Of a DNA stretch of 27,146 nt, positions 1-27,146 are shown piece by piece (positions within the stretch are counted from its first letter, which is position 1; each line of letters begins with the position of its first letter). Made by a program: the position numbers and the translations under genes. The notes under the pieces were generated by a model. It did not search any database. It saw nothing but the letters and a program-made list of their open reading frames with translations, and had not been told where the DNA came from. The stretch lies in the IMG/VR virus record IMGVR_UViG_3300045988_151853, one strand, 5' to 3'. The DNA comes from a virus (Duplodnaviria > Heunggongvirae > Uroviricota > Caudoviricetes).

Positions 1-344
1 ACTCCGATCACCCTCGCAAACTTGTCACGCTAAACCCCAAACTCAAATCAACAGCTGCCGGACGTTACCAGCTTCTTTCACGCTGGTGGGATGCTTACCG
101 TAAACAGCTTGGCCTGAAAGATTTTTCTCCAGAAAGCCAGGACGCTGTAGCTCTGCAGCAGATTAAAGAGCGTGGTGCTTTACCGATGATTGACCGCGGC
201 AGTATTCGTCAGGCAATCGACCGTTGCAGCAATATCTGGGCGTCGTTACCTGGTGCAGGTTACGGTCAGTATGAACATAAAATCGGTGACCTGATTGCCC
301 GATTTAAAAAAGCTGGTGGGGTAGTAAATGAAGCTGAGATATAA
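1..344 (+). CDS. Phage endolysin (lambda R-like lysozyme), 5'-truncated by window start
   Basis: Frame 3 reads through from the window edge to TAA at 342-344; the translation (...TAAGRYQLLSRWWDAYRKQLGLKDF...IDRCSNIWASLPGAGYGQYEHK...) matches the C-terminal half of lambda R / RrrD-type lysozymes as I recall them. The stop overlaps the start of the Rz-like gene. Confidence 0.85.
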   Translation, partial: SDHPRKLVTLNPKLKSTAAGRYQLLSRWWDAYRKQLGLKDFSPESQDAVALQQIKERGALPMIDRGSIRQAIDRCSNIWASLPGAGYGQYEHKIGDLIARFKKAGGVVNEAEI

Positions 345-720
345 GCTGGTTATTGTTGCCTTCGTTGTTAGCGTCATTGGTTCCTTCATCTGGTCTGCTG
401 GACATTACTACAGCAAATATCAGCACGAAAAGGAGCGTGCTGATGAGGCTGTACGAAATGCTGAATCAGCAACTGCCATTACCCGTAACGTTCTGCAATC
501 ACTGCAAATCATCAATACAGTTATAGAGGCTAACCAGCATGCAAAACAGCAGATCGCACTGGAGTCACAGAGAACCCAGGAAGATATCAAAGTGGCTGTT
601 GCGGATGATGATTGTGCTTCACGTCATGTGCCTGCTGCCGCTGCTGACCGGTTGCGGAAGTACGCGAACAGTTTACGTACCGATTCCGGCGGTACCGTTG
701 CCAGCAAGCCTGACTACTGA
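328..720 (+). CDS. Rz: Rz-like i-spanin (inner-membrane spanin)
   Basis: 130-aa ORF immediately after the endolysin, with an N-terminal TM helix (LVIVAFVVSVIGSFIW) and a charged coiled-coil-like periplasmic region; a lipoprotein ORF overlaps it in the +1 frame. Confidence 0.8.
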   Translation: MKLRYKLVIVAFVVSVIGSFIWSAGHYYSKYQHEKERADEAVRNAESATAITRNVLQSLQIINTVIEANQHAKQQIALESQRTQEDIKVAVADDDCASRHVPAAAADRLRKYANSLRTDSGGTVASKPDY

Positions 721-877
721 AACTCCCCAGCCAGTCATTCCCGAGCCGCTGACCTATGGGGCCAGTCTGGATCTGAATGTGAGCCTGCTTTCGGCGTTGG
801 GACAATGCAATATTGACAAAGCGGGGATTCGAAGTATCGAGATGCGCCGTAACGCTTTGCTGGCAGCAGGCAAATAG
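605..877 (+). CDS. Rz1: Rz1-like o-spanin (outer-membrane lipoprotein), overlapping Rz
   Basis: Internal ATG at 605 within ORF 539-877 gives MMIVLHVMCLLPLLTGCGS..., a lipoprotein signal with lipobox LTGC followed by a Pro-rich mature region. Start codon choice (605 vs 626) is uncertain. Confidence 0.6.
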   Translation: MMIVLHVMCLLPLLTGCGSTRTVYVPIPAVPLPASLTTETPQPVIPEPLTYGASLDLNVSLLSALGQCNIDKAGIRSIEMRRNALLAAGK

Positions 878-903
878 TCCGGACAAAGAACAGGAATATA
901 TTT

Positions 904-1254
904 ATGCCCCCTCGAACTCCAAAAGCCTGCCGCGTTCGCGGCTGCCGTAATACCACGACAGACCCGTCAGGCTACTGCGAAAGCCACAAAAGCGAAGGCT
1001 GGAAGCAATACAAGTCAGGACAATCCCGTCATCAGCGCGGTTATGGTTCTAAGTGGGATGTTATCCGTGTGCGTGTGCTGCAACGTGACAAAGGCCTGTG
1101 TCAGTTATGTCTGCGTGCTGGTGTGGCGCGTGAAGCGAAAACCGTTGACCACATCATCCCTAAAGCGCATGGCGGCACCGATGCAGACAGTAATCTGCAG
1201 AGCCTGTGCTGGCCGTGCCATAAGACGAAGACGGCCCGTGAACGGCTAAAGTGA
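904..1254 (+). CDS. HNH endonuclease (packaging-associated)
   Basis: 116-aa protein with CxxC...H...CxxCH HNH-type motifs (CRVRGC, DHIIPKAHGG, CWPCH) directly upstream of terminase small subunit, the typical HNH-TerS-TerL arrangement of HK97-like phages. Confidence 0.85.
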   Translation: MPPRTPKACRVRGCRNTTTDPSGYCESHKSEGWKQYKSGQSRHQRGYGSKWDVIRVRVLQRDKGLCQLCLRAGVAREAKTVDHIIPKAHGGTDADSNLQSLCWPCHKTKTARERLK

Positions 1255-1280
1255 TAATAATTCTCAACTGCCTGAGGGGA

Positions 1281-1340
1281 GGGGCGGGTCAAATCCCTGT
1301 GGCCTGACGTCTTCCGGACTGCCCGCCCCATCGTTTTTTT
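1281..1340 (+). terminator. GC-rich dyad (GGGGCGGG ... CCCGCCCC) followed by a T7 run; terminator-like or packaging (cos) region
   Basis: GGGGCGGG at 1281-1288 pairs with CCCGCCCC at 1322-1329, followed by TTTTTTT at 1334-1340. The loop is long (about 33 nt), so this is not a canonical terminator. Confidence 0.3.
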
Positions 1341-1379
1341 ATACCCGCGAAAAATGAAATTTAACCAGGAGTGCCGCAT

Positions 1380-1874
1380 ATGGCTGGAACGGCGGGGCGT
1401 TCCGGGCGTCGCCCCAAGCCAACGGCGCGCAAGGCGCTGGCCGGAAACCCCGGCAAGCGAGCCCTGAACAAAGATGAACCTGTTTTTACGCCCATCAAAG
1501 GTGTTGAGCCACCAGAGTGGTTCGCTGAAGAAGATCTCCCTCTCGCCACGATCATGTGGCAACTGACAACCAAAGAACTCTGCGGTCAGGGCCTGTTGTG
1601 CGTGACTGACCTCGCGGTGCTTGAGCGGTGGTGCGTGGCCTATGAGTTCTGGCGACGTGCCGTGAAAAATATTGCCATACAGGGCAACACCATCACCGGT
1701 GCAATGGGCGGCAGGGTCAAAAATCCGGAGCTGACCGCCAAAAAAGAACAGGAGTCCGAGATGAGCAGCACGGGGGCAATGCTCGGACTCGACCCCAGCA
1801 GCCGCCAGCGTCTGATTGGCCTGGCGGGGCAGAAGAAAGCCACTAACCCGTTTCTGAAAATCATCGAGTCATGA
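1380..1874 (+). CDS. Terminase small subunit (P27-family-like)
   Basis: Translation [27 protein letters not shown]... is typical of the P27/HK97-type TerS N-terminus. ATG at 1380 is preceded by AGGAG at 1367-1371; the listed ORF begins at GTG 1371. Stop overlaps the TerL start. Confidence 0.8.
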
Positions 1875-3604
1875 GCCGGAAATCTTACCCCAACGTAAAT
1901 GCTGCCAATCAGTATGCCCGTGATGTTGTGCGCGGAAAGATTGTGGCCTGCCAGTTTGTGATTCAGGCCTGCCAGCGCCATCTTGATGACCTGATGGCGG
2001 AAAAAAGTAAGTCGTTTCGTTACCGCTTCGACAAGGACCTGGCTGAACGGGCCGCCAAATTTATTCAGCTGTTGCCGCACACCAAGGGTGAGTGGGCATT
2101 CAAGAGGATGCCCATCACGCTGGAGCCGTGGCAGCTATTTGTGGTCTGCTGTGCGTTTGGCTGGGTCAATAAAGGGTCCCGGCTGCGCCGCTTCCGGGAG
2201 GTGTATACCGAAATCCCCCGTAAGAACGGCAAATCGGCAATCTCTGCCGGTGTTGCCCTGTATTGTTTTGCCTGTGATAACGAGTTTGGCGCGGAAGTGT
2301 ATTCCGGTGCCACGACAGAGAAACAGGCGTGGGAAGTCTTTCGCCCGGCGCGACTGATGTGTAAACGCACACCCATGCTGACGGAAGCGTTCGGGATTGA
2401 GGTTAACGCCTCAAACATGAATCGTCCGGAGGATGGCGCGCGGTTTGAACCGCTGATCGGTAACCCCGGTGATGGTTCATCACCCCACTGTGCGGTGGTG
2501 GATGAATATCACGAGCACGCCACCGATGCGCTTTACACCACGATGCTTACCGGGATGGGGGCGCGACGTCAGCCACTGATGTGGGCCATTACTACTGCCG
2601 GGTACAACATTGAGGGGCCGTGCTACGACAAGCGAAGGGAAGTTATCGAGATGCTCAACGGGTCGGTACCCAACGATGAACTGTTCGGGATCATCTATAC
2701 CGTTGACGAAGGCGATGACTGGACCGACCCGCAGGTGCTGGAAAAAGCTAACCCGAATATTGGCGTGTCGGTTTATCGCGAATTTTTGTTAAGTCAGCAG
2801 CAGCGTGCGAAAAATAACGCCCGTCTGGCAAACGTCTTTAAAACAAAACACCTCAATATCTGGGTGTCGGCGCGTTCGGCGTATTTCAACCTGGTGAGCT
2901 GGCAGAGCTGCGAGGATAAATCACTGACCCTTGAGCAGTTCGAGGGGCAGCCGTGCATTCTGGCCTTTGACCTGGCGCGTAAGCTGGATATGAACAGCAT
3001 GGCGCGACTTTATACCCGCGAGGTTGACGGTAAAACGCATTACTACAGTGTGGCCCCGCGTTTCTGGGTACCGTATGACACGGTGTACAGCGTCGAGAAA
3101 AATGAAGATCGCCGGACAGCCGAACGCTTTCAGAAATGGGTGGAAATGGGCGTCCTGACCGTTACCGATGGTGCAGAGGTGGATTATCGCTACATCCTCG
3201 AAGAGGCCAAAGCGGCGAACAAAATCAGCCCGGTCAGCGAGTCACCCATCGACCCCTTCGGGGCGACCGGGCTGTCACATGACCTTGCTGATGAAGACCT
3301 GAATCCCATCACCATCATTCAGAACTACACCAACATGTCCGACCCGATGAAAGAGCTGGAAGCGGCAATTGAATCGGGGCGCTTTCATCATGATGGCAAT
3401 CCCATCATGACCTGGTGTATCGGCAACGTGATCGGCAAAACCATTCCGGGTAACGATGATGTGGTGAAGCCCGTCAAAGAGCAGGCGGAAAACAAAATCG
3501 ATGGTGCAGTTGCGCTGATTATGGCGGTTGGCAGAGCCATGCTGTATGAGAAAGAAGACACGCTGTCCGACCACATTGAGTCCTACGGGATCCGCTCGCT
3601 TTAA
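1871..3604 (+). CDS. Terminase large subunit
   Basis: 577-aa ORF in the TerL position; size, position and ATPase/nuclease-type sequence are consistent with HK97-family large terminases. Confidence 0.9.
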
Positions 3605-3615
3605 CTGAGGTAATT

Positions 3616-3798
3616 ATGATCATGCTGATTCTCGCGCCTCTGGTGGGCGTGCTGGGTGCGCTTTTGCTGGCGTATGGTGCCTGGCTGATTTATCCCCCGG
3701 CGGGGTTTGTTGTTGCCGGGGCGTTGTGCCTGTTCTGGTCGTGGCTGGTGGCGCGATATCTCGACCGTACACAGTCGTCTGTCGGCGGAGGTAAATAG
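3616..3798 (+). CDS. Small membrane protein (hypothetical)
   Basis: 60-aa ORF with GAGG upstream and two predicted TM helices, between TerL and portal. Confidence 0.4.
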
Positions 3799-5039
3799 TG
3801 TTCTTTTCGGGATTATTTCAACGAAAAAGTGACGCACCGGTGACCACGCCAGCAGAGCTGGCGGATGCTATCGGTTTGTCCTACGACACCTATACCGGAA
3901 AGCAGATCAGCAGCCAGCGGGCCATGCGACTGACGGCGGTTTTTTCCTGTGTCAGGGTGCTGGCGGAGTCGGTCGGGATGTTGCCCTGCAACCTGTATCA
4001 CCTGAACGGCAGCCTGAAGCAGAGAGCCACTGGCGAACGTCTGCATAAGCTGATCTCCACGCATCCCAATGGCTATATGACGCCGCAGGAGTTCTGGGAG
4101 CTGGTGGTCACCTGTCTGTGCCTGCGGGGAAACTTTTACGCCTACAAAGTGAAAGCATTTGGCGAAGTGGCTGAACTGCTGCCCGTCGATCCCGGCTGTG
4201 TGGTACCGAAGCTTAACAGTAGCTGGGAGCCGGTCTATCAGGTCACATTCCCGGATGGCTCCACGGATGTACTGAGCCAGGAGGATATCTGGCATGTGCG
4301 CACGCTGACGCTGGACGGACTGGTGGGGCTGAATCCCATCGCCTATGCCCGCGAGGCAATATCGCTGGCGGCAGCGACCGAAGAGCACGGGGCCAGACTG
4401 TTCAGCAATGGCGCGGTGACGTCGGGTGTGTTGCGTACAGAGCAGACGCTGTCAGATCAGGCTTATGAGCGCCTGAAGAAAGATTTTGAGGAGCGTCACA
4501 CCGGGCTTGGCAATGCTCACCGCCCGATGATCCTTGAGATGGGGCTGGACTGGAAGTCGATGGCGCTGAACGCCGAGGACAGCCAGTTCCTGGAAACCCG
4601 CAAGTTTCAGCTTGAAGAAATCTGTCGTCTGTTCCGGGTGCCGTTGCACATGGTGCAGAACACCGATCGCGCCACCTTCAACAATATCGAAGAGCTGGGG
4701 CTGGGATTTATCAACTATTCACTGGTGCCGTATCTGACCCGCATCGAACAGCGGATCAACACCGGACTGGTACGAAAAAGTAAGCAGGGCGTTTATTACG
4801 CCAAATTTAACGCCGGGGCGTTACTGCGCGGGGATATGAAGTCCCGTTTTGAAGCCTACGCCACCGGGATCAACTGGGGAATTTACTCTCCCAATGACTG
4901 CCGCGACCTGGAAGATATGAATCCGCGTCCCGGTGGTGATGTCTATCTCACACCGATGAACATGACCACGAAACCCTCCGATGGCAGTAAAGCCGGTAAG
5001 CAGAAGGATAACGCCAATGCAGACGAAACAACGTCTTGA
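3798..5039 (+). CDS. Portal protein (HK97 family)
   Basis: 413-aa ORF with GTG start at 3798 preceded by GGAGG; position after terminase and sequence consistent with HK97-type portal. Confidence 0.9.
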   Translation: MFFSGLFQRKSDAPVTTPAELADAIGLSYDTYTGKQISSQRAMRLTAVFSCVRVLAESVGMLPCNLYHLNGSLKQRATGERLHKLISTHPNGYMTPQEFWELVVTCLCLRGNFYAYKVKAFGEVAELLPVDPGCVVPKLNSSWEPVYQVTFPDGSTDVLSQEDIWHVRTLTLDGLVGLNPIAYAREAISLAAATEEHGARLFSNGAVTSGVLRTEQTLSDQAYERLKKDFEERHTGLGNAHRPMILEMGLDWKSMALNAEDSQFLETRKFQLEEICRLFRVPLHMVQNTDRATFNNIEELGLGFINYSLVPYLTRIEQRINTGLVRKSKQGVYYAKFNAGALLRGDMKSRFEAYATGINWGIYSPNDCRDLEDMNPRPGGDVYLTPMNMTTKPSDGSKAGKQKDNANADETTS

Positions 5040-5667
5040 TGTACCGCTGAGTCTGAAATCTGTCAGTGACTCCGGTGAGTTTGAAGGGTATGGCTCCGTC
5101 TTTGGTGTAAAGGACAGCCACGATGATGTGGTGATGTCCGGGGCATTTGCTGCTTCCCTGCGGACGTGGAGTGACAGAAAAGCGTTACCTGCGCTGCTCT
5201 GGCAGCACCGCATGGATGAGCCCATCGGAGTTTACACCGAAATGAAGGAAGACGATGTCGGGCTTTACGTCAGGGGGCGGTTGCTCATTGATGATGATCC
5301 CCTGGCAAAACGCGCACATGCACACATGAAGGCCGGTTCGTTAACCGGCCTTTCTATTGGGTACGTCCTGAAAGACTGGGAATACGACCGGACGAAAGAA
5401 GCCTTTTTGCTGAAAGAAATCGACCTCTGGGAAGTCAGTCTGGTGACGTTTCCGTCTAACGACGAGGCGCGGATCAGCGACGTCAAGAACGCGCTGGCCC
5501 GCGGGGAAATCCCTGAACAGAAAAAAATCGAAAGAGTCCTGCGTGATGTCGGACTCTCCCGTACCCAGGCCAAAGCATTCATGGCCGGGGGCTATGGCGC
5601 ACTGTCCCTGCGCGACGCTGAGGATGTGGGCTCTGCACTGAATGCACTGAAAAATCTGAACTTCTAA
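5017..5667 (+). CDS. Prohead protease (HK97 family)
   Basis: Translation ...GYGSVFGVKDSHDDVVMSGAF... is typical of HK97-type prohead proteases. ATG at 5017 with AAGGA 8 nt upstream is preferred over the upstream in-frame ATG at 4981. Confidence 0.8.
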   Translation: MQTKQRLDVPLSLKSVSDSGEFEGYGSVFGVKDSHDDVVMSGAFAASLRTWSDRKALPALLWQHRMDEPIGVYTEMKEDDVGLYVRGRLLIDDDPLAKRAHAHMKAGSLTGLSIGYVLKDWEYDRTKEAFLLKEIDLWEVSLVTFPSNDEARISDVKNALARGEIPEQKKIERVLRDVGLSRTQAKAFMAGGYGALSLRDAEDVGSALNALKNLNF

Positions 5668-5681
5668 TCAGGAGAAATACG

Positions 5682-6887
5682 ATGGCGGTTGATATTAAAG
5701 ATGTGGAACAGGTCGCGCAGGAGCTGCAGCAGAAGTTTGACGACTTCAAGGCAAAGAACGACAAGCGCGTGGATGCGATTGAGCAGGAAAAAGGCAAACT
5801 TGCCGGGCAGGTGGAAACCCTGAACGGGAAACTCAGCGAGCTGGAAAATCTCAAAAGCGATCTTGAAAAAGAGCTGCTTGAGCTGAAACGTCCGGCAGGT
5901 GGTGTGCAAAATAAACTGGCCACTGAGCATAAAGAAGCGTTTGTGGGCTTTCTGCGTAAAGGCCGTGAAGACGGTCTGCGCGATCTGGAGCGCAAGGCAT
6001 TACAGGTGGGCACCGATGAAGACGGTGGCTATGCCGTGCCGGAAGCACTGGATCGCAACATTCTCACCCTGCTGAAAGATGAAGTGGTGATGCGCCAGGA
6101 AGCTACGGTGATCACTGTTGGCGGTTCCGACTACAAAAAACTGGTGAATCTGGGCGGTACGGCTTCCGGATGGGTGGGGGAAACGGATACGCGATCCCAG
6201 ACTGCCACCTCCAGACTGGAGCTGATTGAACCTCTCATGGGGGAAATTTACGGCAACCCGCAGGCTACCCAGAAAATGCTGGACGATGCCTTCTTCAACG
6301 TGGAGGCCTGGATCAACAGCGAGCTGGCAACCGAATTTGCCGAACAGGAAGAAATTGCCTTTACCTCAGGCGATGGCACCAAGAAGCCGAAAGGGTTCCT
6401 GGCGTATGAATCCACTGATGAAAACGACAAGGTCCGGGCGTTCGGCAAACTTCAGCATATTGTATCCGGCGAAGCGACCGCGGTGACCGCAGACGCCATT
6501 ATCAAACTGATTTACACGCTGCGTAAGGCACACCGCACTGGCGCGAAGTTCATGATGAACAACAACAGCCTGTTTGCCATCCGTCTGCTGAAAGACACCG
6601 AGGGTAACTATCTGTGGCGTCCGGGGCTGGAACTGGGGCAGCCGTCCTCTCTGGCGGGTTACGGTATCGCTGAAAACGAACAGATGCCGGATATCGCCGC
6701 TGATGCGAAAGCCATTGCATTTGGTAACTTCAAACGGGGTTACACCATCGTTGACCGTATCGGCACCCGCATTCTGCGTGACCCGTACACCAATAAACCG
6801 TTTGTCGGTTTTTATACCACCAAGCGCACCGGCGGGATGCTGGTCGATTCGCAGGCCATCAAACTGCTGAAGATTGCAGCGGCGTAA
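5682..6887 (+). CDS. Major capsid protein (HK97 fold)
   Basis: 401-aa ORF after the protease with a strong RBS (CAGGAGAAATACG-ATG); coiled N-terminal delta-like region followed by a capsid domain. Confidence 0.9.
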   Translation: MAVDIKDVEQVAQELQQKFDDFKAKNDKRVDAIEQEKGKLAGQVETLNGKLSELENLKSDLEKELLELKRPAGGVQNKLATEHKEAFVGFLRKGREDGLRDLERKALQVGTDEDGGYAVPEALDRNILTLLKDEVVMRQEATVITVGGSDYKKLVNLGGTASGWVGETDTRSQTATSRLELIEPLMGEIYGNPQATQKMLDDAFFNVEAWINSELATEFAEQEEIAFTSGDGTKKPKGFLAYESTDENDKVRAFGKLQHIVSGEATAVTADAIIKLIYTLRKAHRTGAKFMMNNNSLFAIRLLKDTEGNYLWRPGLELGQPSSLAGYGIAENEQMPDIAADAKAIAFGNFKRGYTIVDRIGTRILRDPYTNKPFVGFYTTKRTGGMLVDSQAIKLLKIAAA

Positions 6888-6894
6888 TCACTCA

Positions 6895-6914
6895 GGGGCG
6901 TGGAACCGCGCCCC
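6895..6914 (+). terminator. Putative stem-loop terminator after major capsid gene
   Basis: GGGGCG (6895-6900), loop, CGCCCC (6909-6914), followed by CTGTTCTG, which is a weak U-tract. Confidence 0.35.
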
Positions 6915-6936
6915 CTGTTCTGACGGGTGAAGAATC

Positions 6937-7128
6937 ATGATCCTGAAACAAGATCTGAAATGGTCACCGGACGGTATGCGTGTTGAGGTCATTCGGGCCG
7001 GTGAGTATGACGACGGGGCGCTTCCTGCCCGGGTGCAGGAGATTGCACTTCAGGCCGGGTTAGCAGAGCGCGGAACCAGTGCAAAAAGCAGTAAAGCGAC
7101 AAAAGAGAAAAAAAGCCACGACCAGTAA
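6937..7128 (+). CDS. Hypothetical small protein
   Basis: 63-aa ORF in the head-module gap; no recognisable family. Confidence 0.3.
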   Translation: MILKQDLKWSPDGMRVEVIRAGEYDDGALPARVQEIALQAGLAERGTSAKSSKATKEKKSHDQ

Positions 7129-7140
7129 AGAGGGCTGAGT

Positions 7141-7464
7141 ATGCTTCTGACAATGGAAGAGATTAAAGCCCAACTCCGGCTGGATGAGGATTTCGATGCT
7201 GATGACCGCCATCTGCAACTGCTGGCCTGTGCGGCGCAAAAGCGGACGGAAACGTATCTGAACCGGAAGCTCTATGCTCCGGATGAAACCATTCCGGACA
7301 GCGATCCGGACGGGCTGCACCTGCCGGATGATATTCGTCTGGGGATGCTGATGCTTATCAGCCATTTTTACGAAAACCGCTCGTCGGTTACGGAAGTGGA
7401 GAAACTCGACATGCCGCAGAGTTTTGGCTGGCTTGTCGGCCCGTACAGGTACTTTCCGCAATGA
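7141..7464 (+). CDS. Head-tail connector protein (gp6-like)
   Basis: 107-aa ORF in the canonical position; sequence resembles phage gp6-like head-tail connector / DNA packaging proteins. Confidence 0.7.
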   Translation: MLLTMEEIKAQLRLDEDFDADDRHLQLLACAAQKRTETYLNRKLYAPDETIPDSDPDGLHLPDDIRLGMLMLISHFYENRSSVTEVEKLDMPQSFGWLVGPYRYFPQ

Positions 7465-7871
7465 AAATTCGTCAGGCGCAGACCAGCGCAACCTACATTC
7501 TGCCGGACCCCGGTGAACTGAATAAACGCGTCCTGATCCGCCAGCGGGTGGATATGCCCGCGGATAACTTTGGCGTGGATCCTCAATACCCGGTTGCGTT
7601 CCGGACATGGGCGAAGGTTGTCCAGACCAGTGCCACCACCTGGCAGGAAACCGCGCAGACCGGGGACGCCATCACCCATTACATCACCATTCGTTACCGC
7701 CGGGGGATCACCGCTGATTATGAGGTGGTCTGCGGTGACAGTGTGTACCGGGTGAAACGTCAGCGCGATCTGAACGGGGCGCGGCGCTTTCTGCTGCTGG
7801 AGTGTACGGAACTGGGCGAATTTACGCAGAGTCACGGAGGCAGCAATGGCGACTCCCTTTTTTCACGTTGA
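7461..7871 (+). CDS. Head closure / head-tail adaptor protein
   Basis: 136-aa ORF translationally coupled to the previous gene (ATGA overlap); typical size and position. Confidence 0.65.
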   Translation: MKIRQAQTSATYILPDPGELNKRVLIRQRVDMPADNFGVDPQYPVAFRTWAKVVQTSATTWQETAQTGDAITHYITIRYRRGITADYEVVCGDSVYRVKRQRDLNGARRFLLLECTELGEFTQSHGGSNGDSLFSR

Positions 7872-8352
7872 TGTTCAGCAGCCCGCGGAGATGCGCTTTA
7901 ACCGTGCCCGTGTCCGGCGGGCGTTTGTCACGATTGGGCAGCGTCATATGCGTGATGCCCGTCGGCTGGTGATGCGCCGTGCGCGGTCGGCACCGGGTGA
8001 AAACCCCGGTTATCAGACCGGACGCCTGGCTCGTTCGATTGGTTACATGGTGCCGAGAGCCAGTAAAAAGCGAGCCGGTTTTATGACACGCATTGCCCCT
8101 AACCAGCGCAACGGGAAGGGGAACCGGATGATCTCTGGTGACTTCTATCCGGCGTTTCTGTTTTTTGGTGTCCGGGGAGGAGCAAAGCGTCGTCGCAGCC
8201 ATCATCGTGGTGCATCCGGTGGCAGCGGCTGGCGACTGGCTCCACGTAATAACTTTATGGTGGAAACGCTTGAAAAGAACCGCAGCTGGACACGCTATTT
8301 TCTGGCGCGGGAATTACGTAAATCACTGAAGCCGGAGCGACGACACAGATGA
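7846..8352 (+). CDS. HK97 gp10-like tail component protein
   Basis: 168-aa ORF with GGAGG RBS; Arg-rich N-terminus as in gp10-family proteins. Confidence 0.6.
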   Translation: MATPFFHVDVQQPAEMRFNRARVRRAFVTIGQRHMRDARRLVMRRARSAPGENPGYQTGRLARSIGYMVPRASKKRAGFMTRIAPNQRNGKGNRMISGDFYPAFLFFGVRGGAKRRRSHHRGASGGSGWRLAPRNNFMVETLEKNRSWTRYFLARELRKSLKPERRHR

Positions 8353-8909
8353 AACTGACGCCTGTTATTGCTGCGCTGCGTGCCCGCTGCCCGTATTTTG
8401 AAAACCGGGTGGCAGGCGCGGCACAGTTCAAAAATCTGCCGGAGGTCGGAAAGCTGAGACTCCCGGCGGCGTATGTGGTACCGGGTGATGACTCTCCGGG
8501 AGAAAACAAAAGCCAGACCGACTACTGGCAGGAGCTGAAAGAGGGCTTCTCCGTGGTTGTCATACTGAGTAACGGGCGTGATGAGCGCGGTCAGTTTGCT
8601 TCGTATGATGTGGTGGACGATGTCCGGCAGATGCTCTTTAAGGCCCTGCTGGGCTGGAACCCGGAAGCGTGCGGTAACCCGATTACCTATGACGGTGGCA
8701 CGCTGCTGGATCTGAATCGTCATGAGCTGATTTATCAGTTCGATTTTTCGGTCATCAGCGAGCTGACCGAAGACGATACCCGCCAGCAGGATGACCTGAA
8801 CAGTCTGGATGAACTGCGAACGCTGGCGATTGATGTTGATTATCTCGATCCCGGTAACGGGCCTGACGGCGATATCGAACATCACACCGAAATAACCCTT
8901 CCTTCCTGA
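8349..8909 (+). CDS. Hypothetical tail protein (position of Mu gpK-like tail terminator/completion)
   Basis: 186-aa ORF directly upstream of the sheath gene cluster; function inferred from position only. Confidence 0.5.
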   Translation: MKLTPVIAALRARCPYFENRVAGAAQFKNLPEVGKLRLPAAYVVPGDDSPGENKSQTDYWQELKEGFSVVVILSNGRDERGQFASYDVVDDVRQMLFKALLGWNPEACGNPITYDGGTLLDLNRHELIYQFDFSVISELTEDDTRQQDDLNSLDELRTLAIDVDYLDPGNGPDGDIEHHTEITLPS

Positions 8910-8917
8910 GAATCTTC

Positions 8918-9088
8918 ATGTTTGTGAAACCTGTTAAAGGGCGGTCAGTGCCTGACCCTGCCCGCGGTGACCTTTTGCCCACCGAAGGGCGAAATGTTGA
9001 TGAGAACAACTACTGGCTGCGCCGTGAAGCAGCGGGTGATATCCGGCGCGTGAATAAAAAGGTGAACACCGATGACGATAAGCTTTAA
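8918..9088 (+). CDS. Small conserved protein upstream of tail sheath (DUF2635-like)
   Basis: 56-codon ORF not in the supplied track (below the size cut-off): MFVKPVKGRSVPDPARGDLLPTEGRNVDENNYWLRREAAGDIRRVNKKVNTDDDKL. It resembles the small protein found before the sheath gene in Mu-like tail clusters. Confidence 0.5.
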   Translation: MFVKPVKGRSVPDPARGDLLPTEGRNVDENNYWLRREAAGDIRRVNKKVNTDDDKL

Positions 9089-10568
9089 CACCATTCCGTC
9101 GAATACGCTGGTTCCGCTGTTTTATGCGGAAATGGATAACTCGGCGGCGAATACTGCACAGGACAGCGGAGCATCGCTGCTGATTGGTCATGCCAATAAC
9201 GGTGCAGAGATTGTTGCCAACAGTCTGGTGCTGATGCCGTCGGCAGACTATGCACGCCAGATTTGTGGTGCGGGAAGTCAGCTGGCGCGTATGGTCGAGG
9301 CTTATCGCCAGACCGACCCGTTTGGTGAGCTGTATGTGATTGCCGTTCCTGAATCCACGGGCGCGGCGGCAACGGTTACGCTGACGGTGACCGGGGCGGC
9401 AACCGAAACCGGCACGGTTAATGTTTATGTGGGACGTACCCGCGTACAGGCACCGGTGACCAACGGCGATAACGTTGCGACGATTGCCAGCAGTATCAAA
9501 GATGCCATCAATGCCGTTCCGGCCCTGCCGTTTACGGCTTCATCTTCGGCAGGCGTGGTCACACTGACCGCGCGTCATAAGGGGCTTTGCGGGAATGAAA
9601 TTCCTGTCAGCCTCAATTACTACGGGTTTGGTGGGGGCGAAGTGCTGCCAGCGGGCGTACAGATTGCCGTGGCGACGGGTACCGCCGGAACGGGCGCTCC
9701 GGTTCTCACCGGCGCGGTGGCTGCAATGGCGGATGAGCCGTTTGATTATATCGGCCTGCCGTTCAACGACACGGCCTCCGTTAACACGCTGGTGACCGAG
9801 ATGAACGATACCAGCGGTCGCTGGAGCTATGCGCGTCAGCTGTATGGTCATGTGTATACGGCAAAGATCGGCACGCTGTCAGAACTGGTGACCGCAGGTG
9901 ACCAGTTTAACCAGCAGCACATTACCCTGGCGGGATACGAAAAAGACACTCAGACGCCAGCCGACGAGCTGGCGGCAAGCCGTACCGCCCGCGCAGCGGT
10001 GTTTATTCGCAACGATCCGGCACGTCCCACGCAGACCGGTGAGCTGGTGGGTATGCTGCCTGCGCCGAAGGGGAAACGGTTCACGATGACCGAGCAACAG
10101 ACCCTGCTGTCTCATGGCGTGGCAACGGCGTATGTCGAAAGTGGGGTACTGCGCATTCAGCGTGATGTCACCACGTACAGGAAAAACGCTTACGGGGTTG
10201 CGGATAACAGCTACCTCGACAGTGAGACGCTGCATACCAGCGCGTATGTACTGCGCAAACTGAAATCCGTCATTACCAGTAAGTACGGGCGTCACAAGCT
10301 TGCCAGTGACGGTACCCGCTTTGGTCCCGGTCAGGCGATTGTCACCCCGGCGGTGATCAAAGGGGAACTGCTGGCAACCTACCGTCAGCTCGAGCGTGCG
10401 GGGATCGTGGAAAACTACGAACTGTTTAAGCAGTACCTGGTTGTGGAGCGTGATGCCAGCGATCCGAACCGCCTGAACACGCTGTTCCCGCCTGACTATG
10501 TTAACCAGTTGCGTGTCTTTGCCGTGGTTAACCAGTTCCGTCTTCAGTATTCAGAGGAGTCTGCATAA
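9072..10568 (+). CDS. Contractile tail sheath protein (Mu gpL-like)
   Basis: 498-aa ORF; size and sequence consistent with Mu-type sheath proteins; followed by the tube gene. Confidence 0.9.
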   Translation: MTISFNTIPSNTLVPLFYAEMDNSAANTAQDSGASLLIGHANNGAEIVANSLVLMPSADYARQICGAGSQLARMVEAYRQTDPFGELYVIAVPESTGAAATVTLTVTGAATETGTVNVYVGRTRVQAPVTNGDNVATIASSIKDAINAVPALPFTASSSAGVVTLTARHKGLCGNEIPVSLNYYGFGGGEVLPAGVQIAVATGTAGTGAPVLTGAVAAMADEPFDYIGLPFNDTASVNTLVTEMNDTSGRWSYARQLYGHVYTAKIGTLSELVTAGDQFNQQHITLAGYEKDTQTPADELAASRTARAAVFIRNDPARPTQTGELVGMLPAPKGKRFTMTEQQTLLSHGVATAYVESGVLRIQRDVTTYRKNAYGVADNSYLDSETLHTSAYVLRKLKSVITSKYGRHKLASDGTRFGPGQAIVTPAVIKGELLATYRQLERAGIVENYELFKQYLVVERDASDPNRLNTLFPPDYVNQLRVFAVVNQFRLQYSEESA

Positions 10569-10924
10569 TGGCCCGTATCGGGGGAACCTGTTATTTCAAA
10601 ATTGACGGTCAGCAGCTATCGCTGACCGGCGGCATTGAGGTGCCCATGAACAAAACGGTTAACGATGACATCATCGGCCTGGACGGTTCAGTGGACCGCA
10701 AGGAAACTCACCGTGCACCTTATGTCAAAGGGACCTTCAAGGTGCCGAAGAATTTTCCGGTGAGCAAAATCACCTCGTCTGATGAGATGACCATCACTGC
10801 CGAGCTGGCGAACGGTCAGGTCTATGTACTGTCGTCTGCCTGGCTGCACGGCGAAGCGAACCATAATGCCGAAGAAGGCACGGTCGATCTTGAGTTCCAC
10901 GGTGAAGAAGGGGATTACCAGTAA
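10568..10924 (+). CDS. Tail tube protein (Mu gpM-like)
   Basis: 118-aa ORF starting at the sheath stop (ATAATG overlap). Confidence 0.85.
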   Translation: MARIGGTCYFKIDGQQLSLTGGIEVPMNKTVNDDIIGLDGSVDRKETHRAPYVKGTFKVPKNFPVSKITSSDEMTITAELANGQVYVLSSAWLHGEANHNAEEGTVDLEFHGEEGDYQ

Positions 10925-11193
10925 TGAAAGAGCTTGAGTTAAAGAAACCGATTACCGCTCATGGCGAGACACTCTCCGTACTGGAGTTTGATGAGCCCAC
11001 CGGGAAAGATGTCCGCGAGCTGGGATATCCCTACCAGATGAATCAGGATGAGTCCGTCAGACTTCTGGCGCATGTGGTATCGAAATACATCGTGCGGCTG
11101 GCGAAAGTGCCGCAAAGCTCTGTCGACCAGATGTCTCCGGCAGACCTGAATGCAGCGGCGTGGCTTGTGGCCGGTTTTTTCCTCCAGGCCTGA
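10924..11193 (+). CDS. Tail assembly chaperone (short form)
   Basis: 89-aa ORF between the tube and tape measure genes; ends just after a slippery heptamer. Confidence 0.75.
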   Translation: MKELELKKPITAHGETLSVLEFDEPTGKDVRELGYPYQMNQDESVRLLAHVVSKYIVRLAKVPQSSVDQMSPADLNAAAWLVAGFFLQA

Positions 11194-11342
11194 CGGCTGA
11201 ATACCTCACTGATCGCTTCTTTGACTGCGCCAGTTACTGGCGCATTAATCCCTTCGAATTGCTGAATATGCCGATCAGTGAAATTCCCTTGCTGGTCAGT
11301 CAGGCAAACAGGATAGAGCAGGAGAAACGCACACATGGCTGA
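10924..11342 (+). CDS. Tail assembly chaperone, -1 frameshift-extended form (predicted)
   Basis: The frame of ORF 11160-11342 is the -1 frame relative to 10924-11193. The slippery site T_TTT_TTC at 11175-11181 lies 10 nt before the 0-frame stop, and the extended frame ends at the tape measure start. Confidence 0.6.
11175..11181 (+). other. Programmed -1 ribosomal frameshift slippery heptamer (T TTT TTC)
   Basis: 0-frame codons GGT TTT TTC CTC CAG GCC TGA; the -1 frame continues ...FPPGLTAEYL... to 11342. Confidence 0.6.
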
Positions 11343-13290
11343 ATTTGAGCTTAAGGCGTTGATCACCGGTGTCGACAGGCTTTCTCCCGCGCTGTCGAAA
11401 ATGCAAAAGAAAATCCGGGGATTTAAACGCCAGGCGGAAGAAGCGTCACAGGGTGGGCTGGCGCTTGGTGGCGGACTGGCAGCGGGTCTGACGCTTTCCC
11501 TGAAATCTTATGCCGATCAGGAAAACGCCGCCACCGGGCTGAAAGTCGCCATGATGGATGCGAACGGCGAGGTTGGAAAGAGCTTTCAGGACATCAATAA
11601 ACTGGCTATTGGCCTGGGTAACCAGCTACCCGGTACAACGGCTGATTTCCAGAACATGATGCAGATGCTGGTGCGTCAGGGGATCCCGGCAGAAAACATT
11701 CTTGGTGGTGTGGGTAAAGCGACAGCTTATCTTGCGGTACAACTGAAAAAAACACCGGAAGCGGCTGCTGAGTTTGCTGCAAAGATGCAGGATGCTACCG
11801 GAACGGCGTCAGAAGACATGATGGGGCTGTTCGACACTATCCAGAAGGCGTTTTATCTGGGCGTTGACGATACCAACATGTTGTCCTTCTTCACTAAAAC
11901 CAGTTCTGTTCTGAAGATGGTGAACAAGGACGGTCTTCAGGCTGCACAGAGCCTTGCCCCCATCAGCGTCATGATGGATCAGATGGGGATGAACGGGGAG
12001 TCGGCAGGTAATGCCCTGCGAAAAGTTATCCAGTCCGGATTAAGCGTTAAGAAAATCAGGGACGTCAATAAAGTCATGGCCCGCCAGAGACTCGGGGTAC
12101 AGCTCGATTTTACTGACGGCAAAGGAAGTTTTGGCGGTCTTGATAACATGTTCAGGCAACTGGCAAAGCTGCGAAAACTGACCGACGTTAAGCGAACAGG
12201 TGTACTTAAGGCAATATTTGGTGATGATGCCGAAACCCTTCAGGTGGTCAATGCACTAATCGATAAAGGAAAGGATGGCTACGATCAGATCCAGCAGAAG
12301 ATGAATAAACAGGCCAGCCTGAATAAACGTGTTCAGGCACAGCTTGGTACGCTGTCCAACCTGTGGGAGGCAATGACGGGGACCGCAACTAACGGCCTTG
12401 CGGCTATTGGCGGCGCATTTTCTGGTGACGCCAAAAATATCACGCAATGGCTGGGGGAGTTGGGGGAAAAATTCACGAAGTTTGCGGATGAAAATCCCCG
12501 GGTTATTCGCGGCGTCGTCGGGCTTGCTGCCGGTCTTGCGATTCTGAAACTGGGATTGATGGGCGTGGGCAGTGCCATCAGTATCGTCAGCAGGATCATG
12601 TCGATGACGCCGATTGGCATGATTGCGACGGCGATTGCCTTGGCTGCGGGATTAATTATCACTAACTGGGATGTTGTTGGACCTTATTTCAAGAAGCTCT
12701 GGGAAACCATTGGTCCTTATTTTGAGGCTGGCTGGGAACTTCTGAAGAAGGTTTTTGCCTGGTCGCCGCTGGGGATGGTAATCAATAACTGGGGACCGGT
12801 TGTTAAGTGGTTTCAGGATATGTGGGACAAGCTGAAGCCAATTATTGAGTGGTTTACCGACAGTTCCGGTGACACGGTCGATGCCATTAACTCGGCGCAG
12901 TGGGGCGCGGGTGCTTATGATGCTTATGGGACGGGAATACCGCCACGGGGATACACTCCTTATCCGGCGCAGTCAAACAACGCCTCCGGTGACACGGTCG
13001 ATGCCATTAACTCTGCGCAGTGGGGCGCGGGTGCTTATGATGCTTATGGGACGGGAATACCGGCGCGGGGATACACACCTTATCCGGCGGTAGATCCGGC
13101 TCAGTCAAACAACGCCTCCGATGCTACAGGCCCGAATCCCTTCATGATTAACAAAGCTTCTGCGCCAAAAGTTGACGGTGAGATCAAGGTCTCTTTTGTG
13201 AATTCGCCTCCGGGTATGCGGGTTATGGAAACGCGATCCAGCGGTTTTGATATAAATCACGATGTTGGCTATACGCATATTGGCAGATGA
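11335..13290 (+). CDS. Tail tape measure protein
   Basis: 651-aa ORF after the chaperone pair, with a coiled/helical N-terminal half, a hydrophobic segment, and a C-terminal tandem repeat. Confidence 0.9.
   Translation: MAEFELKALITGVDRLSPALSKMQKKIRGFKRQAEEASQGGLALGGGLAAGLTLSLKSYADQENAATGLKVAMMDANGEVGKSFQDINKLAIGLGNQLPGTTADFQNMMQMLVRQGIPAENILGGVGKATAYLAVQLKKTPEAAAEFAAKMQDATGTASEDMMGLFDTIQKAFYLGVDDTNMLSFFTKTSSVLKMVNKDGLQAAQSLAPISVMMDQMGMNGESAGNALRKVIQSGLSVKKIRDVNKVMARQRLGVQLDFTDGKGSFGGLDNMFRQLAKLRKLTDVKRTGVLKAIFGDDAETLQVVNALIDKGKDGYDQIQQKMNKQASLNKRVQAQLGTLSNLWEAMTGTATNGLAAIGGAFSGDAKNITQWLGELGEKFTKFADENPRVIRGVVGLAAGLAILKLGLMGVGSAISIVSRIMSMTPIGMIATAIALAAGLIITNWDVVGPYFKKLWETIGPYFEAGWELLKKVFAWSPLGMVINNWGPVVKWFQDMWDKLKPIIEWFTDSSGDTVDAINSAQWGAGAYDAYGTGIPPRGYTPYPAQSNNASGDTVDAINSAQWGAGAYDAYGTGIPARGYTPYPAVDPAQSNNASDATGPNPFMINKASAPKVDGEIKVSFVNSPPGMRVMETRSSGFDINHDVGYTHIGR
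12865..13113 (+). repeat. In-frame tandem duplication (about 120 bp, 2 copies) inside tape measure gene
   Basis: TCCGGTGACACGGTCGATGCCATTAAC... recurs at 12865 and 12985 with 4 mismatches over 120 bp. The second copy carries a short insertion (GGTAGATCCGGCT for GCG) before CAGTCAAACAACGCC. Both encode SGDTVDAINSAQWGAGAYDAYGTGIP(P/A)RGYTPYPA. Confidence 0.9.
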
Positions 13291-13306
13291 CGGAACCAGA
13301 TATAAT
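13280..13306 (+). promoter_or_regulatory. Putative sigma70 promoter for the moron gene
   Basis: TTGGCA (13280-13285), 15-nt spacer, perfect TATAAT (13301-13306), located right after the tape measure stop. The spacer is short, so confidence is low. Confidence 0.35.
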
Positions 13307-13342
13307 TTGTCTTTAAGTTTGTTATCAACTGAAGGGAAATCT

Positions 13343-13720
13343 ATGGGTCTGTTACATGCCATTATAGGTAATGCCGGTGAAATTAATGCATCAGATGCAC
13401 AACAGGAATTAGGGGCTGTTTTAGGTGAGGGAGAAAATGTCGAACTTGCCTATAAACTCATTCGTGACCAAATTATTCTGACTAACAGAAGGTTAATTTT
13501 TATTGATAAGCAGGGTGTCACAGGGAAAAAAGTAGAGTATCGTTCGATTCCTTATAAATCTGTGACAAACTTTTCTATTGAAACCGCCGGGCATCTTGAT
13601 CTTGATGCTGAAATGAAGATATGGATTTCTGGTATTGCAGAACCGATAAAAAAACAGTTCAGTAAAGGAGCAAACATTTATAAATTGCAGGCTCATCTGG
13701 CTCAAAAAATAGCAGGGTAA
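13343..13720 (+). CDS. Bacterial PH-domain-like protein (bPH/DUF1696-like), moron
   Basis: 125-aa product MGLLHAIIGNAGEINASDAQ...LGEGENVELAYKLIRDQIILTNRRLIFIDKQG...VEYRSIPYKSVTNFSIETAG... with AAGGGA RBS; visibly AT-rich relative to the flanking tail genes; followed by a strong terminator. Confidence 0.55.
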   Translation: MGLLHAIIGNAGEINASDAQQELGAVLGEGENVELAYKLIRDQIILTNRRLIFIDKQGVTGKKVEYRSIPYKSVTNFSIETAGHLDLDAEMKIWISGIAEPIKKQFSKGANIYKLQAHLAQKIAG

Positions 13721-13746
13721 ACCTTACATTAATTTATGTCTTTCAT

Positions 13747-13768
13747 GCCCACTTCGGTGGGCTTTTTT
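13747..13768 (+). terminator. Rho-independent terminator (GCCCAC-TTCG-GTGGGC + T6)
   Basis: Perfect 6-bp GC-rich stem with a UUCG tetraloop (13747-13762) followed by TTTTTT (13763-13768), 27 nt after the moron stop. Confidence 0.8.
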
Positions 13769-13783
13769 ATATCCGGAGTTTAT

Positions 13784-15112
13784 ATGACGTGGAAAGACAG
13801 GCTTCAGGACGCGTCATTTCGCGGTGTGCCGTTTAAGGTTGAAGAAGAAAGTGCGGGAACAGGTCGCCGTGTGGAAACACACGAATATCCGAACCGCGAC
13901 AAACCCTATACCGAAGATCTGGGAAAAGTCACTTTCCGCCCGTCCATCACGGCTTATGTGGTGGGCGATGACTGCTTTGACCAGCGCGATCGCCTGATTG
14001 ACGCGCTGAATAAACCCGGTCCCGGCACGCTTGTCCACCCGACTTACGGTGAGCTGAAAGTCTGTGTTGACGGAGAGGTTCGGGTCAGCACATCGAAAAG
14101 TGAAGGGCGTATTGTCCGCTTTGACCTGAAGTTTGTCGAAGCGGGAGAACTCTCTTACCCCACATCAGGTGCGGCGACGGCGCAGACGCTGATGTCATCC
14201 TGTTCTGCACTGGATGACTGCATCAGTGACAGCTTCAGCGGTTTCAGTATCGATGGTGTGGCGGATTTCGTGCAGAACGACGTTATCGGTAATGCCAGCA
14301 TAATGCTGGGGTATGTTTCTGATGCGATGAAAGTGGTGGATTCTGCCGTATCGGATGCCGCCAGGCTGTTGCAGGGGGATATCTCGGTACTTCTGCCGCC
14401 GCCATCGTCAGGCAAAAATTTCGTTGAGCAGGTGCAGAAAATGTGGCGTACCGGGAAACGCCTTTATGGTAACGCCAGCGACCTGGTCACCATGATCAAA
14501 ACGCTTTCCGGTGTCAGCCTCGGCAGCGATCTGCAACCGCGCGGCGTCTGGAAAACGGACAGTAAAACCACCGCCACGGCGACGCAGCAGCGTAACGTGG
14601 TTGCCAGCACCCTTCGTGCGACCGCAATCAGCGAAGCGGTGTATGCCGTCACCCGATTGCCTGCGCCAACAACTTCCGCGGTGATGCAGAATGCCGCAGT
14701 GGGGCAGTCAACAACTTCCGCGCAGAGCACCGGCTGGCCTTCCGTCACGCATCCGGCACTGAACAATGCACCGGCGGTGAAAAACACGGTTGACCTGCCA
14801 ACGTGGGAAGAACTGACTGACATTCGCGACACACTGAATACGGCAATTGATAAGGAGTTGTCCCGTACAACCAGTGATGCGCTGTTTCTGGCGCTGCGCC
14901 GGGTGAAAGCAGATCTGAATGCGGATATCAACACGCGCCTTGAACAGTCTGCACGGATCATTCAGCGCACACCGGATGAGGTTTTACCCGCGCTGGTGCT
15001 GGCGGCGACCTGGTTTGATAACGCGGCGCGTGACGCGGACATTATCCGGCGTAATGCCATTACGCATCCCGGCTTTGTGCCGGTGATCCCTCTGAAGGTG
15101 CCAGTGCAATGA
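13784..15112 (+). CDS. Mu gpN-like DNA circularisation protein (tail component)
   Basis: Starts MTWKDRLQDASFRGVPFKVEEES..., characteristic of the DNA-circulation N-terminal domain. ATG 13784 (GGAG upstream) is chosen because the upstream in-frame ATG at 13736 would read through the terminator hairpin. Confidence 0.8.
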   Translation: MTWKDRLQDASFRGVPFKVEEESAGTGRRVETHEYPNRDKPYTEDLGKVTFRPSITAYVVGDDCFDQRDRLIDALNKPGPGTLVHPTYGELKVCVDGEVRVSTSKSEGRIVRFDLKFVEAGELSYPTSGAATAQTLMSSCSALDDCISDSFSGFSIDGVADFVQNDVIGNASIMLGYVSDAMKVVDSAVSDAARLLQGDISVLLPPPSSGKNFVEQVQKMWRTGKRLYGNASDLVTMIKTLSGVSLGSDLQPRGVWKTDSKTTATATQQRNVVASTLRATAISEAVYAVTRLPAPTTSAVMQNAAVGQSTTSAQSTGWPSVTHPALNNAPAVKNTVDLPTWEELTDIRDTLNTAIDKELSRTTSDALFLALRRVKADLNADINTRLEQSARIIQRTPDEVLPALVLAATWFDNAARDADIIRRNAITHPGFVPVIPLKVPVQ

Positions 15113-16188
15113 ACGACAATGTCACGCTACGGGTAAATGGCCGGGAGTGGAATGGCTGGACATCGGTGCGCATCGGTGCCGGTATTGAACGGCTGGCGCG
15201 GGATTTCAGTGTGGAGATCACTCGCCAGTGGCCGGGAGATGAGGGTATCACCACGCTTCAGCCGCGCATTAAAAACGGTTCAAAAGTGGAAGTGCTGATT
15301 GGTGATGAGCTGGTGATCACCGGCTGGGTGGAGGCGACTCCCGTTCGTTACGATGCCCGTTCGGTCAGCACCGGTATTGCCGGACGTAGTCTGACGGCTG
15401 ACCTGATTGACTGTGCAGCCGAACCGACACAGTTTAACGGACGCTCGCTGGTGCAGATTGCGCAGGCGCTTGCTGCGCCTTTCGGCATTGAGGTGGTGAA
15501 CAGCGGTGCGCCGTCGGGTGTTATTCCTGATGTTCAGCCTGATCACGGTGAAACGGTGATTGAGGTAATCAACAAAATACTCGGTCAGCAGCAGGCACTG
15601 GCTTACGACGACCCGCACGGCAGGCTGGTGATTGGCGGTATTGGCTCAACGCGGGCACATACTGCGCTGGTACTCGGGGAAAACATCCTTTCCTGCGATA
15701 CGGAGAAGAGTATCCGGGAGCGATTTTCTGTTTACCAGGTGGCGGGGCAGCGTGCCGGGAACGACGATGATTTCGGTGAGGCCACCACCACCGCGCTGCG
15801 GGCCCGCACAGAGGACGCATTTATTGCCCGTCACCGTCCGATGTATATCAGGCAGACAGGGCAGGCCACGGGGGCAGGCTGTATTGCGCGTGCTGACTTT
15901 GAAGCCCGACAACGGGCGGCGCGGACGGATGAAACCACCTATTTGGTGCAGGGCTGGCGACAGGGTAACGGTACGCTGTGGCAGCCCAACCAGCGGGTGA
16001 TTGTCTTCGATCCGGTCTGTGGTTTCGACAATACCGAACTGCTTGTCTCGGAAGTCACGTTCACTCAGGACCAGAACGGCACCATGACGGAAATCCGTGT
16101 CGGCCCACCTGATGCTTATCTGCCTGAACCCGAAGCCCCCGGCGAGCGGAAAAAGAAAAAAGCCAGAGTACAGGAGGACCCGTTCTGA
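15109..16188 (+). CDS. Mu gpP-like tail protein (P2 gpD-like)
   Basis: 359-aa ORF translationally coupled to the N-like gene; typical Mu P-family position. Confidence 0.8.
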   Translation: MNDNVTLRVNGREWNGWTSVRIGAGIERLARDFSVEITRQWPGDEGITTLQPRIKNGSKVEVLIGDELVITGWVEATPVRYDARSVSTGIAGRSLTADLIDCAAEPTQFNGRSLVQIAQALAAPFGIEVVNSGAPSGVIPDVQPDHGETVIEVINKILGQQQALAYDDPHGRLVIGGIGSTRAHTALVLGENILSCDTEKSIRERFSVYQVAGQRAGNDDDFGEATTTALRARTEDAFIARHRPMYIRQTGQATGAGCIARADFEARQRAARTDETTYLVQGWRQGNGTLWQPNQRVIVFDPVCGFDNTELLVSEVTFTQDQNGTMTEIRVGPPDAYLPEPEAPGERKKKKARVQEDPF

Positions 16189-16736
16189 TGAGGACGATTG
16201 AAGCCATGCAGCGACAACTCCTCGGCCTGATTGGGCGGGCAGTGGTGAAAAGCATCAGTGCCGCCACGAAATGTCAGACCGTGGATGTGTCCCTGATTGC
16301 CGGTGAACCCAAAGCCGGGGTTGAACATCTTGAACCCTACGGTTTTACCGCAAGGGCAAACAGCGGTGCGGAAGCGGTGGTGTTGTTTCCGGATGGCGAC
16401 CGTTCTCATGCGGTGGTTGTTACGGTGTCGGACCGGCGCTACCGCCTGAAAGGGCTGCAGACGGGTGAGGTGGCTGTCTATGACGATCAGGGGCAGTCCG
16501 TGACGCTGGCCCGGGAGGGGATCGTGGTGGACGGTGCAGGTAAAACGATCACGTTTCGCAATGCGCCTAAGGCACGTTTTGAAATGGACCTGGAAGTGAC
16601 AGGACAGGTGAAAGACCTGTGCGACTCTACCGGCACCACCATGTCAGCGATGCGGCTTGCCTATAACGGGCATCGTCACAGAGAGAACGGTCAGGGCAGT
16701 AACACCGACAAACCTGATAAAGCGATGGAGGCATGA
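16188..16736 (+). CDS. Baseplate assembly protein V / Mu gp45-like spike
   Basis: 182-aa ORF, overlapping start/stop with neighbours; position and sequence consistent with gpV/gp45. Confidence 0.75.
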   Translation: MRTIEAMQRQLLGLIGRAVVKSISAATKCQTVDVSLIAGEPKAGVEHLEPYGFTARANSGAEAVVLFPDGDRSHAVVVTVSDRRYRLKGLQTGEVAVYDDQGQSVTLAREGIVVDGAGKTITFRNAPKARFEMDLEVTGQVKDLCDSTGTTMSAMRLAYNGHRHRENGQGSNTDKPDKAMEA

Positions 16737-17161
16737 TGGAACTGTGGCTGACGGTGAACGGTAAACGCACCTGCGCCAGCGCACCGCTGGATCCGCTGAC
16801 CCGCGCCGTGGTGATTTCCCTGTTTACCTGGCGGCGGGCGGAGCCTGATGACAACGCCGACGTCCCGATGGGATGGTGGGGGGATACCTGGCCTGCGGTA
16901 CAGAATGATCGTTACGGCTCCCGACTGTGGCTGCTTCAGCGCAGCAAACTGACCAATCAGCTGGTGCAGACGGTAAGGGGGTATATCCGCGAATGCCTGC
17001 AATGGATGATTGATGATGGCGTGGTGTCCCGTATTGATCTGGATATCCGCCGCACCGGGATTAATGAACTGGGTAACAGTATCACTCTCTGGCGTCGTGA
17101 CGGACCGGTAATGATTTCTTTTGATGATCTGTGGAGTGCGATAACGCATGGCGGACAGTGA
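16733..17161 (+). CDS. Mu gp46-like baseplate protein (gpW-like)
   Basis: 142-aa ORF in the conserved Mu baseplate order. Confidence 0.75.
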   Translation: MMELWLTVNGKRTCASAPLDPLTRAVVISLFTWRRAEPDDNADVPMGWWGDTWPAVQNDRYGSRLWLLQRSKLTNQLVQTVRGYIRECLQWMIDDGVVSRIDLDIRRTGINELGNSITLWRRDGPVMISFDDLWSAITHGGQ

Positions 17162-18206
17162 ATTTCAGCGCCCGACGCTGGCAGAAAATATCAGTATGCT
17201 CCGTAACGATTTATTCGCCAGGCTGGACGTCAGCGACACGCTCCGGCGCATGGATGAAGACGTGCGGGCAAAGGTGTATGCGGCGGCGCTGCATACGGTT
17301 TACGGGTACATCGATTATCTGGCAATGAATATGCTGCCTGACCTGTGCGATGAGTCCTGGCTGGCGCGACATGCTGCGATGAAACGGTGTCCGCGCAAGG
17401 GGGCCACGGCTGCCAGCGGGTATATGCGCTGGGAAGGTGTCAGCGATGGCCTGAAGGTGACCGCCGGGAGTGTTATTCAGCGCGATGACCTGGTTCAGTA
17501 CACGGCAACTGCCGATGCAACCAGCTCCGGTGGTGTCCTGCGCGTGCCGATCGCCTGCTCAAGTGCAGGCGCGGTCGGTAACGCTGACGACGGTACGGCA
17601 TTAATCCTGGTCACGCCGGTTAATGGTCTGCCGTCTTCCGGCGTGGCAGATACCCTGACAGGCGGATTTGATACTGAAGAGCTGGAAACGTGGCGCGCCC
17701 GCGTCATTGAGCGGTATTACTGGACGCCTCAGGGCGGGGCTGACGGGGACTATGTCGTCTGGGCTAAAGAAGTGCCCGGCATTACCCGCGCATGGACATA
17801 CCGACACTGGATGGGAACGGGGACTGTCGGTGTGATGATTGCCAGCAGTGACCTGATTAATCCCATTCCGGAAGAGTCAACGGAAACGGCGGCAAGACAA
17901 CATATCGAGCCACTGGCCCCGGTGGCAGGCTCTGATTTGTATGTATTCAGGCCGGTGGCGCATAAAGTGGATTTTCATATCCGCGTGACGCCGGACACAC
18001 CGGAAATACGGGCTGCCATCACCGCGGAGTTGCGTTCGTTCCTGCTGCGTGATGGTTATCCGCAGGGAGAACTGAAGGTATCGCGTATCAGTGAGGCGAT
18101 TTCCGGTGCGAACGGGGAATACAGCCATCAGTTGCTTGCACCGGCAGACAATATCTCCATTGCAAAAAATGAACTGGCGGTACTGGGGACGATTTCATGG
18201 ACGTGA
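17148..18206 (+). CDS. Baseplate J-like protein (Mu gp47-like)
   Basis: 352-aa ORF; conserved position in the baseplate order. Confidence 0.8.
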
Positions 18207-18781
18207 CAAACGATGATTACATCCGTCTGTTGTCGGCACTGTTGCCCCCCGGTCCGGCGTGGTCAGCCAGCGATCCGTCGATTGCCGGTGCGGCACCGTC
18301 ATTAACCCGCGTTCATCAGCGTGCGGATGCCCTGATGCGGGAGCTGGATCCGCGCACCACCACTGAACTGATAAACCGCTGGGAGCGTCTGTGCGGTCTG
18401 CCGGATGAATGTATTCCCGCAGGGACGCAGACCCTTCGCCAGCGTCAGCAACGGCTGGATGCGAAGGTTAACCTGGCGGGTGGCATCAATGAGGATTTTT
18501 ACCTTGCGCAGCTTGCTGCCCTGGGCAGACCAGACGCTACCATCACGCGATACGACAAAAGCACGTTCACCTGCTCATCGGCCTGTACTGACGCGGTGAA
18601 TGCGCCGGAATGGCGGTATTACTGGCAGGTCAATATGCCAGCTGCCACCAACACCACCTGGATGACATGTGGCGATCCCTGTGATTCCGCACTGCGTATC
18701 TGGGGGGACACCGTTGTCGAGTGCGTGCTTAACAAACTCTGCCCGTCGCATACCTACGTAATTTTTAAATATCCGGAGTAA
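18197..18781 (+). CDS. Mu gp48-like tail protein (DUF2313, YmfQ-like)
   Basis: 194-aa ORF directly upstream of the tail fibre gene, as in e14 (ymfQ-stfP). Confidence 0.75.
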
Positions 18782-18784
18782 TCC

Positions 18785-19543
18785 ATGCATCGTATAGACA
18801 CGAAAACCGCGCAGAAGGATAAGTTTGGCGCGGGTAAAAACGGTTTTACCCGTGGTAACCCCCAGACTGGCACGCCTGCCACCGATCTGGATGATGACTA
18901 CTTTGACATGTTGCAGGAGGAGCTTTGCAGCGTTGTAGAGGCATCCGGTGCCAGTCTCGAGAAGGCGCGGCACGACCAGCTGCTTACCGCGCTTCGTGCG
19001 CTGCTGTTAAGCCGCAAGAATCCGTTTGGTGATATCAAATCGGACGGCACAGTACCAACGGCTCTCGAAAACCTTGGTTTGGGAGAAGGTTCGGCATTAC
19101 CCGTTGGCGTGCCTGTTCCGTGGCCTTCCACCACTCCGCCAACAGGCTGGCTGAAATGCAACGGTGCGTTTTTTTCTGCTGAAGAATACCCGGAACTGGC
19201 AAAGGCTTATCCGACAAATAAATTGCCTGATTTACGAGGTGAATTTATTCGTGGCTGGGATGACGGGCGTGATGTTGATAGTGGACGCGCTTTATTAAGC
19301 GAACAACTTGACGCTATGCAAAATGTTACGGGTTCTCTGATTGATAACACTATGGGGTCAGCTTCCTCAGCATCTGGAGTTTTTAATGTTGGTTCTAGTT
19401 CTGGGGTTAAATATGCCGCTCCATCAACTGGTAATGCATTTAGTTACTATGGTGTGACACTTGATTTATCCAGGAGTGCAAGAACATCAGCAGAAACAAG
19501 GCCACGTAACATTGCATTTAACTACATTGTAAGGGCAGCATGA
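18785..19543 (+). CDS. stf: Tail fibre protein: constant N-terminal part (to about 19075) fused to the variable C-terminal cassette expressed in the current orientation
   Basis: 252-aa ORF; an invertase crossover site lies inside it at 19062-19087 (codons ...LENLGLGE...); the part downstream of the site is low-GC and Ser/Gly-rich. Confidence 0.8.
19062..19087. repeat. Invertase crossover site, left (hix/gix/pix-like): CTCTCGAAAACC-TT-GGTTTGGGAGAA
   Basis: 12-bp half-sites flanking a TT core, closely resembling the Hin hixL pattern TTCTTGAAAACC-AA-GGTTTTTGATAA as I recall it; in inverted orientation to the site at 20887-20912. Confidence 0.75.
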
Positions 19544-20151
19544 TGACCACAAAAAAAATCACTTTGGATGAAAACGGATTTGCCACAGAGGCTGGCTTCA
19601 TTACCGTTTACAACTACAACGGAGAAACGCGGGAATATATTTCCACATCAACTGAATATCTTACGGTTGGCGTCGGTATCCCGGCATGTTCTTGTTTAGA
19701 TGCACCAGTTACACATAAGGCTGGTTATGCAATCTGCCGTTCTGCAGATTTTAACTCATGGGAATATGTGCCAGACCATCGCGGTGAAATCGTCTTTAGC
19801 ACCGAAACAGGAGAATCAAAAGAAATCACAGCTCCGGGTGATTACCCTGATAATACAACCACTATCGCCCCGTTAACACCATACGATAAATGGGATGGTG
19901 AGAAATGGGTGACGGATACCGATGCACAGCATAGCGCCGCAGTAGATGCAGCAGAAGCACAACGCCAGTCGCTGATTGATACTGCAATGGCTTCCATCAG
20001 TCTGATTCAACTGAAATTACGGGCCGGACGGAATCTGACGCAGGCAGAAACCAGCCGACTTAACACGGTGCTGGATTACATTGACGCGGTGACGGCAACA
20101 GATACCAGCACCGCGCCGGATGTCATCTGGCCTGAACTGCCGGAGGAGTAG
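19540..20151 (+). CDS. tfa: Tail fibre assembly protein (expressed orientation)
   Basis: 203-aa ORF overlapping the stf stop (ATGATGA); conserved Tfa C-terminus ...[16 protein letters not shown]. Confidence 0.85.
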
Positions 20152-20566
20152 GCCATTCAATATCTGGTGCACTGGAAGTATCGACCAGCTCCAGTGCGTC
20201 CAGATAATCCAGCCACAAATTATATTGCGCCAGTTCCTCACCTTTCAGACGACCAATAGCCGCTTTACCAACCCATTGTCTACTGTTCATATAATCGTTG
20301 GCCTGATTAATCAATTGCTGCTTTTTAGTTTCGGCTGATGCAATTTGTTCTTCACGTGTTGGTGGATGAATATCTGCCCATGCAGGCAGTCCATCTTCTC
20401 CAACACATCTGTATTTTCCTTCTGGTGGTGTGTCATAGAAATATTCCCTGAAAATTACTTCGTCTATATCAACACCTTTTTCTTCAGGCCATTCACCTTT
20501 TTCAACATAAAGAGACTGAAGTTCGTAAGGATATGCCAGGTTGTTTACGTACAGATATTTCATCAT
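20123..20566 (-). CDS. Alternative tail fibre assembly protein (silent orientation)
   Basis: 147-aa minus-strand ORF with Tfa-like C-terminus ...[19 protein letters not shown]; its 3' end overlaps the plus-strand tfa 3' end; its start overlaps the stop of the alternative fibre cassette. Confidence 0.8.
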   Translation of the reverse strand: MMKYLYVNNLAYPYELQSLYVEKGEWPEEKGVDIDEVIFREYFYDTPPEGKYRCVGEDGLPAWADIHPPTREEQIASAETKKQQLINQANDYMNSRQWVGKAAIGRLKGEELAQYNLWLDYLDALELVDTSSAPDIEWPTPPAVQAR

Positions 20567-20900
20567 TACCAGCCCTTAGCGAAAAACGCACCACCTTCAA
20601 GACCATAATTGCAGTGAGCTATGAAGCCGGTAGTGCTCCAGTTGGTCGCCCCCCACATATTCCCGCCCCCGAAACCACCATCGCACACAATTACAATGCC
20701 CGGTGTCTGTGTAAATGGAATCGGGAATGAAACATTGGCGGATACAGGCCCGTGTTCACCAGGAAAACTAATTCGTCCCCACTGTTCAATTGAACCATCT
20801 GGCATTTTTCGCCAGCCTGAACCTGATGCATATGATGACATATCAGGTATCTGATTTTCCCCTGTTCCCACATTCCGTTTTGCCGCTTCTCCCAAACCAA
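20566..20900 (-). CDS. Alternative tail-fibre C-terminal cassette (Sv'), promoterless and lacking its N-terminus in this orientation
   Basis: The minus-strand frame reads ...[18 protein letters not shown]...FAKGW*; the GLGE codons lie in the right crossover site in the same frame as GLGE of stf, so inversion would fuse the constant stf N-terminus to this cassette. Confidence 0.7.
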
Positions 20901-20912
20901 CGTTTATGAAAA
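20887..20912. repeat. Invertase crossover site, right: TTCTCCCAAACC-AA-CGTTTATGAAAA
   Basis: Reverse complement TTTTCATAAACG-TT-GGTTTGGGAGAA matches the left site (half-site GGTTTGGGAGAA identical; core TT); lies 55 bp upstream of the invertase start. Confidence 0.75.
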
Positions 20913-20966
20913 TGCAGAAATAGCGCGCAAATGGCATCGTTCCTGTTTTTGTCAGGAGGAGCTATC

Positions 20967-21523
20967 ATGCTTATTGGCTATGTTCGCGTATCAACAAATG
21001 ACCAGAACACCGATCTACAACGTAATGCGTTGAACTGTGCAGGATGTGAGCTGATTTTTGAAGACAAGATAAGCGGTACAAAGTCCGACAGACCAGGACT
21101 GAAAAAGCTGCTCAGGACATTATCGGCAGGTGACACGCTGGTGGTCTGGAAACTGGACCGACTGGGGCGCAGTATGCGGCATCTTGTCGTGCTGGTGGAA
21201 GAGTTGCGCGAACGTGGCGTTAATTTTCGCAGCCTGACGGATGCTATTGATACCAGCACACCAATGGGGCGCTTTTTCTTTCATGTGATGGGTGCCCTGG
21301 CTGAAATGGAGCGAGAGTTTATTGTCGAACGTACTAGGGCGGCTTTGCCGCAGCACGACAAGAAGGGAGGAACGGTGGGCGAAAGCCAAAGCTGACAGTA
21401 GAACAATGGGGGCAGGCTGGCAGGTTGATTGAATCGGGAATATATCAGCAGCAAGTCGCACTGATTTATGATCTGGGTATTTCAACGGTGTATAAAAAAT
21501 TCCCTGTAGCAAGTAAACCATAG
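20967..21523 (+). pseudogene. pin: Pin/Gin/Hin-family serine DNA invertase, interrupted by an apparent -1 frameshift near 21338-21342
   Basis: Frame 3 from ATG 20967 gives MLIGYVRVSTNDQNTDLQRNAL...FIVERTRA (resolvase/invertase catalytic domain with the catalytic Ser in YVRVST), then runs into unrelated residues and stops at 21395. Frame 2 (21338-21523) encodes the expected continuation GFAAARQEGRNGGRKPKLTVEQWGQAGRLIESG...ISTVYKKFP (HTH domain). AGGAGG RBS upstream of 20967. Confidence 0.75.
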
Positions 21524-21549
21524 CCTTACGCCACATTGATGATCGCGGA

Positions 21550-22245
21550 TTATGCACTATTTTTAGGTCTTGTAACCCGAGGTGGGAGTTGTTTGGTTAT
21601 ATGTTCAAGTGATTTTTTGCCCAAGATAGTTCTTTGGACAAAACTTTCTATAGCTTCTAGCATTTGTTCGAACTCACTTTTATTCGGGCTCCAACTGCGA
21701 TGTGCGGCGGCGTTTCCTGCATCAATTACTGAAGATATAACGCATGCCTCAGTGTCGCCTATGACTCCATCTTGTTTTAATTTTTCAACTTTTTCACCAA
21801 GCGGCAAACCGGGGTGAATTTGTAACAGTTCAGCAGTTCGATCAAAAATCGTCCGTAAACCGATGGACGAAAGAATGAAATGGTCAGAAGTATATGAAGA
21901 ATACATTTCATTAAATATTTGAAAGAGCTGACGATCAACTGATTCAAGCTTGGATAACCATATCGGAGCTTGAAATGTTTCAGCGGCAGGATAGGTAGTG
22001 ATCATATCTATAGGCGTTTCTACAAATTCACCATCACGATATTCGTGGGTAGTATGCTCACTGAAGTGTTCGTTGTGGTGATAGAAGACAGTATCACAGC
22101 CATTGCATTGGAGTAGGTGATGGTAATGGTACCCATAAACTGGATATTGGGAATCCTCCCAGCTAGTGGTTAGCTTCCCATGCACAGTGCAGTTACGTAA
22201 CCCACCGCATGTAGGGCAAAGAGCCTTGAGTATTTCCTTTTTCAT
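21550..22245 (-). CDS. Zinc-ribbon protein with DUF4145-like C-terminal domain (candidate accessory/defence gene)
   Basis: 231-aa minus-strand ORF. N-terminus has CPTC...C and CNGC plus His-rich stretches (Zn-ribbon-like); C-terminus ...LGEKVEKLKQDGVIGDTEACVISSVIDAGNAAAHRSWSPNKSEFEQMLEAIESFVQ resembles the GNxxAH-containing DUF4145 helical domain as I recall it. Low GC; sits where e14 carries mcrA, next to pin. Confidence 0.5.
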   Translation of the reverse strand: MKKEILKALCPTCGGLRNCTVHGKLTTSWEDSQYPVYGYHYHHLLQCNGCDTVFYHHNEHFSEHTTHEYRDGEFVETPIDMITTYPAAETFQAPIWLSKLESVDRQLFQIFNEMYSSYTSDHFILSSIGLRTIFDRTAELLQIHPGLPLGEKVEKLKQDGVIGDTEACVISSVIDAGNAAAHRSWSPNKSEFEQMLEAIESFVQRTILGKKSLEHITKQLPPRVTRPKNSA

Positions 22246-22593
22246 AAAGTCTCTGATTCTATATGTAGGTTAAGACCACTATTAGCTATACGGACCTAAT
22301 AATCAATCGTGTGCAGATACAAAAAAGCCCGTATAGCGGGATTTCATGTCACTAAGGGCCGCGGCTACTTTGCGTATCTTTTTTGTCTTCTCACCGTCTG
22401 GCCGGTATTTTGCTGAGACTGCTTATTTCCAGTTTTTACTAGTGCTGTACTGGTACTGCCCAATCATGATTGGTGGGGGACGGAGTTGAAACCGCAGCCA
22501 CGTCGTATGCAAGAACGCGCTGCGGTTGGCTGGTGAACTTTCGATAGTGCGAGTATTGAATGATTTCCAGCCGTTACAGATTTTACGTGTTTA

Positions 22594-22842
22594 TTAGTGA
22601 ACAAACCACTCGTCAGCAGATTCCCAGGTATCTTTCAGAGTCTCCTGAACAAAAGTTTTTGCAGAATCCTTATCTGCGGTGCGTGTAACAGAAAGGCCAT
22701 CATTGCTGGTGGCTTTTACTAACACCTCAACATCGTCATAACGCTTACTGATGCGTCGGGTTAATTCTTCCTTTAACGCATCCACAGCACCGGTTGGCAT
22801 TTTAGTCATTTTTTCTTTGGCTATGCAGATTTCAATACGCAT
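22594..22842 (-). CDS. dinI: DinI-family protein (SOS-regulated; DinI/Tum-like)
   Basis: 82-aa product [31 protein letters not shown]...[11 protein letters not shown] aligns well with E. coli DinI (MRIEVTIAK...AIDALAGELSRRI...ETWESADDWFV) as I recall it; strong GGAGGGA RBS; tandem LexA boxes upstream. Confidence 0.85.
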
Positions 22843-22855
22843 AAAAGTCCCTCCA

Positions 22856-22907
22856 TACTGTGTTTGTATACAGTATTATTTTTAACTGTATGGATAAACA
22901 GTGTCAA
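22856..22907 (-). promoter_or_regulatory. SOS-regulated promoter: -35 TTGACA, 17-nt spacer, -10 TAAAAA, with two LexA boxes (22858-22873 and 22886-22901)
   Basis: Minus strand reads TTGACA-CTGTttatccatACAGt-TAAAAA...taCTGTatacaaacACAGta...GGAGGGActtttATG. Both boxes fit CTGT-N8-ACAG; the downstream one matches the 20-bp consensus ends TACTGT...ACAGTA. Confidence 0.75.
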
Positions 22908-24001
22908 GAGGTCTTATTTCTGCTCCTTTGGAGCTCTTCAAAACGATTATGTAAAGATTTCGGATACAGTTCGGTATATACCTGCCATAGCACGTTTAAT
23001 GAACGATGCCCTGTAACCTGGGCGACTTCCTCAATACTAAAACCAGCCTCAAATAAGCGACTTGCCCCTTCTCTACGCAAATCATGGTATCGCAGATCCT
23101 TAATACCTAATTTGCTTCTTACTCTCTGAAATCCCGCAGTAACAGAAGTGCTGTTATATGGAAAAATGAATTCCGATTTTTGGGGCTGTCGTTGGACGAT
23201 ATCCCAGGCTTCCCCAAGCAAGGCTACTTTCATGTGGTTGCCTTCCTTTTTGCGTGGATCTTTCCTGTCTCTTACGAGTATAGATTTTTGTTCCTGGTCG
23301 AGATCTTCCCATCGTAACCGGCATACTTCTCCGATTCGCATACAGGACCATACAGAAAATTTGAGGATATCAACGAACGGAATTTTTGAGCATTTATGAG
23401 TAGATCGTTGTTGAAGGCCTGCAATGAGCATGTCCAGTTCATCAGATGCTGGTCTACGATTACGACGGTTTGATTTACCAATCAAACCAAGTTTAAGTAG
23501 ATATGGGCGAGCGCTTTTCGCCGGGTTTGATGTGTAATTAATTCCGTATACAGGTTTGGCCGCATCCAGAACACTGCCAAGATAACTAACATCGTGGCTG
23601 ACTGTTGCTGGACCTGCACCAGCGTTGTTTCTTAGCCTGCAATGTTCAATTACGTCATTTTCTGTCAGTTCAGATAGTTTGATCGCGGAGATGTCACTAT
23701 CCATAAGCAGTTCCAGCACATATCTTTTAGTACGGCCTGCTTTACCTCCGGCATTTGGGTCATTTAAATATTTGTGTAGTAAGTCACGGACTGTAAGTCC
23801 GTCAACTGCATTTGATGATGGAATGCCATATAGATCTAATTCCATCACTTTCTGTGTGCCCCATGTTTTGGCATGAGCATGTTTAGGGAATGTTTTGCTT
23901 TCCCTGTAAGTGATAACACCTTTTTCTTTGATAATCACATTACAGCGATAGCGTGGTGTGCCATCGGATTTTAGTCGTTTCTCTATGTTATAGTACGCCA
24001 T
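22904..24001 (-). CDS. int: Tyrosine-type site-specific integrase
   Basis: 365-aa minus-strand ORF with an integrase catalytic region (...SCMRIGEVCRLRWEDLD..., ...LRYHDLRREGASRL..., ...VTGHRSLNVLWQVYTELY...) carrying R, H-x-x-R and Tyr motifs; GAGG RBS. Confidence 0.9.
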   Translation of the reverse strand: MAYYNIEKRLKSDGTPRYRCNVIIKEKGVITYRESKTFPKHAHAKTWGTQKVMELDLYGIPSSNAVDGLTVRDLLHKYLNDPNAGGKAGRTKRYVLELLMDSDISAIKLSELTENDVIEHCRLRNNAGAGPATVSHDVSYLGSVLDAAKPVYGINYTSNPAKSARPYLLKLGLIGKSNRRNRRPASDELDMLIAGLQQRSTHKCSKIPFVDILKFSVWSCMRIGEVCRLRWEDLDQEQKSILVRDRKDPRKKEGNHMKVALLGEAWDIVQRQPQKSEFIFPYNSTSVTAGFQRVRSKLGIKDLRYHDLRREGASRLFEAGFSIEEVAQVTGHRSLNVLWQVYTELYPKSLHNRFEELQRSRNKTS

Positions 24002-24020
24002 TACACGACCTCGTTATTTC

Positions 24021-24255
24021 GGGTTCCCATAAAACGTGGGAACCTGTGCGGGAACCTAACGCGAGAAAAATAGCCTGAAATGTTCAAAAATGCACGATAA
24101 TCATGAAACACAAAAAATTAATCAAACCAGCGTGATGCCTGAAAAAACTGGTGTTTACTGGAATTCTCGGTTTAGCATTGCTCCTATGCTCGATAGGATG
24201 TACCGTTTTTGAAAAACAAGTAGTTATACACTTTGTGGGAGCCTATTGGGAACCT
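24021..24255. repeat. Clustered 8-bp GGGAACCT repeats upstream of int (possible Int arm-type or operator sites)
   Basis: GGGTTCCC at 24021-24028, GGGAACCT at 24038-24045 and 24050-24057, GGGAGCCT at 24238-24245, GGGAACCT at 24248-24255: two clusters about 200 bp apart in an AT-rich intergenic region. Confidence 0.4.
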
Positions 24256-24334
24256 GTTATTCTTAGAAAGCATCATTTGCTCATCACTTCAATTGACCTA
24301 GCGTAGGTGAAGACTTTAAGATTGCAGGAGGCGG

Positions 24335-24916
24335 ATGCGGTTGCATTTGCCAGAGCTTGACGATGTTGTTTGGATGAAGGGTGTATTGATGCTAAATGTA
24401 AGGTTTGATTCAGAAAAGGCTTTAGAGGCCATTCTGTACGTCGCCTCTAAAGCACCGATCCCAGATATCTATCATGTCGGAAAAATTCTTTATTATGCTG
24501 ACAGGTTTCACCTTGAAAGTTTTGGACGCCTCATAACGGGCGATCACTATAACGCTATGAAGGATGGGCCTGTAGCAAGCAACACATACGATATTATAAA
24601 AATTGCTCGTGGAGATGGACGTTACATTCCTAATGGTTGTGATGTCGATTCTGTGCGAAAAGCATTTTCTGTATCAGGTATGATGATTGTGCCGAGCCGT
24701 GAAGCTGATGAAGACTTTTTTAGTGACTCAGATTTAGAGTGTATTGATAAGTCTATCGCGATGCTTGGAAACATGTCCTTTGAAGCTATCAGAACCATGA
24801 GCCATGACGCGGCATGGGAACAGGCAGATCACAATGGTGAGATGTCTTTGGAATCGATAGTTGCACAGCTAAAAAATAGCAAATTAATACTGGATTATCT
24901 GAAGAACGGATATTGA
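24335..24916 (+). CDS. Panacea-domain (DUF4065, SocA/GepA-like) protein, candidate antitoxin
   Basis: 193-aa product with ...EAILYVASKAPIPDIYHVGKILYYADRFHLESFGRLITGDHYNAMKDGPVASNTY... and ...SFEAIRTMSHDAAWEQA..., matching the Panacea/DUF4065 pattern (KLxYYAD ... GPV ... THxxxxW) as I recall it. AGGAGG RBS; the start could instead be ATG 24374 or 24389. Confidence 0.65.
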   Translation: MRLHLPELDDVVWMKGVLMLNVRFDSEKALEAILYVASKAPIPDIYHVGKILYYADRFHLESFGRLITGDHYNAMKDGPVASNTYDIIKIARGDGRYIPNGCDVDSVRKAFSVSGMMIVPSREADEDFFSDSDLECIDKSIAMLGNMSFEAIRTMSHDAAWEQADHNGEMSLESIVAQLKNSKLILDYLKNGY

Positions 24917-24921
24917 TACTT

Positions 24922-25383
24922 ATGCTGGGTGATTGTTTCCCTCCTGATTTTAAGGCTAATTTTAGTCGTGAAAGAGGTATATCACCCGGTGATGTATTGT
25001 ATCTTCATTGTGATTTTACGACCCCACCTAAAGTAAAATATATGGTGGTTGTTTGCTGTGAACCTCTTTTAGTTCTTCTAATAAATTCAGATATAAATGA
25101 ATTTATTAAGAGAAACAATGATCTTATGGCTTGTCAGGTCGAAATTAATAGAGAGGACCATGATTTTCTTAAATGGGACTCATTTGTTAATTGCATTGAG
25201 GCTCATGCTGCTTTCGATCTTGAAATTATTAAAGAGAAAATAGCCATCCAATATGGCGACGTGCTAAAAGGTCGCATTACAGATCATTGTATGAGACAAG
25301 TTCGATGTGCAGTTGAGATATCTAAAATCATGGTTAAACGGCATAAAAAACTGATACTCGCTGCTCTTCAACATTATGAATAA
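24922..25383 (+). CDS. Hypothetical protein overlapping or abutting the Panacea-domain gene (candidate toxin/effector partner)
   Basis: 153-aa ORF from ATG 24922 (the track lists TTG 24913, overlapping the upstream stop by 4 nt); AT-rich; I recognise no family; followed by a bidirectional terminator. Confidence 0.45.
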   Translation: MLGDCFPPDFKANFSRERGISPGDVLYLHCDFTTPPKVKYMVVVCCEPLLVLLINSDINEFIKRNNDLMACQVEINREDHDFLKWDSFVNCIEAHAAFDLEIIKEKIAIQYGDVLKGRITDHCMRQVRCAVEISKIMVKRHKKLILAALQHYE

Positions 25384-25403
25384 ACCCACCTTTGGATGGG
25401 TTT
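25382..25403. terminator. Bidirectional stem-loop terminator between convergent genes
   Basis: AAACCCA (25382-25388), 8-nt loop, TGGGTTT (25397-25403), placed between the stop of the plus-strand gene (25383) and the stop of the minus-strand PrtN-like gene (25417). Confidence 0.5.
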
Positions 25404-25416
25404 ATTCATATTCTAT

Positions 25417-25689
25417 TTAAATGAGCCTTTGTTTATGGGTTCTGACCCTTTCCCACTCAGCACGCCCTTCTTCTCGCCTTTTGTCTATGTATTCCGCAAG
25501 ATCCTGAATATTGATGCAACGTTTTGCTTTTTGTGATGTGCCGATGCGATATGTTGGAACGGGCAACTTACAAGCGTTTGCTTTTGCTTCTGCCGTGGCT
25601 GGACTCATGCCAAAGTACTTTTGGCTAACTGCTGAGAGTTCAATGTTAGGGGTATTGAATTCAGCCATCAGTAAAAACAAGGTGTTCAT
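25417..25689 (-). CDS. PrtN-family / excisionase-like DNA-binding protein
   Basis: Product MNTLFLLMAEFNTPNIELSAVSQKYFGMSP...LPVPTYRIGTSQKAKRCINIQDLAEYIDKRREEG resembles the pyocin activator PrtN family (MNTVFLLMAQY...) found next to int in lambdoid prophages. ATG 25689 with GGAG 6 nt upstream is preferred over the listed GTG 25716. Confidence 0.6.
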   Translation of the reverse strand: MNTLFLLMAEFNTPNIELSAVSQKYFGMSPATAEAKANACKLPVPTYRIGTSQKAKRCINIQDLAEYIDKRREEGRAEWERVRTHKQRLI

Positions 25690-25725
25690 AATTTTCTCCA
25701 TCAAAACCGGCTGCACCCGGGAAAA

Positions 25726-26298
25726 TCATAATTCTGTGCTGGTGGCAGGAATTAATTTCTGCCAGATAGCGGAAACATATTTTGCCTGATGACGGGCATC
25801 GGCCAGGGCGTTGTGCCGTTCGCCATCGAAAGGCATGTCCATTTTGGGGGCGAATCCGATGGAACGCCCAAGCGTAACGATCGTGCGTACATCGTGGTCA
25901 TTCCAGTATGCCCACGGGCAGATTTGTCCTGCTCGCTCATAAGCTCCACGTAAAATTACGTTGTCGAAGGTGGCCCCGTTACCCCAGACTTTTAAATATT
26001 TTGTATTGTCTGCATGCTGATTAATGAAATGGCTCAGTTCAGAGAGTGCATCGCTGATCGACAAAGTATCATCAATACAGATTGCAGCTCGTGCTTCAGG
26101 GCTCTGTTTCAACCACCACAGGATGGTATCGCCGTCAGGTGTGGCCCCTTGCTCCATAGCACTTTCCAGGCTGACAACCGTATAGAATTCTTGTCCGATG
26201 TCTCCGGTTTCTGGGGTGAAGAACACCGCGCCAATGGAAACGATTGGTGCATCCTTATTTTTCCCCATCGTCTCAAGGTCGATCATTAAGTTGTTCAT
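25726..26298 (-). CDS. DEDDh-type 3'-5' exonuclease (DnaQ-like fold)
   Basis: 190-aa product with Exo I motif MIDLETMG near the N-terminus and H-x4-D (HNALADA) near the C-terminus. Confidence 0.7.
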   Translation of the reverse strand: MNNLMIDLETMGKNKDAPIVSIGAVFFTPETGDIGQEFYTVVSLESAMEQGATPDGDTILWWLKQSPEARAAICIDDTLSISDALSELSHFINQHADNTKYLKVWGNGATFDNVILRGAYERAGQICPWAYWNDHDVRTIVTLGRSIGFAPKMDMPFDGERHNALADARHQAKYVSAIWQKLIPATSTEL

Positions 26299-26609
26299 TA
26301 CTTCACCTCCTGCGTTTCTTTGCTGCTGTGAATTCGCCAGTTACCGACGCCTTCCCATTCAAACTGGCGGTTACTAATTCGCGTCCAGCCCCTGCCGAAA
26401 AGCAAATCCAGATACCAGTATTTTAAAGTTCTGATAATTGCTCTTACAGTTGGTTTGCATCCAGAAGTCTTTGATGCGCAAATAAAGCACCGAGTTATGC
26501 TCATGGCCTCTACAAAAGGCCAGATAAACCAAACCCAGATGCAAAGAGCCACGAACAACATGAGCGCAATGTTAGCCACTAAGCCAGACCAGTACAGATA
26601 ATTGCTCAC
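26298..26609 (-). CDS. Hypothetical membrane protein
   Basis: 103-aa ORF with hydrophobic N-terminal segments; translationally coupled to the exonuclease gene. Confidence 0.4.
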   Translation of the reverse strand: MSNYLYWSGLVANIALMLFVALCIWVWFIWPFVEAMSITRCFICASKTSGCKPTVRAIIRTLKYWYLDLLFGRGWTRISNRQFEWEGVGNWRIHSSKETQEVK

Positions 26610-26845
26610 TGGTTGCCTCCTTTACGGATCTGCGCTGCGATGCGCGAAAAAAAAGACTCCCGCGTATGACTGTTAAGAGCTGGCGCGAACGCTGCGTTAA
26701 GAACGGCAGCATCACAGCCGTCATCGATATAGAGCGCAATTTTTTTCTCCAGGCGCGCTTTGGCTTCCTGCAACTGCATACCCCGGCACGCACGCGGGAT
26801 ATACTCAGCAATTTGAGCGATAGATTTTTCGTTCTGTTTAAACAT
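26606..26845 (-). CDS. Hypothetical small early protein
   Basis: 79-aa ORF, overlapping start/stop with neighbours in the same minus-strand operon; preferred over the Arg-rich alternative frame 26572-26958. Confidence 0.4.
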   Translation of the reverse strand: MFKQNEKSIAQIAEYIPRACRGMQLQEAKARLEKKIALYIDDGCDAAVLNAAFAPALNSHTRESFFSRIAAQIRKGGNQ

Positions 26846-27041
26846 GCTTCACCTCGATAGGCTTGATGCTGTCGATCAGCAGTCGGCGGCGCGTATTTTC
26901 TGCAAAGTGGCGGCGTCCGGTTTCTTTGTGGTAAAACTCGTTTTTTCCGACGACCCACATCCGCTTTGTCTGGTGCAGTTTTTTTACCTGCGGACCGTCT
27001 CGGGTGATAACAATTCCTGTATGAGTTTTTATCACGCTCAT
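26838..27041 (-). CDS. Hypothetical small early protein
   Basis: 67-aa basic ORF at the head of the minus-strand gene string. Confidence 0.4.
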   Translation of the reverse strand: MSVIKTHTGIVITRDGPQVKKLHQTKRMWVVGKNEFYHKETGRRHFAENTRRRLLIDSIKPIEVKHV

Positions 27042-27146
27042 TTCTTATTCTCCGGTGCTTTTGGCATTACTGCCCAGTGAGTGATATTGACGTTTTCAAG
27101 GTCCCCGACCTGAAATGTCCACTGCCATTCTCCGGTTTCTTTTTGT

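Follow-up and report, generated by a model that had tools for sequence, protein, structure and literature searches.

The moron, in the definition of Juhala and Hendrix (summarised in PMC3594210), is represented beside a tape measure gene by gp15 of phage HK97, a host-derived gene which excludes superinfecting phages (PMC3594210). Other accessory hot spots of temperate phages are the moron positions of P2 (PMC3573123), the defence hot spots of P2 and P4 (cited in PMC10884400) and Tab of JBD26. They have in common that alternative, horizontally exchanged single genes occupy a fixed intergenic site, located where the structural or late genes are conserved. PHb1 genes as cargo of temperate phages were already remarked on by Xu et al. 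(PMC2817789). In Lactococcus phage ul36 (ORF124), Microbacterium phage Min1 (ORF77) and a 186-like Vibrio phage, members of this Pfam family are carried as prophage cargo between the repressor and the integrase gene, in the same orientation as both. At such positions in the lysogeny module expression in lysogens would be expected.

In contrast, the PHb1 gene analyzed here is located in the tail operon of an SfV-like E. coli prophage, within a window of 27,146 nt (the whole stretch of DNA that was analyzed). It lies between the tape measure gene and a Mu gp43/N-like gene, in the following referred to as gpN (Table 1). Like HK97 gp15 it is one small gene whose GC content departs from that of its surroundings and which adjoins the tape measure gene within a tail operon; bacterial family origin, nearby promoter- and terminator-like signals and a probable dispensability for the virion are further common traits. 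The two differ in that gp15 (Cumby et al. 2012) belongs to the inner-membrane YebO family, has a demonstrated exclusion function and precedes the tape measure gene of a siphovirus, whereas the PH gene follows that gene and encodes a predicted soluble protein unrelated to gp15 in sequence. We consider it probable that the block is a genuine single-gene moron in a cargo slot of SfV-like E. coli prophages, which would operate as explained below. Since tail-operon morons and phage-borne PHb genes are both known, this finding itself is not surprising, and the cassette is of an ordinary accessory kind. What is new is the slot: the seam between tape measure gene and gpN is a conserved cargo hot spot, of which no description for SfV-like phages was found in the searchable literature. 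It shares the above traits of the known hot spots but, unlike them, holds cargoes that mostly lack a functional assignment.

Table 1. Features of the PH block and its flanking genes (positions refer to the window)
Feature	Position	Strand	Remarks
Tape measure gene, left flank of the slot	11335..13290	+	651 aa; Pfam PhageMin_Tail E 1e-26, PHROG tape measure families; stop codon TGA at 13288-13290
-35-like TTGGCA	13280..13285	+	5/6 matches; within the last tape measure codons; kept in Edwardsiella copies
-10-like TATAAT	13301..13306	+	6/6 matches; 15 nt after the -35; predicted transcript start near 13313
Shine-Dalgarno-like AAGGGA	13332..13337	+	5 nt 5' of the ATG
PHb1 gene	13343..13720	+	125 aa; RefSeq WP_001514801.1; protein start MGLLHAIIGN...
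3' spacer	13721..13746	+	26 nt; poorly conserved
Hairpin GCCCAC-TTCG-GTGGGC and T6, intrinsic-terminator-like	13747..13768	+	folding energy -11.8 kcal/mol; hairpin 13747-13762, T6 13763-13768
GGAG, Shine-Dalgarno of gpN-like gene	13775..13778	+	CGGAG invariant in the hairpin alignment
gpN-like gene (Mu gp43/N-like 'DNA circulation'/baseplate hub), right flank	13784..15112	+	DNA_circ_N E 3e-34; phrog_184

The initial annotation had described an AT-rich block within an otherwise tightly coupled tail operon. This was borne out, as the region 13291-13783 is the GC minimum of the structural module (0.36 compared to 0.55). When only positions 13291-13746 are considered, the GC content is 0.364 against a module mean of 0.548 (sd 0.044), again the lowest value of the module, and GC3 of the PH gene amounts to 0.29 compared to 0.57-0.64 in the adjoining genes. 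The composition of the block is therefore foreign to the surrounding genes. Gaps of 52 nt on the 5' side and 63 nt on the 3' side separate the PH gene from its neighbors. The interval between tape measure gene and gpN is the sole large gap, with tail genes elsewhere overlapping or abutting. Conservation between lineages is seen for the -35/-10 block, the ribosome-binding site and the hairpin, but not for the leader and the 3' spacer. The ribosome-binding site GAAGGG is kept in all five of five diverged copies, and CCGGAG precedes the gpN-like gene in the majority of the listed loci of the different genera. An alternative ORF of 152 aa starting at 13262 was discarded, because its 5' part would overlap with the tape measure gene and the MG... 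position is the start in every homologue. No target-site duplication was found around the cassette, and a 10-nt inverted repeat surrounding it (13296-13305 and 13767-13776) is attributed to chance, being not kept in phage EPP-1.

Among 5,426 complete genomes of E. coli that were surveyed, both flanking genes are present in 1094. The junction is empty in 532 of these 1094 genomes, as it is in SfV, SfII and SfI, and 28 carry the PH cassette, each time at the same slot; IS1 splits the PH gene in four of the 28 copies. At least five other single-gene cargoes occupy the slot in 178, 85, 72, 55 and 6 genomes, with the position confirmed in one representative locus per non-PH cargo type, and about 140 of the 1094 genomes were not assigned to any of these classes. 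Overall, around half of the E. coli SfV-like tail modules carry one of several alternative single-gene cargoes, and the slot is found with cargo in at least nine further genera. The PH gene thus shows two traits of a moron, absence at the same position in close relatives and deviant base composition. Its annotation as an accessory insert and not a tail component is well supported: rather than being a conserved, translationally coupled component, the gene is lacking in most relatives (about 97% of the related prophages of E. coli, as well as SfV, SfII and SfI), and in others unrelated genes are found in its place. That it is nevertheless a structural or assembly component coupled to the tail operon is suggested by nothing but its position between tail genes. 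Besides its absence from viable phages, this idea conflicts with the four IS1-broken copies, with the flanking gaps and separate ribosome-binding site and with the fact that its nearest relatives outside the phage copies are chromosomal genes, and we regard it as hardly conceivable.

The alternative cargoes allow some conclusions about the use of the slot. Two of the five are located on the minus strand and thus run against the late operon, which shows that the slot serves independently transcribed genes; the accessory part of the annotated moron agrees with this exchange of cargo genes on either strand. One cargo, found in Scandinavium as well as in 72 genomes of E. coli and encoded on the strand opposite to the late operon, belongs to the Sie2009 family (phrog_8545), and because this family occupies the same site we conclude that the slot is used for exclusion-type cargo. 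All five alternative cargoes have an N-terminal hydrophobic segment (maximum hydropathy at least 1.66 compared to 0.58 for the PH protein). The slot mostly carries envelope and superinfection-exclusion-type genes and provides a short catalogue of mostly uncharacterised genes that are candidates for exclusion or conversion.

A self-contained cassette with its own terminator had also been proposed. The hairpin GCCCAC-UUCG-GUGGGC with its T6 is indeed located where it was described. As a part of the cassette, however, it had to be given up: hairpin and T-run are also found at the empty junctions of SfV and SfII, and the hairpin is kept in relatives from Yersinia, Pantoea, Erwinia and Atlantibacter, with compensatory changes in three of its six pairs (the observed score was reached by none of 500 shuffles). 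Since they are kept across genera in cargo-free junctions, both elements are part of the seam between tape measure gene and gpN and not of the cassette. In loci with minus-strand cargo the hairpin is absent before gpN. Located within a late operon, the conserved hairpin with its U-run marks a natural operon seam and a recombination joint. We rejected an integron-like reading of the hairpin, considering its 6-bp stem followed by a U-run, the lack of an integrase nearby and its absence with minus-strand cargo. A sub-threshold Rfam match to isrB over the terminator (24 bits compared to a gathering score of 35) was read as chance.

The product of the PH gene matches Pfam PF08000 (bPH_1, also DUF1696) with E 3e-48 and 163.2 bits (cutoff 27.7), and the alignment covers the domain over its full length: residues 3-122 correspond to profile positions 2-121 of 122. 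All 18 family-invariant columns are kept (e.g. R41, D42, R50, P70, Y71, E80, W94), and the PH/GRAM-like signature that had been noticed earlier, namely LTNRRLIFI, VEYRSIPY and FSIETAG, falls on such columns. Neither of the two PHROG families matched, phrog_7115 and phrog_2700, has an assigned function, and a scan against NCBIfam gave no match. Judged from its sequence, the PH protein is a soluble bacterial PH-domain protein of the PHb1 family. With about 125 aa in a single domain it has the group 1 PHb1 architecture of the Shewanella structures 3DCX and 3HSA, with which it also shares the invariant residues (E 4e-39, approximately 58% identity), and it should assemble like these into a pentameric, dome-shaped ring. 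The genes of 3DCX and 3HSA are chromosomal, whereas the PH gene lies in a prophage tail operon with its own promoter-like site. Other chromosomal homologues, located in non-phage contexts, are 60-72% identical, and identity to proteins of Clostridia, Bacilli and Vibrionaceae amounts to 60-66%. Judged by these sequence relationships, the PH gene was acquired from a family of cellular genes that is highly conserved. The lysogeny-module PHb1 proteins, in contrast, are only 33-41% identical and are devoid of the N-terminal MGLxxxxxGNAGE of the cellular-type proteins. Comparison of the E. coli and Edwardsiella phage copies yielded dN/dS values of 0.016-0.03 with saturated synonymous sites, indicating that the phage-borne gene is under strong purifying selection. 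This and the retention of all invariant residues speak against functionless hitch-hiking DNA that persists in a permissive intergenic site; the low frequency of the cassette (28 of 1094 module-bearing genomes) and the IS1-disrupted copies would fit such a scenario, which we nevertheless judge very improbable.

The saturation of synonymous sites also bears on the earlier description of the block as inserted. This holds in so far as the gene is accessory, but it is too simple: saturation points to long residence, and the sequence comparisons indicate that the cassette spreads within a block of roughly 1 kb that is exchanged homologously. A mosaic structure is evident in the E. hoshinae prophage, whose breakpoints lie near 12760 and at 13744, and the last ~170 codons of the tape measure gene (from ~12760) move with the cargo in exchange between phages. 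Cassettes would be swapped when the flanking sequences recombine homologously, the crossover on the right side falling at the hairpin. A strict linkage between cargo and tape measure allele, similar to Tab/anti-Tab, was considered and dismissed, since the PH cassette accompanies both 651-aa and 611-aa tape measure genes.

A TATAAT directly behind the tape measure gene, as annotated initially, is present 11 nt past the stop codon. Within positions 13240-13345 the only -35/-10 combination is TTGGCA-15 nt-TATAAT; because of the spacer of only 15 nt, a consensus scanner allowing 16-18 nt did not call it. The whole window contains six TATAAT on both strands, and of 100 shuffles 19 produced TTGG-N17-20-TATAAT somewhere in the window. 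The Edwardsiella copies have TATAAC as their -10, without the key final T, within a surrounding block that is common to both lineages. Of the proposed own promoter, the correct place and the block kept across lineages can be upheld; the short spacer, the Edwardsiella TATAAC and the shuffling result weaken it. A promoter at this site is plausible, backed by its position rather than by statistical proof.

We infer that this promoter is active and that the PH gene is expressed in the lysogen. The Q-dependent late operon would be silent there, and the PH gene would be transcribed from its own sigma-70-like promoter with a start near 13313, and its own ribosome-binding site would serve for translation. 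With termination at the resident hairpin and U-run, transcription from the moron promoter would not extend into the baseplate genes. In the lytic cycle, polymerase modified by Q would transcribe across the entire unit; an antiterminator Q is present in this phage group (PMC3772137, PMC3851460). The PH protein itself would not be needed to build the virion. Since the PH gene is co-oriented with the late operon, late read-through alone could suffice for its expression. The gene might then be a lytic-cycle accessory, acting for example in counter-defence or in membrane or lysis timing, with the promoter-like site being irrelevant. Its orientation, the Q antitermination expected to carry polymerase through it (PMC3772137, PMC3851460), a promoter that falls short of the optimum in E. 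coli and still more so in the Edwardsiella copies, and the retention of the gene by the plaque-forming isolate EPP-1 are all compatible with such a role. On the other hand, unrelated temperate phages hold the family in lysogeny modules and not among late genes, and two alternative slot cargoes are antisense to the late operon, making a mainly lytic function distinctly unlikely.

For a moron expressed in the lysogen we tentatively propose, with less than even confidence, that the PH protein associates with the cytoplasmic face of the inner membrane and guards the lysogen from incoming phage, i.e. a role in superinfection exclusion or defence that would resemble that of the other slot cargoes. 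A general role in envelope stress appears about equally likely. A role on the side of the lysogen is supported by the genomic surroundings of PHb1 in 45 other viral contigs, where it adjoins integrases (12) and S24/HTH repressors (8), with Abi_2, AbiEii, Ltp, GtrII and Schlafen-like genes nearby. The hydrophobic N-termini of the other slot cargoes and the Sie2009-family member among them point the same way. A PH-SIR2 gene pair in one Vibrio phage is regarded as coincidence; SIR2 is not among the 25 most frequent neighbor families listed for the 45 loci. Against a protective function stands the lack of a predicted membrane anchor: we looked for a transmembrane segment, a signal peptide and a lipobox in the PH protein and found none (maximum 19-residue hydropathy 0.58), unlike each other slot cargo. 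Its strong conservation would likewise be unusual for an exclusion or defence protein and fits a retained cellular function.

The latter leads to conversion of host physiology, in which the phage would supply a cellular PHb1 activity that raises lysogen fitness, for instance by tolerance to envelope or membrane stress. Members of the family are reported to be stress-induced and to associate with the membrane fraction (Xu et al. 2010, PMC2817789), and sigma-W-controlled YozO in Bacillus, with its suggested role, provides a parallel. The very close similarity to cellular homologues of different phyla and the strong purifying selection point in the same direction, as does the outcome of the defence searches: scanning PADLOC-DB v2 gave no defence-model match at E <= 1, and none of the chromosomal homologues was placed in defence islands. 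However, PHb1 neighbors in phages are mostly exclusion or defence cargo, and no PHb1 protein has a known phenotype. On balance this explanation is possible but somewhat doubtful.

Returning to the protective reading, a broader generalization would be that the tape measure/gp43 seam of Mu-type tails in Enterobacterales is a dedicated, conserved exclusion-cassette hot spot and that PHb1 constitutes a new class of cytoplasmic, ring-shaped, prophage-encoded anti-phage proteins; we rate this combination as rather unlikely. Such a ring could for example cap the entry route at the inner membrane or bind an incoming tail or tape-measure component. If true, this would be the first function for the widespread PF08000 family. 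Structures of this family have been solved since 2010, and the present copy offers a tractable test system, being strongly conserved and located in an inducible E. coli prophage at a site that is dispensable.

Finally, we compared the PH protein with characterised exclusion families (Sie2009/phrog_8545, HK97 gp15 and Ltp) and detected no sequence homology to any of them. Sie2009 of Lactococcus phage Tuc2009 is a membrane-anchored member of phrog_8545 with a Pfam tRNA_anti-like OB fold and is not homologous to the PH protein. Homology to proven lactococcal Sie proteins was accordingly rejected, with Sie2009 consisting of a transmembrane segment and the OB fold and sie309 containing a SHOCT domain only. 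Resistance has been shown for sie309 and sie312, as stated in a review (PMC6127208). Of the lactococcal Sie proteins compared, only the putative exclusion protein sie285 (bIL285 orf2) carries a related domain, bPH_3.

The prophage in the window is SfV-like, with a Mu-type contractile tail module after the head genes, and its segment 12800–14300 (1.5 kb) has a 100% identical counterpart in the chromosome of E. coli O19:H7 strain 730V1. Between the stop of the tape measure gene (13290) and the start of the Mu gp43/N-like gene (gpN) at 13784 lie 493 bases, the sole large gap in the operon. GC content in this gap (0.364 for 13291–13746) is the minimum of the structural module (mean 0.548, sd 0.044), and the ORF within it, the PH gene, has a GC3 of 0.29 compared to 0.57–0.64 in its neighbors. 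The initial annotation had described a self-contained moron here, with promoter, PH-like gene and terminator, and every sequence feature it named is present at the locus. The adjacent tape measure protein has 651 aa in the window versus 611 aa in SfV and SfII, owing to an insertion of about 40 aa near its C-terminus (window 13000–13118) that is shared with prophages carrying a 176-aa cargo; the PH cassette is found together with the 611-aa form too.

Features of the tail module, the PH cassette and the invertible segment
Feature	Position	Strand	Details
Sheath	9072–10568		
Tube	10568–10924		
Chaperone	10924–11193		
Tape measure	11335–13290		
TTGGCA	13280–13285		sole possible -35; 15-nt spacer to TATAAT
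TATAAT	13301–13306		-10-like
PH ORF	13343–13720		125 aa; preceded by AAGGGA
Hairpin GCCCAC-TTCG-GTGGGC	13747–13762		-11.8 kcal/mol; followed by T6
Mu gp43/N-like gene (gpN)	13784–15112		DNA_circ_N
gpP-like hub	15109–16188		
Tail fibre gene and assembly chaperone		plus	G-segment-like switch; Collar domain in fibre gene
Alternative chaperone	20123–20566	minus	G-segment-like switch
Alternative fibre C-terminus	20566–20937	minus	G-segment-like switch
Serine recombinase	20931–21395		G-segment-like switch; Resolvase, E 7e-49

In SfV, SfII and SfI both flanks are about 96% identical to the window and the block is absent. We found the flanking module in 1094 of 5,426 complete E. coli genomes. The junction is empty in 532 of them, and otherwise holds a single gene for a 176-aa protein (178 genomes), a 170-aa protein of the phage SKA5 type (85), a 148-aa OB-fold protein on the minus strand (72), a 225-aa lipoprotein (55), the PH protein (28) or a 145-aa protein with two transmembrane segments on the minus strand (6), with about 140 genomes unclassified and the slot position of the non-PH cargoes checked in representative loci only. 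A sample of 80 IMG/VR contigs agreed with this and comprised 42 empty junctions, 17 of each of the two commonest cargoes, two PH genes and two truncated cases. All 28 PH copies lie at this slot with 99% identity or more, four of them split by IS1. One copy is located on a record annotated as a circular plasmid of 70 kb with an SfV-like tail module (pMTY18781-3, NZ_AP023208.1); it could represent a phage-plasmid, or else a prophage that is episomal or misassigned.

The five alternative cargoes are all low in GC (0.31–0.42) and each has an N-terminal hydrophobic segment or a lipobox. The OB-fold gene and the 145-aa gene run antisense to the late operon, which demonstrates that independent transcription units occupy the slot. 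The OB-fold cargo falls in phrog_8545 “superinfection exclusion Sie-like” (E 1.5e-49) and has the Pfam domain tRNA_anti-like in common with lactococcal Sie2009. Beyond E. coli, with one GTDB genome per species, the slot contains a Sie-like OB gene in Scandinavium, the 145-aa gene in Buttiauxella izardii and Citrobacter, the SKA5 type in Atlantibacter, the PH gene in Edwardsiella hoshinae, lipoproteins in Erwinia and Serratia and a 66-aa membrane protein in a second Buttiauxella. This distribution indicates that the PH gene is cargo and not part of the tail, and a structural role of its protein is very unlikely. The searchable literature yielded no account of the tape measure/gpN seam as a hot spot for cargo. 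A “Bacillota” MAG contig and a 282-bp Microvirga contig carry gpN sequences 98–100% identical to the E. coli phage and most likely reflect assembly contamination.

By sequence the PH protein is a clear, full-length member of Pfam PF08000 (bPH_1; E 3e-48, 163 bits versus a cutoff of 27.7), and it also matches phrog_7115, a family without assigned function. It retains the residue of each of the 18 columns that are invariant in a diverse alignment of the family, and is roughly 58% identical to the solved Shewanella PHb1 proteins 3DCX and 3HSA (E about 4e-39). According to Xu et al. 2010 (PMC2817789), those two assemble as pentamers into dome-shaped rings and show resemblance to GRAM/PH and GLUE domains. 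The earlier designation as PH/GRAM-like was right in view of this resemblance. A search for a hydrophobic segment or lipobox in the protein found neither. Chromosomal homologues in Photobacterium, Edaphovirga, Clostridia and Bacilli share 60–72% identity with it, and those inspected have unrelated, non-phage neighborhoods. Since all homologues of at least 87% identity occupy this tail slot in phages of E. coli and Edwardsiella, and the conserved cellular relatives inspected lie outside phage contexts, the gene looks like a captured cellular gene.

Between E. coli and Edwardsiella phages the PH copies are 79% identical in DNA. Synonymous sites are saturated (pS 0.71–0.75) and non-synonymous divergence is 6–7%. 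As the resulting dN/dS is about 0.016–0.03, the gene is maintained by selection inside phages; that the block is functionless DNA is very unlikely. The E. hoshinae prophage is 93–100% identical to the window over the greater part of the tape measure gene and from 13744 onwards, while from about 12760 to 13743 it is of the type of phage EPP-1 (84–96% identity). This mosaic shows that homologous recombination exchanged a block of about 1 kb, comprising the tape measure 3’ end and the PH gene, and that the crossover on the right fell at the hairpin. The cassette flanks showed no target-site duplication and no meaningful terminal repeats. The 3’ end of the PH gene, GCAGGGTAA, with the next ATTAAT (window 13712–13735) resembles the tape measure 3’ end of empty sites in SfV and SfII, GGCAGGTAA...ATTAAT; this short, AT-rich match could be microhomology left at the joint of an old insertion or deletion.

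The consensus scanner reported no promoter upstream of the PH gene because the spacer has 15 nt. TATAAT is rare in the window, with six sites on both strands, and 19 of 100 shuffles of the window produce TTGG...TATAAT at some position. A block upstream (TATTGGCAGATrAC..AAC..GATATAA) is kept between the E. coli and Edwardsiella lineages and the leader is not; the -10 of the Edwardsiella copies reads TATAAC. The case for a putative promoter rests on position and conservation, not on statistics.

The empty junctions of SfV and SfII carry a hairpin, TCCCAC-TCCG-GTGGGA plus T6, immediately 5’ of the gpN ribosome-binding site, annotated by the depositors of the SfII record as a putative terminator. 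The order hairpin, T-run and CCGGAG recurs in relatives from Yersinia, Pantoea, Erwinia, Atlantibacter and Buttiauxella, in which gpN is only 51–72% identical. Across ten distinct versions 96.7% of the alignment cells are paired, compensatory double changes occur in three of the six pairs, and none of 500 shuffles matches the observed covariation score, with slid controls near zero; as the set is small and its sequences are related, we take the covariation as support short of proof. When the PH copies of E. coli and Edwardsiella are compared, the 26-nt spacer that follows the stop codon proves to have diverged, while the hairpin, the T6 run and the ribosome-binding site are almost identical. 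An empty slot in IMGVR_UViG_2778261657_000001 has a hybrid hairpin (TCCCAC-TTCG-GTGGGC, one mismatched pair) whose left arm is of the empty type and whose right arm and right flank are of the PH type, and it looks like a recombinant with a crossover inside the hairpin. Given its presence in cargo-free junctions and across genera, the hairpin is a conserved resident element of the seam and a recombination joint. The cassette has presence/absence, deviant composition and dispensability in common with morons; the proposed self-containment through a terminator of its own does not hold. In two Pantoea slots of 552 and 290 nt (L195 and L196), low in GC and with hairpin and T-run kept before gpN, no ORF reaches 60 aa; a very small protein or an RNA might be encoded there.

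The resident hairpin could still serve the cassette by halting transcripts from a cargo promoter before the baseplate genes. Since SfII and SfIV encode the antiterminator Q (PMC3772137, PMC3851460), late transcription can be expected to pass through it, by analogy with the established behavior of lambda Q. A role of the PH protein in the lytic cycle would depend on such late read-through and seems improbable to us. The best-supported account is that of a lysogen-expressed accessory gene at a conserved cargo slot: transcription would start at a promoter of its own and be halted at the resident terminator, Q-modified polymerase would read through the unit late in infection, and the cassette would be swapped between phages via flank homology.

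The positions of PHb1 genes in other phages are typical of lysogen-expressed genes. In 12 of 45 further distinct viral loci a tyrosine integrase is encoded at most two ORFs downstream, and in 8 an S24/HTH repressor is encoded immediately upstream; other neighbors include Abi_2, AbiEii-type ATPase, Ltp exclusion lipoprotein, GtrII and Schlafen/AlbA_2 proteins as well as endolysins at prophage ends. In Lactococcus ul36 the gene adjoins the integrase, as already reported by Xu et al. (PMC2817789). In the stretch 3450–5737 of its locus, a Vibrio 186-like phage (10N.286.45.B12_PE001) carries PHb1 between cI and integrase, directly upstream of a 612-aa SIR2-domain protein that matches the PADLOC Ago-associated SIR2 and PDC-S65 models (E 3e-64); SIR2 is not among the 25 most frequent neighbor families listed for the other viral PHb1 loci.

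This company in lysogeny modules, the other cargoes of the slot, the exclusion precedent of HK97 gp15 (PMC3594210) and the reported membrane-fraction association of PHb1 family members (PMC2817789) lead us to propose, tentatively, that the protein has an anti-phage or exclusion function, exerted at the membrane’s inner face. The PH protein belongs to no characterised exclusion or defence family and had no match in NCBIfam or PADLOC. The missing PADLOC match, the extreme conservation of PHb1 and its cellular homologues outside defence contexts would fit a general role in envelope stress or physiology, which we regard as only slightly less likely. The cargo hot spot and the chance of a function for PHb1 are the parts worth pursuing.

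Further along the window, 18785–21395 resembles the invertible host-range switch of the Mu G segment. A 231-aa DUF4145 protein (21550–22245, minus strand; GC about 0.38; phrog_1305 “DNA binding protein”) is encoded between the invertase and the integrase (22904–24001). It is probably another accessory cargo, because serotype-converting SfV relatives carry their gtr genes at this position. The region with the lowest GC in the whole window (24335–25383, 0.33) encodes a SocA/Panacea antitoxin-domain protein (24335–24916, E 7e-20) that overlaps the start of a 156-aa ORF (24913–25383), an arrangement suggestive of a Panacea-type toxin-antitoxin pair next to the integrase.

Follow-up and report, generated by a model that had tools for sequence, protein, structure and literature searches.

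A frameshifted Pin-type invertase gene beside an invertible tail-fibre segment in a dusA-integrating phage

The tail-fibre module and its invertase gene

The window analysed here is a stretch of 27,146 nt that holds 27 kb of the excised form of a phage, with the host genome lying outside it. The element is a complete phage that integrates into dusA; its early genes are lambdoid, its head is of the HK97 type and its contractile tail is Mu-like. At positions 24090–24193, about 104 nt of the dusA 5′ end follow the integrase gene and form an attP-type junction, and positions 24194–27146 carry the far, early-gene end of the prophage, with Panacea-domain, 3′–5′ exonuclease and PrtN-like genes. The same early-gene end lies about 34–40 kb away in lysogens. 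The attP-type junction indicates that the window represents a phage in excised or circular form, as is the isolated relative SKA5, rather than an integrated prophage. This points to a phage that remains active although its invertase is broken.

Table 1. Features of the tail-fibre module and the pin gene in the window
Feature	Position	Strand	Basis and remarks
Tail fibre now expressed, 252 aa	18785..19543	+	Constant N-terminal 101 aa and variable C-terminus with Collar domain
Left 26-bp crossover site, CTCTCGAAAACC TT GGTTTGGGAGAA	19062..19087		Inside the tail-fibre gene; same as the left site of the K-12 e14 P segment
Invertible segment, 1825 bp from site centre to site centre	19075..20899		Two alternative tail-fibre C-termini and two assembly chaperones
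Tail-fibre assembly protein of the current orientation, 203 aa, TfaE-like	19540..20151	+	PF02413
Alternative tail-fibre assembly protein, 147 aa	20123..20566	-	Pfam and in-silico inversion; expression expected after inversion
Alternative promoterless tail-fibre C-terminus, gp53-like C-terminal domain	20566..20899	-	Pfam and in-silico inversion
Right 26-bp crossover site, TTCTCCCAAACC AA CGTTTATGAAAA	20887..20912		55 nt upstream of the pin ATG; same as the right e14 site
Broken pin, first reading frame	20967..21395	+	Pfam PF00239 Resolvase (E 5e-49) and alignment to Gin 3UJ3; expected product 142 aa
Putative recombinational enhancer	20989..21051		Two degenerate Fis consensus matches in the pin 5′ coding region; enhancer role inferred
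Frameshift site AGGGCGG	21336..21342	+	Intact alleles AGGGCGGG; one G of GGG missing, GG left at 21341–21342
C-terminal end of helix E, linker and HTH_7 DNA-binding domain	21338..21523	+	Pfam PF02796 HTH_7 (E 2e-11); frame intact but displaced

Upstream of pin, two inverted 26-bp sites with the same central dinucleotide (AA/TT) flank the invertible segment (Table 1), and the inverted repeats share 20 nt at 95% identity. Inversion in silico at the site centres gave an in-frame fibre of 207 aa, whose first 101 residues are those of the present fibre and which is followed by the 147-aa assembly protein. The constant 5′ part of the gene can therefore be fused in frame to either end, as in the tail-fibre host-range switches of the Mu G, P1 C and e14 P type. 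The 3′ ends of the two convergent assembly genes have 29 nt in common (20123–20151), and an 18-nt inverted repeat, 83% complementary (20070–20087 and 20196–20213), is situated in the C-terminal coding regions near both 3′ ends.

The first reading frame of pin begins with an ATG at 20967, with AGGAGG standing just 5′ of it. It encodes 125 Pin-like residues (MLIGYVRVSTNDQ...ERTRA), comprising the serine-recombinase catalytic domain, with the motifs YVRVSTNDQ and DRLGRS, and most of helix E; unrelated residues (ALPQHDKKGGTVGESQS) follow up to a stop codon at 21393–21395. The rest of the protein is found in a displaced frame, GFAAARQEGRNGGRKPKLTVEQW...YKKFPVASKP (GFAAARQEGRNGGRKPKL...YKKFPVASKP), which ends with a stop codon at 21521–21523 and for which the sequence contains no start codon of its own. 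As the HTH_7 domain is coded in another frame and not on the same polypeptide as the catalytic domain, the locus is classed as a pseudogene of the Gin/Hin/Pin/Cin group and not as a working member.

The position of the break was determined by alignment of 20 pin alleles, that of the window and 19 from complete E. coli genomes (carriers of the break, n = 14). The sole length difference between the window and the intact alleles was one G (AGGGC-GGC against AGGGCGGGC), corresponding to a change from AGGGCGGGC to AGGGCGGC at the frameshift site. The break falls within helix E, ahead of the DNA-binding domain. Addition of one G in silico produced a protein of 185 aa in which Pfam recognized both domains, Resolvase and HTH_7, and which aligned without gaps to Gin of phage Mu (PDB 3UJ3, 4M6F) over residues 1–181 (E 1e-90). 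An earlier note on this DNA had proposed a Pin-type invertase split by a −1 frameshift between its catalytic and HTH domains, with the HTH domain intact in the other frame and the canonical junction regained on return of one G, and had placed the two crossover sites where they are listed in Table 1. Pfam, the repeat search and the alignments of alleles, sites and Gin all agree with this description, as they do with the end it gave for the catalytic frame (21395); the unrelated residues before that end, put at about 20, number 17.

Invertase genes carry a Fis-bound enhancer in their 5′ coding region. Two Fis-like motifs, with centres at 20996 and 21044 and 48 bp apart, were identified within the first 90 nt of pin, the motif being a weak one, with 2.4 matches to be expected in 370 nt. 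The functional pinE gene of e14 has conserved both, and their position, which fits the known place of invertase enhancers, is suggestive of a putative element of this kind. As far as can be read from the sequence, the cis parts of the switch are intact, namely both sites, two fibre ends that join in frame and have a chaperone each, and the pin 5′ coding region.

Between pin and a DinI-like gene, positions 21550–22245 (minus strand) encode a protein of 231 aa that combines a Cys-rich N-terminus (CPTCGG...CNGCD) with a DUF4145 domain. Nearly all related prophages have this protein (WP_001514810.1), those with an intact pin as well as those with a broken one. PADLOC gave no match for the neighbouring DUF4145 and DinI-like genes.

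The broken allele and its expected product

With a 54-nt probe over the deletion, 20 complete E. coli genomes gave a perfect match and 14 more matched apart from one extra base. Most complete E. coli genomes with this pin lineage thus have the broken gene (20/34, against 14/34 intact), and IMG/VR contigs of the lineage are divided likewise, nine having the deletion and four being intact. Carriers come from many countries, hosts and laboratories. All 14 of the aligned carriers showed an identical deletion, and the PGAP label was 'recombinase family protein, frameshifted' in each of the 19 carriers opened. The exact configuration of the window was absent from complete RefSeq E. coli genomes; the nearest is IMG/VR contig 3300045988_158707, whose segment is 99.6% identical and has the same orientation. 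None of the isolates in the phage collection has this pin allele, the closest being SKA5, with a different, intact invertase. By comparison of these sequences, the one-G deletion is genuine and inherited, and the phage's own Pin/Gin-type invertase is a pseudogene. Frameshifted pin is already annotated in related prophages, and the case is of a known kind.

Judged from its sequence, pin is most likely dead. The 142-aa product is without the end of helix E and the site-binding HTH domain and, by inference from known serine invertases, should be unable to invert DNA alone.

Retention of an active invertase could nevertheless be imagined if the frameshift were bypassed, by programmed −1 ribosomal frameshifting or transcriptional slippage, or if the two halves of the protein cooperated. 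A −1 slip after GCG would recreate exactly the sequence R-A-G-F, both parts are free of stop codons and of any second indel in the aligned carriers, and the broken allele is the commoner one. However, the site (ACT AGG GCG GCT) contains no slippery heptamer of the form X XXY YYZ, and re-pairing of tRNA-Ala on GGC would leave two mismatched positions. A long homopolymer at which transcription might slip is also absent, as is a start codon for the HTH frame, and the shifted arrangement is not lineage-wide, the unshifted gene being kept in 14 of the 34 genomes. The lack of further indels would fit a young mutation equally well.

Conserved and catalytic residues have, moreover, changed in carriers, in keeping with relaxed constraint. 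The start codon has become ATA in L014 and L030, and substitutions include R68G in the active-site motif DRLGRS (L019 and L020), D12G (L021 and L022) and a G-to-D change in the HTH domain (L027). In L023 (NZ_CP061764.1, strain 730V1; 2244–3510), the frameshifted pin lacks its first 47 nt and the entire tail module is missing, both removed by an IS26, and in L008 the invertible segment is deleted. Extra damage at conserved pin residues was seen in carriers only, and in none of the intact alleles. Bypass of the frameshift, or cooperation of the halves, is therefore considered very unlikely, and a dead gene remains the preferred reading.

Inversion of the segment in lysogens with the broken gene

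Two lysogens from Switzerland, strain 20KM0223N from a dog (L038) and strain MEI148-20EC from soil (L039), both have the broken pin and the same segment, in opposite orientations; the records of this pair are NZ_CP151045.1 and NZ_CM149554.1. The two were compared first over 6,661 bp and then over 40,661 bp, the latter corresponding to half the prophage and 17 kb of chromosome. Once the segment had been inverted between the central dinucleotides, they agreed exactly over both lengths, with identity at 40,661/40,661 positions. The inner half-site contains a SNP (TTCTCCAAAACC) that switches sides when the segment does and that, together with the first difference between the outer half-sites, limits the exchange to about 8–9 bp holding the central AA. 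Because the frameshift is found in distant strains, it must be far older than the split between these two, and the inversion came when pin was already broken. From the sequences, the inversion is assigned to site-specific recombination after the frameshift. The earlier note had reasoned that an inactive invertase would leave the tail-fibre segment locked unless another invertase acted in trans; the conditional holds, but in nature the segment is not locked, as it has flipped between these strains.

Homologous recombination dependent on RecA, acting on the short inverted repeats, might be put in place of an invertase, given the 20 nt that they share at 95% identity. Homology of 12–20 bp is, however, a very poor substrate for RecA, the exchange is confined to the few base pairs around the central AA, and the sites are exactly those of the e14 invertase. 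We regard this origin of the inversion as highly unlikely, and site-specific recombination is retained.

Precise inversion of the segment in a lineage with a broken pin points to another enzyme, and analogy with related systems suggests that the segment was most likely inverted in trans by a resident Pin-family invertase. Among these enzymes, Gin, Pin, Cin and Hin reportedly substitute for one another (van de Putte 1984; Enomoto 1983). Two further pin-like places, which are candidate helpers, were found in each of the 20KM0223N and MEI148-20EC genomes, and a pin homologue occurs in 2121 of 5426 E. coli genomes. Kirigo et al. (NAR 2025, PMC12529663), who also cite the older studies on exchange among the invertases, showed that the P segment of e14 is inverted by PinQ and PinR, which belong to the Qin and Rac prophages, and they reported it to be locked in a pinE deletion mutant. 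Deletion of pinE would presumably also take out the presumed cis enhancer, which the frameshift keeps. Thus a helper from elsewhere in the lysogen, whether PinE, PinQ/PinR or a Gin-, Cin- or Hin-like enzyme, could still flip the segment at its kept sites. In a host with no helper the fibre would stay as it is, here the 252-aa Collar-domain fibre with the 203-aa Tfa.

Over all carriers examined, the two orientations were found 13 and 12 times. Most cassettes differ, so that only the identical pair from Switzerland is decisive for flipping. An all-against-all comparison of the 30-odd invertible segments gave this one pair of identical segments in opposite orientation; the other inverted matches are mosaics of 96–98% identity and are uninformative on timing. 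Orientations were divided 8 to 1 among carriers with a single pin and 4 to 4 among those with several (Fisher one-sided p about 0.11, for carriers that are not phylogenetically independent). The excess among single-pin carriers is in the direction that a trans model predicts and is not significant. The proposition that single-pin carriers are all stuck in one orientation was rejected, since the trend is not significant and strain LWY6 (L021) is a counter-example: it has no second chromosomal pin-like place, and its segment has the window's orientation, opposite to that of the other eight single-pin carriers.

The best joint explanation, which we hold to be very probable, is a genuine pin pseudogene beside an intact cis switch, with the segment still invertible by a related invertase in trans.

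Origin of the deletion and comparison with known systems

In every aligned carrier the deletion is accompanied by 408C and 446G (alignment columns), the latter being a change from E to G (EQWEQAG to EQWGQAG), and the 5′ third of pin is a mosaic common to intact alleles. The linked SNPs and the mosaic 5′ block argue for a single origin followed by recombination, and against repeated mutation or slippage. The mutation would have arisen once and spread onto different tail-fibre cassettes by recombination among dusA-integrating, e14-like phages.

A recurrent hotspot mutation, or a reversible phase-variation switch of the invertase, would account for the deletion being found on pin alleles up to about 4% apart and beside different tail-fibre cassettes. 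That divergence, however, lies in the mosaic 5′ block found in intact alleles too, and the deletion always came with the same flanking SNPs in the aligned carriers. Contingency genes have a long homopolymer or short tandem repeat, whereas the run here is GG or GGG only, and two or three bases are far fewer than in known slippage-prone tracts. Recurrence or reversibility is thus highly improbable, and a single origin is preferred. A homopolymer miscall or assembly error in one record with an intact real gene would fit a one-base length change in a G run, an error type of some platforms, and a homopolymer sequencing error was the alternative offered in the earlier note. Such an error is refuted for the allele as a class and extremely unlikely overall, because the run is only GG against GGG with no long homopolymer, the identical deletion recurs in 20 independent complete genomes and nine IMG/VR contigs, and the aligned carriers all have the same SNPs at columns 408 and 446.

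Two amino-acid changes were seen in broken alleles only. At window position 21318 (column 352), L118F in helix E changes MERELIV to MEREFIV in the window's group, and the E-to-G change at window position 21411 (column 446) is present in all aligned carriers. Either change could reflect relaxed constraint once pin was frameshifted, or could have hitch-hiked with the deletion. PGAP marks the expressed tail-fibre gene as incomplete, with the C-terminus missing, in several carriers among L007, L014 and L017–L021, and L008 and L020 lack either the left crossover site or the entire segment. A different, intact 'recombinase family protein' gene lies just upstream of the IS26 deletion in L023, on the other strand. 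Part of this prophage family is decaying.

The broken pin may also be favoured, and not represent mere decay, either because it hands the switch to the invertases of co-resident prophages or because the 142-aa product damps inversion. This idea is prompted by the predominance of the broken form (20/34 genomes, 9/13 IMG/VR contigs) and by the many fibre cassettes beside it, and we consider it unlikely. If it were true, the phage would keep sites and enhancer and drop the enzyme, and its host-range switch would be run by, for example, PinQ, which is reportedly induced by phage attack; the 142-aa product, with its catalytic domain only, could pair with co-resident invertases and lower inversion.

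For annotation, the gene is best described as an invertase pseudogene with a frameshift, which is how RefSeq treats it in the related prophages inspected, and should not be 'corrected' as a sequencing error. The locus would be a small natural case, of a kind known from genetics, of an invertible tail-fibre switch that outlives its own recombinase, because its sites are common to other Pin-family enzymes in E. coli. The host range of the phage then depends on the other prophages in the same lysogen. No new question is opened by this; 'locked' becomes 'dependent on a helper', and the single point of mild interest is that broken alleles outnumber intact ones.

The closest known system is the P segment of e14 with its invertase PinE in E. 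coli K-12. The order of the module is the same (ymfQ, stf, tfa, tfa′, stf′, pin), and both 26-bp sites of the window are base-for-base identical to those of e14 (L040; 3279–3304 and 5106–5131). The repeat arms of the window are 1797 nt apart, the length given for the P segment in PMC12529663. The restored window protein is identical to PinE at 156/185 positions, with five differences in the first 125 residues, and the same two Fis-like motifs are found in the 5′ coding region of pinE. In the window, however, the frame of the invertase is broken and its HTH part is more diverged; the gene after pin is the DUF4145 gene, where e14 has mcrA. The element is a complete phage that integrates at dusA, in excised form, whereas e14 is a decayed remnant at icd. 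From these sequences, e14 seems to be related to this intact type of phage and to have decayed.

Likeness extends to the G segment of Mu with its invertase Gin, and to Cin of P1 and Hin of Salmonella, where a serine invertase of about 185–190 aa stands beside a tail-fibre switch. The restored window protein is gapless on Gin residues 1–181, and the baseplate and tail genes of the phage are Mu-like, but the segment of the window is shorter than that of Mu, its fibres are much shorter and its invertase is a pseudogene. The action of PinQ and PinR on e14 (PMC12529663) offers the parallel for inversion in trans: there, a tail-fibre segment is flipped by invertases coded elsewhere, as would be the case for the window, although in K-12 the local PinE is intact.

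Follow-up and report, generated by a model that had tools for sequence, protein, structure and literature searches.

What does a single low-GC gene do in an Escherichia coli prophage when it lies between a DNA invertase and the integration genes, and when its product joins a putative zinc ribbon to a DUF4145 domain? We have addressed this question for the window, the whole 27,146-nucleotide stretch of phage DNA analysed here (IMG/VR record IMGVR_UViG_3300045988_151853), in which the gene lies close to the integrase. An earlier note, made from the sequence alone, had pointed to the position and composition of the gene and had suggested a possible role in defence. Our analysis indicates that it is most likely a prophage cargo gene (moron) whose product would on its own give protection against other phages and perhaps also other mobile elements. 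The reading that we favour, at a probability of roughly 0.55 and by analogy with a characterised system, is that the protein acts as a stand-alone, phage-triggered HEPN RNase guarding the lysogen by abortive infection, with a logic similar to that of RAZR (formerly PD-T7-4), a sensor of another kind and a motif that departs from the canonical one. A literature search found no paper that mentions the protein.

The gene and its slot in a dusA prophage

The following features define the locus:

20967..21523, plus strand: Pin/Hin-type serine invertase, a pseudogene, forming the left flank of the slot (Pfam Resolvase, E = 6.9e-49)
21550..22245, minus strand: zinc-ribbon plus DUF4145/HEPN coding sequence (WP_001514810.1, 231 aa; from ORF, PGAP, Pfam and PHROGs; the end coordinate includes the stop codon)
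22246..22490, minus strand: upstream part of the inserted cargo module, comprising a putative leader and promoter region (similarity to the prophage of strain Br_178, in which the slot is empty, resumes at ~22490)
22594-22842, minus strand: dinI-like gene, right flank of the slot (Pfam DinI)
22904-24001, minus strand: dusA-specific tyrosine integrase, right flank of the slot (Pfam Phage_integrase)

The open reading frame at 21550-22245 begins with ATG on the minus strand. Its 231-aa product has the same sequence as RefSeq WP_001514810.1, a protein that PGAP calls 'DUF4145 domain-containing protein' and annotates in 34 E. coli genomes. A chance open reading frame is ruled out by homologues with E-values down to 1e-156 and by 1,513 clusters (50% identity) that match at E <= 1e-3. 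The description of a low-GC single gene convergent with pin was accurate: GC content is 41.5%, versus 55.4% in the structural (head and tail) genes, and ~26 bp separate its stop codon from that of the Pin/Hin-type recombinase. The adjoining dinI-int segment is likewise low, at 42.3%. The invertase is a pseudogene through a 1-nt deletion, visible as a single-base gap against the intact allele and annotated by PGAP as 'frameshifted' in strain HH107. A scan of the region upstream of the gene found no consensus sigma-70 promoter for it, and Rfam, which gives nothing in the window, revealed no known RNA in the 350-nt upstream gap. A GC hairpin with a T-run was read from the sequence in this gap, at ~22320-22345; the scan places the hairpin on the opposite strand.

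Sequence comparison matched the window to E. coli prophages inserted at dusA. The phage is a myovirus whose head genes are of HK97 type, whose baseplate genes are of Mu/P2 type and whose tail-fibre segment is invertible. In strain HH107, the stretch equivalent to positions 24087-27146, which lie beyond the integrase in the window, stands at the far end of the same prophage; the window is thus a phage genome in circular permutation, running from int through attP into the early genes. An arrangement of two tandem elements at dusA was considered and rejected, as the sequence past the integrase is the other end of one prophage. A short surrogate of the dusA 5' end lies at 24090-24212. Among 5,426 complete E. 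coli genomes, the gene occurs in 34, at an identity of at least 99.7%, and the order in every inspected E. coli copy is invertible tail-fibre segment, pin, the gene, dinI-like gene, integrase and dusA. One copy assigned to plasmid pSX12-2 includes dusA, pspG and dnaB; this was rejected as a real plasmid location and is probably a chromosomal fragment.

The module formed by dinI and int is present in 723 E. coli genomes, only 34 of which carry the gene, which is therefore an optional passenger. In a sister myovirus of strain Br_178 the slot is empty, and only 143 bp lie between pin and dinI. The same place in dusA prophages of the lambdoid type, in O111 and O157 strains, is taken by nleG7, espS or DUF1076 effector genes. 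In e14 of K-12, the last part of the element has mcrA immediately behind pinE, past a common ymfR...ymfQ-stf/tfa-pin module, exactly where the earlier note had drawn its parallel. The reading of this site as a cargo slot is well supported by the empty slot of Br_178, the effector genes of the lambdoid prophages and mcrA in e14, and the variable content of the slot bears out the proposal of a phage-carried accessory gene. The parallel with McrA is one of position, directly behind a pin invertase at the end of a related late-gene module, and mcrA is a defence gene. The two proteins are unrelated, however: McrA is a type IV, methyl-directed HNH restriction enzyme, and its gene is co-directional with pinE, whereas the gene studied here is convergent with pin.

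A DUF4145/HEPN domain with a non-canonical motif

The protein can be divided into the following parts:

21970..22245, minus strand: N-terminal beta-rich domain, residues 1-92, a putative zinc-ribbon sensor with two CxxC knuckles, C10/C13 and C47/C50
21589..21963, minus strand: C-terminal helical HEPN (DUF4145) domain, residues 95-219
21838..21855, minus strand: helix-2 motif R131-T-I-F-D135-R136, in which R131 may stand in for the canonical HEPN Arg that is missing
21697..21720, minus strand: family signature A176-G-N-A-A-A-H182-R183 at the end of HEPN helix 3, with the predicted catalytic His and the adjacent Arg

The Pfam family DUF4145 (PF13643) is matched with E = 8.8e-10 and 39 bits, versus a gathering score of 23.1, over residues 115-199 and profile positions 4-87 of 88. 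The DUF4145 likeness of the C-terminal domain, which the earlier note had pointed out, is thereby confirmed, and the E. coli protein is a true member of the Pfam family. The same domain is matched in all 119 of the divergent family representatives. The GNAAAH motif on which that likeness had been based occupies residues 177-182, within the helical region that the note had described. An AlphaFold2 model of the full-length protein, built on a 111-sequence alignment, has a mean pLDDT of 92.7 and consists of a seven-stranded beta domain (residues 5-85) followed by helices over residues 95-219. In this model the C-terminal helical half is a four-helix up-down HEPN fold, and Foldseek matched it to HEPN domains at probabilities of 0.96-1.0. 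The label 'domain of unknown function' is outdated: DUF4145 was placed in the HEPN RNase superfamily in 2013, in a study that already listed its fusions to zinc ribbons and its links to restriction-modification (R-M) systems (PMC3710099).

Cysteines are found at positions 10, 13, 19, 47, 50 and 168 of the 231-aa protein, and those at 10, 13, 47 and 50 are invariant or nearly so in alignments of 111 and 119 members. The N-terminal module had been described as both four-Cys and His-rich. The four Cys residues are conserved, but the nine His residues that lie within residues 22-67 are unconserved across the family. Every element of the note's description that could be checked proved correct. The seven strands have pLDDT above 90 in both the full-length model and a model of the N-terminal domain alone, the latter having a pLDDT of 92.4; a Foldseek search of the domain-only model against the PDB gave no significant structural match. 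The CxxC domain is a putative zinc ribbon, for which zinc binding is predicted.

Zinc ribbons are able to bind nucleic acids, and the protein could be read as a DNA-binding transcription factor or nucleoid protein. PHROGs assigns it to phrog_1305, labelled 'DNA binding protein', by a full-length match (E = 5.3e-43; residues 2-225 on profile positions 11-224 of 226). That label is a propagated annotation, however, and the C-terminal two-thirds of the protein consist of the HEPN fold with its conserved His motif. A Pfam search of the 231-aa protein found neither an HTH nor any other DNA-binding domain, and we regard a role of this kind as very improbable.

In HEPN RNases the Rx4-6H motif closes helix 3 and lies next to a conserved polar residue contributed by helix 2 (PMC3710099). 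In our model the helix spanning residues 164-183 ends in H182-R183, and the helix spanning residues 123-140 holds R131 and D135; this arrangement, as in the published description, places H182 at the predicted catalytic position. In an alignment of 119 representatives with a mean column identity of 29%, C47, R131 and H182 are invariant, and C10, C13, C50, D135, K152, R183, W185 and P187 are kept in at least 90% of the sequences. The signature [D/E]-A-G-N-A-A-A-H-R-[G/A/S]-[W/Y/F] is unaltered in relatives of 23-29% identity from Bacteroidota, Cyanobacteria, Myxococcota and Chloroflexota and from one viral contig.

The Arg of the superfamily motif is missing. All 267 relatives retrieved lack an Arg at 5-9 residues before the His, and the position eight residues before it is T, V, I or A, being Ile174 in the E. 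coli protein. The His at the end of helix 3 is thus present without the Arg of Rx4-6H, and in this respect the clade differs from canonical members of DUF4145. Judged by its sequences, it sits in the minority of that family that lacks the canonical Arg and has an invariant signature of its own.

Such a constellation raises the question of whether the domain is an enzyme at all. [quoted passage not shown] The Arg of Rx4-6H, corresponding to R146 ahead of H154 in RAZR, is absent from all family members examined, and about 20% of DUF4145 members lack the motif, in an account that also discusses non-catalytic HEPN domains (Anantharaman et al., PMC3710099). Against this, the invariant H182 lies exactly at the position of the catalytic His at the end of helix 3, flanked by the invariant AGNAAA and the following R; R131 and D135 in helix 2 are adjacent to the active site; and strict conservation of this kind across phyla is typical of an active site. 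Moreover, HEPN families with the His but without the Arg exist, and another basic residue is thought to serve in them (PMC3710099). We infer that R183 and/or R131 may take over the role of the missing Arg, and consider loss of catalysis unlikely.

Relation to RAZR and spread of the family

PD-T7-4 came out of a functional selection in E. coli UMB1727 and was described as 'Zn finger-HEPN', with a zinc ribbon at approximately residues 12-59 and DUF4145 at residues 87-175 (PMC9519451). It was renamed RAZR in 2026 and is an RNase that acts by abortive infection: its zinc-finger domain binds ring-shaped phage proteins, either the portal or the Erf-like Gp77, and sets phage specificity, and the protein forms a 24-mer that cleaves single-stranded RNA, with R146 and H154 being essential (PMC13017515).

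RAZR (RRL46918.1; PDB 9Y9C and 9Y6U) resembles the E. coli protein in several respects. Each is the product of a single gene, of ~219 aa in RAZR and 231 aa here, and both genes ride on E. coli accessory DNA. In both, an N-terminal Cys4 zinc-ribbon domain, predicted in our case, precedes a C-terminal DUF4145/HEPN domain, and the catalytic His falls at an equivalent part of the Pfam profile, an equivalence with R146/H154 that is drawn from spacing and profile positions rather than from direct alignment with RAZR. The differences concern sensor and active site. The sensor domain has ~90 residues and seven strands here, versus ~65 residues and a 14-residue linker in RAZR, and is ~25 residues longer. 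RAZR has an Arg eight residues before its His, where the E. coli protein has Ile174, together with AGNAAAHR and the invariant helix-2 Arg. As no Arg stands at the spacing that is essential in RAZR, catalysis may differ or may have been lost.

Similarity searches gave no link between the two proteins. In PADLOC 2.0 no model, that for PD-T7-4 (PDLC04109) included, matched the target at E <= 1. Within the two sets of family members, of 111 and 119 sequences, the PD-T7-4 model matched just 2 and 3, with best E-values of 0.021-0.022. No RAZR chain was found among the PDB sequences at E <= 10, either by phmmer with the target or by hmmsearch with two family profiles (A1 and A3); a probe with SECphi27 Gp77 retrieved 9Y6U and 9Y9C from the same copy at E = 1.4e-142, so the RAZR entries were present in it. 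The top 50 Foldseek matches of the N-terminal model included no RAZR chain, in a library for which the presence of RAZR coordinates is unconfirmed. A bridging DUF4145 protein with the canonical 'R..GN...H' pattern was sought in the homologue loci and none was found; the most divergent relatives carry the same non-canonical signature and thus form no bridge to RAZR. By the available sequence tests, the E. coli protein has no detectable homology to RAZR and belongs to a separate family.

RAZR is nonetheless the only characterised protein in which a zinc ribbon is followed by DUF4145, since the other known proteins place the HEPN domain at the N-terminus. This is the case for the DUF4145 defence proteins PD-T7-3, BxaP and Ishtar1, and also for DS-38 (DefensePredictor; WP_001313577.1), a validated single-gene defence protein of E. 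coli that combines a HEPN domain with a zinc finger. In DS-38 (366 aa) the order is reversed, with an N-terminal canonical HEPN domain (RKHRNRVVH) followed by C-terminal multiple zinc fingers, and identity with our protein was rejected on this opposite architecture and on a BLASTP E-value of 4.5. The HepT/HEPN toxins of HEPN-MNT toxin-antitoxin systems (PDB 5YEP, 6M6W and 7AE8, for instance) differ in having no N-terminal sensor domain and in carrying the canonical Rx4H. No MNT antitoxin gene adjoins the gene in the window, where its neighbours are the pin pseudogene and the dinI-like gene.

The family itself is large. When 1.84 billion cluster representatives were searched exhaustively, 1,513 clusters (50% identity) matched at the threshold of E <= 1e-3 given above and 546 at E <= 1e-10, and nearly all matches were full-length. 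Citrobacter, Enterobacter and Atlantibacter have close homologues (63-84% identity), and a profile search found full-length relatives, ~40% identical, in Burkholderia, Pantoea, Erwinia, Pseudomonas, Sinorhizobium and others. Some relatives are longer, and their N-terminal extensions contain no significant Pfam domain. Sixty-one IMG/VR viral contigs carry family members, and a tblastn search of the GenBank phage collection gave no match, though prophage contigs of IMG/VR carry the gene. In ~20 P2-like prophages the gene lies between lysC-gpR-gpS and gpV-gpW-gpJ, and a copy with 41% identity on Yersinia pestis pMT1 lies beside tail-fibre genes and IS elements. Independent cargo settings of the family are the slot between pin and dinI in dusA myoviruses, that between gpS and gpV in P2-like phages, and pMT1 of Y. 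pestis.

Gene neighbourhoods were surveyed as a plain count, with no enrichment statistic, over 148 non-redundant open reading frames within two genes of chromosomal homologues. Defence genes in this set encode type I and type IIG R-M systems, ResIII, SWI2/SNF2, PglX, PtuA, PbeA and mads; genes of mobile elements include resolvases, transposases, TrwC/relaxase and T4SS genes, and DUF3987. The association of DUF4145 with restriction and defence, which the earlier note had mentioned, is seen within this family, whose homologues recur by restriction systems as well as in other prophage slots. No conserved partner gene was found in the 60+ loci compared.

The R-M neighbours invite a further interpretation, in which the protein would be a second-line RNase similar to PrrC, held inactive by an R-M complex and freed when a phage disables restriction. 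In the alphaproteobacterial loci L062, L064, L069 and L072, distant homologues of ~350 aa directly adjoin or overlap an upstream gene of HsdS- or HsdM-like size, type I R-M domains occur among the neighbours, and DUF4145 has a known link to R-M operons (PMC3710099). However, no R-M gene lies near the window copy or near any of the 34 E. coli copies, and the neighbours in P2-like prophages are tail and baseplate genes. R-M coupling is therefore not general and is inapplicable to the E. coli gene; it is possible for some of the distant homologues, and as an account of the protein studied here we judge it quite improbable.

The gene might also benefit the phage in a way other than immunity, as a toxin-like module that stabilises the prophage, as an RNase for the phage's own expression or for host takeover, or as a counter-defence. 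Such a role would suit a gene that is phage-borne in many lineages and that adjoins attP among lysogeny genes, in a type of slot that also holds non-defence genes such as type III effectors. Against this, no antitoxin-like partner adjoins the gene, and the neighbours, pin and dinI in E. coli, are variable elsewhere. The gene is also dispensable for the phage, because the slot is empty in the sister prophage and only 34 of the 723 genomes with the same int module carry it. Many homologues are chromosomal and lie beside R-M and other defence genes, and the sole characterised protein of this architecture is a host-protective abortive-infection system. We consider such a benefit to the phage unlikely, to about the same degree as a non-catalytic HEPN domain, and explanations outside those discussed here are very unlikely, on a par with the DNA-binding role.

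Proposed mechanism and significance

Under the favoured reading of a phage-triggered HEPN RNase, the steps can be outlined by analogy with RAZR. The lysogen would make the protein as an inactive oligomer, as with RAZR/PD-T7-4. Upon infection, the zinc-ribbon domain would bind a protein or an assembly made by the incoming phage, and binding would shift the HEPN domains so that a composite active site forms at the dimer interface. This site would comprise the invariant H182 with R183 and/or R131 and D135. Non-specific cleavage of RNA would then stop translation, and the infected cell would yield no phage, which is the outcome of abortive infection.

A broader proposal joins these elements and is put forward tentatively, as a possibility that we hold with less confidence than the favoured reading. 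The family may represent a distinct group of single-protein immune sensors that spans phyla, each joining a zinc-ribbon beta-domain that is new and larger to a re-wired HEPN site and responding to triggers unlike the portal and Erf-like rings of RAZR, while being invisible to PADLOC-type tools. [quoted passage not shown]

The consequences depend on whether the cloned gene protects. If a phenotype is absent, the gene would be one more uncharacterised prophage moron. The segment from pin to dinI in dusA-integrating myoviruses and the gpS-gpV interval in P2-like phages are now documented as cargo slots worth mining. Should the cloned gene protect against phages, the protein would provide a natural comparison for RAZR, having a like two-domain logic with another sensor and another catalytic constellation. 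Such a comparison would test whether zinc-ribbon-HEPN proteins in general are activated by assembling on a phage scaffold, and whether HEPN RNases work without the canonical Arg. With such protection, a large family that is currently unannotated as defence, and whose E. coli member is currently missed by the PADLOC defence models, would join the defence repertoire.

Relatives of the DUF4145 protein in other replicons

Relatives of the DUF4145 protein occupy one constant site in about 20 P2-like prophages, where the gene separates gpR-gpS (tail completion) from gpV-gpW-gpJ (baseplate). These loci are found on IMG/VR contigs (L109-L143) and also in Pseudomonas genomes (L006, L007, L012 and L020). 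By keyword, the main text of the paper that described PD-T7-4 (later RAZR; PMC9519451) holds no mention of this gpS-gpV late-operon cargo slot. Relatives with 41-47% identity are also carried by Y. pestis plasmids of the pMT1/pFra type and by Y. enterocolitica plasmids of ~100 kb, a set comprising Y. pestis KIM10+ pMT-1 (L002, locus 8001-8723) and 50 other plasmid records. The pMT1 copy is flanked by tail-fibre genes and by IS100, IS256 and IS1618 elements. A further record, E. coli SX12 pSX12-2 (L084), is deposited as a circular 55.6-kb ‘plasmid’ and contains the prophage together with chromosomal dusA, pspG, qor and dnaB. Rather than a true plasmid, this record probably represents an artefact of assembly or the product of an aberrant excision.

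Eight relatives are longer, at 403-507 aa (P0166, P0206, P0220, P0222, P0240, P0247, P0250 and P0251), and their core is preceded by an additional short ribbon (CxxC-x17-20-CxxC) and by ~150 aa of helical sequence. No Pfam match was found for this helical region. A form of ~350 aa at alphaproteobacterial loci (L062, L064, L069 and L072) adjoins upstream genes that are HsdS/HsdM-like in size.

Flanks of the cargo slot and the tail operon

The following features flank the DUF4145 gene or lie within the tail operon:

13262-13720, plus strand: bacterial PH-domain protein (bPH_1, E = 6e-48)
20967-21523, plus strand: Pin/Hin-type invertase pseudogene, adjoining the invertible tail-fibre segment
22320-22345, minus strand: short GC hairpin (CCCG...CGGG) followed by a T6 run, in the 350-nt dinI-DUF4145 gap

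The hairpin is situated ~250 nt beyond the dinI stop and ~75 nt ahead of the DUF4145 start, and together with its T6 run could shield the cargo gene from read-through. Within the same gap, neither a known RNA in Rfam nor a consensus promoter was found. On the other side of the slot, the invertase is a pseudogene both in the window and in E. coli HH107, which carries the matching integrated prophage, one G having been lost from a GGGCGGGC run at about window position 21341. An intact allele of 185 aa (WP_021563296.1) is present in other strains carrying the same prophage. The window copy presumably can no longer switch its tail fibres. The inserted bPH_1 gene has the tape-measure gene on one side and the DNA-circularisation/baseplate genes on the other, and may be another moron, within the tail operon.

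Genes across attP

The window is a circular permutation in which the integrase is followed by attP and then by genes of the far prophage end (regions 24002-24330 and 24087-27146):

24090-24212: dusA 5' surrogate of 40 codons (...RFSIAPMLD...), at attP
24335-25383, plus strand: Panacea/SocA-domain protein and a 156-aa ORF, with a 4-bp overlap
25417-26298, minus strand: PrtN-type pyocin activator homologue (99 aa) and Rv2179c-like 3'-5' exoribonuclease (190 aa, E = 3e-75), early region

In the integrated prophage of HH107, the genes that follow the dusA surrogate lie at the opposite end from the integrase, at attL. The Panacea/SocA-domain protein has 193 aa (Pfam E = 6.8e-20), and its overlapping 156-aa partner, at only ~35% GC, gave no family match; PADLOC returned no match for either. 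The pair looks like a PanA-type antitoxin with a toxin of no recognised family, and is a candidate second defence or addiction module, across attP from the DUF4145 gene.

Follow-up and report, generated by a model that had tools for sequence, protein, structure and literature searches.

The locus described here lies in a stretch of 27,146 nucleotides from a tailed phage (IMG/VR record IMGVR_UViG_3300045988_151853), hereafter called the window. The tail genes of this phage are Mu-like, and as a whole it is similar to phage SKA5. Read along the minus strand, the locus begins with a tyrosine integrase gene (int), directly followed by a small gene for a DinI-like protein, by a conserved 3' segment and, further on, by an intrinsic terminator. 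A promoter with two predicted LexA operators precedes the small gene. The coordinates of these elements are given in Table 1.

Table 1. Features of the int-dinI region, listed in the order in which the minus strand is read (window coordinates)
Feature	Position	Strand	Description
Phage-borne substitute 5' end of dusA (...RFSIAPMLD)	24090..24212	+	ORF translation; attP crossover at ~24190-24195; chromosomal homology stops at 24190-24193
Tyrosine integrase, dusA-targeting type	22904..24001	-	Phage_integrase domain; directly upstream of cassette
-35 hexamer TTGACA of dinI-like promoter	22902..22907	-	Promoter scan; contains int stop TGA; left cassette edge
Distal LexA operator (predicted)	22884..22903, core CTGT-N8-ACAG 22886-22901	-	20-mer CACTGTTTATCCATACAGTT on gene strand
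-10 region	22878..22884	-	TAAAAA (17-nt spacer) or AAAAAT (18-nt spacer)
Proximal LexA operator (predicted)	22856..22875, core 22858-22873	-	20-mer TACTGTATACAAACACAGTA on gene strand
Ribosome-binding site GGAGG	22850..22854	-	7 nt 5' of ATG at 22842
DinI-like protein gene, 82 aa	22594..22842, stop included	-	Pfam PF06183, PDB 1GHH, PHROG 189
Conserved 3' untranslated part of cassette	22488..22593	-	Two hairpins; right edge of the mobile unit
Canonical intrinsic terminator	22320..22345	-	CCCGCUAUACGGG then CUUUUUUG; read from sequence, stem listed by scan

A preliminary description of this DNA, made from its letters alone, had called the small gene dinI-like, and matches in Pfam, PDB and PHROG agree on this assignment. 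The Pfam DinI profile PF06183 is recognized with E=1e-19 and 71 bits for a cut-off of 24.2, residues 16-80 of the protein covering profile positions 1-63 of 63. The structure of E. coli DinI (1GHH) is matched end to end, residues 1-81 against 1-79 (E=4e-13), and PHROG 189, 'RecA filament binding protein DinI', is matched at positions 71-149 of 151 only. On the NCBIfam DinI equivalog NF007893 the protein obtains 72.8 bits against a cut-off of 111, and this sub-threshold score places it in a paralogous DinI-like subfamily rather than with the chromosomal DinI gene; RefSeq names the same gene 'DinI-like family protein'. It shares with chromosomal E. coli DinI the fold family, the length class and the C-terminal helix motif, and W73, E74, A76, D77, W79 and F80 are invariant in an alignment that includes the latter. 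Unlike DinI, however, it has two extra residues inserted at the KEK motif (Glu10-Lys11), and its central region is different. Given an identity to DinI of 49%, together with the low equivalog score, its effect on RecA could differ in sign or in target.

The pattern CTGT-N8-ACAG occurs exactly twice in the whole window, at 22858-22873 (CTGTGTTTGTATACAG) and at 22886-22901 (CTGTATGGATAAACAG). Shuffling of the window yields an expectation of 0.34 such palindromes per window, and two or more arose anywhere in only 3 of 100 shuffles; since the two boxes are moreover 28 bp apart, centre to centre, their adjacency makes a chance origin far less likely still. On the gene strand, the order of elements is ...AGACCTC TTGACA CTGTTTATCCATACAGT TAAAAA TAATA CTGTATACAAACACAG TATGGAGGGACTTTT ATG. 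The distal box directly abuts the -35 hexamer, which is perfect, and takes up 16 of the 17 or 18 bases that separate it from the -10, while the proximal box starts 4-5 nt past the -10 and spans the predicted +1 near 22871. This arrangement on the minus strand, with two boxes overlapping a TTGACA promoter, one in the spacer and the other over the predicted start, is the one initially proposed. The accompanying spacer of 17 nt is less certain: at this distance stands TAAAAA (22884-22879), in agreement with the 'promoter' annotation in the GenBank record of phage mEp460, whereas the promoter scan favours an 18-nt spacer with AAAAAT (22883-22878; 10 of 12 matches). The -10 is imperfect whichever spacer is used.

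The strength of the boxes was estimated with a heterology index of the Berg-von Hippel type, whose matrix was derived from 18 E. coli K-12 LexA boxes (PMC3009722, Table 4). On this scale, which hinges on our own matrix and is not directly comparable with published Lewis indices, the value is 2.82 for the proximal box and 5.77 for the distal one, compared with 0.27 to 9.29 for the 18 K-12 sites themselves. The proximal box thus belongs to the class of the strongest K-12 boxes and the distal box scores within the span of the recA, lexA and sulA boxes, so that by score the two are as good as umuDC-class and recA/lexA-class sites. They are also the two best among 27,127 window positions, and are identical to the 20-mer consensus of the gammaproteobacterial LexA operator (TACTGTATATATATACAGTA) at 17/20 and 15/20 positions. 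The third-best LexA-like site of the window (TGCTGGACATTACTACAGCA, 396-415, score 9.95) falls within an Rz-like spanin ORF (328-720); in view of this coding context and of its score, we discarded it as probably due to chance.

Conservation of the boxes was followed at two evolutionary depths. A first scan of IMG/VR returned 58 loci from close relatives, and in their 21 distinct upstream variants CTGT and ACAG are invariant (21/21); as these relatives are 99-100% identical only, the figure is informative on substitutions and not on deep conservation. Changes in the same loci affect the -35 hexamer, the box centres, the flanks, the spacers, the -10 region and the ribosome-binding site. A second upstream context also occurs among these relatives, in which homology starts at the -35 hexamer. 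Deeper diversity was obtained from a profile scan of genome contigs, with one genome per species, which yielded 80 DinI-family loci in Enterobacterales. A CTG-N10-CAG box is present at most 130 nt from the start in 73 of these 80 genes, usually 33-43 nt upstream, and most DinI-family genes examined have it 33-40 nt 5' of the ATG. The other seven loci are a truncated copy and six Yersinia loci with a called start other than ATG.

Members of the 82-aa subfamily, with protein identities of 56-98%, come from E. coli, Shigella, Pantoea, Trabulsiella, Erwinia and Mixta. Most of them display two boxes, ~60 and ~34 nt 5' of the ATG, and the distal box is found in most of these genera. Alignment of 20 upstream regions delineates the elements that are kept: TTGACA-CTGT..CAG, an A/T-rich -10, CTGTATA..CAGT, the ribosome-binding site and the ATG. 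The place of the -10 retains an A/T-rich TAAA(A/T)(A/T) and that of the ribosome-binding site a purine-rich block. Upstream of TTGACA, these 20 regions present no conservation, and the sequence found there is unrelated between genera. Within the boxes, the LexA-critical CTG and CAG triplets are the positions kept across genera, and the centre varies. The spacing of the two boxes ranges from 24 to 29 bp across genera, and cooperative binding of LexA is therefore not implied; each box seems to be set relative to the promoter elements rather than phased for cooperativity.

Both boxes thus combine the features of a LexA operator, that is, the core match, a score in the range of known sites, overlap with the promoter or start and conservation amid diverged flanks. 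Tight LexA repression with induction upon DNA damage, already put forward in the preliminary description, is predicted by the strong operator scores, by a placement that would exclude RNA polymerase, and by the recurrence of the two-box layout across genera. A literature search retrieved no paper on this E. coli cassette or its operators.

The gene does lie directly downstream of int, as initially stated, the int ORF ending inside the -35 hexamer, with its stop codon TGA being part of TTGACA. The int-dinI module is 98% identical to phages mEp460 and SKA5, and int adjoins dusA in E. coli chromosomes. No terminator is found in the sequence between the two genes, so that transcription of int can continue into the dinI-like gene and some LexA-independent expression is possible. 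The position after int is a property of the mEp460/SKA5-type dusA integrase module and is incidental to the cassette. In a three-way alignment, homology with chromosomal prophages ends at ~24190-24195, beyond which the prophages pass into host dusA and the window, like mEp460, into further phage DNA. The intact attP in region 24001-24335 and this break in homology indicate that the window derives from a free or circular phage genome and not from an integrated prophage. We also considered an attP located downstream of the dinI-like gene, as in lambda; it is ruled out by the dusA substitute ORF and by the homology break upstream of int, at ~24190.

On the other side of the gene, the 3' segment contains two hairpins, GGCUGG...CCAGCC and AACCGCAGCG...GCUGCGGUU, the second being followed by UCAACU, and is a probable weak end of the transcript. 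Its fold does not differ significantly from that of shuffled sequences when taken alone (z = -1.8), and we therefore claim no structured RNA despite the two hairpins. Homology with Stx phages and other phages stops near 22488, and the next 140 nt give no structure signal apart from the terminator. The latter (22340-22320), which is bidirectional in form, is located outside the cassette, between it and a DUF4145 gene, and would halt read-through before this gene. Searches with Rfam, at gathering thresholds, and ARAGORN detected no RNA gene anywhere in the window; the region after the dinI-like gene is thus neither a known sRNA nor a tRNA-derived att site. From 22300 to 22600, none of the three minus-strand frames holds a credible ORF, these frames being closed or having only an implausible 46-aa ORF with a TTG start, and no downstream ORF is conserved across homologous loci. 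Four loci in Erwinia/Mixta have a 59-aa HicA-like toxin ORF ~100 nt after the two-box dinI-like gene and on the same strand, which suggests a different downstream partner in this lineage.

Homology to other phages extends from ~22488 to 22908, or from ~105 nt beyond the stop codon up to the -35 hexamer, and outside these two limits the neighbours are highly varied. The unit of ~420 bp (22488-22908) is a mobile cassette, a 'moron' spread by horizontal transfer. Phage records that contain it number 149, and many of them are from Stx1 and Stx2 phages; the cdtI phage, CP-1639, mEp460 and lambdoid phages are also represented. Among 5426 complete E. coli genomes, at least 1409 carry it at a coverage of 80% or more, with up to 8 matching places in a single genome. 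In other prophages the cassette is the last gene, after remnants of tail-fibre-assembly genes, and lies beside attR at ssrA and yecD; cassettes are also found at prophage ends beside dusA, and a remnant is seen at the bio/ybhB site. The accessory region between the tail fibres and att/int is a typical moron position. The 3' end of the cassette, over ~105-115 nt (window 22488-22603), also occurs alone, without a dinI-like gene and unannotated, in many E. coli chromosomes, such as that of strain Ecol_517, where it adjoins ybhB/bio. PGAP predicts a 35-aa 'capsid protein' ORF across this solitary 3' end in some genomes; the ORF looks spurious.

The anatomy of the unit, the family of its product, its conservation and its mobility can be read directly from the data above, and we consider it likely that they describe a self-contained, SOS-gated cassette composed of a strong sigma-70 promoter, two operators for host LexA, a ribosome-binding site, a DinI-like modulator of RecA and a short, structured 3' end. 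From there we infer LexA binding, SOS inducibility, RecA binding and a physiological effect, according to the following scheme. In an undamaged lysogen, LexA dimers would occupy both operators: one would abut the -35 and fill the spacer, the other would cover the start, and RNA polymerase would be excluded, leaving the gene silent. Following DNA damage, activated RecA would promote LexA self-cleavage, and the emptied operators would allow synthesis of a short monocistronic mRNA. As the proximal operator is near consensus and two sites are involved, repression should be tight, and derepression should come late or require strong SOS signalling. Like chromosomal DinI, the protein would then contact RecA filaments by way of its acidic C-terminal helix, which is conserved (...TWESADEWF), and modulate the RecA co-protease activity, thereby feeding back on SOS. 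Where a phage has a self-cleaving CI, the protein would act on the rate of repressor cleavage as well. Of the roles suggested at the outset, that of tempering RecA activity is the one best supported by homology.

Several phage genes of the DinI family offer points of comparison. [quoted passage not shown] Its upstream region comprises TTGACA, 17 nt, ATAAAT and TACTGTATATGCATACAGTA, with a near-consensus LexA box and a ribosome-binding site, and the record annotates the -35, the -10 and the LexA site. The phiKO2 gene is described as LexA-regulated in the passage of PMC7556043 that cites Casjens et al. 2004, and a similar predicted LexA site has been reported in a Serratia phage (PMC7556043). 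However, the protein is only 25% identical to that of the window and belongs to a different subfamily; furthermore, gp22 has a single annotated box, forms a divergent pair with a UmuD-like gene and has no adjoining integrase. The phiKO2 spacer (11982-12029) ends in ...ATACAGT, which resembles the degenerate right half of a distal box and is placed like the second operator of the window.

[quoted passage not shown] They differ from the window gene in several respects: identity is ~42% for the Gifsy-1 homologue, the subfamily is that of ~75-aa proteins, there is a single box, and the gene is placed after replication genes. In addition, the Gifsy dinI homologue heads an operon formed by dinI, an antirepressor gene and irsA, whereas the window has no antirepressor gene. 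Chromosomal E. coli dinI likewise has a LexA box, ~39 nt 5' of its ATG, but this is a single operator of moderate strength (ACCTGTATAAATAACCAGTA). A preprint on radioresistance in EDL933 concerns chromosomal dinI only. Compared with the known phage dinI genes, that of the window is set apart by an extra conserved operator in the promoter spacer.

The same regulation could serve another purpose than the one proposed above. As a factor of lysogenic conversion acting on host fitness, the cassette would add to the DinI dosage of the cell without serving the phage's own cycle, and would dampen SOS, mutagenesis or the induction of co-resident prophages under genotoxic stress. The multiplicity of matching places per E. 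coli genome and the position between tail fibres and att/int, typical of morons, speak for this reading. A prophage DinI-like gene is also statistically associated with later quinolone-resistance mutations in E. coli (PMC10575684), and in an evolved strain sulA, dinI, umuD and recN changed along with c0943, a dinI-like locus (PMC2817434); both genes may differ from that of the cassette. All this support is correlative, and the reading is compatible with the SOS-gated cassette rather than exclusive of it; we regard a mainly host-directed role as possible, although doubtful.

A more speculative proposal, which we hold to be rather improbable, is that temperate phages spread the cassette as a dosage-tunable damper of the SOS response, in which the unusually tight control by two operators delays expression until a strong SOS response is well advanced, and feedback on RecA limits the cleavage of CI and/or UmuD. 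In genomes with up to 8 copies, such a damper would set the threshold and timing of induction for the carrier and for co-resident prophages, including Stx phages, and would bear on survival and on the supply of mutations during quinolone exposure.

The preliminary description had further suggested that the gene may couple the SOS state of the host to prophage induction in the manner of Tum, the antirepressor of phage 186. In such a switch, similar to those of 186 or Gifsy, the product or a co-transcribed partner would be an antirepressor that inactivates the phage repressor. There are true similarities: Tum is expressed from the LexA-repressed p95 promoter of the SOS operon of 186, its C-terminal half is DinI-like (PMC3121763), and truncated, DinI-like products of Tum bear the annotation 'modulates SOS induction' in the 186 record. 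That Tum carries a DinI-like domain is confirmed by our alignment, in which its residues 70-141 correspond to residues 2-74 of the window protein, with 30% identity over 73 residues. Yet Tum is a protein of 146 aa, and the alignment covers this part alone: the N-terminal half (~70 residues), to which antirepressor activity is attributed in PSP3 according to a study cited in a passage of PMC3121763, is absent from the window protein. Tum also differs by a single LexA box that lies over the -10, by the presence of orf97 after it and by its location, as a gene of P2-like phages, at the right genome end.

Other observations go against a switch of this type. The dinI-like gene is followed by no antirepressor ORF, here or in homologous loci. 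SKA5, a relative that shares the int-dinI module, has a Peptidase_S24 self-cleavage domain in its CI, so that no antirepressor is needed in that phage; this S24-type CI argues against an uncleaved repressor of the Gifsy type, the window's own immunity region lying outside the window. Non-polar deletions of the Gifsy dinI homologues caused no significant change in induction (Lemire et al., PMC3121763), and the presence of the cassette in many phages with differing immunity regions is hard to square with a repressor-specific antirepressor. A Tum-like coupling is therefore very unlikely, and this part of the initial proposal was abandoned, although modulation of induction through RecA is possible.

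The last alternative, in which the palindromes would be chance A/T-rich repeats or sites for another factor, and the gene constitutive or linked to int, could invoke the direct reading of int into the gene and a LexA DNA-binding-domain-only protein of related phages that might use the same sites, but it is scarcely credible in view of box scores equal to those of verified strong LexA boxes, of the retention across genera of exactly the LexA-critical CTG/CAG with a variable centre, and of a position that is the same as that of the annotated LexA sites in phiKO2 and 186. The LexA-domain-only protein is encoded in phage SKA5 at 8484-8810; it has 108 aa and consists of the LexA DNA-binding domain (PF01726) alone, the cleavage domain being absent, and the corresponding region is outside the window. 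A protein of this type could in principle occupy LexA boxes, those of the cassette included, beyond the reach of RecA relief, and, as an extension of the damper proposal, such proteins might hold the same operators after cleavage of host LexA.

LexA-regulated dinI homologues of phages are already established in Gifsy, phiKO2 and 186, and the regulatory logic seen here is textbook SOS control, with no new principle. Novelty is confined to details, namely the conserved tandem-operator design, the boundaries of the cassette and its very wide distribution, and the value of the analysis is that of a refined annotation. Should the prediction be right, roughly one complete E. coli genome in four, many lysogens of Shiga-toxin phages among them, carries at least one extra, tightly LexA-gated DinI-like gene. 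Such additional genes could change SOS dynamics, the induction of prophages and of Stx, and mutagenesis in cells stressed by antibiotics, an effect at which the published association of a prophage DinI-like gene with quinolone resistance (PMC10575684) hints.

The surroundings of the cassette contain further elements of interest. A DNA invertase of the Pin/Gin type with a Resolvase domain (20931-21523) adjoins an invertible tail-fibre segment. Compared with the intact 185-aa copy of E. coli AVS0790, it has a 1-nt deletion near 21343 (GGGCGGGC to GGGCGGC) that splits it into ORFs of 154 and 32 aa, indicating either a pseudogene or a sequencing error. The DUF4145 protein (21550-22245, minus strand; PHROG 1305, 'DNA binding protein') has an N-terminal Cys-rich motif, and its gene is cargo between the invertase and the dinI cassette, absent from SKA5 and mEp460 and present in several E. 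coli dusA prophages. On the plus strand, a two-gene unit (24335-25383) is located between attP and an excisionase-like gene of the PrtN family (25417-25716, minus strand). It encodes a SocA/Panacea-domain protein of 193 aa and, with a 4-nt overlap, a 156-aa ORF that matches neither Pfam nor PHROG, and is possibly a toxin-antitoxin or defence pair; at the same place, mEp460 carries different genes.

Follow-up and report, generated by a model that had tools for sequence, protein, structure and literature searches.

A Panacea-domain gene and a MazF-fold toxin candidate of PanT cluster T5 form an exchangeable cassette beside attP of a dusA-integrating phage of E. coli

The closest described relatives of the locus reported here are the PanAT pairs, which were catalogued in a survey of Panacea neighbourhoods that yielded 88 toxin clusters (Kurata et al. 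2022, PNAS, PMC8832971). MazF-like PanTs of clusters T6 (P. moraviensis) and T25 (B. ruminantium) are validated toxin–antitoxin (TA) toxins that inhibit translation, and a complex with PanA was demonstrated for the P. moraviensis (T6) pair (PMC8832971). The representative of cluster T5 matched EndoA/MazF at 99.5% and CcdB at 98.5% by HHpred, and one T5 pair, that of Chryseobacterium bovis, was assayed: its toxin, classed as MazF in the paper's table, was toxic in E. coli, and its PanA gave no rescue and was itself toxic (PMC8832971, SI Table S1). Dataset S1 of the same survey places WP_054475897.1 of Photorhabdus heterorhabditis in cluster T5 and pairs it, in the order A|T and with a gap of 3 nt, with the PanA WP_054475899.1, which lies directly upstream and is of the type with no N-terminal domain. 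Ernits et al. (2023, PMC10440598) reported that stand-alone Panacea antitoxins neutralise directly, and proposed Panacea as a possible sensor. The pairing of a Panacea protein with a MazF-like toxin was, in other words, already published in 2022.

We analysed a Panacea gene and its downstream neighbour in a 27,146-nt stretch of phage DNA, referred to below as the window. As a preliminary description of this DNA had stated, both open reading frames (ORFs) are present on the plus strand, and they lie between an integrase gene (int) and a PrtN/Xis-like gene (xis) that are both on the minus strand:

22904–24001, minus strand: tyrosine integrase of the dusA-targeting type (Pfam Phage_integrase, E = 8.4e-21), divergent from a dusA 5′ mimic
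24335–24916, plus strand: panA (gene A), 193 aa, putative stand-alone Panacea-domain antitoxin; ATG 24389 is the likely true start (175 aa)
24922–25383, plus strand: panT (gene B), 153-aa toxin candidate of PanT cluster T5, with a predicted MazF/Kid-type barrel and N- and C-terminal helices
25417–25716, minus strand: PrtN-family gene, excisionase-like (Pfam PyocinActivator, E = 3.9e-23)

Judged by its sequence, gene A is a genuine Panacea protein, and the Panacea/DUF4065 signature read from it earlier was correct. The Pfam profile SocA_Panacea (PF13274) matches residues 50–161 with E = 6.8e-20 and 72.5 bits, against a cutoff of 25.7, and the RefSeq protein identical to gene A, WP_001547985.1, is named 'Panacea domain-containing protein'. 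The start is ambiguous between ATG 24335, which gives 193 aa, and ATG 24389, which is M19 and gives 175 aa. An AGGAGG stands just 3 nt 5′ of ATG 24335; the homologues that we found (100) are mostly 175–180 aa long, and essentially all of them start at the M19 equivalent. The AlphaFold model of the product has a pLDDT of 92.7, with low pLDDT confined to residues 1–20, and both Pfam and the model give a Panacea domain alone, with no extra domain. A Foldseek search of this model against the PDB returned no significant match. SocA of the type VI TA system SocAB of Caulobacter is also a Panacea protein, but gene B is not SocB-like and has a MazF fold in its predicted structure. The SocAB reading was rejected, as the NCBIfam model for SocA (NF047745) scores gene A at 17.1 bits against a cutoff of 190, and no ClpXP-adaptor mechanism is implied.

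Gene B follows gene A closely. Its ATG 24922 stands 5 nt past the gene A stop, and an alternative in-frame start, TTG 24913, would overlap gene A by 4 nt; with either start the two genes are adjacent in the sense used for PanAT pairs, that is, on the same strand and at most 100 nt apart. The GC content of gene B is 33–37%, against 42–50% in the flanks. Its product has no match in Pfam, NCBIfam or PADLOC, and the PADLOC-DB v2 models gave no match to the product of either gene at E ≤ 1. A PHROGs search with the gene B family returned as its sole result a weak match to a PHROG of unknown function, and Pfam scans of gene B relatives (sets of 28 and 97) found neither PF02452 (PemK_toxin) nor any other match in any of them. 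Profile searches of PDB sequences with two gene B family alignments gave nothing meaningful. When the family was aligned by hhalign to E. coli MazF, taken as a single sequence or as a 23-sequence alignment of the E. coli type and in local or global mode, the probability stayed below 2%.

It is the predicted structure of gene B that points to MazF. The AlphaFold model (pLDDT 89.8, pTM 0.83) is a small β-barrel with added N- and C-terminal helices, and a MazF-type SH3-like barrel is present in it. Foldseek, which the preliminary description had proposed for both proteins and above all for the downstream one, found one significant family in the PDB, RNA-bound MazF-mt3 (E = 8e-4, probability 1.0). 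On the strength of this confident model, the gene B product is assigned the MazF/Kid fold. Because the sequence-level tests made here were negative, the link to MazF rests on the fold comparison together with the published HHpred result.

The ToxN/AbiQ-type and CcdB-type readings of gene B gave lower structural scores than MazF and were set aside. ToxIN, AbiQ and CptIN are type III abortive-infection RNases whose antitoxins are RNA repeats, which are absent here, and their structural match to gene B is much weaker than that of MazF. The type II TA systems MazEF, Kid–Kis and PemIK have antitoxins of the AbrB-/RHH-type MazE/Kis kind, whereas the gene upstream of gene B encodes a Panacea protein and not a MazE/Kis/PemI-type antitoxin, and there is no detectable sequence similarity to these systems. 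The T6 and T25 PanA:MazF-like pairs likewise have the Panacea antitoxin first and the MazF-fold toxin second, but their toxin clusters differ from that of gene B; T25 is recognisable as Pfam/CDD PemK, whereas the gene B family has no Pfam match and carries about 40 extra residues of helices.

The family to which gene B belongs is large. A word-index search found 41 clusters of 148–157-aa 'hypothetical proteins' related to gene B, in Enterobacterales, Idiomarina and metagenomes, and in a profile search made exhaustively 1243 representatives at 50% identity reached E ≤ 1e-3 and 624 reached E ≤ 1e-10. Almost all are about 150 aa long and are matched from end to end. In E. coli MazF, the catalytic residues are R29 at the start of strand 2 and T52 at the end of strand 3. 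Among 97 diverse members of the gene B family K39 and S87 are invariant, and G23, F32, N55, S56, Q72, F82, L83 and C91 are at least 90% conserved; the canonical MazF catalytic Arg is not evident in this set. In the model, strand 2 has K39 near its start and strand 3 has N55–S56 at its end, and by these positions in the secondary structure the residues may be equivalent to the catalytic Arg and Thr of MazF. The pair could also be a TA module in which the barrel common to CcdB and MazF acts otherwise than as an RNase, by poisoning gyrase as CcdB does or by attacking some other protein or nucleic acid. We regard a toxin that is not an RNase as unlikely, and prefer a ribonucleolytic one.

Sequence comparison makes gene B a member of the catalogued PanT cluster T5. 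The P. heterorhabditis protein WP_054475897.1 (P0059) shares a 90% cluster with P0033, and between P0033 and gene B the identity is 53% (E = 6e-50); in that T5 pair, too, PanA lies directly upstream in the order A|T (PMC8832971). Neither of the E. coli accessions, WP_001547985.1 or WP_001547986.1, turned up in the part of the supplement text of Kurata 2022 and Ernits 2023 that could be searched, and gene B is tied to T5 through the Photorhabdus member. The assayed T5 member from C. bovis is distant from gene B. The preliminary description had spoken of a possible novel effector, a suggestion that is not supported: the family is PanT cluster T5, MazF-like by HHpred (PMC8832971), and gene B is not a new kind of effector.

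The association of gene A with gene B is far beyond chance. We examined 28 loci with a gene B homologue, drawn from 11 genera (Escherichia, Enterobacter, Klebsiella, Cronobacter, Erwinia, Rahnella, Photorhabdus, Proteus, Morganella, Serratia and Idiomarina) and from metagenomes, and every one of the 28 has a PanA homologue as its immediate upstream neighbour, in the same orientation. Where both genes are intact, the gap between PanA and PanT ranges from −8 to +42 nt. Identity to the proteins of the window is 40–63% for PanA and 42–60% for PanT, a similar divergence. The genes that flank the pair vary between contexts and nothing else is conserved. The pair is found in 35 IMG/VR viral contigs, and its contexts are as follows:

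dusA-prophage attL end: E. coli and Enterobacter
beside int and dusA: Morganella
P2 gpA–portal hotspot, beside an AbiJ-like gene: Rahnella
NinG–holin gap: Cronobacter
tail modules: Klebsiella and Erwinia
beside a tailspike: Klebsiella
integrative islands, one of them adjoining a ParE/HTH pair

These conservation data refute the reading that the ORFs arose by chance or are functionless remnants in decay, to which we assign next to no probability. Some alleles are indeed truncated, but both proteins are kept at full length down to about 40% identity in several gammaproteobacterial genera, and far more widely by profile search; both fold confidently as models, and the synteny is strict.

Damaged toxin genes, with a frameshift, a truncation or a shortened N-terminus, were seen in loci L019, L020 and L022–L025 (from Photorhabdus, Serratia and a metagenome-assembled genome), and the PanA gene beside them is usually intact. 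In several Photorhabdus genomes a toxin gene with a frameshift or truncation adjoins an intact PanA gene, and truncated toxin alleles also occur in E. coli (P0044 and P0049). The decayed copies beside intact PanA suggest recurrent inactivation of the toxin gene, a pattern that is expected if its product is harmful.

Between int and panA lies attP, which the preliminary description had missed. The features of this region and of the cassette that follows it are:

24037–24047, 24236–24246 and 24247–24257, plus strand: TGGGAACCTGT repeats to the left and right of the attP core, from a repeat search, with a further TGGGAACCTGT-type repeat at 24049–24059
24090–24212, plus strand: dusA 5′-end mimic, the attP region; 40 codons, ending ...RFSIAPMLD and then a stop
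24263–25436, plus strand: exchangeable cassette of promoter region, panA, panT and terminator, delimited by three-way alignments with the O157-type and YafO-type cassettes
24293–24322, plus strand: sigma-70-like promoter candidate (TTGACC, 18 nt, TAAGAT), with 9/12 consensus matches
25375–25410, plus strand: intrinsic-terminator-like hairpin, placed where panT and xis converge; its stem is 14 bp, its folding energy −19.5 kcal/mol and its z relative to shuffles −4.8

The plus strand of 24090–24212 encodes MHDNHETQKINQTSVMPEKTGVYWNSRFSIAPMLDRMYRF followed by a stop, which is a copy of the dusA 5′ end; positions 24150–24193 are 100% identical to an annotated dusA gene, and RefSeq annotates a truncated tRNA-dihydrouridine synthase at the place of the mimic in lysogens. 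Compared with the attL of E. coli 730V1, the window is identical rightwards from about 24187 (ATGCTCGAT...) and has a dusA-like partial similarity leftwards; we infer a crossover core at about 24187–24195 (ATGCTCGAT). The TGGGAACCTGT repeats are candidate arm-type sites of the integrase. Elements with dusA-specific integrases bring a replacement dusA 5′ end beside int, and the displaced host 5′ end marks their far boundary (Farrugia et al. 2015, PMC4482086). Both the window and the lysogens have exactly this arrangement, a likeness that concerns the carrier phage and not the pair. Because the layout matches both this arrangement and the attL of lysogens, the window is in the attP (excised or packaged) configuration, in the order int, attP, pair, xis. 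Integration would rebuild dusA at attR, and at attL panA would have the displaced 5′ fragment of the host gene immediately ahead of it.

The whole pair occurs at ≥98% identity in 46 of 5426 complete E. coli genomes. In the lysogens it stands directly after the truncated host dusA 5′ fragment, with host lexA, dinF and zur upstream, and the integrase is not adjacent. Because attP separates int from the pair, the pair forms the attL end in lysogens and int lies at the opposite end; an insertion of the pair between int and xis, as first described, is correct for the attP form in the window and does not apply to the lysogens. At attL the pair is the first, outermost operon; it shares its strand with the host dusA promoter and lies about 120 nt past the dusA fragment. 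Because the cassette follows the dusA fragment on the same strand, its expression in the lysogen from its own promoter or from that of dusA is possible. Terminator prediction gave nothing in the stretch from the dusA fragment to panA. Promoter-like sites are not enriched over shuffles, and the candidate at 24293–24322 is no better than chance expectation.

The cassette borders, at about 24263 and 25436, set it off from the conserved attP arm on one side and from the 3′ end of xis on the other, and in dusA prophages the conserved attL arm (...TGGGAACC) is the edge of the slot. The flanks are matched in 742 E. coli genomes, 46 of which have this pair. In O157:H7 and many other strains the slot between attL and xis holds genes for 177-aa and 57-aa hypothetical proteins (L009:489–1392, E. 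coli O157 180-PT54), and in other strains the second gene encodes a YafO-family toxin (Pfam E = 1.9e-21) and the first a 179-aa hypothetical protein (L010:545–1535, E. coli UTME-12). The upstream proteins of these O157-type and YafO-type cassettes have no Pfam or PADLOC match and could be uncharacterised antitoxins or defence genes. In the three-way alignments, the alternative cassettes bring their own, different hairpins at the position of the terminator, and the pair, as noted in the preliminary description, ends in its own at 25375–25410. Because the cassettes in this slot exchange, each with its own terminator, the layout of an acquired moron proposed there gains support. The pair is what a moron would be expected to be: it is conserved and mobile, comprises two genes and has a terminator of its own.

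It is very improbable, in our estimate, that the cassette instead serves counter-defence in lytic growth, with PanA as a decoy antitoxin against host MazF-type defence toxins and no part in protecting the lysogen. Phage antitoxin mimics such as T4 Dmd are known (cited in PMC8832971), and the cassette is phage-borne. Yet PanA lacking an adjacent cognate T5-type gene was seen in none of the 28 loci examined, the same pair also occurs in integrative islands that are not phages, and a strand opposite to that of the early-left operon, together with a terminator of its own, is the typical layout of a moron expressed from the prophage.

The phage that carries the cassette is a temperate SfI/SfII-like myovirus, with E. 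coli as its host and dusA as its integration site. The mEp460 homologue of its gene at 25417–25716 is annotated as excisionase, and so are those in related phages. A DinI-family gene (22594–22842, minus strand, E = 1.1e-19) lies just downstream of int, and the order resolvase, DinI, panAT, int, dusA is common to a Morganella prophage (L032). Between the tail-fibre module and dinI, a 231-aa DUF4145 protein (21550–22245, minus strand, E = 8.8e-10), which has no PADLOC match, may be a second moron or defence candidate. The tail-fibre segment, which includes 19540–20937, looks invertible: between the arms of a 20-nt inverted repeat (19069–19088 and 20886–20905, 95% complementary, with an AAACC..GGTTT core) lie two tail-fibre-assembly genes in opposite orientations, together with an alternative C-terminus of the fibre. 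A serine recombinase adjoins this segment (20931–21395; Resolvase, E = 7e-49; 154 aa, perhaps truncated), and the similarity to phages SfI and SfII ends exactly at 19088.

We consider it probable that the pair is a type II PanAT moron, in which a stand-alone PanA binds directly to the toxin and so neutralises it, the toxin having a MazF fold and probably RNase activity, and which is expressed in the lysogen for defence, retention or both. A TA or abortive-infection module had been suggested for this locus at the outset, and the Panacea domain, the MazF fold and the synteny observed here support it as the best reading. PanT, with its MazF fold, would most likely be a sequence-specific endoribonuclease that stops translation, and PanA would bind and neutralise it directly. 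The two genes would be co-transcribed and translationally coupled, with the antitoxin first. After integration the cassette, as the first operon at attL, would be expressed in the lysogen from its own promoter, possibly with read-through from host dusA. The benefit may lie in an abortive-infection-type defence of the lysogen against other phages, in retention of the prophage, or in both; the defence role is our conjecture for a pair neither of whose proteins matches PADLOC.

The pair may instead be non-classical, with Panacea acting mainly as a sensor or partner, either within an obligate two-component effector or beside a gene B product that is a non-toxic accessory. The single assayed T5 PanA, that of C. 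bovis, gave no rescue and was itself toxic (PMC8832971), and Ernits et al. 2023 favour a sensory role for Panacea (PMC10440598); against this, stand-alone Panacea antitoxins neutralise directly (PMC10440598) and gene A has no extra domain, while the antitoxin-first order, the tight coupling and the recurrent toxin decay beside intact PanA fit a TA module. We think a non-classical pair quite unlikely and retain the type II PanAT moron as our preferred reading.

More tentatively, the T5-type cassette might be a prophage abortive-infection system in which Panacea senses phage and frees a MazF-fold RNase with a non-canonical Lys/Ser site, its expression driven by dusA and specific to the lysogen, and the slot between attL and xis might be an unrecognised hotspot of defence and TA cassettes. 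Control from the host dusA promoter and lysogen-specificity enter this proposal because the cassette abuts attP. We hold it to be possible, though well short of probable. If it is true, the hotspot takes in the 177-aa and 57-aa pair of O157 and the cassette of the 179-aa protein and YafO.

As it stands, the locus offers no new principle, since the combination of Panacea with a MazF-like toxin has been published and the family catalogued. Three features deserve to be retained: the T5 family, which is large and has no Pfam model; the place of the cassette beside attP, which sets it behind the host dusA promoter once integrated; and the exchange of cassettes in that slot. If confirmed experimentally, the pair would be the first working example of a large Pfam-less family of T5 MazF-fold toxins (>1200 representatives at 50% identity), and one that is easy to study, since it is found in E. 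coli itself on an inducible phage. It would then also bear on two ideas, that Panacea antitoxins may be sensors of phage and that the attL-proximal slot of dusA prophages may be a hotspot for defence cassettes.
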